A stretch of 64,000 nucleotides of DNA, from positions 5,408,001-5,472,000 of the forward strand of contig OZ242311.1 of NCBI GenBank assembly GCA_965207885.1, read 5' to 3'. The notes under the pieces were generated by a model, which saw nothing but the letters and a program-made list of their open reading frames with translations, was not told the origin of the DNA and made no database searches. Position numbers and translations under genes: made by a program. This document shows, piece after piece, positions 1-64,000 of the stretch (positions are counted from its first letter, which is position 1; each line of letters begins with the position of its first letter). Origin of the DNA: Candidatus Latescibacterota bacterium (GTDB taxonomy: Bacteria; Latescibacterota; UBA2968).

Positions 1-216
1 TATCACTACATCGGACGCACGCGAATGGACGCCCCGGAAATCGACGGCGCCGTATTCTTCACTGGTCCTGCAAACATCGGCGACTTCGTCGAAGTCGAAA
101 TCACCGATGCAACCGAACACGACCTCATCGGACATGTCGTCAAAACCAACGCCCTATTGGAAATCGCGCCCATTAAAGCATCCGCAGATGACGCAGAAAA
201 AACGCGAGTAATTTGA
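1..216 (+). CDS. rimO: 3' end of ribosomal protein S12 methylthiotransferase RimO (TRAM domain), partial
   Basis: Frame is open from base 1: [19 protein letters not shown]...[22 protein letters not shown]-x2-DAPEIDG is typical of the RimO C-terminus. Confidence 0.8.
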
Positions 217-290
217 GCGTTTTACGCAGATGAAAGGCAAAAGAGGGGCTGGAGGCTGGGGCTGACCGCTAATCGCTAACAGGAAAAATC

Positions 291-755
291 ATGACCATCA
301 TCGCTGCAATGGACAAAAACCGCGTCATTGGTCGGGACAACAAAATGCCCTGGCACATCTCTGAAGAATCCAGGCACTTTCGGCGCACCACAACCGGACA
401 CACCCTCCTGGTAGGGCGCAAAACATATCAATCCTGGGGTGGCAAACCCCTGCCGGATCGCCTGCATGTCATTGTAAGCCGCACCATGCCCGATACAAAA
501 GGCATAGATGTGTGCAGGTCGCTTGAAAAAGCCATTGAAAAAGCCAGATCCTATGGCCGCAAAGTATTCATCTGTGGAGGCGGCGAAATATATCGCGCCA
601 CACTATCAAAAGCTGACCGGATGATTCTATCGTACATCGACGCAGAATACGCAGGCGATGAATACTTCCCCGAATTTGACGAAAATGAATGGAACATCTC
701 AAAAAATGAGGTGTATGTTCAATTCACAGTCGTATATTATGAACGAAAAAAATAA
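291..755 (+). CDS. folA: Dihydrofolate reductase
   Basis: IIAAMDKNRVIGRDNKMPWH, GRKTYQS, PLPDR, ICGGGEIY and GDEYFPEF motifs; near thyA. Confidence 0.95.
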   Translation: MTIIAAMDKNRVIGRDNKMPWHISEESRHFRRTTTGHTLLVGRKTYQSWGGKPLPDRLHVIVSRTMPDTKGIDVCRSLEKAIEKARSYGRKVFICGGGEIYRATLSKADRMILSYIDAEYAGDEYFPEFDENEWNISKNEVYVQFTVVYYERKK

Positions 756-841
756 GGTTCAACAGTGAAGGTGTCAGTATTCTGAATGGTGTTCAGAAGA
801 CGTTTGAGCATGCGACAAGCGTATTCATCTGGAGAATTGAT

Positions 842-2086
842 ATGCTCAGCGAACGGGAAATTTTGGAAAAAATTGAATCGGGAGAAAGCTCAGGCGTTGA
901 GTTTAAAGAAGTAAAACTTGTTGGTGGACAATTCAGACCTCATCGATATGGGCTGTCCGATGAGATCGCCGCTTTTGCCAATCAGCAAGGGGGAGTCGTG
1001 ATTTTCGGCGTTTCCGATAATCGGGAAATCCGCGGTGTCAATATCAATAATGTTCCAAGACTGATTCATTTTATTACTGAAATATGCCACGACCTGATAG
1101 AACCTCCTCTCGTGGATTATTTCGTAGATAGTATCCGGGTTCCCGATAAGGCGGGGGAACAAAAAATACTGGTTTATATCAATATTACGCGGAGTTTGTG
1201 GGCACACCAGAGCAGCAACGGATTCTTTTCGCGACAAGGGGATACCAAGCGCAGAATGACGACGGAGCAATTGGGCAGATTGTTACAAGCCCGCTCACAA
1301 GCGCGTATTATCTCTTTTGACGAACAGTTTGTGCCAAACACGAATAAAGACACACTAAGGCGAGAACTCTATCAGAGATTTATCCCCAAAGGCTTCCCCG
1401 ATCAGGAAGTCGAAGATCTGCTTAAAAGGCGTTTGCTCGTGAAAGAAGGGGGAGAATATCGCGCATCGGTCGCCGGTGTGTTAATGTGCCATGACAGTCC
1501 CGATGAATACCTCTACAACAGTTTCATTCAAGCTGTTTTTTATCGAAGTGAGGAAAGGGACGCGAACTACCAGATTGATGCCAAAGATTTTAAGGGGCCC
1601 CTGGACCAACAGATCATAGACGCCTTCAAATTTGTCGAAAAATTCAATGAGGTATCAGCGCGCAAAGACATTGGCAGAATTGACCGACCACAATACAGCA
1701 TGCGAGCCGTTTTTGAAGCCCTGGTGAACGCTGTTGTACACAGAGATTACTCAAAAATCGGCTCGAAAATTCGGTTGTTCATGTTTTCAGACAGGCTCGA
1801 ACTCTATTCGCCTGGCGCGTTGGCAAACACCATAACAGTGGAAAATTTGCGTTATGCACAAGCCACCCGCAATGAATTGCTCGCCCGCTTACTCTCGGAA
1901 ATCACCTTGCATGACACGATGAGCAGACAAGTAACCCGGCGACACTTTTTGGAGCGACGAGGCGAAGGCGTAGGCATCATCTTAAACGAAAGCGAGGCAC
2001 TCAGCGGTCAAACGCCTGTTTATGAATTGTTCGACGAAGAATTGCGCTTGACGATCTTTGCCGCCAAATCGCTACAAGAAACGTAG
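842..2086 (+). CDS. AlbA_2 (Schlafen-like) plus HATPase_c_4 domain protein
   Basis: N-terminal ESSGVEFKE...IAAFANQQGGVVIFGVSD; C-terminal EALVNAVVHRDY, SPGAL, RNELLA, ERRGEG. Confidence 0.85.
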   Translation: MLSEREILEKIESGESSGVEFKEVKLVGGQFRPHRYGLSDEIAAFANQQGGVVIFGVSDNREIRGVNINNVPRLIHFITEICHDLIEPPLVDYFVDSIRVPDKAGEQKILVYINITRSLWAHQSSNGFFSRQGDTKRRMTTEQLGRLLQARSQARIISFDEQFVPNTNKDTLRRELYQRFIPKGFPDQEVEDLLKRRLLVKEGGEYRASVAGVLMCHDSPDEYLYNSFIQAVFYRSEERDANYQIDAKDFKGPLDQQIIDAFKFVEKFNEVSARKDIGRIDRPQYSMRAVFEALVNAVVHRDYSKIGSKIRLFMFSDRLELYSPGALANTITVENLRYAQATRNELLARLLSEITLHDTMSRQVTRRHFLERRGEGVGIILNESEALSGQTPVYELFDEELRLTIFAAKSLQET

Positions 2087-2191
2087 GCATTGTCATTTCG
2101 GATAAATTTAAGATCGGCAATTCCCTTCTTCCCACTATTCCAATCTCTTACTTCTCCCCCTTTATTTTTTATTTTACCACTGGGGGTATTC

Positions 2192-3031
2192 ATGCACACA
2201 TATCTCGACCAACTGCAACACGTATTGGACCACGGCGTAAAAAAGGGAGACCGCACGGGAGTGGGCACAATCTCGTGTTTTGGCCTGCATGCGCGCTATG
2301 CAATGGCAGACGGATTTCCCGCAGTAACCACCAAGCGACTGGTGTGGAAATCGATACTATCGGAACTCCTGTGGTTTATATCCGGATCCGACAACATCTA
2401 CGACTTAAAAACCTATTTGAAAAGCAATCGGCTGTGGGATGGCAATTACGAAGATTATTTGAACCGCCTGGGAATGGATAAAAACGACGGCAGCATGGGG
2501 CGTATTTACGGTGTACAGTGGCGGCGGTGGAAAGGCGCCAATGGGAAAGTGGTCGATCAGCTTCAAAATGCGATTAATCTAATCCGAGAAAACCCCGAAT
2601 CCCGGCGCATCATGGTCAATGCCTGGAATGCAGCGGAAATAGGCACTCGGGACGTGGCCCTGCCCCCGTGTCACAACTTCTTCCAATTTTACGTCGCAGA
2701 AGGCAAACTATCCCTACAAATGTATCAACGATCGTGCGACATGTTCTTAGGCGTACCACTCAACATCGCGTCCTATTCCGTATTATTGCACATGGTCGCA
2801 AAAATCACGAACCTCATACCCCATGAATTTATCCACATCCTGGGCGACGTGCACATCTACTTAAACCACCTCGACGCAGTAAAAGAACAACTATCTCGCA
2901 AACCATATCCCCTGCCCAAATTGCGGATTGAAGACCGCGGACAAACCGAAATCGGCGATTTTGAAATGGACGACTTTGAACTCATCAATTACCAGCACCA
3001 CGACACCATCCGCGCGGAAATGGCGGTTTAA
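2192..3031 (+). CDS. thyA: Thymidylate synthase
   Basis: DRTGVGT, ELLWF, YGVQWR, ALPPCH, YQRSCD, GVPLNIASY. Start placed at ATG 2192 (MHTYLDQL). Confidence 0.96.
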   Translation: MHTYLDQLQHVLDHGVKKGDRTGVGTISCFGLHARYAMADGFPAVTTKRLVWKSILSELLWFISGSDNIYDLKTYLKSNRLWDGNYEDYLNRLGMDKNDGSMGRIYGVQWRRWKGANGKVVDQLQNAINLIRENPESRRIMVNAWNAAEIGTRDVALPPCHNFFQFYVAEGKLSLQMYQRSCDMFLGVPLNIASYSVLLHMVAKITNLIPHEFIHILGDVHIYLNHLDAVKEQLSRKPYPLPKLRIEDRGQTEIGDFEMDDFELINYQHHDTIRAEMAV

Positions 3032-3043
3032 GACGGCCACCCA

Positions 3044-3181
3044 TTATTCCCTTTTATCGCGTATTGCGCGAATCATCTGCCACAAGATATATCCAATGCC
3101 GACCAGGATAAAAACGGACGTGAGAACCAGAAAAATCTGGAAGCCTAAAGGCAGGTTTTCAAATGGAATGATCGGATACAT
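3044..3181 (-). CDS. Small single-pass membrane protein, 45 aa (not in the ORF track)
   Basis: Manual translation MYPIIPFENLPLGFQIFLVLTSVFILVGIGYILWQMIRAIRDKRE*: one hydrophobic helix and a basic tail; fills the gap after thyA. Confidence 0.6.
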   Translation of the reverse strand: MYPIIPFENLPLGFQIFLVLTSVFILVGIGYILWQMIRAIRDKRE

Positions 3182-3232
3182 GATGGGTAAACCAGTTATT
3201 ATCACTTTTGCCGAGCGTCATCTGAACAGGAC

Positions 3233-3955
3233 GTGAATATCGTGAAAACGTTACTCTTAATCTGTGCCGAAAGCGAAATGCAGATATCTCGCCAATTTAT
3301 CAACGCGGCAATTGACGCCAAAATTGCCGATCAGGTAGTAGCCACTTCATTTGATAAATTGGAAGAAAGCGTACATACCGGTGAAGGAATCGAACAAATC
3401 CTCGTCTTCCCCGCACTGATCGCCCTGCCCGATGCAATGCGCGAAAACCTGTTACAACGCATCGCATCTCTCCAAAACGAAAACCCACAAATACGCATCC
3501 TCCTCACCAACCCATTGGGCGGTGACCCCCGCTTATTCGACATGATCCAGGACCGCATGGCAGCCGCGCTGAAAAGCACGCAAAACACACCCATATTAAC
3601 AATAGAAACATCGGATACGTCTCGAACCCTCGACTTTGAAAATTTCGCCACACTACCAGATCAGGTCGCAGACATAAGTAAACTCATCCCCGACCGCCAG
3701 GGACAGGGCGTTTGGGTACGCGAAGTATTGGACCACACACCCAATGCCGACGCAATTTTTTACGCAGACGCCGACCGTTTCTCAGCCACCGTCGATCTTG
3801 CCCTCGTTCGAGAGCAAGGATTGTTAATCTACGGACTGGAAGGACAACCCCTCCCCGCCAGCTATGGCGGCCCCCTGCGACTGATCATACCCGGACACGA
3901 CGACCGCTGTGCAAATGTCAAGGGCGTAGCGCGGGTCGAAATCGTTTTAAAATAG
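3233..3955 (+). CDS. Degenerate CbiX/SirB-like chelatase domain fused to a molybdopterin-oxidoreductase-like domain
   Basis: N-half ILVFPALI...PQIRILLTNPLGGDPRLFDMIQDR is CbiX-like; C-half LLIYGLEGQPLPASYGGPLRLIIPG...NVKGVARVEI is Oxidored_molyb-like. Confidence 0.65.
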   Translation: MNIVKTLLLICAESEMQISRQFINAAIDAKIADQVVATSFDKLEESVHTGEGIEQILVFPALIALPDAMRENLLQRIASLQNENPQIRILLTNPLGGDPRLFDMIQDRMAAALKSTQNTPILTIETSDTSRTLDFENFATLPDQVADISKLIPDRQGQGVWVREVLDHTPNADAIFYADADRFSATVDLALVREQGLLIYGLEGQPLPASYGGPLRLIIPGHDDRCANVKGVARVEIVLK

Positions 3956-4047
3956 AAGAGTATGTACAAAAAGTTAAACCAAAAAACTTCAACATCTAAA
4001 AGGCATAATCAAATTTTGGCGTTGCAGTCAAAAAATGGAGGTTTAAG

Positions 4048-4818
4048 ATGCTGAAAAACTGCGTTCTACTTATGATGACAGTCATAACATTGGGACAAGC
4101 AGACGCAGGAGTACTGCCAGAAACCCCCAAGCCTCAAGGCGGCGACATCGTCGGCTCCTGGGTAGCTGAGAAGATCGCGCTAAACGCTTATGTCCCCGCC
4201 GGGCTTGTACAGGCTGTATCACCTCTTACAGTTGAAGGCGAGATCAACGGCACAATAACTTTTGGGGCAGACGGTAGTGTTCAATCTGACTACAGAACAG
4301 CGACCAATATCTCTGCGGTATTATTGGTTCCACTCTCGGTCACTGTCCTCGATACGAGCCAATACACAGGTAATTACACGATTGCGTCCGATACCCATGC
4401 ACTCACCATAATGCGCGAAAATGAAGACCCACTCAATTATACGTACACGGCTACGGCGGATTCACTGCATATTATACGCCCACTTCTTTTAGAAGAATTA
4501 TTGGCATCAATACCCGAATCTGTAAGAGGCCTGGCACTAAACGCCCTCTCCCAGTACGTACCGCCAGATGATCCCATTAAGATAGTGATCACTTTTTCGA
4601 AAGCGATAGATACGGGAACGCCGAGTATGCTAACTGGTGACTTTGATGGCGATGGACAGGTCGGGATCACAGACTTTTTGCTTTTTGTTGAAGTATTTGG
4701 AACCCAGAGCGGACAGGAGAACTTCGATCCAAAATTTGATCTCGACAGCGATGGAACCGTTGGCATTACCGACTTCCTCATCTTCGTGGAATCTTTTGGC
4801 AAAACGGTCAATGGATAG
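4048..4818 (+). CDS. Secreted protein with lipocalin-like N-domain and C-terminal EF-hand/dockerin-like domain
   Basis: Signal peptide; DIVGSW; C-terminal GDFDGDGQVGITDFLLF...FDLDSDGTVGITDFLIF. Confidence 0.8.
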   Translation: MLKNCVLLMMTVITLGQADAGVLPETPKPQGGDIVGSWVAEKIALNAYVPAGLVQAVSPLTVEGEINGTITFGADGSVQSDYRTATNISAVLLVPLSVTVLDTSQYTGNYTIASDTHALTIMRENEDPLNYTYTATADSLHIIRPLLLEELLASIPESVRGLALNALSQYVPPDDPIKIVITFSKAIDTGTPSMLTGDFDGDGQVGITDFLLFVEVFGTQSGQENFDPKFDLDSDGTVGITDFLIFVESFGKTVNG

Positions 4819-4872
4819 CTGTCAGTTGCTCAACACCAACGCCGGTCACACGCATCAAAGGAGAAACACACC

Positions 4873-5763
4873 ATGTCATTGCCACAAGAGCAAATTGACC
4901 AGTATCGCGATCGGGGATTCACGATTGCGGAAAATGTATTAGATGACTCTGCCTTTGAACCGATTGAACACACTTATGACGTATTGATCAATCACAAGGC
5001 GCAAGAACTATTGGAAGAAGGGTCGATCTCATCCGTACATGCAGACAAATCCTTTAGCCATCGCTTAGCCGCGATTGCACGGGAATTAGACGATGAGGGA
5101 TATGACGCACTGCGCAGTTTTGCGGGTGGATTCGACATCATGCGCGCGCGTGTGAAACCAATGTTCGACATCTTCTTCAACGAACAATTATTATCCGCAG
5201 TCGAAAGCCTCATAGGACCAGAAATAACCCTGAGCCCCATTCAGCATTTCCGCCCCTACCTGCCTGCGCGAGAAACACAACCCGGACAGGTACCCTGGCA
5301 TCAGGACCAGGGCGTAACAAAAGAAGAAGCGGACATCTCGGAAATCATAACCTGCTGGATACCACTCGTAGATGTCACACCAGAACGCGGGTGCTTACAG
5401 GTACTGCCCGGCGTGGTACCCATGGGACTGCTCGAACACCAGCGCGAAGGCGGCACCATGATCAAACCCATGTACATGCCGGAAATCGAACCCGTAAACT
5501 GCATCATGAAACGCGGCGACGTACTCATGATGAGTGCGTACACCCCGCACAGAGGCCAGCCAAATCGCTCCAATCTGGTGCGCTGGAGCATGGACCTGCG
5601 ATTTCAAAAAACGGGCACACCTACAGGACGTCCATTCTGGCCTGAATTTATTGTCCAGAGCAAAGAAAATCCCGCATCTGTACAAAACAGCTTTGACGAA
5701 TGGTGTACGCGGTGGATAACAGACCTGCGCGAGAGCAAAGGGACCCATCTACATCGGGTATAA
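4873..5763 (+). CDS. Phytanoyl-CoA dioxygenase (PhyH) family 2OG-Fe(II) oxygenase
   Basis: PWHQD, WIPLVDVTPERGCLQVLPG, TPHRG, RWSMDLRF. Confidence 0.9.
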   Translation: MSLPQEQIDQYRDRGFTIAENVLDDSAFEPIEHTYDVLINHKAQELLEEGSISSVHADKSFSHRLAAIARELDDEGYDALRSFAGGFDIMRARVKPMFDIFFNEQLLSAVESLIGPEITLSPIQHFRPYLPARETQPGQVPWHQDQGVTKEEADISEIITCWIPLVDVTPERGCLQVLPGVVPMGLLEHQREGGTMIKPMYMPEIEPVNCIMKRGDVLMMSAYTPHRGQPNRSNLVRWSMDLRFQKTGTPTGRPFWPEFIVQSKENPASVQNSFDEWCTRWITDLRESKGTHLHRV

Positions 5764-5772
5764 CGTCCCACA

Positions 5773-6576
5773 TCATTCAAACGGGATATCATCCGCATTA
5801 AAAACCTGCGTGCGTTTCATCATGCGGCGTTCCGATGGTGGAAAGGGTTCGCGGCGATGCATTGTGGGACGGTTGTCCCACATCACCAGATCGCCGATCT
5901 GCCAGACATGGGTCCACAAAAATTCGGGACGGGCGGCGTGCTCAAAAAGCGTCTTGAGAAGCGCGTCGCTTTCATCGACGGGCATATCGAGAATATATTT
6001 GGTCAGATGGGGACCCGCATAAAGCGACTTGCGTCCGGTTTCTGGATGGGTGCGCACGACCGGATGGTCAACGCGTTCGGGTGGGTTTTGTTCCTCAACA
6101 TAATGGCGATGTACGGCTCGCAATCCCGTGAGCCGTTTTTTCATATCTTCATCTAAAGCCTCATACGCGGCATAACAATTGCACCACTGGGTATTGCCCC
6201 CTGCACTGGGAATCTCAAGCGCATAAAGAACGGAAATCGTACCCGGTCGCTTGAGATACGACAAATCGGAGTGAAAGCTAACCTCTCCATCGCCCAGAGC
6301 ACCGATGGGCTGGCCGTTCTCCTCGATATTGGAAACAATAAAAATCTCTTTGTTTTCCCGATCCAGTTGTTTGCGAACGTGTTCTACCGCGCGACCAAAA
6401 TAATTGGTAAAGCGAATCTGATCTTCCTCACTCAAATCCTGATCGCGAAAATATACCACACAGTAATCGAGCAATGCCTGGCGAATCGCCCGGACGGTAT
6501 CATCATCGAGTGCCTGCGAAATATTAAGCCCCCGAATTTCAGCGCCGAGTGCGCCGCCAGAAGGTATGACTTGCAT
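5773..6576 (-). CDS. TauD/TfdA family dioxygenase
   Basis: LGAEIRG, FHSDLSY, HPVVRTHPETGRK, WDNRPTMHR. Start MQVIPSGG at 6576. Confidence 0.92.
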   Translation of the reverse strand: MQVIPSGGALGAEIRGLNISQALDDDTVRAIRQALLDYCVVYFRDQDLSEEDQIRFTNYFGRAVEHVRKQLDRENKEIFIVSNIEENGQPIGALGDGEVSFHSDLSYLKRPGTISVLYALEIPSAGGNTQWCNCYAAYEALDEDMKKRLTGLRAVHRHYVEEQNPPERVDHPVVRTHPETGRKSLYAGPHLTKYILDMPVDESDALLKTLFEHAARPEFLWTHVWQIGDLVMWDNRPTMHRREPFPPSERRMMKRTQVFNADDIPFE

Positions 6577-6589
6577 AGTTCGTACCACC

Positions 6590-7423
6590 TCATCTATCCG
6601 GCCATTTATACGCGACCTTTGCATTCTTCCAAAAATACTTCTCCAGCACCGCGTCACCCTTTTGAGAAAAATACTCATACACAAGGCGTTGCGCCTCGGC
6701 AGGGGTGCGCTTGCTGCGTTCGAGAACCGGCCAATCACTGCCGTAAATCACGCGATCTTCACCAAAAAGCTGCCAGAGCGCGTCGAGCAAATAGACATAA
6801 AAATCGGGATCTGTGGGCGCCGGAATGACCTGACAGCGCAAATCCATCAGGCCCGACACCTTGCAAAAAATATTGGGCTGTTCCGCGGCTTTTTGCATAA
6901 GCTCCAAACGCTCGGGCGCGATGGGATTCCCATCTGCCGGAATATTGCCGCAGTGATTGATTACAATGCGAAGATCGGGCAAACGACGCGCGATTTCGAT
7001 AACCGCTTCATTGATCCCCGAATCGAGTTCGAGATCGTGTTCGACGAGCTTTTCAAGAGCACCCGCCATCTCGCCCAAATCCTCTCGCTCCCAGGGATGG
7101 GTGCGCGGACGAATACCCAAAAACAGCGGATTGGGAGATAGGCGATTGAGATGATCGCCAAAATCCTCAGCGCGCGGATCGAGATTGCCAACCAGCCCCA
7201 CGATAAACGGATCATCCTCAATCACATCGAGCACCCATTGGTTATCTTCAACCCATGTACTCGCCTCGACAATAATAGCTCCCGTAACACCTTCAGACGC
7301 GACCAGCGCTCTGTAGTCTTCGGGCATAACCCGGCGATAAATCTCGTCATCCGGCTCGGGAAAAGGCACACCCTCTGGGCGAGTGGGGTCGTAAATATGG
7401 ATATGCGTATCAATAATCATCAA
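6590..7423 (-). CDS. Amidohydrolase (Amidohydro_2, sugar-lactonase-like)
   Basis: IIDTHIH, INHCG, CKVSG, FGEDRVIYGSDWPV. Confidence 0.88.
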   Translation of the reverse strand: MMIIDTHIHIYDPTRPEGVPFPEPDDEIYRRVMPEDYRALVASEGVTGAIIVEASTWVEDNQWVLDVIEDDPFIVGLVGNLDPRAEDFGDHLNRLSPNPLFLGIRPRTHPWEREDLGEMAGALEKLVEHDLELDSGINEAVIEIARRLPDLRIVINHCGNIPADGNPIAPERLELMQKAAEQPNIFCKVSGLMDLRCQVIPAPTDPDFYVYLLDALWQLFGEDRVIYGSDWPVLERSKRTPAEAQRLVYEYFSQKGDAVLEKYFWKNAKVAYKWPDR

Positions 7424-7431
7424 TGACTCCT

Positions 7432-8334
7432 CTATAATGCAACTTCTTCTATGTCCATATGCTCGCGCAATCGCCCAAGCGCGCGGTCTTTGAGCTGTCG
7501 CACGCGCTCGCGGCTAATGTGAAAACGCTTGCCCACTTGCTCGAGCGATTCCGCGTCATCAACATCCAGACCAAAATAGCGGTTGATAATCTCGGCTTCG
7601 CGCTCGGGCAAATCGGCCAGGCCCTTGTGCAAAAGATCGCGCAATCGGCTGGCATGCACATCCTCATCTGGCAGGGGTGCATCATCGGGAACAACATCGG
7701 CAAACCGGCGGTCGCCATCTTCATATACCGGGCTGTCGAGCGAAACAGATGCCAGGCTCGTTTGAAGTGCCTTATGCACCCGTCGAGGTGAAAAATCGGT
7801 TTCTGAAGCCAACTCGTCAATCGTGGGAACGCGACCGGATGCTTGTGAGAGTGCGGCAGACACTTTATTGAGCACATCGCGATCATCTATTTGATTGACC
7901 GGAAACGCGACCGGATGTGTCTGGCGATTGAGCGCAGAGAGAATCGCCTGGCGAATCCACCACACCGCATAAGTGATAAATTTGTACCCGCGTTCAGGAT
8001 CATAAGTTTGGGTAGCGCGTATAAGGCCCATATTGCCTTCGGCAATGAGATCGGAAAGGGGCAAACCGCGCCCCGTGTATTCGCCAGCCACGCGCACAAC
8101 AAAGCGCAAATTGGCTGTAATGAGATGATCCAGCGCCTTTTGATCGCCCTTGCGCGCGGCATTTATGGCTTTGACTTCGTCTTCGCGGGAAAGAGGGGTG
8201 TATTTGCGAATATCGCGCAAATAAAGATCTGTAAGCTGGCCCTGAGCCTGCGAAGAAGAATCGCTCCCAGATAGGGCCTGTCCCGTAGTGTTTTTATACG
8301 GGAATTCTGCTGATTTTTTTAATTCTTTTTTCAT
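7432..8334 (-). CDS. Sigma-70 factor, RpoD/RpoS-like, lacking region 1.1
   Basis: LYLRDIRKY (1.2), DLIAEGNMGL...YKFITYAVWWIRQAI (2), SRERVRQL (4.2). ATG overlaps the merR stop (ATGA). Confidence 0.92.
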   Translation of the reverse strand: MKKELKKSAEFPYKNTTGQALSGSDSSSQAQGQLTDLYLRDIRKYTPLSREDEVKAINAARKGDQKALDHLITANLRFVVRVAGEYTGRGLPLSDLIAEGNMGLIRATQTYDPERGYKFITYAVWWIRQAILSALNRQTHPVAFPVNQIDDRDVLNKVSAALSQASGRVPTIDELASETDFSPRRVHKALQTSLASVSLDSPVYEDGDRRFADVVPDDAPLPDEDVHASRLRDLLHKGLADLPEREAEIINRYFGLDVDDAESLEQVGKRFHISRERVRQLKDRALGRLREHMDIEEVAL

Positions 8335-8837
8335 AGCTTTAATTCCAGTGTCTCGGCAGTTGGTGTAGAATGAAAAAATGGTACGGACTGACACGTCGGT
8401 TGGTTGAGCGTTTGACACGCTGGACAGAGACGCTCTTCAACTCTGAGATCACAGGGCAAACACGCGCAGATACTGGCTATGGTTTGGGTCAGCGTTTTGC
8501 GTATATGCTTGTAGTGCTCAATCTGTTCCTCAACTTCTTTAAGGCGTGCATTGAGATCTTCGAGAATATCATGCGCGAGTTCGCCTGCAGTTTTATTTTG
8601 TTCTCGTTTGTCAATAATGACCTTGATATGTTCGAGATCAAATTCCATCTCTTTAAGACTCAAAATCATGCGCAACCGCGTCAGTTGCTCGTGGGAATAA
8701 CATCGAAAACCGCCACTACTTCGACATTCGGGATATATCAGACCCATCTCTTCGTAATAGCGCACTGTGCGCGTAGTCGTACCGGCTTCTTTTGCCAATT
8801 TCCCAATATGCATCAAACCATCATCGCATTTTGACAC
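8331..8837 (-). CDS. MerR-family regulator with Cys-rich C-terminus
   Basis: IGKLAKEAGTTTRTVRYYEEMGLI HTH; C-terminal CACLPC-x8-CPAC-x7-C. Confidence 0.92.
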   Translation of the reverse strand: MSKCDDGLMHIGKLAKEAGTTTRTVRYYEEMGLIYPECRSSGGFRCYSHEQLTRLRMILSLKEMEFDLEHIKVIIDKREQNKTAGELAHDILEDLNARLKEVEEQIEHYKHIRKTLTQTIASICACLPCDLRVEERLCPACQTLNQPTCQSVPFFHSTPTAETLELKL

Positions 8838-8872
8838 GACAAATCACCTCGTTTCTATAAGCAAAACAGACA

Positions 8873-8961
8873 AACTTTGACGTAACGTTAAAGTTGGGCG
8901 AAAAAATATACCTCAACAAAACATCAATGTCAACAAAAAACTTTGACGTCACGTTAAGGTT
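8873..8961 (-). promoter_or_regulatory. Sigma-70 promoter flanked by two dyad operators upstream of merR-sigma
   Basis: Minus strand TTGACA (8933-8928), 17 nt, TATATT (8910-8905). Dyads AACTTTGACGTAACGTTAAAGTT (8873-8895) and AACTTTGACGTCACGTTAAGGTT (8939-8961). Confidence 0.8.
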
Positions 8962-8976
8962 TGGCAATCAGCAGTC

Positions 8977-10152
8977 TTAATGATGGAACAAACGCACCCC
9001 GGTCATAACCAGAAGCATACCGTATTCATCACAGGCTGCGATGACATCGTCGTCGCGCACTGACCCCCCGGTCTCAACCACGTATTTAACGCCCGTGCGA
9101 GCGGCGCGATCAATATTATCTCGAAAGGGAATAAACGCATCGGAACTGAGCACAATCTCGTCCATTTGTCCAATCCACCCTCGCCGCGCATCCTCCTCCA
9201 AAGGAGAAGGTACAGTATCGAAACAGGCTTCCCAAATCCGACGTTCCTCATCGGTCATATTGCCGCGCAAATAAGCTTCAATAGCGTTGATCTTTTCAGG
9301 GCGCTTCAGACCCCTTCTAAATTTGAAATTGAGAATATCTGGATGCTGGCGCAAATACCACGCTTCGGCCTTGCCCGCGGCAATCTCCGTACACGCCAGA
9401 CGATTTTGCTGTCCGGCACCATTGCCGATAACCTGTCCATCAAAGGCAAAACACATCGAATTGGATTGCGTGTACTTCAGAGCAATAGTCGCCAGGAGCA
9501 TATCGCGCTGTGCTTCGGGAGACACCTCTTTATTCTTTGTCACAATATTCGTTAAAATATCTGCATTAATGGCTTTGGTATTGCGCGTCTGTTCCAGAAC
9601 AACACCGAAAACATCGCGAGTCTCTGATCCAGCAGGTGCATATGATTCATCCACCTGAAGAATGGGATAACTGCCGCCTTTTTTCTTCTTGAGAATATCG
9701 AACGCCTCCGGTTGATACCCCGGAGCAATAATACCATCGGACACTTCGCGGCTGAGCAAGCGCGCAGTCGATTGATCCACCTCATCGCTTAAAGCCACCC
9801 AATCGCCAAAAGAAGAGAGCCTATCCGCACCCCGAGCGCGGGCATAAGCCGTAGCCAGAGGCGAAAGATCGAGATCATCGACAAAATACGCCCTTTGCAG
9901 CGCGTCGGAAATGGGAACCGCAACAGCAGCACCAGCAGGGCTTAAGTGCTTAAAAGAGGCAGCTGCCGGCAGACTGAGCACCTCTTTAAGCTCGCGCACG
10001 AGTTGCCAGGAATTGAGCGCATCGAGCAAGTTGATATAACCCGGCGCGCCATTGAGCACTGTGAAGGGCAATTTACCGCTGGGAGAGTACGCACGCGCAT
10101 CAGATTGATGCGGGTTGCAACCATAACGAAGAATCAGTCCATCTTGAGACAT
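8977..10152 (-). CDS. purH: AICAR formyltransferase (stand-alone PurH C-terminal domain type)
   Basis: LRYGCNPHQ, GYINLLDAL, ASFKHLSPAG, KYTQSNS, GAGQQNR, SSDAFIPFRD, GVRLFHH. No IMP cyclohydrolase N-domain. Confidence 0.9.
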   Translation of the reverse strand: MSQDGLILRYGCNPHQSDARAYSPSGKLPFTVLNGAPGYINLLDALNSWQLVRELKEVLSLPAAASFKHLSPAGAAVAVPISDALQRAYFVDDLDLSPLATAYARARGADRLSSFGDWVALSDEVDQSTARLLSREVSDGIIAPGYQPEAFDILKKKKGGSYPILQVDESYAPAGSETRDVFGVVLEQTRNTKAINADILTNIVTKNKEVSPEAQRDMLLATIALKYTQSNSMCFAFDGQVIGNGAGQQNRLACTEIAAGKAEAWYLRQHPDILNFKFRRGLKRPEKINAIEAYLRGNMTDEERRIWEACFDTVPSPLEEDARRGWIGQMDEIVLSSDAFIPFRDNIDRAARTGVKYVVETGGSVRDDDVIAACDEYGMLLVMTGVRLFHH

Positions 10153-10170
10153 AAGACAATCCTTTTAAAA

Positions 10171-10203
10171 ATAAAAAAGCCCAATCCTATAGCGGATTGA
10201 GCC
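10171..10203 (-). terminator. Intrinsic terminator of the ZTP riboswitch expression platform
   Basis: Minus strand GCTCAATCC-gctata-GGATTGGGC then TTTTTT; overlaps the aptamer 3' end. Confidence 0.8.
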
Positions 10204-10282
10204 CAGGCGATCGACCCCTTGAATTTTAGTTCTAACGCTCCCTTCCGGTTATTTCCGAATATTCGCCAGTTGCGTCAGATAC
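10200..10282 (-). ncRNA. ZMP/ZTP (pfl) riboswitch
   Basis: Minus strand CTGACGCAACTGGCGAA...GGGAGCGTTAG, linker, GGTCGATCGCCTGGGC fits the pfl consensus; directly upstream of the purH-like gene. Confidence 0.9.
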
Positions 10283-10320
10283 TATTGATAGAACCAATAT
10301 AACGGGAGACTACATATATG

Positions 10321-11541
10321 TCAACAGCCATCAGCCTGCCCTCTGTCCGCACCCGATACAATTTCCGTCGCACCTGTTTCAGTGGTCACAAAACAGAGCA
10401 ATTGCTCGGGATCAGCCAGGTCGAGAACAACGGGCGAATGCGTAGTGGTCAAAATTTGGGCACGCGCCCTGTCCTCGTGCTGTGCTACAGCACTGAATGC
10501 TTTGAAAACCGCTTCTACCGCGCCGGAATGGAGACCATTTTCCGGAACTTCGAGCAAACATATCCCATCGCCATCGGGCACATAAGCCAGCAATGTTAGA
10601 GCCAGCAATCGCAGGGTCCCATCGGACAACATCCACGACGGCGTCTCGAGATCATTGTGGTGCTTAACCACGAGATAGCAGTGCTGATCTTCGGGACGCA
10701 CAACCGTGTAAACAGTGGATAAACCCGGCAAAACAGTACGCAACAGCGCCAGCCAGGCCGCATGCCTGTCCGGCTCATTCACTTTCAGGTCAGCGACCAC
10801 CCAGGGCAGATTAGTACCATCGGACAACAGATTGCGCGGTTGTCCCGGCGGACTGGGACGACGAATGCGTTCTCCATTGAGATCGAATTTGTGAATACTA
10901 TTTGAAAGCGTGTGTTTGAGCCATGTAGCAACGGGAAAACGCGCTTCATCCTCGGGTAAATTGCCCAGTGCCGAACGCTTTGCGCCGAGCTTGAAAGAAG
11001 GATCCCATCCCGCACCGGATTCATCGTAAAATTTATCATTTCCACCAGGCACTTTATTCACAATGGTTTTGACGCCGCGCAGCCTGGGCGTCGACAGAGT
11101 TTGCGGTGTGGGACCCTCCACTGCAAAGAGCGACTCTTGAACAGCGCGGTCATCTCGCTGAATATCTGTGAGCAAAAGCACCCGCTCGGACAGAATCCCG
11201 ACATCACTATTTTCCTCAACCACGCCAATGGCGATTTCGTATCGACACCGCGAAAAATCCCGATCGGAAAACAGATTGGATTCGTGCACGGGTACAGCCA
11301 ATTCAACAGCGATTTCAAATCGATCTGCAAAACCGTGCCAGGTCAAATCGCGCAACTCACTCGCCCGACTGTAAATCGCTGCATCGAGGCCATCGCGCAC
11401 AAAATCCCCGAGAAACGCAATCGCGTCGAGAAAAGTCGTTTTGCCGCTGCCATTCGCACCAACCAGCATGTGAAAAGGCGCGAGATCCTGTTCAATATGA
11501 CGCAAACACTGATAATAAAGGGTTTCAAGACGCTGGATCAT
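10321..11541 (-). CDS. AAA_21/AAA_15-type ABC-like ATPase, possibly degenerate
   Basis: Walker A GANGSGKT, signature LSDGTLR, Walker B altered (LLEVPENGLH), TTHSP. Start MIQRLETL at 11541. Confidence 0.8.
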   Translation of the reverse strand: MIQRLETLYYQCLRHIEQDLAPFHMLVGANGSGKTTFLDAIAFLGDFVRDGLDAAIYSRASELRDLTWHGFADRFEIAVELAVPVHESNLFSDRDFSRCRYEIAIGVVEENSDVGILSERVLLLTDIQRDDRAVQESLFAVEGPTPQTLSTPRLRGVKTIVNKVPGGNDKFYDESGAGWDPSFKLGAKRSALGNLPEDEARFPVATWLKHTLSNSIHKFDLNGERIRRPSPPGQPRNLLSDGTNLPWVVADLKVNEPDRHAAWLALLRTVLPGLSTVYTVVRPEDQHCYLVVKHHNDLETPSWMLSDGTLRLLALTLLAYVPDGDGICLLEVPENGLHSGAVEAVFKAFSAVAQHEDRARAQILTTTHSPVVLDLADPEQLLCFVTTETGATEIVSGADRGQADGC

Positions 11542-11622
11542 GTGTGGCTCCTGTATTAAGTTAGGAGCATAGTACATGACAGAAAGAGAAGCGTCAAGAG
11601 CAAATCCATTGAGGGATCTCCT

Positions 11623-12357
11623 TTGCAATCCAAAAAAACAGTCTTAATCACCGGTGCAACAGACGGGATTGGCCGGGCACTTGCAGAAATCTATCGGACG
11701 CGAGAAGATAGGCTAGTACTGGTGGGCAGACGCCCACTGGACACACTCAATGATCCGTTATACACCAAAGACACATATTGTCGTACAGACCTATCGCAGG
11801 ACAAGTGTGCAGAACGGGTATGTGAATTTCTGAACGCGCAAAAAATCGACGCCATAGACCTGGCGATTCAAAATGCTGGCACCGGATATTTTGGACCTAT
11901 CGCAGAACAAAGCGCGGAAAGCATTCGGGAGATCACAGCAGTCAACCTGATGGCCCCCTTGCGCTTGACACACGCCCTGATGCCATACCTGAAAAAAACC
12001 AATGGAAAACTCGTAATGATCGGCTCAATCGCACATGCCTTCCCCTGTCCCGATTACGCCGTGTATGCAGCGAGCAAAGAAGCCCTCAACACACTGGGAC
12101 GCAATTTGCAAATCGAAGGCGACATAAATGTACAGATCATTCACCCGGGAGCGACGCGCACGGGCTTGCATCAAAAAATTGGCATAGACAGTAAAAAGAC
12201 AGAGGGATTTCCGTCTGCAGAAAGGGTCGCCCAAAAAATCACACAGGCGATAGATAGACAGCGTTTTATCGCGACAATTGGATGGAGAAATGCATGGGCG
12301 CGATTTTTGGGACGCTATTGCGAGGGCATGGTCAACGCCATAGTGCGAGCAACGTGA
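11623..12357 (+). CDS. Short-chain dehydrogenase/reductase
   Basis: ITGATDGIG, QNAG, YAASK. Confidence 0.9.
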   Translation: MQSKKTVLITGATDGIGRALAEIYRTREDRLVLVGRRPLDTLNDPLYTKDTYCRTDLSQDKCAERVCEFLNAQKIDAIDLAIQNAGTGYFGPIAEQSAESIREITAVNLMAPLRLTHALMPYLKKTNGKLVMIGSIAHAFPCPDYAVYAASKEALNTLGRNLQIEGDINVQIIHPGATRTGLHQKIGIDSKKTEGFPSAERVAQKITQAIDRQRFIATIGWRNAWARFLGRYCEGMVNAIVRAT

Positions 12358-13100
12358 AACACGCGGTCATTACAGGCGCGGCGCATGGAATCGGCAAAGC
12401 ACTTGCCCACCGCTTCGCACAGGCGGGATATGCCATAACGGGCGTGGATGTAGATGCCGCAGGCGCAGCGAAAGTCGAACGAGAATTAGCTGCGCGATTT
12501 GTCATTGCAGACCTGCGCTCAGAAGCGGACATCGCGCGCGTACTCCCCGAATTGCGCCAGAAAAAACCGATTGACGTATTGATACACAACGCGGGCATCA
12601 ACGCCGTGGGGCGATTCCCCGACATGAGCATAGAAGCTCAAGAACAACTGATCGCCGTGAACTTCTACGCACCGATGCGACTCACAGCGGCATTACTCAA
12701 AGCCGACCTGATCGCAAAAGGTGCGTCCATAGCCTTCATCTCCTCCCTTGCCCACTACACGAGCTATCCGGGTGCTGCAACTTATGCCGCGACCAAAAGC
12801 GGATTGGCCTCCTACGCACGCAGTTTATCCATCGCTCTCGTGCCGCAGAATATTCACATCATGACAGTCTTTCCCGGTCCAACGCGCACAGCCCATGCGC
12901 GGCGTCACAGCCCGCACAACACACGCGAAGAAAAACGCATGCCACCCGAAAAATTGGCGCACCACATCTTTCGAGGCATAAAAAAGAAAAAGCACCTGAT
13001 CGTACCAGGTGCTACCAATCGAATGCTCGCCCTCCTGGGCAAATGGTGTCCGCCTATGATGGAATATGCGATGCGTAAGATGATTTTGGAAAAGTTGTGA
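12354..13100 (+). CDS. Short-chain dehydrogenase/reductase
   Basis: ITGAAHGIG, HNAG, YAATK. GTG start overlaps the previous TGA. Confidence 0.9.
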   Translation: MKHAVITGAAHGIGKALAHRFAQAGYAITGVDVDAAGAAKVERELAARFVIADLRSEADIARVLPELRQKKPIDVLIHNAGINAVGRFPDMSIEAQEQLIAVNFYAPMRLTAALLKADLIAKGASIAFISSLAHYTSYPGAATYAATKSGLASYARSLSIALVPQNIHIMTVFPGPTRTAHARRHSPHNTREEKRMPPEKLAHHIFRGIKKKKHLIVPGATNRMLALLGKWCPPMMEYAMRKMILEKL

Positions 13101-13123
13101 GATCTTTTGACTCTTGACCTGCC

Positions 13124-13837
13124 CTACTCACACTTTTTCCCCACAAAAAAAGGACCCAGCGATTCGACATAAAGCGCGGTTTGCTGGGTCTTTCTCATAT
13201 CCTGCACAACGCGAGAGAGCGGATAGAGTTCTGCACCGATCAAACCAATGACAAAATCATTGTCATCGACATCGAGGCCATAGCTGGCCAGACGAATATC
13301 GTGCGCATAATCTTCGCGTCCATAAGCGCGTCCAATAGAAGCGTGCTCCATCAAAATTTTGCGCTGTTCCCTGTGATCGAGACGAGCAAAAGCCCCATTG
13401 CGACGCAGCGGGTACCAGATCGCCCAGGGCCATTCGGGATTGAGCACATTATCTCGCGGTCGGGTGATAAGGGCGTATTCGAGATCCGGCTCATAACCCG
13501 TGGCATACGTGCGCCCGAGCATCGTGAGTTCAGGACGGCGGGTACAGGCAGCGAATGGATCGCTATTGAGCAACGCACGAATATCCGTCACAAACAAATC
13601 CGGCGATTCCGTCAAAAAAACAACGCCAATGCCATAGGGATCTTGCACATCAAGATAGAGCGCAGCATCGAGATCACTTTGTTCCAGGGCTTGAGATACC
13701 GCACCAACATCCTTGACATCTGTGAAAACCTGCAACTGCATATAAAGCCGCCGATCACTCGTTTGCGGTTTCCCATCAGCAGGCGCACCGTGTTCGAGGA
13801 TATCGAGTTTTTCTTTTGATTCAGTAGAATGATGCAC
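13124..13837 (-). CDS. Chlorite dismutase family protein (coproheme decarboxylase-like)
   Basis: WYPLRR, ILMEHASIG, YGLDVDDNDFVIG, GPFFVG. Confidence 0.8.
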   Translation of the reverse strand: MHHSTESKEKLDILEHGAPADGKPQTSDRRLYMQLQVFTDVKDVGAVSQALEQSDLDAALYLDVQDPYGIGVVFLTESPDLFVTDIRALLNSDPFAACTRRPELTMLGRTYATGYEPDLEYALITRPRDNVLNPEWPWAIWYPLRRNGAFARLDHREQRKILMEHASIGRAYGREDYAHDIRLASYGLDVDDNDFVIGLIGAELYPLSRVVQDMRKTQQTALYVESLGPFFVGKKCE

Positions 13838-13965
13838 GTCTTCAGGCCTTCCATTGTGTGTGTTTTACTGCAAAACGCTTTTCATTTTCAACGCGGAAAG
13901 ATAGGGCTTGACCTCAAAAAGAGCAAGCCCCAGATCAGTGGATGAACGATTATCGCATCTGCGAA

Positions 13966-16167
13966 TCAAAAAAACGACAACTTGTAATGCGCTTTAAAAC
14001 TCCGCCCTGTTTCGGGCATCACGGATCGAATGCGCGAAAGATGATTGCGGTATTCCGTATCCAAAAGATTGTCCAAAGAGAGAATAATACTATGGCGGGT
14101 ATGGTCGGTATTAATGTCGCGCTGGGCATACACACCGAAAACAGCATAGCCATCCGTAGGCTCTTCAAATATATCCACACGCTCCTGTCGTGTAACAAAT
14201 TCCGCAGTCCCACCAACCGTAAGAAAGGGATGCTCATAAGTCGTACTTCCAACAAATTTGAACGGCGGAATCTCGGGCAGAGGCAAATGCTCATCCCGGT
14301 TCTCTCCACGCACATAACTGCCGTTCAATTCCAGATTCAAACGCGTATTCAAACGCCACCCCAGATGCATCTCCAGACCCAAAAATCGCGCAGCAACACC
14401 ATCGGCAGCGTAAATTGGCAGAAGTTGGGCAAAATTGATCTCTCCGGTATTGCGCGGGGCAATATAGGTATCAAACTCGTTCCAATATCCGCTCAAAACA
14501 AAATCGACGCCCGGTTGCAAATAGTGAAAAAAGACCTCAAAGCCCAGACTCGTTTCGGCCTCGAGATCGACATTGCCCACCTCAAAAGTGTAAGCAGCCA
14601 GATGCGGTCCATCGTTGTAAAGCTCTTCAATCGTGGGCACGCGCTGAGACCGGCTTAAGTTTAAACCTCCGGTCAGCCAATCAGTAAAGGACACAAGCGG
14701 GCTGATTGCCGCAGACCAGACGTGAAAGGTGCGATCTACATCGAGATCTGCAATGCTCTTTGTTCTTGGGCGCGGATCAAAGTCGGCATACGTATAACGC
14801 GCAGCAACCTGAAATTCGATGTGTCGATAGCTAAACTCGTGATAAAAACCAAGGTAAGCGTTTTGCTCTCGCGTGGGCGGCGTAAAAACAAACGCGCCCA
14901 ATTTGAGATGGTGGTGACCAAAGCCCAGGGACAGAACGGTATTTCGCGTCTGGCCCTGTGTGTTCATAAGCAATTTGAGATCACCGCGGTAGTCGTGGAA
15001 CAAAAACTCGGACCCAATATTACCGCTGGATTCGTACTCGAAGTGGTGATAGTAAGTCCTGGTAAAATCCACCTCTACACTACTGAACACCTGACGATCA
15101 AAATGGTATGCCGCCTTGCCATCAAATACCCGACGCTCAATATCCAGATCTACGCCATTGGGATGCCCGCCAATAAATCCACCGGGAATGCCGTATTGGG
15201 TCAAAAACTGATCAAAAGAAGCCCCGATATATCCCCGGTCAGTGGGATATGACAGACCGAGCGTATGCGTACGCGTTTCAATCGGTGTATTGGCGAGCCT
15301 ACCAATGGGGGTTTGCACATCTCGAGTATCGCGGTACGTGGTCTCGGCATACAGCGCAAGCGGCCCCACGGGCACTGTAATCCCAACGGCAGAGAGATAC
15401 CCCCGATTGACCGTCTCGCCATAAGCACCAACACTGCCAGAAACGCGCTGCGGATGGTATTCTGGAATCTTCTGTTTCACCACATTGATAACCCCACCAA
15501 TGGCCGATGCCGTGTGAAGCAGTATGCGCGGTCCCCGGATGATTTCGAGACGTTCTGAATTAAAAGGCTCAAGCGTAACAGCGTGATCGGCAGAAGTAGC
15601 GGAAAGATCGCGGGTCTCCATACCATCTATATTGATCTGCACGCGATCGCCACTAAGACCGCGTATAACCGGCCGAGCAGGTGCAGGTCCCATGCTGCGG
15701 ATGGCGACGCCGATTTCGTTTTTCATCGTCTCTGCAAGCGTGAGACTGTACTTCTTCTGAAGCTCATCTCCAGAAAGCACGCCAGTCGCTTCGTGCAATT
15801 CTTCAAAGCGGGTTTCCGCACTTTTCCCTACCACGTCAATGGTATCAATCTGGATCTCCCGGGCGACCATTTCGACGTACAGAATGGGCACTTTCTCATC
15901 CGAAACCCTTATTTCCCGACTCACCAATCCATACCCGACACGAAAAAAAGACAGACGATGAACGCCCTCCGGCAGATGAAAGATAAAACGGCCTCGTTCA
16001 TCGGTTGTCGTGCCCTCTGCGCCATCATTGACTTTGATATCAACATCGCCGATTGCGCGTTGGGTCTTGTGATCAAAAACATATCCCTCGAGCAATCGCG
16101 TCTCTTGAGATGCGCCGATCGCAAAAAAAAAGAACACAACAACCAAAAAAGAAGTCGTGAATCTCAA
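13966..16167 (-). CDS. TonB-dependent receptor, ZnuD-like, copy 1
   Basis: N-terminal carboxypeptidase-regulatory-like domain, RPVIRGLSGDRV, SADHAV, GPHLAAYTFEVG, YRNHLS, C-terminal F. TTG start after GGAG. Confidence 0.9.
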   Translation of the reverse strand: MRFTTSFLVVVFFFFAIGASQETRLLEGYVFDHKTQRAIGDVDIKVNDGAEGTTTDERGRFIFHLPEGVHRLSFFRVGYGLVSREIRVSDEKVPILYVEMVAREIQIDTIDVVGKSAETRFEELHEATGVLSGDELQKKYSLTLAETMKNEIGVAIRSMGPAPARPVIRGLSGDRVQINIDGMETRDLSATSADHAVTLEPFNSERLEIIRGPRILLHTASAIGGVINVVKQKIPEYHPQRVSGSVGAYGETVNRGYLSAVGITVPVGPLALYAETTYRDTRDVQTPIGRLANTPIETRTHTLGLSYPTDRGYIGASFDQFLTQYGIPGGFIGGHPNGVDLDIERRVFDGKAAYHFDRQVFSSVEVDFTRTYYHHFEYESSGNIGSEFLFHDYRGDLKLLMNTQGQTRNTVLSLGFGHHHLKLGAFVFTPPTREQNAYLGFYHEFSYRHIEFQVAARYTYADFDPRPRTKSIADLDVDRTFHVWSAAISPLVSFTDWLTGGLNLSRSQRVPTIEELYNDGPHLAAYTFEVGNVDLEAETSLGFEVFFHYLQPGVDFVLSGYWNEFDTYIAPRNTGEINFAQLLPIYAADGVAARFLGLEMHLGWRLNTRLNLELNGSYVRGENRDEHLPLPEIPPFKFVGSTTYEHPFLTVGGTAEFVTRQERVDIFEEPTDGYAVFGVYAQRDINTDHTRHSIILSLDNLLDTEYRNHLSRIRSVMPETGRSFKAHYKLSFF

Positions 16168-16185
16168 AACGAATCTCCAACAGAG

Positions 16186-16225
16186 AAAAAGCCCCCACCC
16201 TGTGTCTAAAAGACCGGGTGGGGGC
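16186..16225 (-). terminator. Intrinsic terminator-like hairpin between lipoprotein and receptor, copy 1
   Basis: GCCCCCACCC...GGGTGGGGGC followed by a T-run on the minus strand. Confidence 0.75.
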
Positions 16226-16235
16226 AAAGCAGTTA

Positions 16236-16724
16236 CTACCCTCCGACATGCACGGGAATGGGAATCGTGCGAAAATCCACATGATCGTCGTGCGTGACCT
16301 GGAGCTCAATCGTAGTTTCGCCTACCTTGAGACCCCGCAGGTGAAAATCAAACTTGCCGACATCGTCGGCATCCTGAACAACTTCCAAAACCGTGGGATC
16401 GGCAATCGCCCATGTAAATTTGAAATCCGGATCATCTGGCGGGTCAATCTCGTCGCCATCTTCATCCAGAAAACGGATGCTCCAGTGCGACGTTTCCTCA
16501 TTGAGAGGGGCGTCGAGATGATCTTTCCGACCACCGCTGGCATCAATCTGCCCTCGAAAATAGCGGAAAAAACGATTGCCCGAATCTATGATAACCAGAC
16601 CCTCGGGTTCGAAATGCTCTTCCTGGTGTGACGTGGGATCGTCACTACCACAACCGATCACAAAGAAAGTCAGAACTGCCACAGCGGCAAAGGTGCGTTG
16701 AAAAGATTTTCTTGCAAAAAACAT
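16236..16724 (-). CDS. His/acidic lipoprotein, putative metal-capture partner of the receptor, copy 1
   Basis: RBS AGGAG; lipobox VIGC; SHQEEHFEPEG and THDDHVDF motifs. Confidence 0.8.
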   Translation of the reverse strand: MFFARKSFQRTFAAVAVLTFFVIGCGSDDPTSHQEEHFEPEGLVIIDSGNRFFRYFRGQIDASGGRKDHLDAPLNEETSHWSIRFLDEDGDEIDPPDDPDFKFTWAIADPTVLEVVQDADDVGKFDFHLRGLKVGETTIELQVTHDDHVDFRTIPIPVHVGG

Positions 16725-16846
16725 GATAGTCTCCTGAATAAGCCCGCACGGGCAGAGAACACAGAGAGAGGTCCTCTCATGCCCGCACAAAAAGGCACAA
16801 AAATACAGAAAAATAATGCAAACTTTAGTATTGAGATATTCAGTAT

Positions 16847-17125
16847 TCAGAAGACTACTGGAGGGGATCGGCCCTGAGGCAAAAGGAAAAATTGGTAGGA
16901 TAATAATGTAGCGTTCGACAGAAAATAAAACCAATAGACATATAACGCGCGAAAAATAACTATGGCACTGATAAGACCACAAAAGCTATAAACCCAATAG
17001 CAAACGAGGCAATGGATGTCATGGTCAACATGGTCAACCGCATGCCCAAAGGCAAGGGCAAACGCGCCGATGAACAATAGGGCGATCAGCCTTTTAACGA
17101 GCGGGTGTCTGAGGTAGAGATTCAT
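16847..17125 (-). CDS. DUF2946/CruR-like leader peptide (His-rich, CxxC, RSPP), copy 1
   Basis: Hydrophobic N-terminus, HAVDHVDHDIHCLVC, C-terminal PQGRSPPVVF; motifs conserved in copy 2. Confidence 0.75.
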   Translation of the reverse strand: MNLYLRHPLVKRLIALLFIGAFALAFGHAVDHVDHDIHCLVCYWVYSFCGLISAIVIFRALYVYWFYFLSNATLLSYQFFLLPQGRSPPVVF

Positions 17126-17225
17126 TTTTAATACTATATGGGGCTATCTCGAGCAAACATTTTCTGCTACAAGTGGCGTTGATCTTTTTTGCCTCTTAAG
17201 TTTAAAGATAGAACTTGACGCCAAA

Positions 17226-17261
17226 AAGAGCAAGCCCCAGATCAGTCTGCTGGTCTGGGGC
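17226..17261 (-). terminator. Terminator hairpin after receptor copy 2
   Basis: GCCCCAGATCAG-tctg-CTGGTCTGGGGC with a downstream T-rich tract on the minus strand. Confidence 0.65.
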
Positions 17262-17293
17262 GTAGTAAGGTTTTAGGATAACTGACCGCTAAA

Positions 17294-19495
17294 TTAAAAG
17301 AAAAACATCTTGTAATGCATTTTAATACTCCGACCCGTTTCGGGCATCACGGATCGAATGCGCGAGAGATGGTTGCGGTATTCCGTATCCAAAAGGTTGT
17401 CCAAAGAGATAATAATACTATGGCGGGTATGATTGGTGTTAATGTCGCGCTGAGCATAGACACCAAAAACAGCATAGCCATCCGTAGGATCTTCAAATAT
17501 ATCCACGCGCTCCTGTCCTGCGACAAATTCCGCAGTCCCGCCAACCGTAAGATAAGGATGCTGATATGTCGTGCTTCCAACAAACTTGAGCGGTGGCATC
17601 TCGGGCAGAGGCAAATGCTCATCCCTGTTCTCTCCACGCACATAACTACCGTTCAATTCCAGATTCAAACGCGTATTCAAACGCCACCCCAGATGCATCT
17701 CCAGACCCAAAAATCGCGCGGCAACACCATCGGCAGCGTAAATCGGCAGAAGTTGGGCAAAATTGATCTCTCCGGTATTGCGCGGGGCAATATAGGTATC
17801 AAACTCGTTCCAATATCCGCTCAAAACAAAATCGAAACCCGGTTGCAGATAGTGAAAAAAGACCTCGAAGCCCAGGCTCGTTTCGGCCTCAAGATTGACA
17901 TTGCCCACTTCAAAAGTGTACGCAGCCAGATGCGGCCCATCGTTGTAAAGCTCTTCAATAGTAGGCTCCCGCTGGGATCGGCTGAAATTGAAACCGCCCG
18001 TTAGCTGATCGGTAATGTTCACAAGCGGACTGATTGCCGCAGACCAGGCGTGAAAGGTGCGACCTACACCGAGAGCCGCAATACTCCTTGTCGTCGGACG
18101 CGGATCAAAGTCGGCATACGTATAACGCGCAGCAGCCTGAAATTCAATGTCGCGATAAATAAATTCGTGGTAGAGACCTAATGAAGCGCATTGCTCTCGC
18201 GTGGGCGGCGTAAAAACAAAACCCCCCAATTTGAGGTTATGATGACCAAAGCCCAGGGACAGAACGGTATTTCGCGTCTGGCCCTGTGTGTTCATAAGCA
18301 ATTTGAGATCACCGCGGTAGTCGTGGAACAAAAACTCGGACCCAATACTGCCGCTGGATTCGTACTCGAAGTGGTGATAGAAGGTCCTGGTGAAATCCAT
18401 CTCTACACTACTGAGCACCTGACGATCAAAATGGAAGGCCGCCCTGCCATCAAACACCCGGCGATCAATATCCAGATCTACGCCATTGGGATGCCCACCA
18501 ATAAATCCACCGGGAATGCCGTATTGGGTATCGAACTGGTCAAAAGAGGCACCGATATATCCCCGGTCAGTGGGATATGACAGACCGAGCGTATGCGTGC
18601 GCGTGTCAATAGGTGTGTTGACAAGCCTGCCAATAGGCGTTTGCACATCCCGGGTATTGCGGTACGTAGTCTCGGCATACAGCGCGAGCGGCCCCACAGG
18701 CACTGTGATTCCAGCGGCAGAGAGATACCCTCTATTAACCGTCTCGCCATAAGCACCAACACTGCCAGAAACGCGCTGCGGATGGTATTCCGGAATTTTT
18801 TGTTTCACGACATTGATAACCCCACCAATGGCCGATGCCGTGTGAAGCAGTATGCGCGGTCCCCGAATAATTTCGAGACGTTCTGAATTAAAAGGCTCAA
18901 GCGTAACCGCGTGATCAGCAGAAGTAGCGGAAAGATCGCGGGTCTCCATACCATCTATATTGATCTGCACGCGATCGCCACTAAGACCGCGTATAACTGG
19001 TCGAGCAGGTGCAGGTCCCATGCTGCGGATGGCGACGCCGATTTCGTTTTTCATCGTCTCTGCAAGCGTGAGACTGTACTTCTTCTGAAGCTCATCTCCA
19101 GAAAGCACGCCAGTCGCTTCGTACAATTCTTCAAAGCGCGTCTCTGCGCTTTGGGCGACCACCTCAATGGTATCCGCAACAATTTCCCGGGCAATCATTT
19201 CGACGTACAGAATGGGCACTTTCTCATCCGAAACCCTTATTTCCCGACTCACCAATCCATACCCAACACGAAAAAAAGACAGACGATAAACACCCTGCGA
19301 CAGACGCAAGACAAAACGGCCCCGATCATCGGTTGTTGTACCCACCGCGTCATCATCGAGTATGATATCGACATTGTCAATTGTGCGTTGGGTCTTGTGA
19401 TCAAAAACATATCCCTCGAGCAATCGCGTCTCATCCGACGCGCTGATCGCGGAAAAGCAGACCACAAAAACGAGAATGAAGGCTGTAAATCTCAA
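17294..19495 (-). CDS. TonB-dependent receptor, ZnuD-like, copy 2
   Basis: Same motifs and same length (733 aa) as copy 1; TTG start after AGGAGG. Confidence 0.9.
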   Translation of the reverse strand: MRFTAFILVFVVCFSAISASDETRLLEGYVFDHKTQRTIDNVDIILDDDAVGTTTDDRGRFVLRLSQGVYRLSFFRVGYGLVSREIRVSDEKVPILYVEMIAREIVADTIEVVAQSAETRFEELYEATGVLSGDELQKKYSLTLAETMKNEIGVAIRSMGPAPARPVIRGLSGDRVQINIDGMETRDLSATSADHAVTLEPFNSERLEIIRGPRILLHTASAIGGVINVVKQKIPEYHPQRVSGSVGAYGETVNRGYLSAAGITVPVGPLALYAETTYRNTRDVQTPIGRLVNTPIDTRTHTLGLSYPTDRGYIGASFDQFDTQYGIPGGFIGGHPNGVDLDIDRRVFDGRAAFHFDRQVLSSVEMDFTRTFYHHFEYESSGSIGSEFLFHDYRGDLKLLMNTQGQTRNTVLSLGFGHHNLKLGGFVFTPPTREQCASLGLYHEFIYRDIEFQAAARYTYADFDPRPTTRSIAALGVGRTFHAWSAAISPLVNITDQLTGGFNFSRSQREPTIEELYNDGPHLAAYTFEVGNVNLEAETSLGFEVFFHYLQPGFDFVLSGYWNEFDTYIAPRNTGEINFAQLLPIYAADGVAARFLGLEMHLGWRLNTRLNLELNGSYVRGENRDEHLPLPEMPPLKFVGSTTYQHPYLTVGGTAEFVAGQERVDIFEDPTDGYAVFGVYAQRDINTNHTRHSIIISLDNLLDTEYRNHLSRIRSVMPETGRSIKMHYKMFFF

Positions 19496-19509
19496 AACAT
19501 ACCTCCTAT

Positions 19510-19548
19510 AAAAAACCCTCATCCTGTGTCTGAAAGATCGGATGAGGG
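19510..19548 (-). terminator. Intrinsic terminator-like hairpin between lipoprotein and receptor, copy 2
   Basis: CCCTCATCC...GGATGAGGG with T-run; compensatory changes relative to copy 1. Confidence 0.75.
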
Positions 19549-19559
19549 CAAAGCAGTTA

Positions 19560-20048
19560 CTACCCTCCGACATGCACGGGAATGGGAATCGTGCGAAAAT
19601 CCACATGATCGTCGTGCGTGACCTGGAGCTCAATCGTAGTTTCGCCTACCTTGAGACCCCGCAGGTGAAAATCAAACTTGCCGACATCGTCGGCATCCTG
19701 AACAACTTCCAAAACCGTGGGATCGGCAATCGCCCATGTAAATTTGAAATCCGGATCATCTGGCGGGTCAATCTCGTCGCCATCTTCATCCAGAAAACGG
19801 ATGCTCCAGTGCGACGTTTCCTCATTGAGAGGGGCGTCGAGATGATCTTTCCGACCACCGCTGGCATCAATCTGCCCTCGAAAATAGCGGAAAAAACGAT
19901 TGCCCGAATCTATGATAACCAGACCCTCGGGTTCGAAATGCTCTTCCTGGTGAGACGTGGGATCATCACTACCACAACCGATCACAAAGAAAGTCAGAAC
20001 TGCCACAGCAGCAAAGGTGCGTTGAAACGAATTTCTTGCAAAAAACAT
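19560..20048 (-). CDS. His/acidic lipoprotein, copy 2
   Basis: Identical to copy 1 except one residue in the signal peptide (K/N). Confidence 0.8.
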   Translation of the reverse strand: MFFARNSFQRTFAAVAVLTFFVIGCGSDDPTSHQEEHFEPEGLVIIDSGNRFFRYFRGQIDASGGRKDHLDAPLNEETSHWSIRFLDEDGDEIDPPDDPDFKFTWAIADPTVLEVVQDADDVGKFDFHLRGLKVGETTIELQVTHDDHVDFRTIPIPVHVGG

Positions 20049-20172
20049 GATACAGTCTCCTGAATAAGCCCGCACGGGCAGAGAACACAGAGAGAGGTCC
20101 TCTTATGCCCGCACAAAAAGGCACAAAAATACAGAAAAATAATGCAAACTTTAGTATTGAGATATTCAGTAT

Positions 20173-20460
20173 TCAGAAGACTACTGGAGGGGATCGGCTC
20201 TGAGGTGAAAGGGAAAACTGGCGGAATAAAAATGTGGAGTGCGGCAGAGCGAAAAAACAACAGGCGTATAATGCACTCAAAATGACTATGGCACTGATAA
20301 GACCACTAAAGCTATAAATCCAATGGCAAACGAAGCAATGGGTGTCATGTTCATCATGGTCAACATGGTCAACCGCATGCCCAAAGGCAAGGGAAAATGC
20401 ACCGACGAGCAATATGGCGATCAGCGTTTTAACGAGCGGGTGTCTGGTGTAGAGATTCAT
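20173..20460 (-). CDS. DUF2946/CruR-like leader peptide (His-rich, CxxC, RSPP), copy 2
   Basis: HAVDHVDHDEHDTHCFVCH ... PQSRSPPVVF. Confidence 0.75.
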   Translation of the reverse strand: MNLYTRHPLVKTLIAILLVGAFSLAFGHAVDHVDHDEHDTHCFVCHWIYSFSGLISAIVILSALYACCFFALPHSTFLFRQFSLSPQSRSPPVVF

Positions 20461-20519
20461 TTTTAATACTATATGTATATGGGGCTACCTCGAGCAAAAA
20501 TAGTTGTCTATCAATGCGC

Positions 20520-20972
20520 CTATTTGTCCCCTGCGGAATGCGCTCGCAATTGTCTAATCGATTGCAATCGCAAAAGCAGCTTTTCGAGATTTGATTTTAG
20601 CTCTTTTTGGATCTCGACCATTTGCTCGGGCGTCACCTGTAGATTTTCTTTTTCGCCATGGTGTTCATGGCCGTGATCATGGGCCTCTGCCGAGTCATCT
20701 CCCGGCACTTCAACCACATTTTTTTCCCACAATTCAAAGTCTTTTTCGATAACCTGAAGACTATCGCGTATATCCACAGCATGATGTGAAAATGACTTCA
20801 GGCTATCCAGTTGGTTCTCAAATTGCTCTTCAATTTCCATCATCGCCTTGTGAATATCCGCCGCCTGTTGCAAGTGGTGTGCATCTTCTTTATTTTCTCC
20901 ATGGCAAGAAACAAAGAACGCAAACATTATAACACTTATCACTTTGAGCCGCATTGGATTTTGTCTCTCCAT
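20520..20972 (-). CDS. His-rich helical lipoprotein, putative metal binder
   Basis: Lipobox-like FVSC; AHDHGHEHHG loop. Confidence 0.75.
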   Translation of the reverse strand: MERQNPMRLKVISVIMFAFFVSCHGENKEDAHHLQQAADIHKAMMEIEEQFENQLDSLKSFSHHAVDIRDSLQVIEKDFELWEKNVVEVPGDDSAEAHDHGHEHHGEKENLQVTPEQMVEIQKELKSNLEKLLLRLQSIRQLRAHSAGDK

Positions 20973-21000
20973 ATCTTACGTCTCCTTTCGCGTGTTTATC

Positions 21001-21399
21001 CTATTTTTCACAATCATCTTTGCGACATAAATGATGATTCCGAATATGGCCTGAGATCAAAAATCCCGACCCAAAAACGGTCCCCACCCGTTCCCCTATT
21101 TCCCCAAAAAGATCATGGCCAACCATAACCATTATGACGAGAAGGGACAGCCCGAGGATACCGAAACCAATGACAAATTGATCTTTATGACGGCGACACC
21201 CCAATCCAAGAGCAAGAATGCTGGTGGGCAGAATCAGCCACATCAAAAGCCCATGAAAATGTTCATCGCCAACAAATGTAGTAGCCAACAACGGAAACGC
21301 AATAAGTGCAACAGGCAATGTCAAACAATGGATCGCACACATTGTTGAAAGAACAATGGCGATTTTATCACCTGCGGTTTGATAGCTCAAACGCGCCAT
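21001..21399 (-). CDS. MerC-domain membrane protein
   Basis: DKIAIVLSTMCAIHCLTLP, HGLLMW, GCRRHK, GHIRNH; four transmembrane helices. Confidence 0.85.
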   Translation of the reverse strand: MARLSYQTAGDKIAIVLSTMCAIHCLTLPVALIAFPLLATTFVGDEHFHGLLMWLILPTSILALGLGCRRHKDQFVIGFGILGLSLLVIMVMVGHDLFGEIGERVGTVFGSGFLISGHIRNHHLCRKDDCEK

Positions 21400-21434
21400 T
21401 TATTATCTCCTTCTTATTCATAATAACGACACAA

Positions 21435-21965
21435 TTAATATGTATCACCAGGATTGTTTTTCATATCGCGCTTATCCATCACCTCGGCTTTGCTGATGCG
21501 AAAAAAGAGTTCGGAAGGATCTTTTTGCAACAATTCCAGACGACCTGTAATAGTAACGGGATAATAAGTAAAATCAATCGGTTTGCTCGGGTGAACATCT
21601 ACAAGAGACTCAGGCCCACCTCCGCCTACACAAAATGAACAGCCCCCAAGTGAATACGGAGTCAAAACAAAACGCGCCTGTTTTTTTTGAGCCGATAGCG
21701 GAATCATAAACCCGACAAGCTCGACGTGTTTGCCATTCATTTTTTTCAACGTATCGGAAAATATGGGTATAAAGGTTGGCGCATAGGGATCATAACTCAC
21801 CGTCGCAAGGGTTTCCCAAAGCGACCCCTTCATCATCTGGGGCAATGGAGACGCCTGAAGTTCTGGGCGATGGTCTAATGACGAGGGCGGTGCCTCACTG
21901 CCAGTATCTATTCTCAAAACCACAGCAAATAACAAAATAAACATTACCGTGCGTTGTATATTCAT
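21435..21965 (-). CDS. DUF3299 family protein (ZrgD-like)
   Basis: WETLA, NGKHVELVGFMIPL, FVLTPYSLGGCSFC, VTITGRLEL. Confidence 0.8.
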   Translation of the reverse strand: MNIQRTVMFILLFAVVLRIDTGSEAPPSSLDHRPELQASPLPQMMKGSLWETLATVSYDPYAPTFIPIFSDTLKKMNGKHVELVGFMIPLSAQKKQARFVLTPYSLGGCSFCVGGGGPESLVDVHPSKPIDFTYYPVTITGRLELLQKDPSELFFRISKAEVMDKRDMKNNPGDTY

Positions 21966-23239
21966 CACGATACCTCCACAAGTGTTTGTGCAACATCTGT
22001 CCGATAGACCTGAAGCGCCGGTATAAGAGCCGATACACTACCCAACACAAGCGCCAGACCAATGAGCCAGAATTCATCGGACAAAATAATCCATCCCGTC
22101 AAATTTATATGCTGTGCCTCGCGCACCCATGCGCCAATCACCTCAGTGCTGGCATGCCCAAGCACAAAGCCCAATCCCGTACCCATAAATGTAAGCAAAA
22201 CCCCCTCCAAAAGCACCTGAACAAAAAGTTTGCCGCGACTTGCCCCCAGAGCACGCATCATAGCCAGATCGTATCGCCGATCTTTCATCGCATTATAAAG
22301 TGCCACAAAAATGCTCAACGCCGCTGCAAACACCAGAACCCCACCAAAAACCCGCACCACCTCCAACCCAACACCGAGCAATGCAAAAAGGCGCGTTGTC
22401 TCAAATGCGGGGGACGCAGCCTGAAATTTGGTCTCTTTATTAACATACCTCGGAAATGACACGGCTGCAATAGGTGAACGATAGCGAATCAACAAACCCG
22501 TAACTTCGCGCTCGGCATCGGCTTCACTGTCCATCGGCAAACCGAGAACATCGCGTGCGCGATTCTCATCGGCCTGGCTCTCCAGGTGGTGATCCAGTCC
22601 ATCGCCCTCTTCTTCATGCGGTTCGTGAACCAGCCAGACCGTTTCCACAGCAGTCAGTAACAGACGATCGATAATCGAACCCGTTGGTTGCAAAACACCC
22701 ACCACGCGAAACGGTTGCGATTCGTGTTGTTCAGAAGCTGTTTCTGCGGTCAACCCATGCGAACTAATAACCTCATCACCCAGTGCAAGACCCGTCTCGC
22801 TGGCAACCTGCGCGCCTATAACCACCTGGTATGGCTCATCCCAAAAGGTACCATCAACCAATTCCGCCCGGTAGTGTTTGGCGTATGCGGATGTCGTTCC
22901 CACAATGCGATATCCCCGATAATTATCCCCCAATGCCAGAGGTATCGCCTGTGCAACCGCTCTGTTTTTTGCCAGTTCACGCGCCTCTAAAAGCGGTATA
23001 TTTCCCGTTGGCACATCAACGTGAAAGACACTGGATAAAATCAATTGCAAAGGACTGCCCTTAGCCCCCACAACGACATCGATATTTTGAACATTTCGGT
23101 GCAAATTCTCTTCAAATTGTTCGCCAAAAAGCAACAAAACAACGACAATACCCGTTCCAAGTCCCAACAATATCATATTGAGCAATGTATTCAACTTGCG
23201 CCGATAAATATAGGCCAGACTAATTTTGAAAAGATTCAT
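21965..23239 (-). CDS. FtsX/MacB-type ABC permease (ZrgC-like)
   Basis: VVGAKGSPLQLILSSVFH, ALGDNYRGYRIVGT, RRYDLAMMRALGA; His-acidic loop. Confidence 0.88.
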   Translation of the reverse strand: MNLFKISLAYIYRRKLNTLLNMILLGLGTGIVVVLLLFGEQFEENLHRNVQNIDVVVGAKGSPLQLILSSVFHVDVPTGNIPLLEARELAKNRAVAQAIPLALGDNYRGYRIVGTTSAYAKHYRAELVDGTFWDEPYQVVIGAQVASETGLALGDEVISSHGLTAETASEQHESQPFRVVGVLQPTGSIIDRLLLTAVETVWLVHEPHEEEGDGLDHHLESQADENRARDVLGLPMDSEADAEREVTGLLIRYRSPIAAVSFPRYVNKETKFQAASPAFETTRLFALLGVGLEVVRVFGGVLVFAAALSIFVALYNAMKDRRYDLAMMRALGASRGKLFVQVLLEGVLLTFMGTGLGFVLGHASTEVIGAWVREAQHINLTGWIILSDEFWLIGLALVLGSVSALIPALQVYRTDVAQTLVEVS

Positions 23240-23889
23240 GTGGGCAATTCCACCTGTTCATCGAGCGCAATACAATGGTCAAAACTATCGGTAATGCGAT
23301 GATCATGTGACGCCACCACCAGAGTTGCCTGAACCTCTCGCGCCGATGACGTGAGCAAATCCAACACCTGCTTGCTGCGCGCGTCATCCAATCCAGATGT
23401 CGGTTCATCGGCCAACAGCAATTGGGGGCGGTTAACAACAGCCCGGGCGATTGCCACGCGCTGTTGTTGACCAAAACTCAGTTCCGATGGATAAGCGTGT
23501 TCGCGACCTGCGAGACCGAGAGCCGCAAGCACCTGTTGGACACGCGCTTTGTCCTGCTGTACACCGGCCATATAATGCGCCATAAGCAAATTTTCCAGCA
23601 CCGTAAAAACCGGGAACAGGTGAAATTGTTGAAAAACAATGCCAATGCGTTGCCCGCGAAATCGATCGCGAGCGGTCTCTGTCATTGCATAAATATCCTG
23701 TTTGGCAATATGCACACTGCCCTGTGAGGGCTTTAACAAACCGGCGATAATATGCAAAAGCGTCGTCTTCCCGCTTCCCGATGGCCCGTGCAACAGCCAT
23801 TTTTCATCGGGCTGGGCCTCAATATATTCTGGCAAGTCCAATACAAGACGACTGCCATAAACATGCCCAACGTGTTTAAGTACAAACAT
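23236..23889 (-). CDS. ABC ATP-binding protein (ZrgB-like)
   Basis: GPSGSGKT, LSFGQQQRVAIARA, LLADEPT. Confidence 0.92.
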   Translation of the reverse strand: MFVLKHVGHVYGSRLVLDLPEYIEAQPDEKWLLHGPSGSGKTTLLHIIAGLLKPSQGSVHIAKQDIYAMTETARDRFRGQRIGIVFQQFHLFPVFTVLENLLMAHYMAGVQQDKARVQQVLAALGLAGREHAYPSELSFGQQQRVAIARAVVNRPQLLLADEPTSGLDDARSKQVLDLLTSSAREVQATLVVASHDHRITDSFDHCIALDEQVELPT

Positions 23890-23969
23890 GAGATAGTATT
23901 CAAAAAATGCGATGTGTGACTTCTAAATGTTACGAGGCCGTCAAAATCGAGCGGATGAGGCAGTTTCGG

Positions 23970-25190
23970 TCATTCTGACTCCTCAACCATTTGAAGCTCC
24001 GGAAACGGGTTCCGGAACCCTGCCCAGGTCTTGCTGTTAGCGGAGGCGAGGCGCTCGTCGAGCAGGCATGCATCGAGGCGAGCGCGCATCGCCGCCTCGT
24101 GCATCTGCTGGCCGATGAAGACGAGTTGTTGCGCGCGATCGCCGAAGCGAGGATGCCAGTCCGGCTGCTGGTCAGGTCGCCGACCCTCGGGGTGCCCCCA
24201 GTGTTCGCGAGGCACGGCCGCCCACCACATCCCAACGGGGTTCACGTTGATGACGCCGCCGGCTTGAGACCACTCGTAGAGGATCCGATGGTCAGCGGCG
24301 ACCCAGAAGAAGCCCTTCGAGCGGAGCACGCCGCTCCAGTTCTCGGCGTCGTGCAGAAGTGCCCACAGCTTCTCGGCGTCGAAGGGCTGCGACGTCCGAT
24401 AGGTGAAGCTCGAGATCCCGTACTCCTCAGTCTCCGGCGTGTGCTCACCCTGAAGCTCTCGAATCCAGCCGGCGGAGTGCGCCGCCTTCTCGTAGTCGAA
24501 CAGGCCCGTGTCGAGCACGCATTTGAGAGGAACCTCTCCGTGCGTCGCCATGAGGACCTCCGCGCCGGGGTTGAACGCTTTCACGATCGCCTCGACCTCG
24601 AGAGCCTGATCGTCGCTCACGAGATCGAGCTTGTTCAGCACGATGACGTCGGCGAACTCGATCTGGTCGATGAGCAGGTCGGTCACCGTCCGGTGATCTT
24701 CTTCGCCCAGCGACTCACCCCGGTCTTGGAGCGCCTCGGCGGCGTTGTAGTCCCGCAGGAAGCTCGCCGCGTCCACGACTGTGACCATTGTGTCGAGGCG
24801 CGAAACCTGACCCAGGCTCACACCGTTCTCGTCCTCGAAGGTGAAGGTCTGCGCGACGGGAATAGGCTCCGAGATCCCCGTGGACTCGATGAGCAGGTAG
24901 TCGAAGCGTCCCTCCTGCGCGAGCCGTGAGACCTCGGCGAGCAGGTCGTCTCGCAACGTGCAGCAGATGCAGCCGTTCGACATCTCGATCAGCTTCTCCT
25001 CGGTCCGCGAGAGTTCCGCACCGCCGCGCTCAACGAGCGTCGCGTCGATGTTGACCTCGCTCATATCGTTGACGATGACCGCGACGCGCATGCCCTCGCG
25101 GTTGTTGAGCACGTTGTTGAGTAGAGTAGTCTTGCCTGCGCCGAGAAAGCCGGACAGGACAGTAACGGGAAGTCTCTCTGACAAGGGCAC
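23970..25190 (-). CDS. zigA: COG0523 zinc metallochaperone GTPase, ZigA/ZagA-like
   Basis: [56 protein letters not shown]. Confidence 0.88.
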
Positions 25191-25270
25191 TTTAGTTTCC
25201 TCTCTTAAAGGGTGATGACATCCAACAGCGAATCATTCAAACCGGTAGCGATTCAGTTTGCGGTCGTGCT

Positions 25271-26317
25271 TCACCTGTTGCCCACTCGCCAAACCGTCGC
25301 GCCACCCTGAGCGTCGAGCGCAGCAAGCGCACGTCCATCTGGTCGCCAGTACAAGGCGCTGACAACATCTGCCACAAGCGCAATTCCTATCGGATTGCCT
25401 TGTCCATCGCGCCTGAGTGACCACACAACTACGCCGCCATCCCGAGCTCCCGAGGCCAAGCGCATCCCGCGGTGAGCGAAGGCGAGCTTTGTAACAGTTT
25501 GAACATGAAAATATAGAGTACCGGGCCGCGTGCCTTCGGGACCTCTTCCCTGGAAGCTCCAGACCGTCACCGCCTCGCCTCCACCGGTGGCCAAAAGGGT
25601 GCCAGTGTCATCGAAGGCCAAGGCGGACGGCTTGGCAGGATATCCTGACATCATCGAGTCCTGCTTCGTGGAGCGACGCCAGAAATGCACCGAGTTGTCC
25701 TGGCTGCCGCAGGCCACGATATCCCCGTCCGGGCTCAGTACCATCGACACCAAGGATCCCATCCACTCCAGCTTCTGGCGAAGTTCCCCAGTAGATGCGT
25801 CGAAGAACGTCACCCGACCGTAACAGGCCGTCGCCAACTCCCCTGCGCTGGACCAGGCGATCGCGCTGACGGTGCTGGGATGATCATCAGATCGCCAGAC
25901 TTCTCCGCCGTCCGCACCATACGCGCGAACCTGCCGGGAGCAGGAAGCCGCCAGCCATTGGCCGTCCGGCGACCACGCCACGTTCTCCACCCAATCGCTG
26001 CCGACGTCGATAGCCTGTTTTACCTGACCTTCGGCGACACCCCAGATAAGGACTCGTCCGTCCTGGCCAGCCGTAGCGAACGCGGTTCCGCTTGGGTGGA
26101 TCGCCATCGCGAGCACGCCGCCATCATGCCCTCTCTGCCGGGCCCAGGCGCTTGCGCCGGACTTGCCGTCGAACGCGTAGATGCCACCCGCGGCGTCACT
26201 GACCACCAGTGCCTCACCGCGGAGGGTCCAGCCCCCGGCGATGGCGTAGTCGCCGACCGCCGCAGACCAGCCCCGGCGAAGAACACCCTTTGAGCTGACG
26301 ACATTCAAATCAGACAT
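25271..26317 (-). CDS. WD40-repeat beta-propeller protein
   Basis: Repeated units such as ATAGQDGRVLIW, AWSPDG, CGSQDNSVHFW, ASGARDGGVVVW. Confidence 0.88.
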   Translation of the reverse strand: MSDLNVVSSKGVLRRGWSAAVGDYAIAGGWTLRGEALVVSDAAGGIYAFDGKSGASAWARQRGHDGGVLAMAIHPSGTAFATAGQDGRVLIWGVAEGQVKQAIDVGSDWVENVAWSPDGQWLAASCSRQVRAYGADGGEVWRSDDHPSTVSAIAWSSAGELATACYGRVTFFDASTGELRQKLEWMGSLVSMVLSPDGDIVACGSQDNSVHFWRRSTKQDSMMSGYPAKPSALAFDDTGTLLATGGGEAVTVWSFQGRGPEGTRPGTLYFHVQTVTKLAFAHRGMRLASGARDGGVVVWSLRRDGQGNPIGIALVADVVSALYWRPDGRALAALDAQGGATVWRVGNR

Positions 26318-27651
26318 GCCTCGAATCCCTGCCGCATGCTCTGCTCATCGAGGTTGCGGCCGATGAAGACGAGCTGATTGCGCCGGGGCGAGTCTCCCCA
26401 TGGACGCTCCGGCTGGCCGTCAAAGAGCATGTGAACCCCCTGGAAGACGAAGCGACACGACTCACCCGCGAGGCTGATGAAGCCCTTCATTCGGAAGATG
26501 TCCACCCCGCGCTCACGGAGCAGTTCGCCAAGCCAGACGTCGAGCCTTTCGGAATCTACGTCGCCGTCCATCTCGATCGCGATAGAGCCCACCTCGTCGT
26601 CGTGCTCGTGCTGTGCGACCCAGGTGCGCTCGACCTCTTGCTTGATTGTCGCTCCTTCCGCGTTCGTCAGTTGGAGATCGAACTCCTCCGCGGTGTGCTG
26701 GGCGTAGAGGCCAATCCGCATCTGCGTATCGACCTCCAGGAAGAACGACTTGCGCCCTGCGGAATCGAGCCGGAGGTTCACATGCTTTCCGACAGGAATC
26801 TCTTCCCCCGGGCGAATGAGGTCCGCAGGTTCGGCGTACCGCCGCACACTCCACTCCGCACCCTCACGGAGGGCAGCGTCATCCGTGCCCTGGTCGGACA
26901 CGACGACGAGCGACATCGTCGGATCAGGTCCATCGGCGAGGCTGAGTTCGTAGCGGCCGATATCGAGCGAATAGACGCCAGTCCATTCGAACGGATACTC
27001 CGGCTCGAGGAAGGCGGGACGACGCTCGAGCACCTGATCCAGGTCGAAGGCACCGAGGTTGAGTACCGTGTCCAGGGAGACGTTCGCCCGCTCGCTACGC
27101 ACGACTTGCGCCATTCGGTTCATGTCCTGGATCCGAGCCTCGATCCTGTCGAGCACCCCGCCGTTGACGAGGTCCGTCTTGTTAAGAACAAGGACGTCTG
27201 CGAACGCGATCTGTTCCGTGCTCTCGTCGCTTCGTCCGAGTTGCTGCTCGATGTGGGCTGCGTCAACGAGCGTGACGATCCCGTCAAGCGCGAACTCCGC
27301 GCGAATCTCGTCGTCCATGAAAAAGGTTTGAGCGACCGGACCGGGATCGGCGAGCCCTGTGGTCTCCACCAACACGTAGTCGAACTTGTCTCGGCGCTTC
27401 ATGAGGTTGCCGAGCACGCGAATCAGGTCTCCGCGCACCGTGCAGCAGATGCAGCCGTTCGACATTTCGAAGATCTCCTCGTCAGCATTTATGACAAGCT
27501 CATGATCGATGCCGACCTCCCCGTATTCGTTCTCGATCACGGCAATGCGCTTGCCGTGCTCCTCACTCAAGATCCGGTTGAGCAGGGTCGTCTTGCCAGA
27601 GCCGAGGAAGCCGGTGAGGATGGAAACAGGTACTTTTCGCGGTGTGTTCAT
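26305..27651 (-). CDS. COG0523/CobW family GTPase with internal insertion
   Basis: [50 protein letters not shown]. Confidence 0.9.
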   Translation of the reverse strand: MNTPRKVPVSILTGFLGSGKTTLLNRILSEEHGKRIAVIENEYGEVGIDHELVINADEEIFEMSNGCICCTVRGDLIRVLGNLMKRRDKFDYVLVETTGLADPGPVAQTFFMDDEIRAEFALDGIVTLVDAAHIEQQLGRSDESTEQIAFADVLVLNKTDLVNGGVLDRIEARIQDMNRMAQVVRSERANVSLDTVLNLGAFDLDQVLERRPAFLEPEYPFEWTGVYSLDIGRYELSLADGPDPTMSLVVVSDQGTDDAALREGAEWSVRRYAEPADLIRPGEEIPVGKHVNLRLDSAGRKSFFLEVDTQMRIGLYAQHTAEEFDLQLTNAEGATIKQEVERTWVAQHEHDDEVGSIAIEMDGDVDSERLDVWLGELLRERGVDIFRMKGFISLAGESCRFVFQGVHMLFDGQPERPWGDSPRRNQLVFIGRNLDEQSMRQGFEACLI

Positions 27652-27710
27652 CTAGTTCTCCTGGAGCAGAGGGTGGTGATGTGCCGATCAATATACATTC
27701 TATTCTCCCT

Positions 27711-29045
27711 TCAGACAGCGAGACCAGCCCGGATGAGCCACGGTTTCGACAGCCCTTCTGCCGTAGATCCATCGAAGAGCAACCGCCGGTCTCGCAGTAA
27801 GACGACGCGCGTTGCCTGGGGTGGCAGTGAATGAAGGCAGTGGGTTGCCCAGACGCACGTTGCGCTCGTCCGACGAACAGACTCTACAACGAGCGTGCGA
27901 AGCTCATGGGCCGCGACGGGATCAAGCCCGGCCGTGGGCTCGTCGAGGAGCAGCAACGCGGGCTCGAGCACCAGGAGACCGGCGAGCGCAACCCGGCGTT
28001 GCTCCCCGAAGCTGAGCTGATGACACGGACGCTCCAGCAGATGGTCTATGCGCAAAGCCATCGCCACCTCGCGGGATCGACATTGCGCCTCGCCTGCCTC
28101 AACGCCACGACAAAGCAGGCCCCAAGCAATGTCCTCGGCGACGGTGCTTGCGATGAAGTGGTGTTCTGGGTTCTGGTCGAGAAGCGCCACGCGTCCGTGG
28201 AGCCGAGCGCGGAGCGTCGCATCGGGCGACACGTGGTTTCCGAGGCGAGTCATGGTCCCTTGCGCGGGTCCGTCGAGCCCCGCGAGCAGACGCAATAAGC
28301 TCGTTTTCCCGGCTCCACTTGGCCCACACACGAGCAGCCACTCCGCTCTTGCCAAGCGAAGTTCGAGTTGCTCAAGCACCAACTGCCCACTGCGTTCGAC
28401 GTCGATGGCATCGAGGTGGACGCCGTCATGAGCCCGAACGTCTTCGCAGGAGGCACCACGCAGCAGTGCGTTCTCCTCGGCACGTTCGAGGCGCGCGAAG
28501 GCATGCAGGGCACCTTCGCCGAGCAGCGGTCCCCAGGCGGCCAGAGGCAAACGCGGGGACCCCAGACGGAGGCGGGCCGCGTCACGCCGCTGGACCCACT
28601 CACGCTGGGTAAGAACACCGTGCATGAGCGCGTGGTCAAGACTGGCCACGACGCCCTCAGGAATCCGAAGCCAGAGCAGGAGTTGTCGCAGCGACGCCCA
28701 GTCAACCTGGGTGCCAAGCCAGAGGATCCAGATAACACCACACAAGACCCTGGTGCTCGTTTGGACGATGATATCCGCGTTGGAATCCAGGGCGACCCCA
28801 CCAAGCAGTGCGAGCGCCACGAGGGCCAACATCCACGCGAGGGCAGGCTTAATCCTTCGGCGTCCACGGGCATGTGCGAACAGCAGAAGCACCGCGGCGA
28901 TCCCTGAGCCGATCAGGGACAAGGTGGTACTGCGTGCGCCTGCGTTGACGATCAGTACGCTGCTGGTCAGCGCGATACCCAATGCCGCAACCCATAGCGG
29001 TTGGCGGCGCTCGAAGAACAAAGAGTGCTCAGCGTGGAGGTGTAT
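27711..29045 (-). CDS. Fused ECF transmembrane (CbiQ-like) and ATPase (CbiO-like) component; start uncertain (ATA 29045 or TTG 29021)
   Basis: Hydrophobic N-half with AARLR and ALLRG coupling motifs; C-half GPSGAGKT, QNPE, LSFGEQRR, LLDEPT. Confidence 0.8.
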   Translation of the reverse strand: MHLHAEHSLFFERRQPLWVAALGIALTSSVLIVNAGARSTTLSLIGSGIAAVLLLFAHARGRRRIKPALAWMLALVALALLGGVALDSNADIIVQTSTRVLCGVIWILWLGTQVDWASLRQLLLWLRIPEGVVASLDHALMHGVLTQREWVQRRDAARLRLGSPRLPLAAWGPLLGEGALHAFARLERAEENALLRGASCEDVRAHDGVHLDAIDVERSGQLVLEQLELRLARAEWLLVCGPSGAGKTSLLRLLAGLDGPAQGTMTRLGNHVSPDATLRARLHGRVALLDQNPEHHFIASTVAEDIAWGLLCRGVEAGEAQCRSREVAMALRIDHLLERPCHQLSFGEQRRVALAGLLVLEPALLLLDEPTAGLDPVAAHELRTLVVESVRRTSATCVWATHCLHSLPPQATRVVLLRDRRLLFDGSTAEGLSKPWLIRAGLAV

Positions 29046-29334
29046 CGCGCCCTCCTCCGAGCACTCGTTCCCAGCAGCGCCCTGCGATAAATCCCAATCC
29101 GAAGAGTATGAGGATCGACATCGCGAGCCCGATCTCCCCCTGGCTCAGGTCGAAGATGCTCTCTGTGGGCGGTCGCCCCGCCTCCTCCGCGGTCGCACCG
29201 AATACGGTTCCGTCAATGCCTTCATAGCCGCATCCCGACAGGCCGATCACGAGCAACAGAAGCATGATGGACGCAAGGGGCGCGGACACGGTGCGAAGCT
29301 TCCTCAGTGCATCTCGGCAAAAAAAATTGTGCAT
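29029..29334 (-). CDS. CbiN-like domain; 3' part of the interrupted cbiMN fusion
   Basis: Two transmembrane helices around a YEGIDG loop; the first residues come from the inserted element. Confidence 0.65.
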   Translation of the reverse strand: MHNFFCRDALRKLRTVSAPLASIMLLLLVIGLSGCGYEGIDGTVFGATAEEAGRPPTESIFDLSQGEIGLAMSILILFGLGFIAGRCWERVLGGGRDTPPR

Positions 29335-29466
29335 ATAAATCCTATGTCATTACGGCATGGTTTAAGCCGCCTGTCTGCCAACAGACAGGCAATCCAGAAG
29401 TTTTTAAACCGTCAGTGTGCAAGAATGACGGCAATCTATATGCTGAAAGACTTACGCCACGATACA
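29308..29466. mobile_element. 159 bp MITE/REP-like non-autonomous insertion
   Basis: CTCAG direct repeats at 29303-29307 and 29467-29471; imperfect inverted ends TGCATCTCGGC / GCCACGATACA; nested internal dyads; AT-richer than flanks; removal restores one reading frame. Confidence 0.85.
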
Positions 29467-30116
29467 CTCAGCGAATTCGGCAGGAGGTCTGGCCGACGTG
29501 TGACCAACAGCCGTACAATGCCGACGGAGGCGACGGCTTCAAGAACCGCCAAGGGGATCTGGACAGGGGCAAACCCGAGCAGCACCGCGGCGAAGGTCGT
29601 CGCAGGCGCCGTCACATCGGACAACGCCACGGCAAGCACCGCGGCGTCTGCCACATATACGCTCAGGCCGCCGACGCCACATGCGAAAGCGAGGCGAAAA
29701 GCCCCGTCTATACCGAGCCGCCGGAGCAAAGCCCAAAGCCCAACGGTCGTCAGAGGCCCCAGCAGTCCGAGCGTCAGGGTGTTGACCCCCAGCGTCGTGA
29801 GCCCGCCGTGAGCGAAGAAGACCGCCTGCAGCAAGAGCACGAAGAACGTGGGCCACACGATGCGGCGGACGCCGACAACCAGGGCGAGCACCGGCGTAAG
29901 GCAGATGTGACTGGTTGCGCCCACGACGGGGACTGGTAGCGGTAGCAGAGTGCCGGCAAAGAGCAGGCTCGTGGCGCCCGCCATGATGACCGAGGACGAC
30001 GGTGTGTTGCGTCGCGTTCGTTGCTCTTCACGAAGGCTCCAAAAGACAGTGGGGGCGGCCAGGGCACTCCACGCGATGGCTTGGCTGAGCGGAAGCACAC
30101 CTTCTGATAGATGCAT
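29436..30116 (-). CDS. cbiM: ECF cobalt/nickel S component CbiM; 5' part of the interrupted fusion
   Basis: N-terminal MHLSEG metal motif, TSHIC, LLLQAVFFAHGGLTTLGVN, FAPVQIPLAVLE. Confidence 0.88.
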   Translation of the reverse strand: MHLSEGVLPLSQAIAWSALAAPTVFWSLREEQRTRRNTPSSSVIMAGATSLLFAGTLLPLPVPVVGATSHICLTPVLALVVGVRRIVWPTFFVLLLQAVFFAHGGLTTLGVNTLTLGLLGPLTTVGLWALLRRLGIDGAFRLAFACGVGGLSVYVADAAVLAVALSDVTAPATTFAAVLLGFAPVQIPLAVLEAVASVGIVRLLVTRRPDLLPNSLSVSWRKSFSI

Positions 30117-30550
30117 CAGCCCCCTCCTTGATGTTGATGTGATGCCGCATTGCCACACGCATCACAGGTTCCGAGCAATACCACCTCATGTCCCGTCATC
30201 TGAAACCCGTCTGGAACCAGAGAATCGAGGCCCTCGACGCAACCGAAGAGGTCAAACGCGTGGTCGCAGGTCGAGCAAAGAAAGTGATGGTGATGCTCGC
30301 GGTCCTTGGGCTCGTACCGAACGCCGCGGCCCAACCCCTCGACCGACTCCAGCGTGCCTTCCTCAACACCCCGTTGGAGCGCGCGGTATACCGTGGCGAG
30401 ACCGACACTCTCTCCGCTTCCGCTCAGGCGGCTCCACAGTTCCTTGGCGGATAGGGGGCCGTCCGCTTCGCTAAGGGCTCGCAAGACGGTTAGCTGCTGC
30501 TTCGCTCTTTGCTGCTGCTTCGCTCTCTGTTGTTGATTTACTCTTTGCAT
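30116..30550 (-). CDS. Fur family regulator (Zur/Nur-like)
   Basis: GLATVYRAL, HHHHFLCSTC, GTCDAC; 18 nt tandem repeat (QQQRAK x2) at the N-terminus. Confidence 0.9.
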   Translation of the reverse strand: MQRVNQQQRAKQQQRAKQQLTVLRALSEADGPLSAKELWSRLSGSGESVGLATVYRALQRGVEEGTLESVEGLGRGVRYEPKDREHHHHFLCSTCDHAFDLFGCVEGLDSLVPDGFQMTGHEVVLLGTCDACGNAASHQHQGGG

Positions 30551-30585
30551 GAAGAAATGATAATCAATTCTCACATTACTGTCAA
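30551..30585 (-). promoter_or_regulatory. Leaderless sigma-70 promoter with overlapping Fur/Zur-type box
   Basis: TTGACA, 17 nt, TATCAT, 6 nt, ATG. Dyad TGAGAAT-TG-ATTATCA overlaps the spacer and -10. Confidence 0.75.
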
Positions 30586-30899
30586 GACTTAATGGGTGAC
30601 TACTCCCAACACTAAAGCTGTTGGGTTTTACGGGCTTTTCGGATAAAACCGTACACAACGGGTGCATCAACGACCCGAAATGACGGCAGATGGTTGAGAA
30701 AACAGATCAAACGCAGAAAGGACGATCAAACAACCGGCAGGGAACTGCCTTGAACTGACCTCTGAAAGTCAATCAATGTTCATATTCATTTACAAATATT
30801 TACAGGGAACCCAACCGCCCTTCACAATGTTTAATTTAGACAAATGCCATAAACGGTTATATTTTGACGTGTCTCGGATAGCAAAAAAGGAGTGATCCA

Positions 30900-31688
30900 A
30901 TGCACACCAGATGGTTTTTCCTCTTAGCACTGTTCCTTACTGCCTGCATAGGTCCGTTAGACCCGAACAATTCCGAATACATTGAAATACAAGAAGTAAC
31001 CGTCGGTCCTGCTCTGGCCAGATGCTACGGCGTCGGCGAACAGACCTGCATGATCGTTGACGGCTCATTGTTCTACGACAGCATAGAAGGCTTCAACTTC
31101 GAAGCGGGCTACAACTATCGTCTGCGGATCGGCAAATACGATCCCTATAATGGAGAAGAACCCCCGCAGGATGCTGGCCAATACAGTTATCGCCTGCTGG
31201 AACAAATAGAAAAAACCCCTGCGCCATCCACTCCGACAACCTTATCTGTGGGACCGACGCGGGTAAAATGCGAGCAAAGGGACGACTTTTGCCTGCTGAT
31301 TAACGGTGCGTCATACTACGACATCATCACCGACTTTGAGTACGAAGCCGGGTATCACTATACCCTCAATGCAAACCAATACAGCGATGGCCGATATGTA
31401 TTGACTGAAATAGCCTCAAAAACCGAAGTAACGGGCACAGAAGAAGAAATAACCGTAGGACCACACAGAACCTCATGCGGCGACAACGACTCCGTGTACT
31501 GCAACGTCATCAATGGCGAAGCCTCCCGCAGTGAAATCGTGAACTTCCAGCCCCGGCACAACTACAGCTACCGTCTGCGAGTCGAACGATTCGACATGTT
31601 TACCAACAACACAACCCCGCCGTCATCCAACATCCCAACCTACGGCTATCGCTGGCTGGAAACACTCGAGCAAAACACCAATAATTGA
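30900..31688 (+). CDS. Lipoprotein with three DUF4377-like repeats
   Basis: Lipobox LTAC; three units of the form TVGP-x3-C...C...I..F.(Y/F)EAGY.Y.L. Confidence 0.8.
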   Translation: MHTRWFFLLALFLTACIGPLDPNNSEYIEIQEVTVGPALARCYGVGEQTCMIVDGSLFYDSIEGFNFEAGYNYRLRIGKYDPYNGEEPPQDAGQYSYRLLEQIEKTPAPSTPTTLSVGPTRVKCEQRDDFCLLINGASYYDIITDFEYEAGYHYTLNANQYSDGRYVLTEIASKTEVTGTEEEITVGPHRTSCGDNDSVYCNVINGEASRSEIVNFQPRHNYSYRLRVERFDMFTNNTTPPSSNIPTYGYRWLETLEQNTNN

Positions 31689-31693
31689 AGTCC

Positions 31694-32773
31694 CTACGAA
31701 AACGCCTGACTCAAATTCTTGCGATGCAGAACGAACCAGATCACAATCGGTGCGCCAATCAGGGACGTCACCGCATTCAGCGGCAAAACAAATTGACTAC
31801 CCGGCAAATGGGCGATCAGATCAGATAGCAGTGCCAGCGTCGCCCCCAAGCAAGTGACCGCAGGCATAAGCACGCGGTGATCCGACGTATGCAACAGACT
31901 GCGGCAAAGATGCGGCACAGCCAGACCCAAAAACGCAATCGGACCGCAAAAAGCAGTCGTTGCGCCCGCCAGAATCGACGCGCTGATCAAAATCCACAAG
32001 CGAATGCGCTTGACATTCAAACCCATACTGCGCGCATAATTTTCCCCCAGCAACAGTGCATTGAGCGGTTTAATACACAAAAACGCCAGCAAAAGACCCA
32101 GAAAAATTGCACAGATAAGCACAGGCATTTGTCGCCATGTCACACTCCCAAAACTGCCAAAAGTCCACAAAATGTACGACTGTATCTGTTCGGGAACGCT
32201 AAAATAAATCAGAATACTGACAAAAGCCCCCGTCGCATATCCAAACATCAGCCCCAAAATCAGCAACGTCATCACACTCTGCACACTGCGAGAAACCAGC
32301 AACACGCATCCCAGCACAGCGGCTGCACCCATAATAGCCGCAACCGCCAAACCCAAATCGCCCAGGAACCCCAACCCCGCGATAAGCGCACTACCCACCG
32401 ACCCTACTGTCAGCACCACAATAGCAACGCCGAGACTCGCGCCGGCACTGATACCCAGCACAAAAGGATCCGCCAGCGGATTGCGAAAAAGCGTTTGCAT
32501 CTGCAACCCACTCACAGAAAGCGCAGCACCTGCCAGCACAGCGGTAATCGCCTTGGGCAATCGAATCGTATGAACAATAATTGCCCACGCCGCAGAAGAC
32601 ACCTCTCCACCCGTAAGAATGCCGAACAAGGCCACCAATGGAATATGAACCGACCCCAGCGACAAACTCAAACCGAACGCGATCAGAAGCAACAAAAATA
32701 ACCCCAGCATAATAACCGCGTGCCGCGATCCCCTCTGCGCATCATCCTTATATTGAACCTCCATCCCGATCAT
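31694..32773 (-). CDS. btuC: FecCD/BtuC family ABC permease
   Basis: IRLPK, QTLFRNPLADPFVLGISAGA, LGENYARSMG, GPIAFLGLAVPH; in the B12 operon. Confidence 0.85.
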   Translation of the reverse strand: MIGMEVQYKDDAQRGSRHAVIMLGLFLLLLIAFGLSLSLGSVHIPLVALFGILTGGEVSSAAWAIIVHTIRLPKAITAVLAGAALSVSGLQMQTLFRNPLADPFVLGISAGASLGVAIVVLTVGSVGSALIAGLGFLGDLGLAVAAIMGAAAVLGCVLLVSRSVQSVMTLLILGLMFGYATGAFVSILIYFSVPEQIQSYILWTFGSFGSVTWRQMPVLICAIFLGLLLAFLCIKPLNALLLGENYARSMGLNVKRIRLWILISASILAGATTAFCGPIAFLGLAVPHLCRSLLHTSDHRVLMPAVTCLGATLALLSDLIAHLPGSQFVLPLNAVTSLIGAPIVIWFVLHRKNLSQAFS

Positions 32774-32777
32774 TCTC

Positions 32778-33776
32778 TCATCCCCTTAGTCCCGCAATCA
32801 AATCGGCAATCGAATCGTATTCCCTAACCACGCCACCGCGCTCAACACACCAGGCATCCCCTTCCCGAATATCGACACGCCACTCAGCCCCCGCATCTCC
32901 CACTTGAAACCCGGCTCTCTCCAGCGCGCGTATTGTCCAATACGCGCGCCGTCCTTCCCCAGACACTGCAACTGGGGCGTGACCGCGTTGTGCATTGAGC
33001 TTAAACGCACCCGTATCCGCGTCAAAATGCACGCCATCACTCTGAAACGCATCTTCAAAAGCGCCATTGAGAATTAAATCCTCAGGCGCACCGGTCTGCA
33101 ACGCACCCTCAAAAGGCAAAAGATAAATACGGTCTGCACAGCGCAGTGCCAAATCCAAATCGTGCGTCGAAAGCAAAATCGCCTTACCCGTAGAATGTGC
33201 CAGATCCTGCAACAAAGCCATAATCTCAGCGCGGCGGGGCAGATCGAGAAAAGCCGTAGGTTCATCCAGAATCATAAGATCGGGCTGCTGCGCCAGCGCG
33301 CGTGCAATCATAACCTTTTGGCGCTCGCCATCGCTGAGTTCAGCCACATTGCGATATGTCAGATCCTCAGCGCGGGCTGCCCGAATAGCCCAGGAAACAA
33401 CCCATTCATCTTCCTCTGTAAAGCGCCCGATCCAATCCGTATGGGGATATCGCCCCAGACCGACCAGATCGCGCACAGCCATAATACCAACACCAATGCG
33501 ATCCGTCAGCACCACGCTGATCACCTGGGCAACCTCAGTAGCTGACATATCCGCAATATCCCGCCCCATAAGATAAACATGTCCATCGAGCGGCGGCTGC
33601 ATCCCCACAAGCGTGCGAATAAGCGTGGATTTGCCCGCACCATTGGGACCCAGCAAACACACAAACTCACCGCGATGAAGCGACACATCTATATCGCAAG
33701 CCACAATGCGAGGCGGACGACGGCCGTATTTGTAACCCACAGCGAGATTTTGTGTTTTGAGAATGGCTTCAGCCAC
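32778..33776 (-). CDS. btuD: Cobalamin/iron-chelate ABC ATP-binding protein
   Basis: GPNGAGKST, LSDGERQK, LDEPT, STHD. Confidence 0.85.
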   Translation of the reverse strand: MAEAILKTQNLAVGYKYGRRPPRIVACDIDVSLHRGEFVCLLGPNGAGKSTLIRTLVGMQPPLDGHVYLMGRDIADMSATEVAQVISVVLTDRIGVGIMAVRDLVGLGRYPHTDWIGRFTEEDEWVVSWAIRAARAEDLTYRNVAELSDGERQKVMIARALAQQPDLMILDEPTAFLDLPRRAEIMALLQDLAHSTGKAILLSTHDLDLALRCADRIYLLPFEGALQTGAPEDLILNGAFEDAFQSDGVHFDADTGAFKLNAQRGHAPVAVSGEGRRAYWTIRALERAGFQVGDAGAEWRVDIREGDAWCVERGGVVREYDSIADLIAGLRG

Positions 33777-33800
33777 CGCGCACCTCTGGAATTAAAACTA

Positions 33801-34052
33801 TCATTTCAAAAGCCCAAGACGCTTAAGGTCTTCCTCTCCCCACTGAACTTGTCGCTCAATGATTGATTTGAGCGTACCGACAGCAAAGGTCTGATTCATA
33901 TTGTGGAGATGAATAGTCGTCATTCTCCCATCTGGGTGAACAAAAAAACGGGTCGCGCCTTTTCTTCTGTATTCACGGAACCCGTCTCTTGTTATTGCTC
34001 GTATCAATCTGCGTGCTGTCAATGAACGAAGCCTGCTATAATCAATCGCCAT
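33801..34052 (-). CDS. hicA: HicA family toxin with the canonical GSH replaced by GAT
   Basis: LTARRLIRAITRDGF...KGATRFFVHPDGR...GTLKSII; adjacent to hicB. Confidence 0.8.
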   Translation of the reverse strand: MAIDYSRLRSLTARRLIRAITRDGFREYRRKGATRFFVHPDGRMTTIHLHNMNQTFAVGTLKSIIERQVQWGEEDLKRLGLLK

Positions 34053-34053
34053 A

Positions 34054-34323
34054 TTAGATAGCTACAGTGACCAGAGGAACATCGCTAACCTGAATCTGCG
34101 AAGAAGGCTCAGAAGGGATCTCTTCTCCATTCTCCAGCAGATACGCAACAAGAAGATCAACAGCGTTTTCCAAATTCTCTAACGCCTCTTTCTCGGTATA
34201 TCCCCAACTCGCAGCCCCTCTATGCTCCAACGCGGGAATATAAGCCCTCCACACCGCTTTCGCATCCGGCTCATCGGGCCACTTGTCTCTCTCCAAGACA
34301 GCCTTAAATAAATATGTTTTCAT
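34054..34323 (-). CDS. hicB: HicB family antitoxin, short form
   Basis: AYIPAL..GAASWGYTEKEALENL..AVDL....GEEIP. Confidence 0.85.
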   Translation of the reverse strand: MKTYLFKAVLERDKWPDEPDAKAVWRAYIPALEHRGAASWGYTEKEALENLENAVDLLVAYLLENGEEIPSEPSSQIQVSDVPLVTVAI

Positions 34324-34398
34324 ATATTTTTCCTCAGAATGATTATTCCACGTAACCAGTTCATTGGAGATTACTGAAAAAAAAATAGGTGTGTGACC

Positions 34399-35352
34399 TC
34401 AGAAAGTCAATAAAACCACCAGCCCTGTCGCGAGCAAACAGGTAACAATAACAAAAGCACACATACGGCGCATATCCCCGGATTGACCGCCCTCTGGATC
34501 ATCCACATCGCCCAACCACACATCTGTAACCAGCGTCCCTCCCTGCCAAACAGGACCGACCAATCGCCTCTGCAAAGCGCCTGCAGCCGCGGCTTCGCTC
34601 CACCCGGAATTTGGACCCGGAACAAGCGCGTGTTGTCGCCACCCGATAAGCAATGCCTTGCGGGCAGAACATCCGGGCATAAAAAACGCCACCAGCACCA
34701 TCCCCAAATACGTCAAACGCGCCGGAATAAAATTAAGCACATCGTCCAGCCGCGCCCCACACCAGCCAAAATAGCGATATTGCGGCGTCTTAAACCCCAC
34801 CATAGAATCCATCGTACTGACCACCTTAAAAAGCACAACACCCGGCAACCCCAGTATAGCGTACCAAAAAACGGGCGACACAAAACCATCCACAGCATTC
34901 TCGCTCAAACTCTCCATACCCGCACGCCGGCAAGCCGCAAAATCCATCACATCGGTATCGCGTCCCACAAGCATAGACGCCGCCTCTCTCGCACGCTCCA
35001 GATCAGTAGCGCGATCAATCGCCAACCCGTGCTTGCACAAATCTTTGAGCGCAAGCATACTGTACAAAACAAAAACCTGGAAAATCCAACCCACCCCAGA
35101 TTGGACATCATGCAACACACAAGCCAATACACAGACAACACCCACCCAAAACGCAGCCAGCAACAAAAACAGCAAACACCCACCTGCATAACCATCCAAA
35201 CGCAGACCGCGAAGCACCCGCTCAAAAAAAGACAGCGTCGCACCCATCAAACGAATGGGATGCAACGCATAAACAGGATCGCCAAAAAGACCATCTAAAA
35301 CGACCGCGCAAAGAAGCAAAATCGGATCCGGTTCGAGAACTGTCACGTCCAT
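34399..35352 (-). CDS. cbiB: Adenosylcobinamide-phosphate synthase
   Basis: GDP...HP, LVGRDT, ESLSEN..DG, STMDSMVG, ARLDDVLNFIPARL, PNSGWSEA. Confidence 0.92.
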   Translation of the reverse strand: MDVTVLEPDPILLLCAVVLDGLFGDPVYALHPIRLMGATLSFFERVLRGLRLDGYAGGCLLFLLLAAFWVGVVCVLACVLHDVQSGVGWIFQVFVLYSMLALKDLCKHGLAIDRATDLERAREAASMLVGRDTDVMDFAACRRAGMESLSENAVDGFVSPVFWYAILGLPGVVLFKVVSTMDSMVGFKTPQYRYFGWCGARLDDVLNFIPARLTYLGMVLVAFFMPGCSARKALLIGWRQHALVPGPNSGWSEAAAAGALQRRLVGPVWQGGTLVTDVWLGDVDDPEGGQSGDMRRMCAFVIVTCLLATGLVVLLTF

Positions 35353-36461
35353 TTCAAACGCCATCCAAGCGCGAATGCATCGTAAACAACCTCCAAAAAT
35401 GCGTTTTCTTCCACGCGCAACTGCTCGTAACACGACAACCAGACATCTGGTCTCGCCGCCAACGAAGTCGCCAATATCGCTGCCTGCTGACGCAACACTG
35501 GATCTGCCAGAGCATGTGAAAGCGTCCCATACCGCACCCGGTCCCAAACCGCTGCAAACCCATAAGCCGCCGCCGAAACGCGCGGTTCGTAAACAACAGA
35601 CTTGAGATTCTTCTTCAACAACGCAAAATCACCCGCTTTTAGCCGTCTCTCCATCGCCTGCAAAAAACGGTCCTCTCTAAATCCAAACCGCTTCAACGCG
35701 TGAAAAACACTACGCGTATAAGACCCTTCCAAACCGTTTTGCCATCGCAGTGCCTCCAGCGTGGCCCTGCGCACAGACTTGCCGATCAACTCGCCCAATT
35801 TTGCGTGATGCCCCGCATTGGTCTTGGACACCCGTGTCTTGTCCAAAGGCGCGGCAATACAGTACTGGTCTGTACCAGTACCCGTTGCGAGATCCTGAGA
35901 ATAGCGACTCGAAACAGCGAGATCTCGAAGCGCGGCAGACTTTCCCTCGGTCATCGTCACCACCGCCCGCGCCATCGCCCCTGGCGTAAGCGGCCAATTG
36001 ATAAACACCATCGCATTGATCGTACCTTCATGAAGATGGCGCCACCCGGCATCCTCTTCGTGCCAACTCGCCCCATCGCCCGCACACCCCGCATTGCCCT
36101 CAACACCTGCGGTAACAACTGCACACACGCGCAACTCGGCATGCGTATCCACAACGCGAGCCGCATAATGCATATTCGCAGCCGTACCCATCAGCGCAAC
36201 CGCGTCCGGCGGCAAACCGCGTTCTGCACAGACATGGCGATGATAGCCCACCTCACCCAGTTGCTTAATCAACGCAAACCGCGCATCGTGCCCATTGCCC
36301 TCACAACTCTGGTGATTCACCAGATATCGGATACCCTCGCACAAACCACCGCGATATGCCGACGTACTCAGCACCTGATGCGGCACCAGTAATTCCGCGA
36401 TCAAAAAACGCCCATCGCGCTTCAAATCGTAATATTCATGCCGATCGATAAACTCATCCAT
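35343..36461 (-). CDS. cbiZ: Adenosylcobinamide amidohydrolase
   Basis: MGTAANM, VTAGVEGNA, GTINAMV, TEGKS, ATGTGTD, GHHAKLGE. Confidence 0.88.
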   Translation of the reverse strand: MDEFIDRHEYYDLKRDGRFLIAELLVPHQVLSTSAYRGGLCEGIRYLVNHQSCEGNGHDARFALIKQLGEVGYHRHVCAERGLPPDAVALMGTAANMHYAARVVDTHAELRVCAVVTAGVEGNAGCAGDGASWHEEDAGWRHLHEGTINAMVFINWPLTPGAMARAVVTMTEGKSAALRDLAVSSRYSQDLATGTGTDQYCIAAPLDKTRVSKTNAGHHAKLGELIGKSVRRATLEALRWQNGLEGSYTRSVFHALKRFGFREDRFLQAMERRLKAGDFALLKKNLKSVVYEPRVSAAAYGFAAVWDRVRYGTLSHALADPVLRQQAAILATSLAARPDVWLSCYEQLRVEENAFLEVVYDAFALGWRLKWT

Positions 36462-36462
36462 C

Positions 36463-37014
36463 TCAAAAATCAATCCCGGGTTGCGCAACAATACCCTGAT
36501 CACTGAACGGATGCTTAACCTCGCGCATCTCTGTCACCATATCGGCAAAATCAACCAACGTATCGGGCGCATCCCGCCCCGTAATAATCACATGCAACAT
36601 CTCGGGCTTATGCTCCCGCAGCCAATCCACCACCTCTGTTGCATCCAACCATCCAAAAGCCATCAAATACGTAAACTCATCCAGAATAAACAGATCGTAA
36701 TCTCCACTTACAATTCGCTCCTGCGCCACCTCCCAACCGCGCAATGCCCGAGCCTGTGACTCATCGATATCCTTGCTCGTCCACGTCCATCCATCGCCCG
36801 TACCAATCCAATCGATCTCCATGCGCCTGGCCGCGCGAATCTCGCCAAAATTGGCATTCTCGTGCTTCAAAAACTGAATCACGCCCACACGCATCTTGCG
36901 CCCCCATGCGCGGGTCATCACCCCCAGTGCCGCCGTGGTCTTGCCCTTGCCATCTCCGGTATTGACCATCACCAGACCCTTTTTCACATGCCGTTTTCGT
37001 TGTCTGGTACTCAT
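36463..37014 (-). CDS. cobO: Corrinoid adenosyltransferase (CobO/BtuR)
   Basis: [34 protein letters not shown]. Confidence 0.93.
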
Positions 37015-37048
37015 ACAAACCTCTCTTTTGAACGCGGATACAGGCTTT

Positions 37049-38281
37049 TTATTCCCCTTCAAATTCCGAAACAAAAATCAGAAAATCGGGAAAATCGACC
37101 GAACCATTGCCATCCAAATCGAACATAGCATCACTCGCTGCTTTCCCAAACGCGGAAGCAAAAGCCAAAAAATCGCTAAAATCAACCACACAATCGCCAT
37201 TAAAATCAGCCACACTGCCCACAAACGCAATACCCGAAGGCGGTAGTCCCGTATTGATCGGACCAGCCACAAGCGCATCCGTCTTCACATCATAAACCCG
37301 CACCCCCGCAGATGTCGGATCCACAAAACTCCCTCGATCCAAAACGTACAACCGTCCTCCAAATACTCCCAGACTCGGCACAAATCCGCCTGAAAGACCA
37401 CTCAAACCCGACGATACAGACTGCATCGCCAAATCAAATCGTTTGACAATATTGGCAAAATTTACATCTAAAACAACGACATACCCCTCGTCATCGGAAA
37501 CCATCGCCAGAGAACTCAGATTGCCGCCCAAAGCCATCTCACCAAGAACAACGCCATCGCTCCTCAAATTTGCCAGATCAATCACCTCAATCCCACCATC
37601 CGTCAAATCATCGAACGTATTGACCGCGCTCAAAAACCACTTATTTCCTCTCTGCACAGCGCCCGCGGGATTCTTACCCACCATCACAATCCCCTGCACA
37701 CCCGCTGTATTTGCATCCACATCCACCACCTGATCCGTCATCACATCAACAACCGCAATCACCGAAACATCCGTCGGCACCCACCCATTATCTCGATCCA
37801 GCCGCTGACACGCGGCAAACAAATGATTGCCGTACAACGCGAGTTGAGATACTTCGGGCAAACCATCCGCATCCGCAAAACCCGATAAATCCACCGCACC
37901 CAATGAATCCCCCGTAACGGGATTTACAATCAGCAATTGCGTGCGCTCATACCGCGAAATATACGCTTTCTCCTCGCTGACAAAAACCATATCGTGCGGA
38001 TTTGAACCATTGCCCGTCGAATACTGCGTCAAAGGCATCTTCAGATCACTGCGATTCAAAACAATCACATTATCCTGTCCCAGACGATTGATAATATACA
38101 CCTTATCCCGATACGTCCGCACCGCTGCATCCGAATGAATAGTCAGATGATCCTGCGTTGCCGTATTTGTATTGAGATCCAGACTCGAAAAACTACCACT
38201 GCTATAATCCGTCGTCGTAATAACCGCTTGATTTGCCAGTACATCTGTTGCAAAAAACAGAACGACTAAAAACCACCTCAT
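37049..38281 (-). CDS. Secreted beta-propeller (YncE/BtuG-like) with C-terminal EF-hand/dockerin-like domain
   Basis: Signal peptide; propeller-like units [25 protein letters not shown]; C-terminal [14 protein letters not shown]...[13 protein letters not shown]. Confidence 0.75.
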
Positions 38282-38307
38282 TACATCCTCCTATGTTAAA
38301 AATTTAT

Positions 38308-40503
38308 TTAATCCGCATTCACACGCACAAAAACCGCGCGCCCTGGTAGCGGATAACCCCAGGTATCGGCGATTTGTGCTCCGGTTAAATTTTTTACCTC
38401 CAATCCAATGTGAAACCGCAGCCCCGTATCCACCTTCACACCCGCATTGTGAACATGCCGCGATAATAACGGGCGTCGATTTGCTTGATCCAAAAAATTG
38501 CCATCTTCAAATGCATAATCGTAAAACGCAGTACAGCGTCCCAGACGCATTGTCGCGCGAACAAACAGCGCGTGTGGCGGGCGATTGGGCAAAATATTGC
38601 CAGTCAAATGGGGAATATTGGACTTATCGGTGGCCTTTTGATACGTGTAATTACCCGACAGATCGGCCCGAGAACCAAAGCGTCTCTGCGCGGTCATCTC
38701 AAACCCATACACACGCGCTTTGCCAATATTAACCGGACGCGACGTAGCCTGTGACGTGTGAACAAACTGGATCAAATCCTCATAGCGATGGTCAAAAAAC
38801 GCACCTTCCAAAGTGGTCGTACCATCTGCATAACGCAGACCCGCATCCCATGTAAGACCATACTCCGGCCTGAGATTGACATTGCCGACCACACCGCCGC
38901 GATCGCCAAAAAGCTCGTAAAAAGAAGGCACGCGAAATACGCGCCCCGCATTGGCCTTAAACATCAGATGAGAGGCCAGATCAAAACGCACACCCGAACG
39001 CAGACTGGTGAGACTGCGCGCATTGGCCGAATCGGGTGCGAGCGGCGAAAAATTAAAAGGATTCGCACCGGTAAACGAACTGTATATCCGCCGTTGCTCC
39101 ACGCCAAAAGACCAGATACCCATCTCACCCGGCAGTGAAATATCCACACCCATACGCGCGACAAAAACCCACCGCTGACTATCGAACAAATTGGAGGTGG
39201 ACCGAAGACGCGCCGTAGGCAAATAAGTCTCCCTGTGCAACCCAATCGCAGCCGCAATATCACAGCGCGAAAACAAAACCGTTTGCAAACGCCCCTGCCA
39301 TCCATAAGTACGCGTGAGATAATCGTTATCCTGGCGACCAATCCCAACTTCGCCATCCAGATCGCGGAACCGCTCTTTGACATGCGTGACATAAAGCGAT
39401 TGCCGCGTATTTATACCTCGCAAAAGAACGCGATCTTCATAAGCGGCTTCCGTCATCGTCTGGAAAACATCAAAATGTGCATTCTGCGACTGATTATTGC
39501 TAATACCGGGCATACCCTGATATTTCCAATACACAGTCTCGTGGAAGGATAAAATTCTATCCTCCCCAAAAGCGCGACGCCATTTGCCCAAAAGATTAAA
39601 AGATCGATGATCGTTATTCTGACGCCTGCTCCAAACATCGTCACTGTCATTGTATTCCGTCCCATTATCATCGAGAAATCCGAAATCGTTATCGCTATGT
39701 GCATAATCAGCCACAACGAGAAACTCCGACTGACCAAACCCACCCGCGAACACACCACTTAATAACCGCGTATCAAAAGCTCCCCACGACCCTCGAATCC
39801 CATGAAACCATCGTCCCTGCGTCTGTCGCGTACGCACATGCACCGTGCCCCCCAGACCATTGCCGCCAGCACCTGCACCGCGGTACACCTCAATCTGCCC
39901 GACGTGAGCCAGTGGCAAATTGCTGAGATCTACCCCCCCACCAAAAGCGGTATTGAGCAAAATGCCATCGAGATAGACCTCAACCTGATCGGCTGATGAA
40001 CCGCGCAGCGAAAGCGTGCTAAAAGCACCCAGTCCACCGAGACGCTTGACGTGTACCCCCGTGGCCTCAGCCAATACATCTGGCAACGTTGTCTCTCTAC
40101 CTTCAAAACTTTCGCGCGTAATAACAGTCGCATACGCTGGATTCCTGTGAATATCACTGGCACCTATCGGATCGGCAATCACCGAAAACTCATCAAGGGG
40201 AAGGGTCCTGAGAGACAGCGCAATAAAAACCTCAGCCGTCTCGGCCACCTGAACCGTACGCCGCACCTCATCGTAAGCCACATGAGTCATGACAAGCGTA
40301 TAAGCACCCGGCATCAAATCAAAAAAAACAAAACGCCCATCGCCATCCGTCTGCGTCACAAAATCCGTATTGAGAATGCGAACACGCGCATTAGCGATGG
40401 GAATCTCGCTCTCCGCATCAATAACGCGACCAACAATCTGCGCTCCCCAAAGCGGCGTATTCGCGCAAAGAATTAAAAAAATGAAAAAACGCATCATTTT
40501 CAT
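38308..40503 (-). CDS. btuB: TonB-dependent receptor, BtuB-like
   Basis: Plug LSLRGSSADQVEVYLDG, IEVYRG, FRVPSFYEL..GNVNLRPE, YPLPGR; under a cobalamin riboswitch. Confidence 0.82.
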   Translation of the reverse strand: MKMMRFFIFLILCANTPLWGAQIVGRVIDAESEIPIANARVRILNTDFVTQTDGDGRFVFFDLMPGAYTLVMTHVAYDEVRRTVQVAETAEVFIALSLRTLPLDEFSVIADPIGASDIHRNPAYATVITRESFEGRETTLPDVLAEATGVHVKRLGGLGAFSTLSLRGSSADQVEVYLDGILLNTAFGGGVDLSNLPLAHVGQIEVYRGAGAGGNGLGGTVHVRTRQTQGRWFHGIRGSWGAFDTRLLSGVFAGGFGQSEFLVVADYAHSDNDFGFLDDNGTEYNDSDDVWSRRQNNDHRSFNLLGKWRRAFGEDRILSFHETVYWKYQGMPGISNNQSQNAHFDVFQTMTEAAYEDRVLLRGINTRQSLYVTHVKERFRDLDGEVGIGRQDNDYLTRTYGWQGRLQTVLFSRCDIAAAIGLHRETYLPTARLRSTSNLFDSQRWVFVARMGVDISLPGEMGIWSFGVEQRRIYSSFTGANPFNFSPLAPDSANARSLTSLRSGVRFDLASHLMFKANAGRVFRVPSFYELFGDRGGVVGNVNLRPEYGLTWDAGLRYADGTTTLEGAFFDHRYEDLIQFVHTSQATSRPVNIGKARVYGFEMTAQRRFGSRADLSGNYTYQKATDKSNIPHLTGNILPNRPPHALFVRATMRLGRCTAFYDYAFEDGNFLDQANRRPLLSRHVHNAGVKVDTGLRFHIGLEVKNLTGAQIADTWGYPLPGRAVFVRVNAD

Positions 40504-40506
40504 AAG

Positions 40507-41625
40507 CTATGGATCGAGCTTTCGATAGTACTTGAGTTGATGATTCGGCAACAAATTGGAATACAAAATTTTAATAATATCAGCCAACACAACATCTGGC
40601 TCAATAAGCCCCGTCTCCCAATAATCATTACCCCCATGCGCATTCAGACGCGCATTCGCATTGAAAACATTGCCCGTCTCAAACGCCGTGAATTTTCTGT
40701 AACGCGCATCCTCGGCAACAACATCGCCTCGAGAAAACCACTCATTTCTCATCGTAATCCAACAATCCGCATCGTGTGCCTTTTCGTAAACCGTTTCAAA
40801 ATCAAGCGCCAAACTCTGCCGTGAATCATCATCTCCCCACAGATAATTCGCCCTCGCATCCCTGAGCAACTGCGCGGGATAGGTATTGCCCCCCGACATA
40901 AACCAGGTCCCGCGCCAGAGAGACCCAACAAAAACAGTGGGACGCTTATCTGCTGGCAAATTCTGGACCAACGCTCTACGCGCTTCATACCTCACAACAA
41001 TGCTATCAAATTGGGCAGATGCCAGCCCTTCTTTCTGAAAAAAAGCACCCACAAATTTGATCCACTCGACGCGCCCCAGCAACGAAGGTTCCGCATATGC
41101 AGCATTAATAACAACAGGCACACCCGCTTCTTGAAGTGCGAGCAGCGCATTATCCTGTGATTGCGCATCTGTCATAACGAGATCGGGTTGAAGCACCAGA
41201 ACTCTTTCCAAATCAATAGCCCTATCTCGCCCAACTTCGACCAACTCACCCGCCGCAAAGCGCTGTTTGACAGCCTCTGAATTGACAAATTTGATATTAT
41301 CAATCCCAATCAGGCTATGAACCTCACCGAGCTTTTCGACATGTGGCAAATGCGTCGTAGATGTCGTAATCAAAGTCCGCACGGGAACTTCTATTCTCGG
41401 CACACCTTCATAGCCATCGGGCGACTCGTGCCCGCGCTGCACCAGGACATACTGAACCTTTTCCCGCTCTCCACTCCCGGGCGCAAGCACTGTTACAACC
41501 CTGTAATCATCGAAATAATCAACGCGAAAACCCTGTGCATATTGCAAAGACAACTGCGCCTGAACAGGTATGATCCAAACTCCGATACAACATATCATCT
41601 GCATCCATATTCTTAGATTCAACAC
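40507..41625 (-). CDS. btuF: ABC substrate-binding protein, BtuF-like
   Basis: YAQGF, STTHLP, LGRVEWIKF, NDYWETG..EPD; first gene after the riboswitch. Confidence 0.8.
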   Translation of the reverse strand: MLNLRIWMQMICCIGVWIIPVQAQLSLQYAQGFRVDYFDDYRVVTVLAPGSGEREKVQYVLVQRGHESPDGYEGVPRIEVPVRTLITTSTTHLPHVEKLGEVHSLIGIDNIKFVNSEAVKQRFAAGELVEVGRDRAIDLERVLVLQPDLVMTDAQSQDNALLALQEAGVPVVINAAYAEPSLLGRVEWIKFVGAFFQKEGLASAQFDSIVVRYEARRALVQNLPADKRPTVFVGSLWRGTWFMSGGNTYPAQLLRDARANYLWGDDDSRQSLALDFETVYEKAHDADCWITMRNEWFSRGDVVAEDARYRKFTAFETGNVFNANARLNAHGGNDYWETGLIEPDVVLADIIKILYSNLLPNHQLKYYRKLDP

Positions 41626-41636
41626 ACACCTCGCAC

Positions 41637-41671
41637 AAAAAAATCCCTGACTTCCTTGTAGAAATCAGGGA
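41637..41671 (-). terminator. Terminator in the cobalamin riboswitch expression platform
   Basis: Minus strand TCCCTGATTTC...GAAGTCAGGGA then TTTTTTT, just before btuF. Confidence 0.75.
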
Positions 41672-41754
41672 CATAGCTAAACGCGACAAAACCACATAGC
41701 GCACGCATTATCTCACCTTTTTCCCAATCCACGAGGAAATCAATAAGGCCTGAG

Positions 41755-41903
41755 ATTCGGGCAGGTCTTCTGGCTTCTGGGTCTCGTGCGCCTCGCGCCT
41801 TCCCGGTTTTTCACCAGTGGCATATAGTGCGAGAAACATCCCCAGTTACAGCGGCGGGACCGCAACGGATTCTCACCGTTTTCCCTATACTGCAACCCAA
41901 ATC
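41755..41903 (-). ncRNA. Cobalamin riboswitch
   Basis: Minus strand AGGGAA..CGGTGAGAATCCG..GCGGTCCCGCCGCTGTAA...GCCACTG...GGGAAGG...AGCCAGAAGACCTGCC (B12 box). Confidence 0.95.
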
Positions 41904-41923
41904 CATGTTTTATGACATTTTAT

Positions 41924-42166
41924 TTACAGCGCAACTTCCTCCACTGAAAGACCGCGGTCTTTGAGATACGGCAAAAGACCTTTTTTATTCACCGTTCGCA
42001 GTGCGCGGGCTGAGAGTTTGATACGCACAAAGCGACCGAGTTCTGGAACGTAAATGCGCTTGCTCTTCAAATTGGGTTTCTGCACCCGCTTGACTCTTCG
42101 TTTGGAGTGGGACACATGATGACCGCTCAGCGGTCCTATCCCCGTAATACTACAACGTCTGGCCAT
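41924..42166 (-). CDS. rpmB: 50S ribosomal protein L28 (single-Cys form)
   Basis: MARRCSITG...VSHS...KPNL...IKLSARALRT. Confidence 0.95.
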   Translation of the reverse strand: MARRCSITGIGPLSGHHVSHSKRRVKRVQKPNLKSKRIYVPELGRFVRIKLSARALRTVNKKGLLPYLKDRGLSVEEVAL

Positions 42167-42188
42167 GGAAAAATCCCCTTGTCAATAT

Positions 42189-42353
42189 CTATCGCTCTTC
42201 CCGATAGAGCACGCGCTTCCGCAATATGGGATCGAACTTTTTTAATTCGAGACGATCGGGATGATTCTGTCGATTTTTTTCCGTATGATAATAGTGCGAA
42301 CTCTCTGTACTTTTCATTCTAATGAGCATGCGGCTACCCTGTCGCTTAGCCAT
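42189..42353 (-). CDS. rpmG: 50S ribosomal protein L33, cysteine-free (C-minus) form
   Basis: MAKRQGSRMLIRMKSTESSHYYHTEKNRQNHPDRLELKKFDPILRKRVLYREER. Confidence 0.93.
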   Translation of the reverse strand: MAKRQGSRMLIRMKSTESSHYYHTEKNRQNHPDRLELKKFDPILRKRVLYREER

Positions 42354-42412
42354 AGCGTACCCCCAGTATCTTTTGTTATCAGACCGCCAACACGCGGCGG
42401 GCAAGAAGTTGA

Positions 42413-42441
42413 AATATACAGTGTTACCTCTATAACATCAA
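42413..42441 (-). promoter_or_regulatory. Promoter of rpmG-rpmB with a dyad (Zur-like) in the spacer
   Basis: TTGATG, 17 nt, TATATT; dyad TGTTA-tagagg-TAACA at 42422-42437. Confidence 0.55.
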
Positions 42442-42540
42442 GAATTTTGTATTACACAGTCAAAATCCAGTTGGCAAAAACAAATCCCATTCCCTATCAT
42501 ACAGTTTTGCGTTCACCAACACCGATCAAAGGAGAGAACA

Positions 42541-42891
42541 ATGGCCGAAGAAACGATCTTTAGCAAAATTATTAGACGCGAAATCAATGCAGATATCGTT
42601 TATCAAGACGACCTGGTAACCGCTTTTCGGGACATCAATCCCCAGGCCCCCACCCACGTATTGATCGTCCCTAACAAATTGATCCCGACGGTCAACGATG
42701 TCGCAAAAGAAGACGAACCCGCACTCGGGCGCATGATGACCGTAGCGGCAAAAATCGCGGCAGACGAGGGCATATCAGAAGACGGGTATCGCCTCATCAT
42801 CAATTGCAATCGCGACGGAGGCCAGGAAGTGTATCACATCCACATGCATCTGCTCGGCGGACGGCCTCTGGGCAGGATGTTGGCGAGATAG
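42541..42891 (+). CDS. hinT: HIT family purine nucleoside phosphoramidase
   Basis: [32 protein letters not shown]. Confidence 0.93.
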
Positions 42892-42895
42892 AAGG

Positions 42896-43171
42896 TCATT
42901 GATCAGAAGGCGGAGGAACCGGATCGTACCCACCTCTGGCAAACGGACGACAGCGCAAAATACGTCGTATCGCAAGAGACAGAGCATACGGGAAGGGATG
43001 CTGGCGAAAAGCTTCAAGCGCGTAGTGCGAACATGTGGGATGATAGCGGCAGGGACTGGGCGCAATGGCAAAAAAGCGCATCAGGGGCGACAGCACATAT
43101 TGATAGCCTTTAATGAGCACACACGCGATGATGGAAAACATTCTATCGACAATTTTTATAGGATTGACCAT
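42896..43171 (-). CDS. yidD: Membrane protein insertion efficiency factor YidD
   Basis: [32 protein letters not shown]. Confidence 0.9.
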
Positions 43172-43223
43172 TTTGCATTTTGAGGTATATTAGGCGGAAC
43201 TCGTCAGAACAACGGAGAACAGA

Positions 43224-44069
43224 ATGACTCTACCAGACATACAGAACTCACATGACAAACGCGGCATTGAAATTGACCAGGTTGGTGTATCCAATGTGCG
43301 CTATCCCTTGACCTTGCCGCTACGCGATAACGGCGAATTTCACACAGTGGCCAATCTATCCATGACCGTGAGCTTGCCCCACCATCAAAAGGGAACCCAC
43401 ATGTCGCGGTTTATGATTGCGCTGAATGAGCAACACAAACACTTTACACCTGATAGCGTACACATTGTACTCGAAGAAATGCTCGAATTATTGGAAGCCG
43501 AAGAAGCATTTCTCAGTATGGCATTTCCCATTTTTTTAACCCGCAAAGCACCTATCACGGGCATTGAAGGCATGCTGGACTACAACTGTGAATTTAAGGC
43601 AATGTTGACAAATGAAGGCCTGCAAGACAAGCTAATCGGCGTACGTGCCAACGTGGCAAGCCTCTGCCCCTGCAGCAAAGAAATCAGCGACTATGGCGCG
43701 CACAATCAACGTTCCGAAATCACAATGGATGTGCGGCCTTATGAGGATGAATTTATCTGGTTTGAAGATTTGATCGACATTGGCGAATACCATGCGTCGT
43801 GTCAACTCTATCCCATTCTAAAACGAACAGATGAAAAATACGTAACCGAGCGCGCATATAACAACCCCAAATTTGTCGAAGACATCGTGCGCGATGTGGC
43901 GACAGACCTGCTGGCAATGATGGACGAAGAGCGCATCGCGTGGTTTTACGTATCGAGCAACAATTACGAAAGCATCCACAACCACGATGCATTTGCCAAA
44001 ATTGAGCGCGGCGTGCGCGGTCCATTATTGACACACCGCAAAGAAGCGGAAAACGCGTTGATGGTCTAA
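43224..44069 (+). CDS. folE2: GTP cyclohydrolase IB (zinc-independent)
   Basis: IDQVGV, KGTHMSRF, SLCPCSKEIS.YGAHNQR, KRTDEK, NPKFVED, ESIHNHDA. Confidence 0.95.
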   Translation: MTLPDIQNSHDKRGIEIDQVGVSNVRYPLTLPLRDNGEFHTVANLSMTVSLPHHQKGTHMSRFMIALNEQHKHFTPDSVHIVLEEMLELLEAEEAFLSMAFPIFLTRKAPITGIEGMLDYNCEFKAMLTNEGLQDKLIGVRANVASLCPCSKEISDYGAHNQRSEITMDVRPYEDEFIWFEDLIDIGEYHASCQLYPILKRTDEKYVTERAYNNPKFVEDIVRDVATDLLAMMDEERIAWFYVSSNNYESIHNHDAFAKIERGVRGPLLTHRKEAENALMV

Positions 44070-44104
44070 CAACATATAAATTATGCGCTTGCAAGGATAG
44101 TCAA

Positions 44105-45112
44105 ATGGCAGATGAGACAGGTGTCACATTTGTAGATGAATACCATCCAGACAATATCAAGCTGGCGCATCAGATCTCGTGGAATGCACCCGACGACGAT
44201 TTGCTCTTTCTCAAACAGATCGGCGTGCGCTGGGTGCAGGTACACTGGCGAACGCAAATCCCAGACGTGGATCAGATGAAAGACGTCCAGAAACGGCTGG
44301 CACAATACGACCTCCGAATCTGCAGCGCCGGACACAGTGCGTGTCGCTCTCTCAAAATCCAGTTGGGACAGCCGGAACGGGATAAAGATATCGAGACGTA
44401 CTGCACCTTTATCCGCGCACTTGCAACCCTCGGCATACCCCTGTGCCTTCACTCTTTTCATCCGGCCAACACCTATACCACCCACCATGTGGAACGTCGA
44501 GGATACACAGCGCGAGCATTTGACCTCGACATATTCAGGACACAAGTGGAAAAGAACCGGTTCGAGAGAACCTACACAACCGAGGAAATTTGGGATAATT
44601 ACACCTATTTCATCAAGGCAGTATTGCCTGTAGCAGAAGAACTAAACATCACCCTCGCGCTTCACCCCGACGATCCGCCAGTCGAAATGATGAACGGGGT
44701 GGGCAAATTGATCACGCACTATGAGGGGTACCGGCGGGCAGAGGAAATTACTGACAGAAGCGAGAACTGGGGGTTACTCTTCTGCGTGGGAACGTGGTCA
44801 GAAGGCGGAGACCAGATGGGCAAAGATGTATTTGAGATGATCCAGGATTTTGGAGACAGAGGCAAAATCGCCGCAGTGCATTTCCGAAATGTGAGTTCAT
44901 CAATGCCCTATTTTGAAGAAACCTTTCCAGACGACGGTTATATGGACATGGCGCAGGTGATGAAGGCCCTGCGCAGGGTCGGTTTCAACGGCCCCCTGAT
45001 GCCCGACCACATTCCCAAACTGATAAACGATGAAAACCGCCGGGCAGGACTGGCATACTGCATCTCCTACATGAGAGCCCTGCTGCGCCAGGCCAATGCG
45101 TCAGTGGGATAG
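44105..45112 (+). CDS. uxuA: Mannonate dehydratase family protein
   Basis: LALHPDDPP, LFCVG, VHFRNV, FEETFPDDG, MPDH. Confidence 0.75.
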   Translation: MADETGVTFVDEYHPDNIKLAHQISWNAPDDDLLFLKQIGVRWVQVHWRTQIPDVDQMKDVQKRLAQYDLRICSAGHSACRSLKIQLGQPERDKDIETYCTFIRALATLGIPLCLHSFHPANTYTTHHVERRGYTARAFDLDIFRTQVEKNRFERTYTTEEIWDNYTYFIKAVLPVAEELNITLALHPDDPPVEMMNGVGKLITHYEGYRRAEEITDRSENWGLLFCVGTWSEGGDQMGKDVFEMIQDFGDRGKIAAVHFRNVSSSMPYFEETFPDDGYMDMAQVMKALRRVGFNGPLMPDHIPKLINDENRRAGLAYCISYMRALLRQANASVG

Positions 45113-45118
45113 ATCCTC

Positions 45119-45538
45119 CTATGCCGCTGTGGCAAGCGCGAGTTCGTGAATGCGCTTGACCATAGAGGCAAAGCCATTGGCGCGGTTGATACTGAGATGC
45201 TTGGCGAGATCGAGCTTTTCAAAAATGCTGCGAATATCAGCCGTGAGAATTTCCCGAGCGGTCTTACCCGAATACAGCGACAACAAAATAGCGACCAGAC
45301 CCTTGACAATCTGCGCATCGCTATCTGCGCGAAATTCGATCACAGGGGGATCGCCATCTCGAACATCGGTTACGAGCCACACCTGGCTCACACATCCCCG
45401 CACCAAATTGTCATCAATTTTGTATTTCTCATCAAAAGGCGGTAACTTGCGACCGAGTTCAATAATATACCGGTAGCGATCTTCCCAATCCGTGAGAACA
45501 TCAAAATTTTGCATAATGCGATCAATCGTAATATCCAT
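45119..45538 (-). CDS. sufE: SufE family sulfur-transfer protein
   Basis: WEDRYRYIIELG, VRGCVSQVW, ADSDAQIVKGL, RANG. Confidence 0.92.
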   Translation of the reverse strand: MDITIDRIMQNFDVLTDWEDRYRYIIELGRKLPPFDEKYKIDDNLVRGCVSQVWLVTDVRDGDPPVIEFRADSDAQIVKGLVAILLSLYSGKTAREILTADIRSIFEKLDLAKHLSINRANGFASMVKRIHELALATAA

Positions 45539-45547
45539 AAAAACCTC

Positions 45548-46519
45548 TCACCTCACCACCCGCGCAATATCGCGCGCAAAGTAGGTCAGAATCAGATCTG
45601 CGCCCGCGCGTTTAATACTCACCAGAACCTCGTCTCGCACCTGGTCTTCATCCAGCCAGCCATTTGCGAAAGCAGCTTTGAGCATCGCAAACTCGCCGCT
45701 GACATTGTACGCGGCAACCGGCACGCCAAACTCTGTTTTCACCCGGTAAATAATATCCAGATAGGGCAATGCGGGCTTGATCATAACGATATCCGCACCC
45801 TCTTCAATATCCAGAGCCACCTCTCGCATGGCCTCGTCGCCATTTGCCGGATCCATCTGATAGGAACGACGATCGCCAAATTGCGGCGCGGACTCTGCCG
45901 CTTCGCGGAATGGACCGTAAAAACCCGAACAGTACTTGGCCGAATATGCCATAATCGGTATATGGTCAAACCCCTGGGCATCCAGAGCAGAGCGAATAGC
46001 CCCAACCCGGCCATCCATCATATCGGAAGGCGCGACCACATCTGCGCCCGCGTGAACATGGGAAAGGGACTCCTCGACGAGAAGGTCAACCGTTTCATCA
46101 TTATGCACATCTTTATCCACAATCACACCGCAATGCCCGTGGTCCGTATATTCGCACAAACACACATCCGTAATCACATAGAGATCAGGCGTATGTTCTT
46201 TAATCGCAGATATCGCACGCTGAATAATACCATCATCGCAATAAGCCCCACTACCCCGCGCGTCTTTGTGATCGGGAATCCCAAAAAGAATCACCGCTGG
46301 AATGCCCAGATCGGCAATTTCTCTACACGCCTCAACCACGACATCTACCGACATCTGATGGTTGCCCGGCATAGACCCGATTTCTTTCTTCACACCTCTG
46401 CCCGGACACACAAACAGAGGCATAATCAAATCGTCAACGCGCACATGATTTTCGCGCACCATTCGGCGCGTCGTCTCACTCTGGCGCAAACGGCGCATGC
46501 GAGTAATTGGAAAAGTCAT
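45548..46519 (-). CDS. hemB: Porphobilinogen synthase, Zn-dependent type
   Basis: [39 protein letters not shown]. Confidence 0.96.
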
Positions 46520-46541
46520 AAAAACCTTCTTCCGTCTTCTT

Positions 46542-48050
46542 CTACGCCAACTGCTTCACAGCTATCGTCCCTTCCGGCGCAGTGCGAACCTCATAGCCCG
46601 CATCGATGAGTTCCTGCCGCAGGCGATCGGCAGTATCGTAATCTCTGGATGCGCGGGCCTCATCAATCTGTTTGCAAATCGCCTCGCTGGTATCTGTATC
46701 ATCCGCTGATTCAGCCTTGACCAAGTCCGAAAGATCGGCAACCCCCAGCACACTATTGATCTTGTCAAACACATCCAGTGCTTCGGACGGGTCATCTACC
46801 TCTTGCCCCATCCAGTTATGCACAACCGCAAGTGCTGCACTAATATTGAGATCGCTGGACAGAGCACTGAGAAAATCAGCAACAACGGGATGATCGTTGC
46901 CGACCTCCGTCGCACCGCCGTTCGCCGCTTGAACCAGCCCCTGCCCAAACTCGTGAAATCTTCGCACGGCATTGGCCGAATCACGAACGCCCTTTTGCGT
47001 AAAATTGGTCTGCGTGCGATAATGCGTCTTAATCAGTTCGTAACGCAAAACCGAAGGATGAACGGGACGACCCGTTACCTTGCCCTCGAGCACATCCCGC
47101 ACCGTAAAAAAATTGCCTTTGCTCTTGGACATCTTCTCGCCTTCAACCATTAAATAGCGCGGGTGAATCCAGTACCTGGCAAAATGCGAATGCCCCGTCG
47201 CACAACACGATTGGGCAATCTCGCATTCGTGGTGTGGAAAAATATTATCCTCGCCCCCCGTGTGAATATCGATAACCTCTCGCCGCAGCATCTTCATCGC
47301 CATAGCCGAGCACTCGATATGCCAGCCCGGATACCCCTCACCCCAGGGAGAAGGCCATTTCATAATATGCGACGGATCGGGTTTCCACAAAAAGAAATCA
47401 GCGGGATTGCGCTTGATCGCCTGGTGTTCCTCAAGCACGCGCCCACCCGAACCCGCGACAAGTTGATCGAGATCGTTGCCCGACAGACGACCGTATTCGG
47501 GAAAAGATTCAACACTAAAATAAACCACACCATCATCGGCAACATAAGCATGGCTCTTGTCCAACAGCTTCTGAATCATCACCTGTATGGCATCGATATG
47601 TTCCGTGGGACGCGGCATATTGCGCGGATAGTCGTGCGCCACTTTAATCCCCAGCAAACGCGCATCTTCGACAAATGCATCCGTAAAATATTGCGCCACC
47701 TCAAACGGATCATCGGGATTGGAAATTGCATCATCGGGCAACTTGCCCAACTTCTTTTCTTCCTTGAGCTTGCGTGCAGCCACCGCGATTTTGTCCTCGC
47801 CAGTCGCATCGGCCACATCGTCGTCCGTCATATGCCCCACATCGGTAATATTCATCACATGGGTAACATTATAACCGGCCAATTCGAGAAAACGACGGAG
47901 CACATCGGAAAACAAAAAAGACTTAAAATTGCCGATATGGGCAAAATCGTACACCGTTGGACCACAGGAATACATCGCCACATTTGGAGGATCGAGCGGC
48001 TCAAAAACTTCTTCGCGATTCGTCAGCGTATTGTAAAATCGAATATCCAT
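46542..48050 (-). CDS. cysS: Cysteine-tRNA ligase
   Basis: [32 protein letters not shown]. Confidence 0.96.
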
Positions 48051-48084
48051 GTGAGTTCAAAAATAAAGCGGGACCATAATTTTG

Positions 48085-48831
48085 TCAATTCTGAGATCTT
48101 GTTCGACGCAAATTAATGAGATAAATCCCCGTAACCACGAGACCAATACTGACCCATTGATGCACCGTAAGCCCTATAAAAACCTCGGGCGTGAGACGCA
48201 CAAACTCGACAAAAAAGCGAGCAACAGCCATCAAAACGAGATAAAGACCAAAAATCATACCGGGTCTGAGACGATCGCGCAGAGCCAACAGAATCCCGAA
48301 AATACAAACCATCTGAATCATCTCGTAAATCGGCGTCGGATGCACAAAATCGAGCGTAGGCACAAGACCATTGGGATAAGCCATACCCCAGGGCAAATCC
48401 GTGGGAATCCCATAGCAGCCATCACCCGAAAGCTCACATCCTCCCCGCCCAAAAAAGTACCCCACCACAAGAGCCGGAGCAATCGCATCCACAGCGGGCC
48501 AATCGAGCGCATTATAGCGGCGAAGCCAAAGGAGCACAGTCGCAGCCCCGCCCAAAAACCCGCCATACCAGGCCCAACCCACCGAGGAAAAAATCGTCCC
48601 AAAAGGATCGGCCACAAAAGCGTGGGGATACTCAAAAACGTGAAAAATTTTACTGCCCACAATACCGCCAATCACAGCGGCAAACGCAATGCGATCTGAC
48701 AATGTGGGGTCAAGCCTCCGACGCCGAAACTCGCGCTTGAGCACCCACGACGCACAAATCAAACCGACCGCGAGCATCACGCCATAAACGCCGATGCGAA
48801 ACGGACCGTATTCAAAGAGAATTGGAGACAT
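48085..48831 (-). CDS. lgt: Prolipoprotein diacylglyceryl transferase
   Basis: YGVM, WYGG, GRGGC..GDGCYG.PTDLPWG, HPTPIYE, RFFVEFVR. Confidence 0.9.
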   Translation of the reverse strand: MSPILFEYGPFRIGVYGVMLAVGLICASWVLKREFRRRRLDPTLSDRIAFAAVIGGIVGSKIFHVFEYPHAFVADPFGTIFSSVGWAWYGGFLGGAATVLLWLRRYNALDWPAVDAIAPALVVGYFFGRGGCELSGDGCYGIPTDLPWGMAYPNGLVPTLDFVHPTPIYEMIQMVCIFGILLALRDRLRPGMIFGLYLVLMAVARFFVEFVRLTPEVFIGLTVHQWVSIGLVVTGIYLINLRRTRSQN

Positions 48832-48839
48832 CGTATTTA

Positions 48840-49961
48840 TCAGACCGCCTTTTTCTCGAGCAAAAACAAAAACTCCTGGTTCGGTTCCTCAGCATCCCTC
48901 AACCATTCATTCGTCCACTTCATCCCCGCCATCACATTCTTCTTGTAATTGAGCGCAACCACATCTACTATCTCGCCATTGCGCCGCATCACATCGTTCA
49001 ACGCCCTGGCAGTCGCCCGCCCGCCAGAACTGTACGACAGAATAATCCACCGCGCGCGCGTCGCCGCAATCAGATTCTCAATCGCCTCAACCGCGATAAA
49101 GCGCCCCTCATCATTCCGCCGAAACGCCTCAAAAACCGACGCCGCTACCGTATCCGACGTATCCCTGCGGCGATTGGCCTTCCCAAAAAGAGCCGGTTTA
49201 TCGGCGCAAATCACACTCGTCCACACATGGTAATACGAAGCATATCGCACCCGCGACGGCGGCATCTTCTCGTTATTCGATCCATAAGGCGGATCGAAAT
49301 ACGCCAGATCAACAGATATATCGGGAACGAGATCAAAAATATCCCTTTGAAATACCTGATGCTCCCCAGATGAACAAAAAATATTCGGCACCTTCAGCAC
49401 AAGTTCCTTATAAGAGCGAGGCGCCCAATCCTTCAGATAAGAAACAAAATGCCCCAAACTGCTATCCACGCGATCCAGCGCCAAAATCAGACTCGTAAGC
49501 GCCACAGCCCCATCAACCGGATCGAGCTTCAGCGCGTCGATCTCCTCTCGAATCGCATCTAACTTACGGGTATTGTGTACCTGCCACGGCTTCTTGCGCC
49601 CATCCCGCTGTATCGCACATCCGTTATTGACATAGCCCCCATAGTGCTCCGTGAACCACCCATCCACAGGCGGAAGCGCATTGAGGTGATCGATAAGCGG
49701 TTGATAATCCTCTCGCCTCTTCTTATTCAGCAAATAGCACGTCCCAAAAACCTTCGACCACACCGCAACATCATTGCAAACAACCGTATAACCCAGCCTC
49801 GCGAGCGCCTGTGACACCCTCGTCGTACCCGAAAACCCATCCAAAACCGTCCTTGCATCAACTTTTTTCACCAATTGCAGAATACGCGGAAGAAGTTTCA
49901 ACTTAGACCCCGCGTATTTGATTCCTTCCGTGGGAGGCGCATCGCAAATGACTCGCATCAT
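48840..49961 (-). CDS. Orphan D12-class N6-adenine DNA methyltransferase
   Basis: KYAGSKLKL, DGFSGT, YFDPPY, Y.SYYH, LSYS; no endonuclease adjacent. Confidence 0.88.
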   Translation of the reverse strand: MMRVICDAPPTEGIKYAGSKLKLLPRILQLVKKVDARTVLDGFSGTTRVSQALARLGYTVVCNDVAVWSKVFGTCYLLNKKRREDYQPLIDHLNALPPVDGWFTEHYGGYVNNGCAIQRDGRKKPWQVHNTRKLDAIREEIDALKLDPVDGAVALTSLILALDRVDSSLGHFVSYLKDWAPRSYKELVLKVPNIFCSSGEHQVFQRDIFDLVPDISVDLAYFDPPYGSNNEKMPPSRVRYASYYHVWTSVICADKPALFGKANRRRDTSDTVAASVFEAFRRNDEGRFIAVEAIENLIAATRARWIILSYSSGGRATARALNDVMRRNGEIVDVVALNYKKNVMAGMKWTNEWLRDAEEPNQEFLFLLEKKAV

Positions 49962-49979
49962 GCTTTATCCCCACAAAAT

Positions 49980-50573
49980 TCACCTGGACAACTGACGAAC
50001 CACAGTCGCGATTTCTTCGGCGGTATGGGACGGGCGAAAAAAGAAGCGCAAATCGCCGTTCTGGTCAATGAGATAGGTATAGAGGGAATGGTCGATAAGA
50101 TACCCCGCCGCAGAACCCTGCTCACCAATCTCATAATGAGCGGCATAGCGTTTGACCACCGCATCAATACTATCCTGAACCCCTGTAAGACCAATGGCCG
50201 GCACGTCAAAATGCGACAAATAAGACTTGAGCATTTGCGGGGAATCGCGCCCGGGATCAACACTCACAAAAAGCGTCCTGAGATCGCGTGCATCCTCACC
50301 TAAAATCGTATAAGCACTGGCAAGACGCGCCATAGTTTGGGGACATGCATCGGGACAACTCGCATAGCCAAAAAAGAGGAGGAACGGACGCTGATGATCT
50401 GCCAAATGGAATAAATTGCCATCGTGGTCAACAAGCGTCAAATCGCCGCCAAAAGGAAAGGAATCGACAGAAAGGGTGAGATCGGGATCGGACTGCGGCG
50501 CGCGCTCAAGCGGTTTACAGGCCATAAATAGCAACAGCAAAGTAGCTAAACCTGTACTGCGGATCGTATTCAT
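49980..50573 (-). CDS. SCO1/SenC family copper-binding lipoprotein
   Basis: FGYASCPDACP, SVDPGRD, YLIDHS. Confidence 0.92.
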   Translation of the reverse strand: MNTIRSTGLATLLLLFMACKPLERAPQSDPDLTLSVDSFPFGGDLTLVDHDGNLFHLADHQRPFLLFFGYASCPDACPQTMARLASAYTILGEDARDLRTLFVSVDPGRDSPQMLKSYLSHFDVPAIGLTGVQDSIDAVVKRYAAHYEIGEQGSAAGYLIDHSLYTYLIDQNGDLRFFFRPSHTAEEIATVVRQLSR

Positions 50574-51025
50574 CTGCGCCCTTCATTCCGAAACGAAACA
50601 ACAGGTGCCCGAAGCGTCTGTACCTGACCATTTGCAAAAGTGAGCGTAAGCGCAAGAGAATCGCCTGGAGCCAAATCGCGCCTGAGACCAATGAGCATGA
50701 GATGGTTACCCCCCGGTTGCAAAGTCGCTGAACCATCTTCTGGAATCGGCAAACGGTCAATTTTTTTCATACGCATAATATTGCCATCCGTCGTCACAAC
50801 GTGAATCTCGGCAACCTCAGCCGCAGGCGTAGAAGCAGAAACGAGCGCAGTCGCCATCCCCTCATTGTGAATAGCCAAATAAGCCGCAGTCATAGACTGT
50901 GGCGGAATATTCTGCCGCACCCATGCGTTTTTAATGGACACAGAAGAAATATCCCGATCACTGCATCCCATCCCCAGCAGAATGAGGGTCAGAAAAAATA
51001 TCCCACTTTTTATACACACTCTCAT
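50570..51025 (-). CDS. PCu(A)C copper chaperone
   Basis: AWVR, AAYL, EIH-x8-MRM...PGGNHLML. Confidence 0.9.
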   Translation of the reverse strand: MRVCIKSGIFFLTLILLGMGCSDRDISSVSIKNAWVRQNIPPQSMTAAYLAIHNEGMATALVSASTPAAEVAEIHVVTTDGNIMRMKKIDRLPIPEDGSATLQPGGNHLMLIGLRRDLAPGDSLALTLTFANGQVQTLRAPVVSFRNEGRR

Positions 51026-51408
51026 TTCTGTAGCGAAACAATAAAAATGGAAATAATCCTGCGTTCTTCCTCCGGGATTTGGGGATAGCCGGGCATACCC
51101 ATACCCCGTTCATTGAGCGCACCTTTGAGGATCGTACGCGAAACAGCCTCAACCGAACGCCCGTATTTATAAACCTTTGGATCGTGAAAATCGCGGGGCC
51201 TTGGATTCAGAGTACGCGCGATCTGACCATTACCATGGCCATTGCGACCATGGCAAACCGCGCACCCGTATTTTGTGTAAAGGGCCTTCCCCTTTTCAAT
51301 ATCTGCCGCGGCAAACTGCGGGCGCTGAGGGGGTTCGGCTTTCTGTTCTGGCGAATTCTGGCAAGCCATCAAAATGACGCAGACAGTTGCGAGAAAGAGG
51401 CGAAACAT
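51022..51408 (-). CDS. Monoheme cytochrome c lipoprotein
   Basis: Lipobox LMAC; CAVCH; PRDF; GMP axial Met region. Confidence 0.9.
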   Translation of the reverse strand: MFRLFLATVCVILMACQNSPEQKAEPPQRPQFAAADIEKGKALYTKYGCAVCHGRNGHGNGQIARTLNPRPRDFHDPKVYKYGRSVEAVSRTILKGALNERGMGMPGYPQIPEEERRIISIFIVSLQK

Positions 51409-52655
51409 AATGTCTCCCGATATAGTTGGCATGAATATACCCAAAATGCAGACAAAAGCCCCCGCAAGAGAGACGGACTCTTCTACTCCCGCCTCACTGC
51501 GACATTCGCGAATAGTCCATTCGGCGCCCCCGAATTCGCGGTCACGATCTCCGGAAACCGATCACCGTTCAGATCGCCGACAGCCAACCCGTACGTTAAG
51601 CAGTCCGCGCATCCAAAGCGAAACTCGTCGAACTCTGGGGTCTCGCCGCCCCGGTTGAAGTACACCGCATTCTGCGCGCCCACGTTCGCCACGATGATGT
51701 CCAGATCGCCGTCGAGATCCACGTCCGCCAGGCGGACCGCGTAACTCCGGTCGTCGGACCCGAACGGCAGGCTGCGCTCGAACCCTTCCGCCCCGTCGCC
51801 GAAGTACACTGCATTCGCCTCGCCGATGTTCGCCGACACGATGTCTGGGTGACCGTCGCCATCTACATCGCCCACCGCCACGCCACGGGTCTCGTCACTG
51901 CCGGTTCCGTACCGACTCACCCGCTCGAAACTACCTGCGTCGTTCCAGTGAACTGTGTTCGCGCCTCGGTTACGGTTGGCGAGCACAAGGTCCGGATCCC
52001 CGTCACCTTCGAGGTCCGCGGCGGCGACATTGATCGTGGAATCGTCCCCGGTTCCAAAAGGCGTTCCCTCGCCGAAGACCCCTGAACCATCTCCATGGAA
52101 GATAAAGTTCTGGCGTCCCCGGTTCACAACCAGGATGTCGGTGTGTCCGTCGGCGTCCAGATCGGCCAACGTCAGGCTCCGCGTCGAACTCGGCGTGCCG
52201 AAGACGGCTCCGGCCTTGAAGCGGCCCGCGCCATCGTTCAGAAAGACGAGATTCCGCGTACGGTCGTTCCCCACCGCGACATCCAGGTCGCCATCGCCGT
52301 CGAAATCGGCCAGCGGGACGGCATACGTGCCGGCCTCTTCATCCCCCAGCCGCCGCGCGAGGGTGAAGGCGGCTCGCCCATCATTGAAATAGATCCGGTT
52401 CTGCCCGGGCCAGTGGCGACCATTGGCGACAACCACATCCAGTGTCCCGTCGCCGTTGACATCGCCCAGACTCAGCGAGGCCGTCAGTTCGCTGCCCGCG
52501 CCCAACGACCTGCGTGGCCGGAATGTCCGCTGAGAGGGTTCGGCTTTCTGCTCTGGCGGATTCTGGCAAGCCATCAAAATGCCGCAGAAAGCCGCGAGAC
52601 AGAGACGAAACATAACATCTCCCAATACAGTTGATTTAAATATACCCAAAACGCG
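51323..52655. repeat. Direct repeat of about 130 bp (51323-~51450 and 52528-~52655) covering promoter, RBS and lipoprotein signal peptide
   Basis: Offset 1205 nt; MFRLFLATVCVILMACQNSPEQKAEPPQR vs MFRLCLAAFCGILMACQNPPEQKAEPSQR; shared AATATACCCAAAA upstream. Confidence 0.9.
51483..52613 (-). CDS. FG-GAP/VCBS repeat lipoprotein
   Basis: Seven (G/A)DxxxDGxxD repeats; GC-rich body; start MFRLCL at 52613. Confidence 0.88.
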   Translation of the reverse strand: MFRLCLAAFCGILMACQNPPEQKAEPSQRTFRPRRSLGAGSELTASLSLGDVNGDGTLDVVVANGRHWPGQNRIYFNDGRAAFTLARRLGDEEAGTYAVPLADFDGDGDLDVAVGNDRTRNLVFLNDGAGRFKAGAVFGTPSSTRSLTLADLDADGHTDILVVNRGRQNFIFHGDGSGVFGEGTPFGTGDDSTINVAAADLEGDGDPDLVLANRNRGANTVHWNDAGSFERVSRYGTGSDETRGVAVGDVDGDGHPDIVSANIGEANAVYFGDGAEGFERSLPFGSDDRSYAVRLADVDLDGDLDIIVANVGAQNAVYFNRGGETPEFDEFRFGCADCLTYGLAVGDLNGDRFPEIVTANSGAPNGLFANVAVRRE

Positions 52656-52671
52656 GAACACAAAAAAGCGA

Positions 52672-53709
52672 TCAGTCGCCTCTGCGATTCGCCTGAGATT
52701 GTGGCGTAAGGTCAAACCACGTCTCGTGCCCCTGAAAAAAGCGATCGAGTTCATCGACCATAAGTTTGAAAAAGTGGGGATAATCATCGCCCGTATGGCC
52801 CGAAAAATGCGGACTTAAAAACACATTGGGAAGGTGAATAATCTCACTATCGGGAGGAATAGGTTCCGGATCAAAAACCTCGAGACCCGCGGTAATATCC
52901 CCTCTCTTGAGACGCTCTATCAAAGCATAGGAATCGACAATTGCACCGCGCGAAACATTGACAAAAGCCGACCCGGGTTGGATGAGATCAAGTTCGCGTT
53001 TCCCAATCATACCTCTGGTGCGCGGTGTAAGCGGAGCAACGCAGACAATAACATCGCATTCCGAAAAAATCTTATCCATCAAAGTCTGCGTAAAACCGAC
53101 AATCTCGGCAATATCGCGGGACAAATACGGATCGTAAACCCAGATATCCGTATTAAAAGGACGCAAAAAAGAAATGAGACGGCGGCCCATATGCCCACAC
53201 CCAATAAGACCGACGCGCTTGTCGGTCAACATACCGCGCATATCACGGTTTTTAGCACCGATTGTATCGCCAGCAATAATGCGGCGAAAAGCCGCCCCTG
53301 CATTGCGCAGCGCGATCAGGATAAGCGCGAGCGCCCATTCGGCAACTGGATAAGACGACCCCTGAGTCGTATCAACCGTGCGGATACCGCGTTCCCAGGC
53401 AGCATCGAGATCAATGCGCGCGGCAAAGCGGTCGCCTTCCAATTCGCCAACCAACTTCAAATTTGGCGCATTATCCAGCACCTCGGCATCAATCTTGGGG
53501 CACCCGGAGCACACGACAACAGCATCCGCATCCCCAATACAATCAATTAAACCCGCAATAATTCCGGGGTCGCGATGGGCTTCATAAATATTGCCACCCT
53601 CGCACTCAAACCAATCCCATGTGGCGAAGGTCTCGAGACGGGCGAGTTCCTCCGGCGGAAAATAGCTATCGCGAATGCGCTTATTAGACGCGAGAAGGAC
53701 TTTTGGCAT
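52672..53709 (-). CDS. D-2-hydroxyacid dehydrogenase family
   Basis: VAEWAL, GLIGCGHMG, YDPY, NVSRG, EVFDPEP, SPHFSG. Confidence 0.9.
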   Translation of the reverse strand: MPKVLLASNKRIRDSYFPPEELARLETFATWDWFECEGGNIYEAHRDPGIIAGLIDCIGDADAVVVCSGCPKIDAEVLDNAPNLKLVGELEGDRFAARIDLDAAWERGIRTVDTTQGSSYPVAEWALALILIALRNAGAAFRRIIAGDTIGAKNRDMRGMLTDKRVGLIGCGHMGRRLISFLRPFNTDIWVYDPYLSRDIAEIVGFTQTLMDKIFSECDVIVCVAPLTPRTRGMIGKRELDLIQPGSAFVNVSRGAIVDSYALIERLKRGDITAGLEVFDPEPIPPDSEIIHLPNVFLSPHFSGHTGDDYPHFFKLMVDELDRFFQGHETWFDLTPQSQANRRGD

Positions 53710-53746
53710 AACTAACCTCTTTTCAAATTGAGCATATTCTCATCTC

Positions 53747-54595
53747 TCACTTCAACCCCTCACCCGGTATCCACTGTATCTCTATCGGCTCTGCCTCGCC
53801 ATCATACGCGATTCTGAGCGGCTCCATCAGGGCCTGTAACTCAGACGATGGCACAGCATCACTGTTATTGCCTTCTGCCAGAGCGACCGTGGCCTGCGTG
53901 CGCTCTGGCAAAGCGACAAAGTCCGGATAGTACCACATCGTGAGCACAGTCCTGCGCTGATCTGTCTGATTCGCATGCGAAGCGTGCAACAGGCTGCCAT
54001 AACCCATCACGAGATCGCCGGCTTTAACGGGAACATCGATCTCATCATCCACCCGCGAAAACCCCGGATCATCGGGATTGGCAAATGTTCTTAGCTCATC
54101 TGTATGATTCGGAGAAATCTCGTCGTGTAATGAATGACGCTTGAGATGTGACCCCGGAACCACGCGCAAACACCCATTTTGCGGCATCGTATCGGTCAGA
54201 TAATACATCAAAAAGCACTGAATGGGCTGCGTCGTATAGCTCACCGGATCATCCCAAAAACGACCATCTTCATGCCAGAACAGAGGTGGACTATGCGGCG
54301 GCTTGCTGATAATGCGTCCATGTCCAAACTTTGGTTCATCAAACCCGAGCTGTTTCAACGCATTGAGCGCATTGGGATGGGCGATGAGCTCAGCCATCAC
54401 CGGATACTGATAAGCCATAGCCCAATCGATCATGACCATACTCCCGGTCGTGCGATGCATCTCAAAATGTTCCAGTTCCTGTTCGGAGAGCACATCATCG
54501 CTAAAGCGCTGCAATTGATCCACCAGGACAGAATCGAGAATATTCTCAAACACAAAGAACCCATCACGGGCAAATTGTTCTCGTTTGGAAGACAA
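53747..54595 (-). CDS. Phytanoyl-CoA dioxygenase (PhyH) family
   Basis: FWHED, NGCLRVVPGSH, LLHASHAN; TTG start after AGGAGG. Confidence 0.88.
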   Translation of the reverse strand: MSSKREQFARDGFFVFENILDSVLVDQLQRFSDDVLSEQELEHFEMHRTTGSMVMIDWAMAYQYPVMAELIAHPNALNALKQLGFDEPKFGHGRIISKPPHSPPLFWHEDGRFWDDPVSYTTQPIQCFLMYYLTDTMPQNGCLRVVPGSHLKRHSLHDEISPNHTDELRTFANPDDPGFSRVDDEIDVPVKAGDLVMGYGSLLHASHANQTDQRRTVLTMWYYPDFVALPERTQATVALAEGNNSDAVPSSELQALMEPLRIAYDGEAEPIEIQWIPGEGLK

Positions 54596-54631
54596 GGCAA
54601 ACCTCCTTGTACACAACATCAATAAACACAT

Positions 54632-55531
54632 CTAATTGGATATTTGACCAATCCGAAGCCATCTGATTTTCCCACTCTCTTCATCTTCTGAAAAATAAAT
54701 CTGAATAGCTTTGCCAAGCAAATTTTCTATTGGAACAGCGCCCCAAAATCGACTGTCGTAACTATCGTCCCGATTATCGCCCAAAACAAAAAAGTGCCCA
54801 TCGGGAACCGTATAAGGACCAAAATTATCTCGCGGGCTATTCTGTTTGTTCCACACTCTCAGATCTTCGTATTTAACGCCTTCAGCATCCTCAAATCGCC
54901 TTCCATCCACATATACACCCTTATCTTCTATTTTCACTACTTGCCCTTCAATTGCTATGCATCGTTTGATAAACGCGCGTTTGGAATCCTTTGGAAATTT
55001 GAAAATAACCAAATCCCCTGGATCTGGCCGATCAACACCTATCACGCGATCCCCCACAAATGGGATTCTAATTCCATAGGCAGACATACTTGCAAATATG
55101 TAATCGCCACTCAAAAAGGTATCTGCCATTGCCATGCTGGGAATACTAAACGTTTTAAGGACACAGGTTCTTAGAAATGGTTTCATGACTATCTCAGAAA
55201 CGAACAGTATCACAACAATTGCTACCAGATAAACCAACCAGTGATTACATCTTTTCCGCTGAAAATATCGAGTTGATTTTTTTGCTGTTTTGAATGCATC
55301 CCAAGCAATGTAAAAATAGATAACCAGGAAACAAAGCAGGGCTATCCCAAGATTCAAGGGAGCAATCGCAAGACCTCCTATGATGATGAAGATCGATAAA
55401 AACACCCCTCCTGAATAAAGAACATAAAACAGGATACCTTTTTTGAGTTGTCCATTATAAATCTGACCGAGTCCTGGAAATGGAAGTCCCAATAAAATTG
55501 CTAACCACCATTTTCTTTCCTGCGTTTTCAC
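54632..55531 (-). CDS. lepB: Signal peptidase I with N-terminal multi-TM extension
   Basis: FSIPS, FIKRC, FVLGDNRDDSYDSRFWG; AT-rich. Confidence 0.88.
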   Translation of the reverse strand: MKTQERKWWLAILLGLPFPGLGQIYNGQLKKGILFYVLYSGGVFLSIFIIIGGLAIAPLNLGIALLCFLVIYFYIAWDAFKTAKKSTRYFQRKRCNHWLVYLVAIVVILFVSEIVMKPFLRTCVLKTFSIPSMAMADTFLSGDYIFASMSAYGIRIPFVGDRVIGVDRPDPGDLVIFKFPKDSKRAFIKRCIAIEGQVVKIEDKGVYVDGRRFEDAEGVKYEDLRVWNKQNSPRDNFGPYTVPDGHFFVLGDNRDDSYDSRFWGAVPIENLLGKAIQIYFSEDEESGKIRWLRIGQISN

Positions 55532-55546
55532 GCCATCAATCTCCTG

Positions 55547-57001
55547 CTAAATCTCAGGCAATGGAACTCTATCATCTGTCCGCATCTGCCATTGACGAAT
55601 ACGCTCGGTCAGGTCCTGGATACGGTCCCTGCATTTGGGATCGTCAAAATAATTGACAGTTTCACATGGATCGGCGTTCAGATCGTAGAGTTCACACTGA
55701 TCGTGCGCGCTGAGATTGAGTTTCCAGCGGTCGGCGGAAATAACAGATCGCCAGGGCGTACTCATAGCGGGATTGACCTCGGCCTCACCGGGACGCGGGT
55801 GTCCGTCATTGCGGTTCCACTGAATAAAAACATCATTCTCCAATAGTGTCGCATCGCCATCCAGCACGGACACGCGGCTCTCACCCTGCAAATGATCGGG
55901 AATGGATTCACCCATCAAATCCAGAAGCGTAGGCACGAGATCAATATGTGAAATATTCCCCCCGATCACACGCTGCTGATTGGATAACCAGGGCACATGA
56001 ATGAGAAGCGGAACCTTGACGGACTCCTCGTACAAAACAGTCTTGCCCAAAATGCCGTGATCGCCCACCATCTCGCCGTGATCACTGGTAAACACAATAA
56101 TCGTATTATCCGCCTGCCCGCTCTCCTCAAGCGCAGCGAGAATCTTGCCAACAGAGCGATCAATCAGCGTAACATTGCCATAATAGCGCGCGCGAACAGC
56201 ACGCCAGCCCTCATCTGTGCGAAGATCGTAACCGTATTCTTCGGACTCCATATAATAAGCAGACAAAACGCGATTGAGAAGAGACGCATTAGCCGGCGGC
56301 TTCTGGCAAAACGCGGGACCAACGGGAAGTTCTGAAGGATCGTAATAATCGTTTAATGGGCCGGTATGCGGTGGGTGCGGCTCCAGATAAGAAACAGCCA
56401 GCACAAAGGGATCATCGCCACAGGCGCGTATAAATTGGGCAGCGCGATCTCCCTGGAAAGACGCCTTGGTAAACGGTTCATCCATACTCGCTTCAACGTG
56501 GCGGGAAAAAACGCGCTGATCTTCGGATTCGGAATTGGGATCAAAACCATTTTCCACGAGAAAATGATGGTAGTCACTGCGGTATGCATGGCGTTCAGAA
56601 CTCGAAAAAAAACGACGATACGAATCCTCGGTGCCAACCCACTCGGAAAAACCGTGCTGCGGAAAAATTTCATCGCCGAGATGCCACTTGCCATTATAAC
56701 AACAGCGATAATCGGAAGAAACCATCTCCGCAATAGTTTGCACATCTCGAGGCAGCGGAACATTGCACGCCGGCACGCGCGCGGTATGCGGGTAGAGACC
56801 ACACAACATCGTGGCGCGCGAGGGACTGCACACGGGCTGACTCACATAGGCATTCTCAAATACAAAACTCTTATCCGCAAGCGCATTGAGATGCGGCGTA
56901 TCAATATGATCATTGCCATAACACCGCATCGTATCCGCGCGCTGTTGATCAGTAAAGATAAATAACAAATTCGGTTTTCTAAGAAATGAGTTCATCATCA
57001 A
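55547..57001 (-). CDS. Formylglycine-dependent sulfatase
   Basis: FTDQQR, CSPSR, GKWHLG, PHPPH, SDHG, ELYDL. Confidence 0.93.
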   Translation of the reverse strand: MMMNSFLRKPNLLFIFTDQQRADTMRCYGNDHIDTPHLNALADKSFVFENAYVSQPVCSPSRATMLCGLYPHTARVPACNVPLPRDVQTIAEMVSSDYRCCYNGKWHLGDEIFPQHGFSEWVGTEDSYRRFFSSSERHAYRSDYHHFLVENGFDPNSESEDQRVFSRHVEASMDEPFTKASFQGDRAAQFIRACGDDPFVLAVSYLEPHPPHTGPLNDYYDPSELPVGPAFCQKPPANASLLNRVLSAYYMESEEYGYDLRTDEGWRAVRARYYGNVTLIDRSVGKILAALEESGQADNTIIVFTSDHGEMVGDHGILGKTVLYEESVKVPLLIHVPWLSNQQRVIGGNISHIDLVPTLLDLMGESIPDHLQGESRVSVLDGDATLLENDVFIQWNRNDGHPRPGEAEVNPAMSTPWRSVISADRWKLNLSAHDQCELYDLNADPCETVNYFDDPKCRDRIQDLTERIRQWQMRTDDRVPLPEI

Positions 57002-57004
57002 ATC

Positions 57005-58231
57005 CTATTCAGGGGTCAATCGCCACTGCGACCTGGGAATCACAACAGCGAGAACAGCGAGAACGACACACCCCGCAATGGCAAACACCGCGCAGTGCAA
57101 AAGCGTATGCGACAGCGCAACATCTGAACCTTCCGACGACGAAACACCGGCGAGAAGAGCAAGACAAAGCGAAAATGACAAACGCCCAATCAGACTCTGG
57201 ATCGAAAGATACGTCGCGCGATGGTGTTGTTGCAAACGCGGCACAGTCGCCGCATTGAGAGGCGCAATCATAAGCGCGCGAGGGACAGAGCGAAAAGCCA
57301 ACAGAAGGGCAACAACAGGGTGAAAAAAGAACCCCATCAATGAAATGAGAACAACCTGCACCCCTGCACTGAGCATAAGTGCCGACCGGGTACCGAAATG
57401 ATCGCGCAGGCGAATACTCTGTTTTGCAAACCACGCGGCAATGCCCATCGTCAGCGCCGTATGTAAACCCGTAAGCAACGGCGTGGGAGCCTGGGCACCG
57501 AGCAACTGGATATAGGGCTGATAAAATTCATAGGGGATATGATTGACAACCGTCATAAAAACGGAAAACAACATCAACCACCCGAGCACGGGCTGGCTGA
57601 GATACGCGAGACAGGCGCGAATCTGGGGAAAAAAACCCGACGCCTGTCGCTCAGAACTGGGCTCCCGGTCGGGTTCGGCAAATAACAAAACCAGCACAAA
57701 AGCCACGCACGCCGTTAAAAAAGAAAAACCATAAGCAACGCGCAAAGCATAGATAGACACCACCCCTCCAAGAAGCGCGGCACCTGCTGAAGCTATAAAA
57801 ACATTCCGCGTAATGCGCGCTTCGCGCTGGGGATAGGCGTCTTCTCGCCCCAAACATTTGAGCAGATCGTAGTGAAACGACGTATCCGTGCCAGATCGAA
57901 AGGCCATACTTGCAGCCAACCCAATTTGCGCCAGCACAAAAACGTCAAAAGACCCACCCGCAAAAAAGAGAGCGTACGCAAAAATCGCTGAAACAGCAGA
58001 AATTAGAAGGGTCAGACGGCGACCCAGGATATCGGACAAATACCCGGAAGGCACTTCGAGAATAACAACGGCGACATAGTAAATAGCTTCGAGGCGCAGC
58101 ACCTGCTCAATGGGCATGTGCTGGTTGAAATAGAGAAAAAAGACAGGCAACCAGAAGTACGCCTGCGCGAGAGGGGCATAAATCGGATACAATCGAACAC
58201 TGCGGGTGAGGCCAGAATGTGACATCGTCAA
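57005..58231 (-). CDS. MFS transporter
   Basis: EVPSGYLSDILGRR, FRSGTD, RATYLS; about 12 transmembrane helices. Confidence 0.88.
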   Translation of the reverse strand: MTMSHSGLTRSVRLYPIYAPLAQAYFWLPVFFLYFNQHMPIEQVLRLEAIYYVAVVILEVPSGYLSDILGRRLTLLISAVSAIFAYALFFAGGSFDVFVLAQIGLAASMAFRSGTDTSFHYDLLKCLGREDAYPQREARITRNVFIASAGAALLGGVVSIYALRVAYGFSFLTACVAFVLVLLFAEPDREPSSERQASGFFPQIRACLAYLSQPVLGWLMLFSVFMTVVNHIPYEFYQPYIQLLGAQAPTPLLTGLHTALTMGIAAWFAKQSIRLRDHFGTRSALMLSAGVQVVLISLMGFFFHPVVALLLAFRSVPRALMIAPLNAATVPRLQQHHRATYLSIQSLIGRLSFSLCLALLAGVSSSEGSDVALSHTLLHCAVFAIAGCVVLAVLAVVIPRSQWRLTPE

Positions 58232-58264
58232 TTGTCAAAAGCCATCCGCTCTGCGGATGGTCGT

Positions 58265-58609
58265 TTACTCATGCCTGAAACTGACCATAGCGCGGTTCAC
58301 CGTCCTGAACGTTTGAAAAGCCGAAGCCAGAGACGTAACCATGAGAATGCTCTCGATTCTTCTGGTAATACCCACCAGACGCAAATCGCCACCTGCAGCC
58401 TTAACCGTCGCCAGAGATGCGGTGAGAACCCCGAGCATCGCACTGCCAAACCATCTGACAGCAGAAAAATCGACAATCACGCGATTGGTACCACTTGCAA
58501 CGAGTTGCTTGATGTGGTCGTGAAACGGCATAACATCAGGACCGTCCATCAGTTCACCTGTAAGGGTAATAATCGCGATATCGTCTTTGATTTCTTCCCT
58601 TAGATTCAT
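58265..58609 (-). CDS. STAS-domain anti-sigma factor antagonist
   Basis: ITLTGEL, VIVDFSAVRWFGSAMLGVL, GGDLRL; ATG 58609. Confidence 0.88.
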   Translation of the reverse strand: MNLREEIKDDIAIITLTGELMDGPDVMPFHDHIKQLVASGTNRVIVDFSAVRWFGSAMLGVLTASLATVKAAGGDLRLVGITRRIESILMVTSLASAFQTFRTVNRAMVSFRHE

Positions 58610-58740
58610 AGCTACTTCCTTTGTTAAATGAGATTGGATATTCTTTGAATGTGATAACATAAGCCCCTTGCACCGATTTTACAACTATTTCTTAATCTAC
58701 AAAAGGGACTGGCATAGAATTTGCAAGAGTGGAATACAAC

Positions 58741-58776
58741 AAAAAACGGGACACCTGAATCGGGTCCCGTTTTTTG
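58741..58776. terminator. Bidirectional intrinsic terminator
   Basis: AAAAAACGGGAC...GTCCCGTTTTTT. Confidence 0.85.
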
Positions 58777-58780
58777 TTTT

Positions 58781-59893
58781 TTAAGTCATAGGATCTCGTT
58801 TGAGCAAAGGCAGGGGATTGGGTGTGACGAGCACACCGCCATTTTCATAGGACTCAATCGCCGCCCAGGTGTATTCGAGAGCCGCGAGTGCATCGTGACC
58901 CGAAGCGCGGAGTTCTTCCCTGGGCACACCATTGGTAACATCCTCGAGAAACGCGTGGATGCGATTGGGAAAGGTGGAGCCAAAGTCAGCAATCCCCGAA
59001 TCATCAACAATGGGATCGGGTGCGGCACCGTGCGACATATTCTCCGGCATAGGTGCTGTGCCGGGCGCGGGCCAGAAAGTGATTTTTTCAACGCAATTTT
59101 CAATACAAAAAGTCCCTCGCGTACCCGCCACTTCAACGCTCCACCAGCCGCCCAGACCAAAAGTGACATCGCCGCGCTGGCTCAACAAATAACCCATCGC
59201 GCCGCTTTCAAAACGCACGTGAATGCTATTGAGGGAAATCATGAGATCGCCCGCTTGCTTGCGAAAACTGGGACGGTCAAAAAATGCCTGCACATGGGTG
59301 ATATTGCCGCAAAAATCGCGCATCACGCTAAAAGGATGCGTGAGAAAAGCCTTGACGTGAAAATAGGGATGCCCCCACGACTTCGGCCCTTTGCCTGGTC
59401 TATAAGTCGCTTCACCACCTGCAAAACCCATTTTGTGAATACAGTAAATTTGTTCGCCCACTTTGCCTTCTGCGATATATTCTCGCGCCTTGTCCGCCGG
59501 TTGAGAAAAATAATGGTTGAGATTGCAGCCGAGGTACAAATTTTGTTCTGCGGCATAAGCGACCATATCGCGGGCTTCATCAATATCGTTGGACAGGGGT
59601 TTTTCACACAAAACGTGTTTGCCAGCGGCGAGAGCCTCCATCGTGGGTTCATAGTGCCAACTGCCATTCTCATTTCCCCCGGTCGTAACATCGACAATAT
59701 CCAGGTCTTCGTTCCCCAACATGTCTCTGAGACTATAATAAGCTCTAACCCCGTGTCTTTCCGCAGCCTTATCTGCGGACTCTTTGACAACATCGCACAC
59801 CGCAACGAGATCTGCAAGATCGTCTTCTACATGACAACCCGCATGCCGATTGCCGACACCACCCATACCAACAACGCCAACTTTAAGTGCCAT
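58781..59893 (-). CDS. Gfo/Idh/MocA family oxidoreductase
   Basis: VGVVGMGGVG, GKHVLCEKP. Confidence 0.9.
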   Translation of the reverse strand: MALKVGVVGMGGVGNRHAGCHVEDDLADLVAVCDVVKESADKAAERHGVRAYYSLRDMLGNEDLDIVDVTTGGNENGSWHYEPTMEALAAGKHVLCEKPLSNDIDEARDMVAYAAEQNLYLGCNLNHYFSQPADKAREYIAEGKVGEQIYCIHKMGFAGGEATYRPGKGPKSWGHPYFHVKAFLTHPFSVMRDFCGNITHVQAFFDRPSFRKQAGDLMISLNSIHVRFESGAMGYLLSQRGDVTFGLGGWWSVEVAGTRGTFCIENCVEKITFWPAPGTAPMPENMSHGAAPDPIVDDSGIADFGSTFPNRIHAFLEDVTNGVPREELRASGHDALAALEYTWAAIESYENGGVLVTPNPLPLLKRDPMT

Positions 59894-60073
59894 AATGTAT
59901 CTCCAAAAAGAGGTGAAAAAATCAAACGCGAATCGCGTAATCTAAATCTAAAGTATCCCGCACTCAAACCGCTTGAGCACCTCGCCCAGTCCGGACAACG
60001 GCACCACCTCACCATAAATAACCGAAGATGTGACAATATGCAACTTGAACTTTCAAATTTACCCCATTACCCA

Positions 60074-61813
60074 TTACGCTGCGCTGGCCTTACTCCGAAT
60101 CTCCGTCAGATGGAAAGGCGTTGCCGCCCGTCCGCCCTCGGGTAGCCCAAGAGGCAATTTTACATCCAGCAAAAAGGGGCGTTCCTCGCCCTCCACCACA
60201 TCCAATCCCCGCGCAATAGCACCATCCAGATCCGACTCCTCATTGACCTGCATCCCCTCCACACCAAACCCCTCTGCAATTTTCACCGGATCAATCCCAT
60301 CCAGAACCACGCCCGGATATTCTCCCGTCTCCTTCATCACACCGCCCGCCCGCTCAAAATTAGTCGCCACAATCCCATAAGACCGATTATTTGGAATCAC
60401 AAAAAGCACCGGAATCTGGTGGTGGGCAGCCGTCCAAAGCCCGGAATCGGCATAATACATCGACCCATCGCCCACCAACCCAACTACGGGCTTGTGCGGC
60501 ACCGCCAGTTTCAACCCAATCGTACCACCAATCCCATAACCCTCCGATCCCCCAGCCGCCCGGACATAGGCATTGCGCCCCGCGCCATACGCATCTCCTC
60601 GACTATCTATTGGCAAAGCGTATTGCTCGACCATCATCAAACCACCGCCCAACCTCTCCAGCCCCCTATCAATTGCATCCACCAGCACATAGGGTCTCAC
60701 TTGCCCGGCCTCCTGTGCCACGCGCTTTGCCGCTGCTTTTCGCTTTGCGTGGAGTGAAGCAGCGTGCATCTCGGCGCGGGCGAGACGCTCGGCAAAAGAC
60801 ACCTGAGGCGAAGCGCGCTCAATACATTCAAGCGTCCTGAACTCATCTGCCAAAATCGCGAGATCCAATCCCGGAAGATTCGTAAAATTCTCGACATCTG
60901 GCCCAATCCCAATCAGGCGTTGCGCCCCCGACAACGCATCGAAATCCTGGAGTTTTCCGCGACCATTGTGACGCACGCCAATGCACACAATCAGATCGGG
61001 TGACACCTCGGCAATAGCCTCTGCGATCCGCCCGCAGTGCAGGCTGTGGCTTTGCGGAGTCCTGCGCATCTCCGTCCATGTACCCGCAATCGGGCAGCCA
61101 TACTGCTCGGCCAACGCCATAACCCGCGCCTCTGCCCCGCTCTTCCAAATACCGTCCCCAACATAAAACAGCGGCCGCTGGGCATCGGACAACGCGCGAA
61201 TAACGGCTTCGACATCCTCATCTGCCGGATAACCCGCCCGCACAGACTGAATCTCCCCCTCAATAATCTCTGTACTCACCATATCATTTCCGAGCAACCG
61301 ATCGTAAACAGCGAGATGAACCGGACCGACCGGCGGTGTTTTGGCAACGCGCAGTGCGCGCTCAATCGCCTGCGGCAAGCCATCCGATTCAATCACCGTC
61401 CAGCTCGCCTTGGTAAAAGGCTCTGCAATCGAAGTCGGCCCCACATTATGCGTCAAATCCAGACCCACCCGGTCTCCATAACTCCCCGTATCCCCCGCAA
61501 ACGTGAGCACCACAACGGGCAGACTACCACTCCAGACATTGATCAACTGCCCCAAACACTGCGCCAATCCGGCACCCAGATGGACGACCATCACAGCCGG
61601 ATCGAGATTCCCCTGCGTATATCCCCCCGCCATCGCGGCCACACTACCCTCGTGAAGTGCCAGAATACCGTGAACATTGGGATTTATGTGGAGCGCATCA
61701 AAAAAGAGAGCCTCCCGAGAGCCAGAGTTGTTAAACACATACTGCACACCCAGCGCGGCGAGTTGTTCTACGATAATTTCGGATGGGGTTGCTGTAATAG
61801 ATCTCTTTTTCAT
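60074..61813 (-). CDS. Thiamine diphosphate-dependent enzyme, benzoylformate decarboxylase-like
   Basis: VFNNSGSRE, LHEGS, GDGSMYY...NNRSYG. Confidence 0.85.
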   Translation of the reverse strand: MKKRSITATPSEIIVEQLAALGVQYVFNNSGSREALFFDALHINPNVHGILALHEGSVAAMAGGYTQGNLDPAVMVVHLGAGLAQCLGQLINVWSGSLPVVVLTFAGDTGSYGDRVGLDLTHNVGPTSIAEPFTKASWTVIESDGLPQAIERALRVAKTPPVGPVHLAVYDRLLGNDMVSTEIIEGEIQSVRAGYPADEDVEAVIRALSDAQRPLFYVGDGIWKSGAEARVMALAEQYGCPIAGTWTEMRRTPQSHSLHCGRIAEAIAEVSPDLIVCIGVRHNGRGKLQDFDALSGAQRLIGIGPDVENFTNLPGLDLAILADEFRTLECIERASPQVSFAERLARAEMHAASLHAKRKAAAKRVAQEAGQVRPYVLVDAIDRGLERLGGGLMMVEQYALPIDSRGDAYGAGRNAYVRAAGGSEGYGIGGTIGLKLAVPHKPVVGLVGDGSMYYADSGLWTAAHHQIPVLFVIPNNRSYGIVATNFERAGGVMKETGEYPGVVLDGIDPVKIAEGFGVEGMQVNEESDLDGAIARGLDVVEGEERPFLLDVKLPLGLPEGGRAATPFHLTEIRSKASAA

Positions 61814-61996
61814 ACCCCTGACCTCCTTGGCAATTTGTCCTCAAAAAAATCCATTGTGAAGTATGATAACCTCGCACCCAGAACAGCACAAGCAATACCA
61901 GAACAGGTGAGATTTCCATTGTCGCGCTCGGGATGCACTTTATATTGCTGCGGCAAAACCACCATATCTTCAGAGTTTTATTAACAGGAGACCACA

Positions 61997-63079
61997 ATGA
62001 AAATCACAGATATCAAAATGACAGTTGTAAAACAACACCTGGAGAAACCATTCTGGAACTCGATTGTCACCACGCGCTCCAAGTCCCGCACCAGATTGGA
62101 GATCTATACAAATGAGGGCCTCACGGGCATGACCATGTGTTCGGGATCTGTTCGAACAAAACTGAACACCCTAAAAGAAAAATTGATCGGCGAAGATCCC
62201 ATGCGAATCGCGTATTTGTGGGAAAAACTATTCATGGGCGGCACGCGCAAACCCATAGCCAAAGGCGAATACATCAACGCAATCAGCGCAGCCGACAACG
62301 CCCTCTGGGACTTAAAAGGCAAAGCATTCAATCAACCCGTGTGGAAATTGCTCGGCGGCGTACAAAACAAACTGTGGGCCTATGCCGCAGGTGGATATTA
62401 CGAAGAAGGCAAAGGAATACCAGAACTCTGCGAAGAAATGACAACCTATGTAAGCCAGGGATTTCAAGCAGTAAAAATGAAAGTGGGATGGCCCGGCATC
62501 ACATTGAAAGAAGACGCAGAACGAGTGCATGCCGTACGCAAAGCCATAGGCGACGACATCGCCCTGATGATCGACGCGAACAATGCCTGGGACGCGCATA
62601 CCGCAATTCGATTTGGACGCATGATCGAAGCCTACGACCCCTACTGGTATGAAGAACCCGTGCGCCCGGATGATCTCGAAGGCTCGGCACTCGTCGCCGA
62701 GGCACTGGACTATCCGGTTGCCAGTGGAGAAAACGAAGCCACGCGCTGGGGATTTCGCGACCTGATCGAACGCGGCGGTGTACGCATCGTCCAGGCCGAT
62801 CCAAACAACTGTGGCGGAATCAGCGAATGGATGAAAATTGCGGCCATGGCCAGCGCCCATCATTTGCAAATGGCCCCGCATGGGCAGGGAGCCCTGGGTT
62901 GCGTCTTAGTCGCCGCAGTAGATAATGGACTGGTAGTGGAAAATTACCTGCGAAACTTCAGCACAGATATGGTAGGCGATTTAGAATTTAAAGACGGACA
63001 TGTCATTATGAACGACGCGCCCGGCCTCGGCATTGAATGGAATGAAGACCTGATCGAAAGATATGGAGAAAAGTATTAG
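61997..63079 (+). CDS. Mandelate racemase/muconate lactonizing enzyme family
   Basis: DNALWDLKGK, KMKVG, MIDAN, YEEP, GEN, APH, PGLG. Confidence 0.92.
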   Translation: MKITDIKMTVVKQHLEKPFWNSIVTTRSKSRTRLEIYTNEGLTGMTMCSGSVRTKLNTLKEKLIGEDPMRIAYLWEKLFMGGTRKPIAKGEYINAISAADNALWDLKGKAFNQPVWKLLGGVQNKLWAYAAGGYYEEGKGIPELCEEMTTYVSQGFQAVKMKVGWPGITLKEDAERVHAVRKAIGDDIALMIDANNAWDAHTAIRFGRMIEAYDPYWYEEPVRPDDLEGSALVAEALDYPVASGENEATRWGFRDLIERGGVRIVQADPNNCGGISEWMKIAAMASAHHLQMAPHGQGALGCVLVAAVDNGLVVENYLRNFSTDMVGDLEFKDGHVIMNDAPGLGIEWNEDLIERYGEKY

Positions 63080-63086
63080 AGGATGT

Positions 63087-63992
63087 TCAATTCCCGTCCC
63101 GCTCTGAGTTTCGTCGCGCGATCCGTTCGAGTTGCGGCTGGATAGAAGACATCACAGCCGCGAATACGACGAGCGCCCATCCAACCGACAAAATCATCTG
63201 GGCACCTACGAGTGCCCACGCGGCGGGCGAGACCGGGACAATAGCAGTATAGTCTCTGGTGAGTGCCCTGAAAAACGAGAAAGCCACCCAATCCACAATT
63301 TCGGTATCGCTACCGCCAGTGAAAGAACCGGGGATAAACCGCTCCAGCGTACCATAGAACCCGGCGAACAGAATGATAATAGTGAGATAACCAATCGCAA
63401 AACCCCCGATTGGCACCCACATCACGCGGAGATAATCAGCGAGTTGGACATATACGCGGAGCCGTGGCTGCATCCAAACAGCAATGGCGCGACCAAGAAG
63501 AAAAAAGATAGTCGGTATCCCCAACTGCGACACTGAGACGAACAAGACGACCCCATGCAGAGGAGGCCCTTCATCGTTAAACTGCCAGTCCCCAATGATG
63601 AGCGCAGCATATAGGGCGAAGGTACCGATAATCAGCAAGACCGGCGGTCGGGAATAGCGCCGCCCGTCGAGATTACGACTGAAGAAGCCCGCGATAAGTG
63701 CCATTGTTGGCATGAGCGCAAGAGGCACAATAAAACCAATCGGCCCCAGTACAGGCAGCAGGCCAAAAGCAAGCAAAACACACATCATCAACGACTCAAG
63801 GCTCGCTTCCCGATATGTCTGGAAGCGCGTTGTTCTAAGCCCGTCAATCAAACCAACACCGAGACCGAGAACTGGCGGGATGCAAACGCCTGGTCCATAA
63901 GCAAAGTCCTGACCACCCACAATCAGCACCATAACCATCCCGAGAACCGACCCAACCAGGATACCCACCGACAGGCCATTCCGCTCGCCCAT
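63087..63992 (-). CDS. Multi-TM protein with C-terminal ion-channel-like pore module; start may lie beyond the window
   Basis: TM, then WVAFSFFRALTRDYTAIVPVS, then TM, resembling F-S-F-x-T-x-T-T-x-GYGD-I-x-P. Confidence 0.6.
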   Translation of the reverse strand: MGERNGLSVGILVGSVLGMVMVLIVGGQDFAYGPGVCIPPVLGLGVGLIDGLRTTRFQTYREASLESLMMCVLLAFGLLPVLGPIGFIVPLALMPTMALIAGFFSRNLDGRRYSRPPVLLIIGTFALYAALIIGDWQFNDEGPPLHGVVLFVSVSQLGIPTIFFLLGRAIAVWMQPRLRVYVQLADYLRVMWVPIGGFAIGYLTIIILFAGFYGTLERFIPGSFTGGSDTEIVDWVAFSFFRALTRDYTAIVPVSPAAWALVGAQMILSVGWALVVFAAVMSSIQPQLERIARRNSERDGN

Positions 63993-64000
63993 GCGCAGGC

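Follow-up and report, generated by a model that had tools for sequence, protein, structure and literature searches.

The best comparisons for the locus analysed here are CruR and CutF, two leader peptides of the DUF2946 family. CruR (Bp2923) of Bordetella pertussis has been described as a small ORF of 145 aa with an export signal, heading an operon in which a TonB-dependent receptor gene follows after a long spacer; it contains an invariant CxxC and, three residues from its end, an RAPP motif, the spacing between both being 45 and conserved within 1–2 residues (PMC9426467). As reported there, copper relieves the arrest and the acquisition genes are turned off, the output being Rho-dependent termination. 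In the case of CutF of Rhodobacter capsulatus, the published account presents a nascent exported peptide with a CxxxC motif and a C-terminal proline stall (PPP), where stalling is induced by copper and the halted ribosome opens a stem-loop shielding the Shine-Dalgarno sequence of the next gene, a detoxifying oxidase being switched on (10.1101/2025.02.05.636593). Other small secreted or membrane peptides located upstream of the gene they regulate, ApdA, ApdP, ApcA and SecM, also bear an RxPP-like motif near the C-terminus, and are described as monitors of Sec or YidC activity (PMC12992588). According to the same article, RSPP occurs less often than expected in bacterial proteomes, came up in arrest screens done in E. 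coli and supports partial arrest in ApdA and ApdP; proteins with RAPP and RGPP were those extracted in its survey of RAPP-type peptides, and its main text nowhere contains the word 'zinc'.

In a window of 64,000 nucleotides from a Candidatus Latescibacterota bacterium (GCA_965207885.1 OZ242311.1:5408001-5472000), two ORFs on the minus strand, to which all coordinates below refer, share this layout: leader A (95 aa, 20173..20460) and leader B (92 aa, 16847..17125). Both are built on one common plan: a hydrophobic helix at the N-terminus, a cluster of His, CxxC, another hydrophobic helix and an RSPPVVF end before the stop codon, all but the second helix being already recognised in the sequence-only reading. 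The N-terminal hydrophobicity peaks at 2.5–2.6 (Kyte-Doolittle, residues 13–27) in both leaders and the basic residues R6 and K11 precede the hydrophobic stretch, which is predicted to be an export signal or an N-in transmembrane segment. The predicted arrest site corresponds to the RSPP codons CGA TCC CCT CCA in leader A (20185..20196) and to 16859..16870 in leader B, VVF being the three residues after the motif, and the distance from CxxC to RSPP is 43 in both. The copies do differ in His number, as had been claimed, the His cluster of leader B being shorter, with a DEH indel between the two and CxxCH in leader A against CxxCY in leader B. After a spacer of about 124 nt, each leader precedes a lipoprotein gene (lipobox VIGC) and then a TonB-dependent receptor gene, an arrangement which had also been noticed correctly. 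Contigs from an RNA library cover leader A and 76 spacer nucleotides (X15 record 6, 1 mismatch), although this library possibly contained DNA and the contigs show neither transcript ends nor levels. We read each of these small ORFs, with a probability of roughly 0.6, as a cis-acting zinc-responsive arrest peptide, DUF2946-like and of the same kind as CruR and CutF. The sequence-only interpretation was supported, all the available computational tests having pointed in its direction.

The leader ORFs are coding and conserved. A profile search located the family in 68 of the 168 Latescibacterota genomes, in 18 of 49 genera, and close homologues of the leader numbered 12 among 5.8 billion proteins, with 16 profile matches among 1.84 billion representatives. 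In the alignment of 73 members, C42, R89, P91 and P92 are invariant, H28 and H32 are nearly so, and C45 is kept in at least 90%; an RxPP motif lies nine residues or fewer from the C-terminus in all of them (RAPP 44, RSPP 27, RGPP 2), with two or three residues after it in 45. The spacing from CxxC to RxPP, measured in 34 members, was 42 (18), 43 (9), 46 (4) or 41 (1), two further values of 23 being artefacts of a second CxxC. Among 21 aligned copies from the genus all indels are in frame, and dN/dS falls to 0.09 in the His/CxxC part (in leader A the metal-ligand stretch H28..C45, HAVDHVDHDEHDTHCFVC, 20326..20379), compared with 0.22 in the tail and 0.53–0.62 in the two hydrophobic parts. The third codon positions of R-S/A-P-P differ between lineages, and selection therefore acts on the peptide. 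Between leaders A and B themselves dN is close to dS (0.16 and 0.18), and therefore the window pair alone is no proof of constraint. This near-equality is what could be expected if the ORFs were open frames that had arisen by chance in leader DNA without coding function, a reading refuted by the frame and motifs kept in 68 genomes, the exclusively in-frame indels and the low dN/dS of the ligand stretch, and left with a practically negligible probability. The divergent linker noted earlier, with motifs and frame preserved, is real: between A and B no other part has diverged as much (40 of 60 bases identical), against 54–59 of 60 in the neighbouring blocks and 60 of 60 in much of the lipoprotein gene.

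The relation to DUF2946 (PF11162, gathering score 23.7 bits), also put forward from the sequence-only reading, was supported, with limits. The window peptides gave no match at E ≤ 1, and none of the 168 phylum genomes held a match over the cut-off, the best reaching 22.5 bits, which is the score of an RAPP copy from the same genus; both results count against the arrest reading. On the other hand, 43 of the 73 members do match PF11162 at E ≤ 1, below threshold (best 2.6e-5), and the family in second place is matched by 6. The layout is that of CruR: a short ORF bearing an export signal at the head of an operon, a long spacer before a metal-related gene set, a CxxC that never varies, and R-x-P-P lying three residues short of the C-terminus at a spacing of 43, against 45 in CruR (PMC9426467), with 42–43 in 27 of the 34 members measured and 46 in 4. 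The RAPP motif itself is not found in the window copies, both carrying RSPP, and they differ further from CruR, as described, in their His cluster, in their length of 92–95 aa and in the inter-motif stretch, poorly structured in CruR and a hydrophobic helix here (PMC9426467). On this sequence evidence, we read the leaders as a divergent DUF2946-like branch rather than as formal members.

The structure predicted by AlphaFold, fairly confident with a mean pLDDT of 78.8, is a two-helix hairpin (helices 8–34 and 43–83) whose short connecting loop bears the ligands. This fold, together with the retention of both hydrophobic segments across the family, would also fit a protein that is stable in the inner membrane as two helices, offers a metal site of His and Cys residues to the periplasm, and serves the uptake machinery in trans, whether as a component, a chaperone or a sensor, its RxPP end being put to some other use. 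We regard such a protein as unlikely, since its helices would be the least constrained parts (dN/dS 0.53–0.62) and its ligands and tail the most constrained. Furthermore, an RxPP that is invariant, keeps a set distance from CxxC and stands 1–9 residues before the stop is, in the published descriptions, a hallmark of arrest peptides (PMC9426467; PMC12992588). Tandem leader copies (L048, L063, L064 and L073) also speak against it, and the leader heads functionally unrelated operons, with a receptor, ZnuA/B, FolE2 or ABC-FtsX, which is not expected of a machine part; L009 and L010 have a second copy of the leader, directly before ABC-FtsX-DUF3299.

The genes downstream bear on the metal which would be sensed. 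Lipoprotein A (162 aa, 19560..20048) has a His/Glu-rich tether and an Ig-like beta-sandwich, and lipoprotein B (16236..16724) is 99% identical to it. Receptor A (17294..19495, probable TTG start at 19495) shows a CarboxypepD_reg-Plug-barrel architecture, and receptor B occupies 13966..16167 (probable TTG start at 16167). ZnuD is both the best solved relative of receptor A (4rdr, E 5.5e-37) and its top family, at a score for NF038289 (225.5 bits) which lies under the NCBIfam cut-off of 950 bits and makes the receptors ZnuD-like, not equivalogs. Upstream, a zinc-type context (20520..25190) adjoins the cassettes, comprising the GTPase ZigA, a zinc metallochaperone (23970–25190; 623.9 bits against NF038288, above the cut-off of 600), an ABC ATPase, an FtsX permease, DUF3299, a MerC-like protein and a His-rich 150-aa protein. 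The neighbourhood survey of homologues proposed at the outset gave a similar picture, the genes behind the leaders in 30 diverse loci being a TonB receptor in 15, ZnuA and/or an ABC-3 (ZnuB-type) gene in 8 and MerC plus FolE2 in 2, in all 25 loci with a receptor, ZnuA/B or FolE2, and 5 uninformative. In one leader copy (L057) the next genes have no metal link, which counts against the arrest reading. Similar gene sets, with TonB receptors, ZnuABC, FolE2-type paralogues and COG0523 GTPases, occur in Zur regulons such as that described in Caulobacter, where control is exerted by a DNA-binding repressor; that account does not describe a zinc leader-peptide mechanism, and places a DUF2946 gene, CC2720, at the head of the czrCBA operon (PMC4176598).

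Taken phylum-wide, the gene sets behind the leaders point to zinc, not copper. The sensing of copper, as in CruR and CutF, or of cobalt or nickel, is considered very unlikely, even if all characterised DUF2946 members are copper-responsive, CxxC is a classic Cu(I) motif, the C-terminal part of receptor A weakly matches OprC, a copper receptor (E 1e-9), and a CbiM-type ECF transporter and CobW-family GTPases are encoded nearby. Neither PCuAC, YcnI, PepSY nor multicopper oxidase genes were found behind the 35 leaders examined, ZnuA/ZnuB, FolE2 and ZnuD-like receptors are what lies downstream and ZigA is adjacent, and the added conserved His residues complete a His2Cys2 set, typical of zinc sites.

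The end of each leader is complementary to the lipoprotein gene's Shine-Dalgarno region. In leader A, the last three codons, the stop and 3 nt (20170..20184) pair with 20052..20066 (TATTCAGGAGACTGT), and in leader B 16844..16858 pairs with 16726..16740, both minimum-energy and centroid folds containing this pairing (z -2.5 and -3.9 for the window leaders). Such a masking helix, of 12–15 bp, occurs in all 21 lipoprotein-heading copies of the genus, and F/S and GTC/GTT variation at the leader end preserves its pairs. Nevertheless, the changes within the genus are one-sided and wobble-compatible only, with no two-sided compensation, which counts against the arrest reading; transitions opposite G preserve pairing by default. 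Other lineages show analogous leader/Shine-Dalgarno pairings with different sequences, L063 having the same architecture in an unrelated sequence (z -3.2). For 18 diverse pairs of leader and next gene, the cognate duplexes averaged -17.3 kcal/mol against -14.1 for non-cognate ones, with none of 5000 permutations as low, a figure which overstates independence since the pairs come from partly related lineages; with one value per genus, counted by hand, 10 of 12 were better than the median. Two of the 18 (L050 and L070), with uncertain start codons, pair worse than non-cognates, and the leader copies before the ABC operon have no masking helix (L009, z -0.65), both of which also count against the arrest reading. 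A further GC-rich hairpin with a U-run, terminator-like, follows lipoprotein gene A (19510..19549), and a hairpin plus U-run follows gene B (16186..16225); every one of the 21 cassettes carries it in the gap that separates lipoprotein gene from receptor gene, T-A to C-G changes affecting both of its sides, and direct gating is therefore predicted for the lipoprotein gene only.

The existence of the masking helix would also suit a constitutive translational coupling, in which the helix is opened by whichever ribosome reaches the leader's end, zinc control is exerted only at transcription by a Fur-family repressor, and the His/Cys cluster is no sensor. A Fur-family gene (30116..30670), the sole one found in the genome, heads a CbiM-ECF-CobW-WD40-ZigA cluster and could alone supply zinc control, and canonical sigma-70-like promoters directly upstream of the leaders in several other genera could carry operators; no operator common to the 32 upstream regions surveyed by k-mers emerged. 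We hold coupling of this kind to be quite improbable, as it leaves unexplained the invariant CxxC, the conserved His, the fixed spacing of 42–43, the RxPP and the borderline match of the family to DUF2946, and such a device needs no 90-aa membrane peptide.

According to the zinc-responsive arrest reading, the ribosome translating the leader would pause once the prolines of RSPP occupy its catalytic centre; the exit tunnel would then be filled by helix 2, and the ligands (two conserved His and the CxxC, 43 residues back) would stand at the tunnel exit or at the membrane insertion site. The paused ribosome would cover the last three codons and the stop, bases which otherwise pair with the lipoprotein Shine-Dalgarno region; thus, when zinc is scarce, a lasting pause would keep the ribosome-binding site open and the lipoprotein gene would be translated, the receptor gene being expressed through hairpin read-through and relief of polarity. 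With zinc present, the His2Cys2 site would bind it and the nascent chain would be compacted or pulled; the pause would end, termination would follow, and with the helix formed again expression would drop. The scheme would combine the logic of CruR (metal relieves arrest and uptake genes are turned off) with the output of CutF (an RBS-masking stem-loop) in place of the Rho-dependent termination described for CruR. A sign opposite to that of CutF is expected, the genes downstream serving uptake and zinc sparing. The stall at RSPP may be weak in this genome, as RSPP is not depleted in its long ORFs (27 seen, 28.2 expected), unlike RAPP (0.35) and RGPP (0.33), by a crude proxy which includes spurious frames.

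Long-His and short-His leader types are both kept across the genus, on which basis the copies may be tuned differently. A zinc-dependent release of arrest reportedly has an engineered precedent, a force sensor in which the ADR1a zinc finger was fused to the SecM arrest peptide and its folding near the tunnel exit releases the arrest; this is an artificial construct, whereas the window leaders are natural membrane peptides with putative zinc binding. Somewhat short of even odds, we suggest that the leaders may be natural 'nascent-chain zinc fingers', where the His2Cys2 site forms co-translationally at the ribosome exit as RSPP is reached and the folding force releases the arrest, that the zinc-starvation genes of the phylum (receptors, ZnuABC and FolE2) may be run mainly by translation arrest, whether in addition to Zur or in its place, and that tandem leaders and long-His/short-His paralogues may set different zinc thresholds. 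If the arrest reading is true, leader control of the CruR/CutF kind would be extended from copper to zinc.

The whole gene set described here lies on the minus strand of the window, in a 6.2-Mb Latescibacterota assembly, and forms two cassettes of the same plan. In cassette A, a 95-aa ORF (leader A, 20173-20460) is followed by a 124-nt spacer, a gene for a 162-aa lipoprotein with the lipobox VIGC (19560-20048), a GC-rich hairpin with a U-run (19510-19549) and a TonB-dependent receptor gene (receptor A, 17294-19495). Cassette B consists of a 92-aa ORF (leader B, 16847-17125), a lipoprotein gene (16236-16724), a GC-rich hairpin with a U-run (16186-16225) and a TonB-dependent receptor gene (receptor B, 13966-16167). 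The sequence-only reading, that an ORF of 92-95 aa heads each duplicated unit, holds for both cassettes with all their genes located, and the strong divergence it saw in the linker is real: A and B are 58-60/60 identical per block in the spacer and lipoprotein gene, as against 40/60 at the lowest point of the small ORF, in the linker, with the receptor genes ranging from 42 to 60/60. Flanked by leaders and receptors that have diverged, spacer and lipoprotein gene match at 60/60 between the cassettes in six consecutive blocks, a mosaic which suggests gene conversion limited to the cassette middle. Both leader start codons lack a Shine-Dalgarno sequence (20461-20519 and 17126-17290; both read GTATTAAAAATG), unlike the genes after the leaders, which have strong CAGGAGA sites, and copy A shows a 6-nt CATATA duplication just 5' of the leader start. 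Upstream, the same strand encodes a His-rich 150-aa protein, a MerC-like protein, a DUF3299 protein, an FtsX permease, an ABC ATPase and ZigA (623.9 bits, cut-off 600), and beyond these a WD40 protein, a second CobW-family GTPase, an ECF ATPase, CbiM and a Fur-family regulator. The stretch from 24001 to 30000, containing the genes from ZigA to CbiM, has about 62% G+C compared with about 50% around it. A chlorite-dismutase/HemQ-like gene (13124-13837, minus) lies 3' of the receptor cassette, as it does in four related loci (L007, L008, L012 and L013).

The comparative evidence indicates that the small ORFs are real genes, as had been argued from the window pair. Among 21 genus-level copies every length change preserves the frame, the repeated [DE]H-type insertions that precede the CxxC motif among them. 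Their dN/dS of 0.42 overall breaks down into 0.09 for the His/CxxC stretch, 0.22 for the tail, and 0.53 and 0.62 for the two hydrophobic stretches (window pair alone: dN 0.16, dS 0.18). A leader profile matched 68 of 168 genomes of the phylum, representing 18 of 49 genera, with at most three copies per genome; the window's own genome has two, both in the window. Close homologues numbered 12 in a search of 5.8 billion proteins, all with an R[SA]PPV end, and 16 of 1.84 billion representatives matched in a profile search; none of 41 database homologues carried a Pfam domain, and the only name given to any was 'hypothetical protein' (3/41). The difference in His number between the copies, also pointed out from the sequence, is that of two old paralogue types, long-His and short-His, both retained in several genomes of the genus. 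AlphaFold, supplied with a 73-sequence alignment, predicted helices at residues 8-34 and 43-83 joined by a loop at 35-42, with an unstructured tail (mean pLDDT 78.8). At one related locus, a 53-aa copy (L006:9305-9466) has lost, by in-frame deletion, the entire His/CxxC stretch and part of both helices, and since it retains the N-terminus, the end RSPPVVS and the 5' helix arm discussed below, it appears to be a natural sensor-less variant. In other genera, two tandem leader ORFs precede one operon (L048, L063, L064, L073 and also L046, where one copy lacks RAPP, reading RASR, and extends to 167 aa). The phylum is uncultured, and its DNA is found in runs labelled sponge and marine metagenomes.

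The defining features of DUF2946, the family of the copper-responsive leader CruR, include an export signal and CxxC, with a 45-residue spacing that varies by no more than 1-2, according to the sections consulted of PMC9426467. The window peptides likewise have basic residues leading into an N-terminal hydrophobic helix, and a CxxC; their spacing is 43 instead of 45, and three residues follow the RSPP. An alignment of 73 members shows no variation at C42, R89, P91 and P92 (leader A numbering) and very little at H28, H32 and C45, and RxPP stands within nine residues of the stop in every one (RAPP 44, RSPP 27, RGPP 2); of 34 members measured for CxxC-to-RxPP spacing, 27 had 42 or 43 residues and four had 46. 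The sequence-only reading had proposed a DUF2946 relationship, which stood in part. Pfam and NCBIfam scans assigned no family to the two window peptides, PF11162 included, and no genome of the 168 gave a PF11162 match over the cut-off, the best score (22.5 bits) belonging to a same-genus RAPP copy. The single match in the own genome was weak, unrelated and interrupted by an internal stop, and was discarded. When the 73 members were scanned one by one, PF11162 appeared at E <= 1 in 43, the next most frequent family in six, and the alignments that are listed individually span the part from CxxC to the end. From the shared layout and these sub-threshold matches, none over the cut-off, the leaders are judged a divergent DUF2946-like branch and no formal members of the family.

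As regards the capacity of RSPP to stall ribosomes, a 2025 survey of RAPP peptides, in the sections seen, places RSPP among the most under-represented tetrapeptides of bacterial proteomes, recovers it in E. coli arrest screens, describes the Ala-to-Ser change in the RAPP of ApdA and ApdP as partially permissive, and locates motif residues three and four in the P and A sites during CruR arrest in vitro (PMC12992588). The long ORFs of the own genome show a depletion of RAPP and RGPP but none of RSPP (27 seen, 28.2 expected), which speaks for an RSPP arrest that would be weaker and context-dependent. Other small ORFs of this genome with RxPP-like ends were noise, apart from the two leaders.

The metal to which the leaders may respond was approached through the genes behind them, in 30 diverse loci with 35 leader ORFs, whose 70 downstream ORFs were scanned against Pfam. 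A TonB receptor of the CarboxypepD_reg-plug-barrel type was present in 15 loci, usually preceded by a protein with one to six copies of the window-lipoprotein domain; ZnuA and/or an ABC-3 permease, behind a second protein family of unknown function, in eight; and MerC together with FolE2, a zinc-independent GTP cyclohydrolase, in two. The leader stands before a TonB receptor, ZnuA/ABC-3 or FolE2 in 25 of the 30 loci; the other five were uninformative, and in one of them a leader copy is followed by a HEAT-repeat gene. Copper-type genes were not found among the 70 ORFs. Within the window's genus, the order leader-lipoprotein-receptor recurs in 13 of 13 loci, two of which have an additional leader copy immediately 5' of ABC-FtsX-DUF3299. 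ZnuD is the best solved relative of receptor A (E 5.5e-37) and also its top NCBIfam family, with a score far under the cut-off of that model, so the description of the units as lipoprotein plus ZnuD-like receptor cassettes was apt. This gene set is the classic zinc-starvation set, making zinc the best candidate signal, a cobalt or nickel signal being a possible alternative. An unannotated domain of about 130 residues, present as a single unit in the lipoprotein of cassette A, occurs in one to six copies in pre-receptor proteins of other lineages (L046, L064-L066 and others). The lipoprotein is predicted to have a His/Glu-rich tether followed by a generic Ig-like beta-sandwich (pLDDT 80), and a fold search gave generic Ig-like matches only. 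The second family, of about 370-440 aa, lies 5' of ZnuA-ZnuB in nine loci.

A possible output was found in the RNA. When the leader 3' end was folded through the lipoprotein start, both minimum-energy and centroid structures contained a long-range helix, in which a 5' arm made up of the final three codons and the stop, plus a few bases (GUAGUCUUCUGAAUA), pairs with the Shine-Dalgarno region of the lipoprotein gene (UAUUCAGGAGACU), with z-scores of -2.5 and -3.9. This predicted masking helix, of 12-15 bp, recurs in all 21 lipoprotein-heading copies of the genus, with the inner spacer rearranged, replaced or deleted among them. Pairing is preserved by the 5'-arm variants GUC/GUU and UUC/UCC (F to S) and by one C-to-U change in the 3' arm, variation within the genus consisting throughout of one-sided wobble changes. 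In 18 leader/next-gene pairs from other lineages, tested in short windows around the stop and start codons, the cognate tail-to-RBS duplex averaged -17.3 kcal/mol versus -14.1 for non-cognate pairs, a mean not equalled in 5000 permutations, with the lineages partly related; counted by hand with one value per genus, 10 of 12 were better than the median, and two of the 18 pairs were worse than non-cognates. In the lineages of this test that were displayed, the 5' arm is contained in, or directly follows, the R-S/A-P-P codons, and at L063 the same architecture is built from unrelated arm sequences over the Shine-Dalgarno and start codon (z -3.2). An unconstrained duplex search over 288 nt returned loop-ridden, uninformative pairings, and the fold of the leader before the ABC operon contained no masking helix. 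The prediction matches the output of CutF as described in a preprint (10.1101/2025.02.05.636593). We also weighed an intrinsic terminator within the leader-lipoprotein spacer and dismissed it, as the GCCCG/CGGGC stem has only 4 bp and a weak U-run, and the inner spacer is replaced or deleted in related loci. The hairpin and U-run 3' of the lipoprotein gene, on the other hand, are found in 21 of 21 cassettes and conserved through two-sided T-A to C-G changes; the receptor gene would be reached only by read-through, and the hairpin is probably a partial terminator setting the lipoprotein-to-receptor ratio. A TGTACA or TACA motif recurs just 5' of the CAGGAG Shine-Dalgarno, in some loci as TTTACA-N8-TGTACA (spacers of L006_2, L007, L008 and L012; ribosome-binding regions of L046-L049, L053, L060, L063 and L074), and may be an operator or a part of the ribosome-binding site.

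We infer a mechanism that would combine the sign of CruR with the output of CutF. A ribosome paused on the prolines would, by our own estimate, hold the 5' arm open; when zinc is scarce, a long pause would keep the ribosome-binding site accessible and allow expression, and once the His and Cys ligands bind zinc the pause would end, letting the helix re-form and expression drop. Separated from RxPP by a fixed 42-43 residues, most of them in a hydrophobic helix, the ligand cluster would sit at the tunnel exit when arrest occurs, an arrangement recalling ADR1a-SecM, reportedly an engineered zinc sensor. Transcriptional control probably coexists with that of the leaders, since the Fur-family gene (30116-30670, minus), the only one found in the genome, stands first in the zinc-type cluster 10 kb upstream; the PerR, Fur and Zur models all score it weakly. 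Given its presence, the idea of the leaders as a replacement for Zur finds no support. In other genera, sigma-70-like promoters (TTGAC[AGT], 16-17 nt, TATA[TC]T) lie immediately 5' of the leaders, some so near that the mRNA would be almost leaderless; a consensus scan found no promoter directly 5' of either window leader, and a k-mer survey of 32 upstream regions yielded no shared operator. Parts of the cassettes occur on contigs from four runs labelled metatranscriptomic, including one near-identical contig with leader A and 76 nt of spacer and, from a relative, one with leader, spacer and lipoprotein gene. As presence alone is informative in such contigs, as opposed to gaps, depths or ends, they provide weak evidence of expression.

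Bacterial zinc uptake is generally put down to Zur repression, and the metal-sensing arrest peptides known to us so far respond to copper only (CruR, CutF). Literature searches linked no DUF2946-type or RAPP-type leader with zinc uptake, and those on arrest or leader peptides with zinc homeostasis or znuA, and on CruR, CutF or DUF2946 since 2023, found no such zinc-responsive leader. The word 'zinc' is absent from the main text, as seen, of the 2025 RAPP survey (PMC12992588), and the nearest match was a table entry, in the part seen of PMC4176598, for a Caulobacter DUF2946 gene at the head of czrCBA. Natural variants are at hand for experiments (RSPP, RAPP and RGPP ends, His clusters of different length, the sensor-less deletion and tandem copies), and the predicted masking helix is readily mutated. 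A zinc-responsive leader peptide, if true, would represent a second, post-transcriptional route beside Zur repression, and would give a name to a widespread, unannotated small protein family of an uncultured phylum.

Follow-up and report, generated by a model that had tools for sequence, protein, structure and literature searches.

The window analysed here, a 64,000-nt stretch of DNA, carries a metal-transporter operon in which one gene has been divided by a small mobile element. More specifically, a 159-bp IS630-derived MITE has inserted into a formerly fused cbiM-N gene, the insertion has been inherited by several related genomes, and the two resulting reading frames have stayed open under purifying selection. 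The best explanation of the whole, and in our judgement a probable one, is a fission made by the MITE into two functional, probably coupled genes; we infer that the split halves are expressed, that they work and that they are coupled. A preliminary description of this DNA had posed inactivation and functional gene fission as the two possible outcomes, and the open frames and dN/dS values lean toward fission, short of proving it.

By sequence and open-reading-frame list, the interrupted gene lies on the minus strand. The MITE occupies positions 29308..29466, exactly the 159 bases between two copies of CTCAG, one on the cbiN side at 29303..29307 and one on the cbiM side at 29467..29471 (CTGAG on the coding strand). 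This layout had been proposed beforehand and was borne out in every detail, as was the expectation that excision of the element with one repeat (164 nt) restores a single frame of 307 aa. The excised length is 2 mod 3, and its removal joins the cbiM frame (lowest codon base at 0 mod 3) to the downstream frame (1 mod 3); the restored junction, ...CTG CCG AAT TCG CTG AGG AAG CTT CGC ACC GTG, translates as the predicted read-through LPNSLRKLRTV. Likewise, the element supplies the new cbiM stop, a TAG at 29436..29438 (minus strand, read 29438-29436) that closes the ORF 29436..30116, and the new start of the downstream half, an ATG at 29332..29334 (minus strand, read 29334-29332) that shares the frame of the native sequence and lies 27 nt away from the tip of the MITE. 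A Shine-Dalgarno-like AGGA (29340..29343, minus strand, read 29343-29340) precedes this ATG by 5 nt (TTTAT). GC content falls to 44-50% across 29250-29499, against 60-69% on either side. At the protein level, the insertion point falls within the linker that joins the CbiM domain to a C-terminal domain with two predicted helices.

All genes of the operon are encoded on the minus strand. The first gene of this high-GC operon encodes a Fur-family metalloregulator (30116..30670; Pfam FUR, E 9.9e-15), whose TGA overlaps the cbiM ATG (ATGA). The 226-aa CbiM matches the whole of PF01891 (E 1.3e-36; model positions 1-205 of 205) as well as 5X3X chain M (E 3.7e-22); NCBIfam cbiM models match it too, yet score under their equivalog cut-offs. 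Its Met-His end is conserved, with M1 and H2 invariant in 23 sequences. Residues 1-216 are native, whereas the MITE encodes the final 10 codons (SVSWRKSFSI) along with the TAG. The N-type ORF of 101 aa with two predicted helices (29029..29334), defined from the ORF list and the homologue alignment, takes its first 9 codons (MHNFFCRDA) from the MITE, followed by 92 native codons that correspond to residues 216-307 of the fused protein. Its predicted N-terminal peptide is of the MHNFFCRDALRK type, and the peptides predicted for the split form are MHNFFCRDALRK... and ...NSLSVSWRKSFSI. Downstream lies a 436-aa fusion of a putative T component with its ATPase (27711..29021; ABC_tran, E 1.8e-26), that is, CbiO behind an N-terminal membrane part considered CbiQ-like. 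The assignment is clear for the ATPase half, which matches TIGR01166 cbiO (E 3.6e-39) and ECF_ATPase_2 (E 7e-41), both under curated cut-offs; for the 200 aa of the N-terminal membrane half there was no CbiQ match at E<=0.01. The syntenic block ends with a CobW/COG0523-type GTPase (26305..27651; cobW, E 1.1e-60; CobW_C, E 2.1e-25). The metal transporter has an (MN)(QO) two-gene ECF layout. At the protein level it is 73-94% identical between MAGs that carry the labels of several phyla, and this identifies it as a module that was exchanged recently.

Homologue comparison shows the ancestral gene, as reconstructed from sequence, to have been a single fused ORF of about 307 aa. An uninterrupted orthologue of this size had been expected, and undivided proteins of 304-326 aa make up 112 of the 120 best homologues, with 307 aa as the commonest length; only two window-type clusters among these 120 measure 226 aa. 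Their alignment reads across the site as ...PDLLPNSLR(K/R)LRTVSAP..., and 40 of the 42 loci L053-L094 hold an open ORF of 304-310 aa. At the nucleotide level, 31 of 47 loci (L051-L097) have flanks whose overlap is exactly 5 nt, leaving a single pentamer at an empty site, and this pentamer is CTGAG in 22 of the 31. Among the remaining loci, 6 have flanks that abut with a one-codon difference, 3 carry the element and 7 are without one or both flank matches. Because the predicted 307 aa coincides with the commonest length of uninterrupted homologues and the empty site recurs in 31 loci, the original observation is more than chance.

The same comparison bears on the reverse order of events, in which separate genes with a spacer would be ancestral and the 307-aa forms would have arisen by spacer loss. 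The spacer is indeed present in all four nearest orthologues. However, a shared spacer, which the preliminary description had named as evidence against an insertion, is carried by these four congeners; together with the window allele they make up one shallow clade (99/95 support) amid many intact alleles from several phyla, and more distant orthologues have the empty site. Moreover, the spacer has 43% GC in a 61% GC operon, it belongs to a genus repeat family with inverted ends and flank duplications, and the intact forms possess exactly one copy of the duplicated pentamer. We therefore consider an ancestral spacer extremely improbable. The other pattern that would have spoken against a mobile element, a sequence with neither further copies nor an empty allele, is equally at odds with the data, as 18 of 21 genus genomes hold relatives of it and 31 loci hold the empty site.

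The proposed MITE identity was confirmed by family copies, inverted ends, flank duplications and an IS partner with the same ends. The genus search returned matches in those 18 genomes, 78 of them in genome G015; the genome of the window itself (G000) has one full copy and one diverged copy at C1:5002739-5002907 (nhmmer E 3.8e-9). The homology of 32 aligned family copies begins and ends at the element tips. The element has no transposase ORF and, read in the orientation of the mRNA, contains stops in each of the three frames. Both tips consist of 16-nt inverted ends with the pattern TGCATCKYGGC..AAG, namely TGTATCGTGGCGTAAG on the coding strand at the cbiM-side end (29451..29466) and TGCATCTCGGCAAAAA on the plus strand at the cbiN-side end (29308..29323). 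By a count made by eye in the alignment, the two ends of the family match at 12 of 16 positions, and the window copy has one further change, a C>T in the cbiM-side repeat relative to the family TGCATC. The terminal pattern occurs 76, 16, 8, 5 and 4 times in five genomes (76 in G015), against 0 for a reversed control.

Internally, the element contains a hairpin, CCGTCA-N11-TGACGG (29409..29431), common to a subfamily formed by loci L016, L017, L018 and L029, and a 22-nt palindrome, GCCTGTCTG-CCAA-CAGACAGGC (29369..29390), which is an extra insert present only in the cbiMN copy. A 26-nt core (29345..29370) is common to a REP-like hairpin repeat with 48 genome copies at <=4 mismatches. The AGGA is likewise peculiar to the cbiMN copy, the other family copies having AAGA. 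An Rfam scan at E<=10 that covered 28900-30900 returned three matches, all at chance level and all outside the element, indicating that the spacer is no known riboswitch or sRNA. The outward ATG was also considered as a general gene start of the family and rejected, as it runs on far in only 2 of 31 copies, namely L016, over 367 codons, and L030, where a frame of 475 codons is still open at the end of the locus. As a separate observation, a second family copy splits a MacB/FtsX-type permease in congener G019, and the outward ATG is in frame there too.

The partner IS was found in the same congener, as 8 copies of 1375 bp with 94-100% identity. It is bounded by CTAG on both sides, starts with TGCATCGTGGCAGAAG and terminates with GCCACGATGCA; these ends are the same as those of the MITE, with about 35 nt of subterminal similarity. 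Its ORFs encode HTH and DDE_3 domains (PF13358, E 5.7e-26, 91.6 bits against a cut-off of 28.6). The NF033545 model, transpos_IS630, matches the two ORFs (E 3.6e-28 and 1.6e-12), each under the 100-bit cut-off because the transposase gene is in two frames. A search of G000 with the G019 query found neither this IS nor a partner transposase.

The flanking sequences of the family show its target preference. In 25 of 30 other copies, the same 4 bp stand on both sides of the element, among them the non-CTAG pairs CTAC, GTAG, ATAG, TTAG and CTAA, and the family habit is a 4-bp duplication of NTAN, mostly CTAG; the cbiMN copy duplicated CTCAG, which has 5 bp and no TA. IS630-type elements normally use a TA target. 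For IS630 and the RUP elements, insertion at TA with duplication of this dinucleotide is described in the available text of the source (PMC2229807). A TA-dinucleotide duplication is not what we find here, as the flanks co-vary over 4 bp and the window copy is without TA. Our literature search for IS630 elements with CTAG and target site duplication, which covered journals other than subscription ones, found no report.

The same insertion, at the same site and in the same orientation, is present in four congeners (G002, G008, G009 and G020), with synteny on both sides in G002, G009 and G020 and across the operon in all four. In a further genome of the genus, G007, a contig end cuts cbiM. The five split alleles form a single clade (99/95 support), which makes this one inherited insertion. 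An assembly or sequencing artefact, such as a chimeric join or a misassembled repeat, had no observation in its favor and is next to incredible, since the same structure occurs in five separate genome assemblies and the element is bridged by contigs of four public runs from three studies.

The most serious competitor is inactivation, in which the insertion truncated CbiM-N, the 101-aa frame is untranslated or useless, and CbiM alone or nothing works. The open frame and dN/dS below 1 would then reflect only the short time since insertion, and the divergence since then is indeed small (pS about 0.065). Nevertheless, the cbiN half shows no stop or frameshift in 5/5 split alleles, both indels of G002 are in frame, and the ATG, the AGGA and the TAG are invariant in all five. 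Among the split alleles, dN/dS is 0.26 for cbiM, 0.46 for cbiN, 0.20 for cbiQO and 0.19 for cobW. The constraint on the N half relative to the M half (0.46/0.26) is as in intact homologues, where 373 pairs gave 0.40 for the N domain and 0.22 for the M domain, and the strong constraint on the downstream cbiQO and cobW indicates that the transporter is in use. The presence of AGGA in the cbiMN copy, where relatives have AAGA, further opposes inactivation, as does the requirement for an N component in studied systems, according to the available text of two reports (PMC7689651, PMC3945884).

For cbiN itself, the selection signal is marginal, in keeping with inactivation: with 11 synonymous and 13 non-synonymous changes, non-synonymous changes are fewer than expected under neutrality (binomial P=0.034), a weak signal given that the 24 changes come from related, non-independent alleles. 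The substitution pattern of cbiN does not differ from that of cbiM (Fisher P=0.20). In addition, translation of the 101-aa ORF is a prediction, and the greater part of the N domain has been lost in some homologues, namely L087 (249 aa) and L090 (237 aa), with 6 of the 120 best homologues measuring only 236-249 aa; the N domain may thus be dispensable. Weighing both sides, we judge inactivation rather unlikely. The open frames in both halves and the dN/dS values near those of intact homologues favor functional fission over decay, and from these sequence comparisons the split is a tolerated and probably functional one.

The predicted RNA structure of the element region can be read in either direction. 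The region folds with a minimum free energy of -67.8 kcal/mol (z -3.9), a stability reached by 0 of 200 shuffled sequences. In the predicted fold, the cbiN AUG has an unpaired probability of 0.0 and pairs with 29440-29442, and the UAG of cbiM pairs with 29336-29338. With the 5' arm held open, the unpaired probability rises to 0.31-0.95 for the Shine-Dalgarno sequence and to only 0.11-0.24 for the AUG. In this model, the pairing of the cbiM stop region with the cbiN start suggests coupled translation, but a start codon locked so fully in a strong hairpin could equally silence cbiN, as inactivation would have it.

A scan for promoters and terminators gave no promoter-like or terminator-like site inside the MITE. 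Two RNA-library runs of one study yielded contigs of 501 nt and 609 nt that bridge the end of cbiM, the MITE and cbiN with 5-6 differences; these contigs were assembled from RNA libraries, where DNA is a possible source and strand and ends are not visible. Across four runs, no joint skipping the element was found that would represent an empty-site allele within the lineage, with uncovered parts being uninformative. Two contigs stop at 29467 and continue into diverged sequence of the intact type, which most simply derives from other taxa.

The preliminary description had called the C-terminal domain CbiN-like. Its position and predicted two-helix layout agree with this label, whereas membership in the CbiN family is not demonstrable. 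PF02553, the Pfam CbiN model, matched neither the 101-aa ORF nor four fused homologues at E<=10, and in the genome of the window it gave only a chance-level match elsewhere (E 0.059). Profile alignment with hhalign drew on five archaeal N proteins; of the three of these that were scanned, the model matches L103 (E 8e-27) and L102 (E 3e-15) and gives no match to L100. The alignment of 17 N domains against the five gave a probability of 0.3% (E 0.19), a PDB profile search with the N domain gave no match at E<=10, and an Atlas comparison returned leads only (0.77-0.80). Structure prediction of an intact fused homologue was too poor for a fold search (mean pLDDT 57, pTM 0.57), and in this low-confidence model two hydrophobic helices lie at residues 224-242 and 273-297 of the fused form. 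The predicted complex of CbiM with the N domain scored 0.01, classed as 'no answer' and evidence neither way. In its position behind CbiM, the domain corresponds to that in the bona fide CbiM-CbiN fusion of L102. Given the missing PF02553 match and the hhalign result, the label rests on position and topology. CbiM and NikM need N proteins, M and N interact loosely, and natural Nik(MN) fusions exist, as far as the available text of the sources goes (PMC3945884, PMC7689651); as the N domain is not recognizable as CbiN, arguments from CbiN biochemistry apply to it by analogy.

Taken as a sequence of events, functional fission would have begun with a non-autonomous MITE of the IS630 family, native to the genus, that transposed into the stretch coding for the cytoplasmic linker of a horizontally acquired, naturally fused cbiM-N gene. 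The insertion took place in the common ancestor of the five congeneric alleles, at the pseudo-site CTCAG in place of CTAG, with 5 bp duplicated in place of 4. The element brought stops in all three incoming frames and an outward ATG, located 27 nt from its tip and by chance in frame. Owing to these stops and this start, a single event turned one ORF of 307 aa into two, for a CbiM of 226 aa and an N-type protein of 101 aa. The resulting two-gene layout is that of most Cbi/Nik systems. Both halves are likely still made and used, probably with translational coupling of the second to the first: in the predicted hairpin the cbiN AUG pairs with the codons that immediately precede the cbiM UAG, and a ribosome ending cbiM would unmask the AUG.

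A broader reading, which we put forward tentatively and hold to be rather doubtful, sees in the MITE a portable intercistronic cassette. Its subterminal inverted repeat has one arm with a stop (..GCAUAUAG..) and one with a start (..AUUUAUAUGC..), which would enable a single insertion to split a multidomain gene into coupled cistrons, with the terminating ribosome melting the hairpin and thereby exposing the Shine-Dalgarno sequence and the AUG of the second half. The split cbiM/cbiN pair would then be a fixed, functional one-step fission made by a transposon, and the family would have split a gene more than once, the MacB/FtsX-type permease of G019 being the further case.

The usual view of gene fission is that it takes two fortunate changes or more, first a stop and then a start with a ribosome site. 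Here, one transposition gave a stop, a Shine-Dalgarno sequence and a start at a domain boundary, and the outcome persisted through the divergence of five species. This is a concrete way, open to testing, in which small mobile elements may remodel operon and domain architecture without destroying function. Furthermore, an IS630-type family with 4-bp duplications, and once with 5 bp and no TA, bears on the target strictness of the superfamily. A literature search for gene fission made by a MITE found no report, subscription journals being outside its coverage.

Among known elements, the closest likeness is to RUP of Streptococcus pneumoniae and other bacterial MITEs mobilized by IS630, which are described in the available text of PMC2229807. 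Like the family studied here, RUP is small and non-coding, has inverted ends matching an IS630-family element, occurs in many dispersed copies, carries stops in its reading frames and has a usual target centred on TA. In contrast to RUP, the flanks here co-vary over 4 bp (NTAN) rather than 2 bp, with the 5-bp CTCAG at the window copy, and the same text presents RUP as lying between genes or knocking out IS genes, rather than as splitting one gene into two that are both kept. The Rickettsia palindromic elements and the Correia/NEMIS elements are likewise mobile hairpins tolerated in ORFs, where they add amino acids; the Rickettsia elements are read through in frame to give one protein, whereas the cbiMN element ends one ORF and starts another (PMC2229807, same text).

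On the side of the transporter, Nik(MN) of Rhodobacter capsulatus and CbiM/CbiN of Salmonella and R. capsulatus combine an M component with a two-helix partner, fused or separate, and an N-terminal Met-His metal-binding end of the M component is common to these systems and the locus described here, according to the available text of PMC3945884 and PMC7689651. Unlike in those systems, the N-type domain of this locus has no match to Pfam CbiN or to a CbiN profile, and the putative T component and the A component are fused (436 aa). The locus is further accompanied by a Fur-family regulator and a COG0523 neighbor.

Two minus-strand genes meet at the site, namely cbiM (226 aa, 29436..30116; Pfam CbiM E 1.3e-36, PDB 5X3X chain M E 3.7e-22) and, downstream of it, a 101-aa ORF (29029..29334), here called the cbiN half. 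A 159-bp element (29308-29466) lies between the native parts of the two ORFs, bracketed by CTCAG repeats at 29303-29307 and 29467-29471, with a GC content of 44-50% compared with 60-69% on either side. The coding-strand end of cbiM reads ...CCG AAT TCG CTG AG/T GTA TCG TGG CGT AAG TCT TTC AGC ATA TAG (slash, element boundary); the last ten cbiM codons and the stop are therefore element sequence. The start of the 101-aa ORF, AGGA-TTTAT-ATG, is also located within the element, and nine element-derived codons (MHNFFCRDA) open the frame before native sequence resumes from CTG AGG AAG CTT. Deletion of 164 nt in silico restores a single frame. The preliminary description had read this arrangement as a MITE splitting a fused cbiM-cbiN gene, and a check of the window's sequence and ORFs found all its coordinates correct.

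Homologues show the fused gene to be the ancestral form. Of the 120 proteins most similar to the CbiM part, 112 measure 304-326 aa, mostly 307 aa, at 93-100% query coverage (mostly 96%, in most cases all but the element-encoded tail), and the alignment is continuous over the insertion site (...RRPDLLPNSLR-RLRTVSAP...); these are the uninterrupted CbiMN proteins of about 307 aa that had been expected. The remaining eight comprise two of the 226-aa window type and six of 236-249 aa. In genome DNA, 40 of the 42 homologue loci L053-L094 carry an open ORF of 304-310 aa. The anticipated empty site came to light when each 100-nt flank from the window was blasted on its own against 47 loci (L051-L097). 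In 31 of them the two flank matches share exactly five bases, a single pentamer that is CTGAG in 22; another six have abutting flanks with one additional codon, three contain the element, and in seven a match to one or both flanks is missing. Both the 5-bp duplication and the empty site are therefore observed directly. Separately, most of the N-type domain is missing from two loci (L087, L090) and six proteins (P0060, P0062, P0069, P0071, P0077, P0087) at 236-249 aa, with an in-frame internal deletion in L090 (...RTVSAPLA/FGKGRDALPR); these may reflect independent loss of the N part.

The element itself is a MITE derived from an IS630-family insertion sequence, its initial designation as a MITE being borne out by genus-wide copies, inverted ends and a matching IS. 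The window's genome holds this one full copy and a diverged one at C1:5002739-5002907 (nhmmer E 3.8e-9), and matches occur in 18 of the 21 genus genomes, including 78 in G015, 37 in G004 and 23 in G019, with full-length relatives reaching 74-77% identity. When the query was extended by 40-nt flanks, the homology of 31 near-full copies started and stopped no more than 2-3 nt from the element tips. The inverted ends in the family alignment read TGCATC(T/G)(C/T)GGCAAAAG and, at the opposite end, ...CTTACGCCACGATGCA; this pattern occurs 76, 16, 8, 5 and 4 times in five genomes, and its reversed control zero times. In G019, identical ends enclose a 1375-bp element, CTAG/TGCATCGTGGCAGAAG...GCCACGATGCA/CTAG, present in eight copies at 94-100% identity and encoding a 188-aa HTH and a 244-aa DDE_3 ORF (PF13358 E 5.7e-26; NCBIfam transpos_IS630 E 3.6e-28 and 1.6e-12, both scores below cut-off because the transposase gene is split over two frames). 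About 35 nt at each MITE end resemble the corresponding IS ends, including the motifs ..TATAGATT.. and ..TTTATATG... At the core of the MITE is a 26-nt hairpin, found on its own a further 48 times in the window's genome (<=4 mismatches), and the cbiMN copy has an extra 22-nt palindrome, unlike other family copies. This core is a REP-like small repeat in the middle of the MITE; its hairpin, GCGGC-loop-GCCGC, mostly has AATCCAG and TTTTG after it and turns up in unrelated contexts (e.g. C1:508862, 5960150, 5252116). With the G019 queries, neither the 1375-bp IS (DNA search, E<=1e-20) nor its DDE protein (protein search, E<=1e-5) was found in the window's genome; the cbiMN copy is therefore probably immobile now. 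In G015, family members of 128-150 bp also form head-to-tail arrays on C1 whose neighbours share a single CTAG (e.g. 6291900-6292750, 6236200-6236800, 721400-722050), and copies are nested within copies.

IS630-type elements such as RUP are reported to duplicate a TA dinucleotide. In 25 of 30 other family copies the left and right four flanking bases are identical (CTAG 11, CTAC 7, GTAG 3 with a fourth by eye, ATAG 2, TTAG 1, CTAA 1; four of the seven CTAC copies belong to one composite repeat). Since the outer flank bases co-vary between sides, the family duplicates 4 bp (NTAN). Only the cbiMN copy has five flanking bases and no TA; CTCAG consists of the usual half-sites plus one extra central base, from which we infer that integration went off target and spanned one base more than usual.

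The element, its site and its orientation are shared by four congeners (G002, G008, G009, G020), with 94.8-97.4% identity in a gap-free 651-bp alignment. Synteny of the fur-cbiM-MITE-cbiN-cbiQO-cobW block extends over ~4.6 kb in G002, G009 and G020, where the flanking ABC-transporter genes match likewise, and over ~2.7 kb in G008, as far as the compared loci extend; in a further congener, G007, a contig end leaves cbiM as a 54-residue fragment. Maximum-likelihood analysis of M-domain DNA (47 rows) groups the five split alleles in a single clade (support 99/95); next to it in the tree are intact alleles whose MAGs are labelled Acidobacteriota, other Latescibacterota, Gammaproteobacteria and others. 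The insertion was thus a single event, inherited by all five. GC content is 61% in the operon, 51% in the genome and 43% in the MITE, and in the simplest history the fused gene would have come with a foreign operon into which a resident MITE inserted afterwards. More broadly, cbiMN proteins are 73-94% identical among loci L053-L094, whose MAG titles include Vicinamibacterales, Holophagales, Bryobacterales, Thermoanaerobaculia, Acidimicrobiales, Gammaproteobacteria, Myxococcota, Latescibacterota and Ca. Multivorans. Many of the 373 analysed pairs, preselected for 0.03-0.35, show ~0.1-0.35 synonymous divergence, which points to recent cross-phylum exchange of the operon. Near-identical sequence also occurs in runs labelled sponge or marine metagenome.

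We regard a functional gene fission as reasonably probable. The cbiN half is open in all five alleles, TAG, AGGA and ATG are invariant, and G002 has two 6-bp indels, located in the MITE end and in cbiN, neither of which shifts the frame. The cbiMN copy has AGGA where related family copies have AAGA. For the five alleles, dN/dS (Nei-Gojobori) comes to 0.26 for cbiM, 0.46 for cbiN, 0.20 for cbiQO and 0.19 for cobW, compared with 0.22 for the M and 0.40 for the N domain of 31 intact 307-aa genes (373 pairs, pS 0.03-0.35); the N part has always been the less constrained of the two, with no extra relaxation after the split. Variable sites in cbiN hold 11 synonymous and 13 non-synonymous states (a non-synonymous deficit relative to neutrality, P=0.034), and change counts do not differ between cbiN and cbiM (Fisher P=0.20); these statistics draw on few changes among related alleles, which counts against functional fission. 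In two RNA-library runs from one study, contigs span from the end of cbiM through the MITE into cbiN, which is not proof of transcription. According to PMC7689651 and PMC3945884, the studied systems require a small N partner, normally a separate protein, and natural M-N fusions exist. Homologues without most of the N domain also count against functional fission, as does the identity of that domain. The label 'CbiN-like' first given to it would describe its position and putative two-helix layout. It has no PF02553 match at E<=10 and an hhalign probability of 0.3% against archaeal N proteins, whereas genuine archaeal CbiN and a genuine fused CbiM-CbiN scored well on PF02553; by profile comparison it is not a recognisable CbiN. 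The N-type ORF carries a lipobox-like L-S-G-C after its first hydrophobic helix (GLSGC, window 29245-29262, minus strand), and G25 and C26 are invariant across 17 N domains. After the split, the 101-aa ORF would resemble a lipoprotein precursor (weak NCBIfam LptM signal-sequence match, E 0.0086).

RNA from 29485 to 29290 is predicted to fold into one long hairpin (MFE -67.8 kcal/mol, z -3.9, none of 200 shuffles as stable). The element's own subterminal inverted repeat carries the stop on one arm and the start on the other. In the fold, the cbiN AUG (29334-32) pairs with 29440-42 and the cbiM UAG (29438-36) with 29336-38. The AUG has an unpaired probability of 0.0 in this fold. When a terminating ribosome was mimicked by holding everything up to 13 nt beyond the stop single-stranded, the SD became unpaired at 0.31-0.95 and the AUG at 0.11-0.24. 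The model suggests that cbiM translation would open the hairpin and so unmask the cbiN start; alternatively, the hairpin could keep cbiN silent.

Elsewhere in the operon, a putative T component and the ATPase are fused in one 436-aa ORF (27711-29021, minus strand), and similar QO fusions of 425-430 aa follow cbiM in homologue loci L098 and L099. Together with the ancestral fused MN gene, this fusion would make the transporter a two-gene (MN)(QO) ECF system. The 5' part of the Fur-family ORF (30500-30670; GC 38-39%) includes codons for a QQRAKQQ repeat, and its alignment across the five genomes is poor (140 gap columns). A predicted sigma-70-like site, TTGACA-17-TATCAT (11/12 matching; 30585..30557, minus strand), lies inside it, so the true start of this ORF may be further downstream. 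A low-GC stretch of ~0.9-1.0 kb (30792-31693) in the window's genome contains a 262-aa ORF (30900..31688, plus strand) with a lipoprotein-like N-terminus and three internal repeats; it is absent at the syntenic place in G009, G002 and G020.

A further family copy in G019 (L016, C1:3392592-3392730 plus flanks; 139 bp, CTAG-flanked) lies inside a MacB/FtsX-type ABC permease gene. The upstream frame runs through the whole element and terminates at the TAG contained in the duplicated CTAG (...FFTEMH*), and the 367-codon downstream half (MHNLFYRDA-LDYLHH...) continues the frame of an outward ATG of the element located 27 nt from its tip. This locus is a second case of a gene split in the manner of cbiM/cbiN. 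No earlier report of a MITE-made gene fission was found in the literature searched; distinctive here are a split kept across five species with unchanged constraint and a TA-less 5-bp target site. IS630-type MITEs and MITEs inside ORFs (RPE, Correia) are known kinds, described in PMC2229807. As described there, RPE and Correia lie inside ORFs, whereas the cbiMN MITE made a gene junction within a single multidomain ORF, and RUP and other IS630-type elements use a TA dinucleotide, in contrast to the 4-bp NTAN of the present family.
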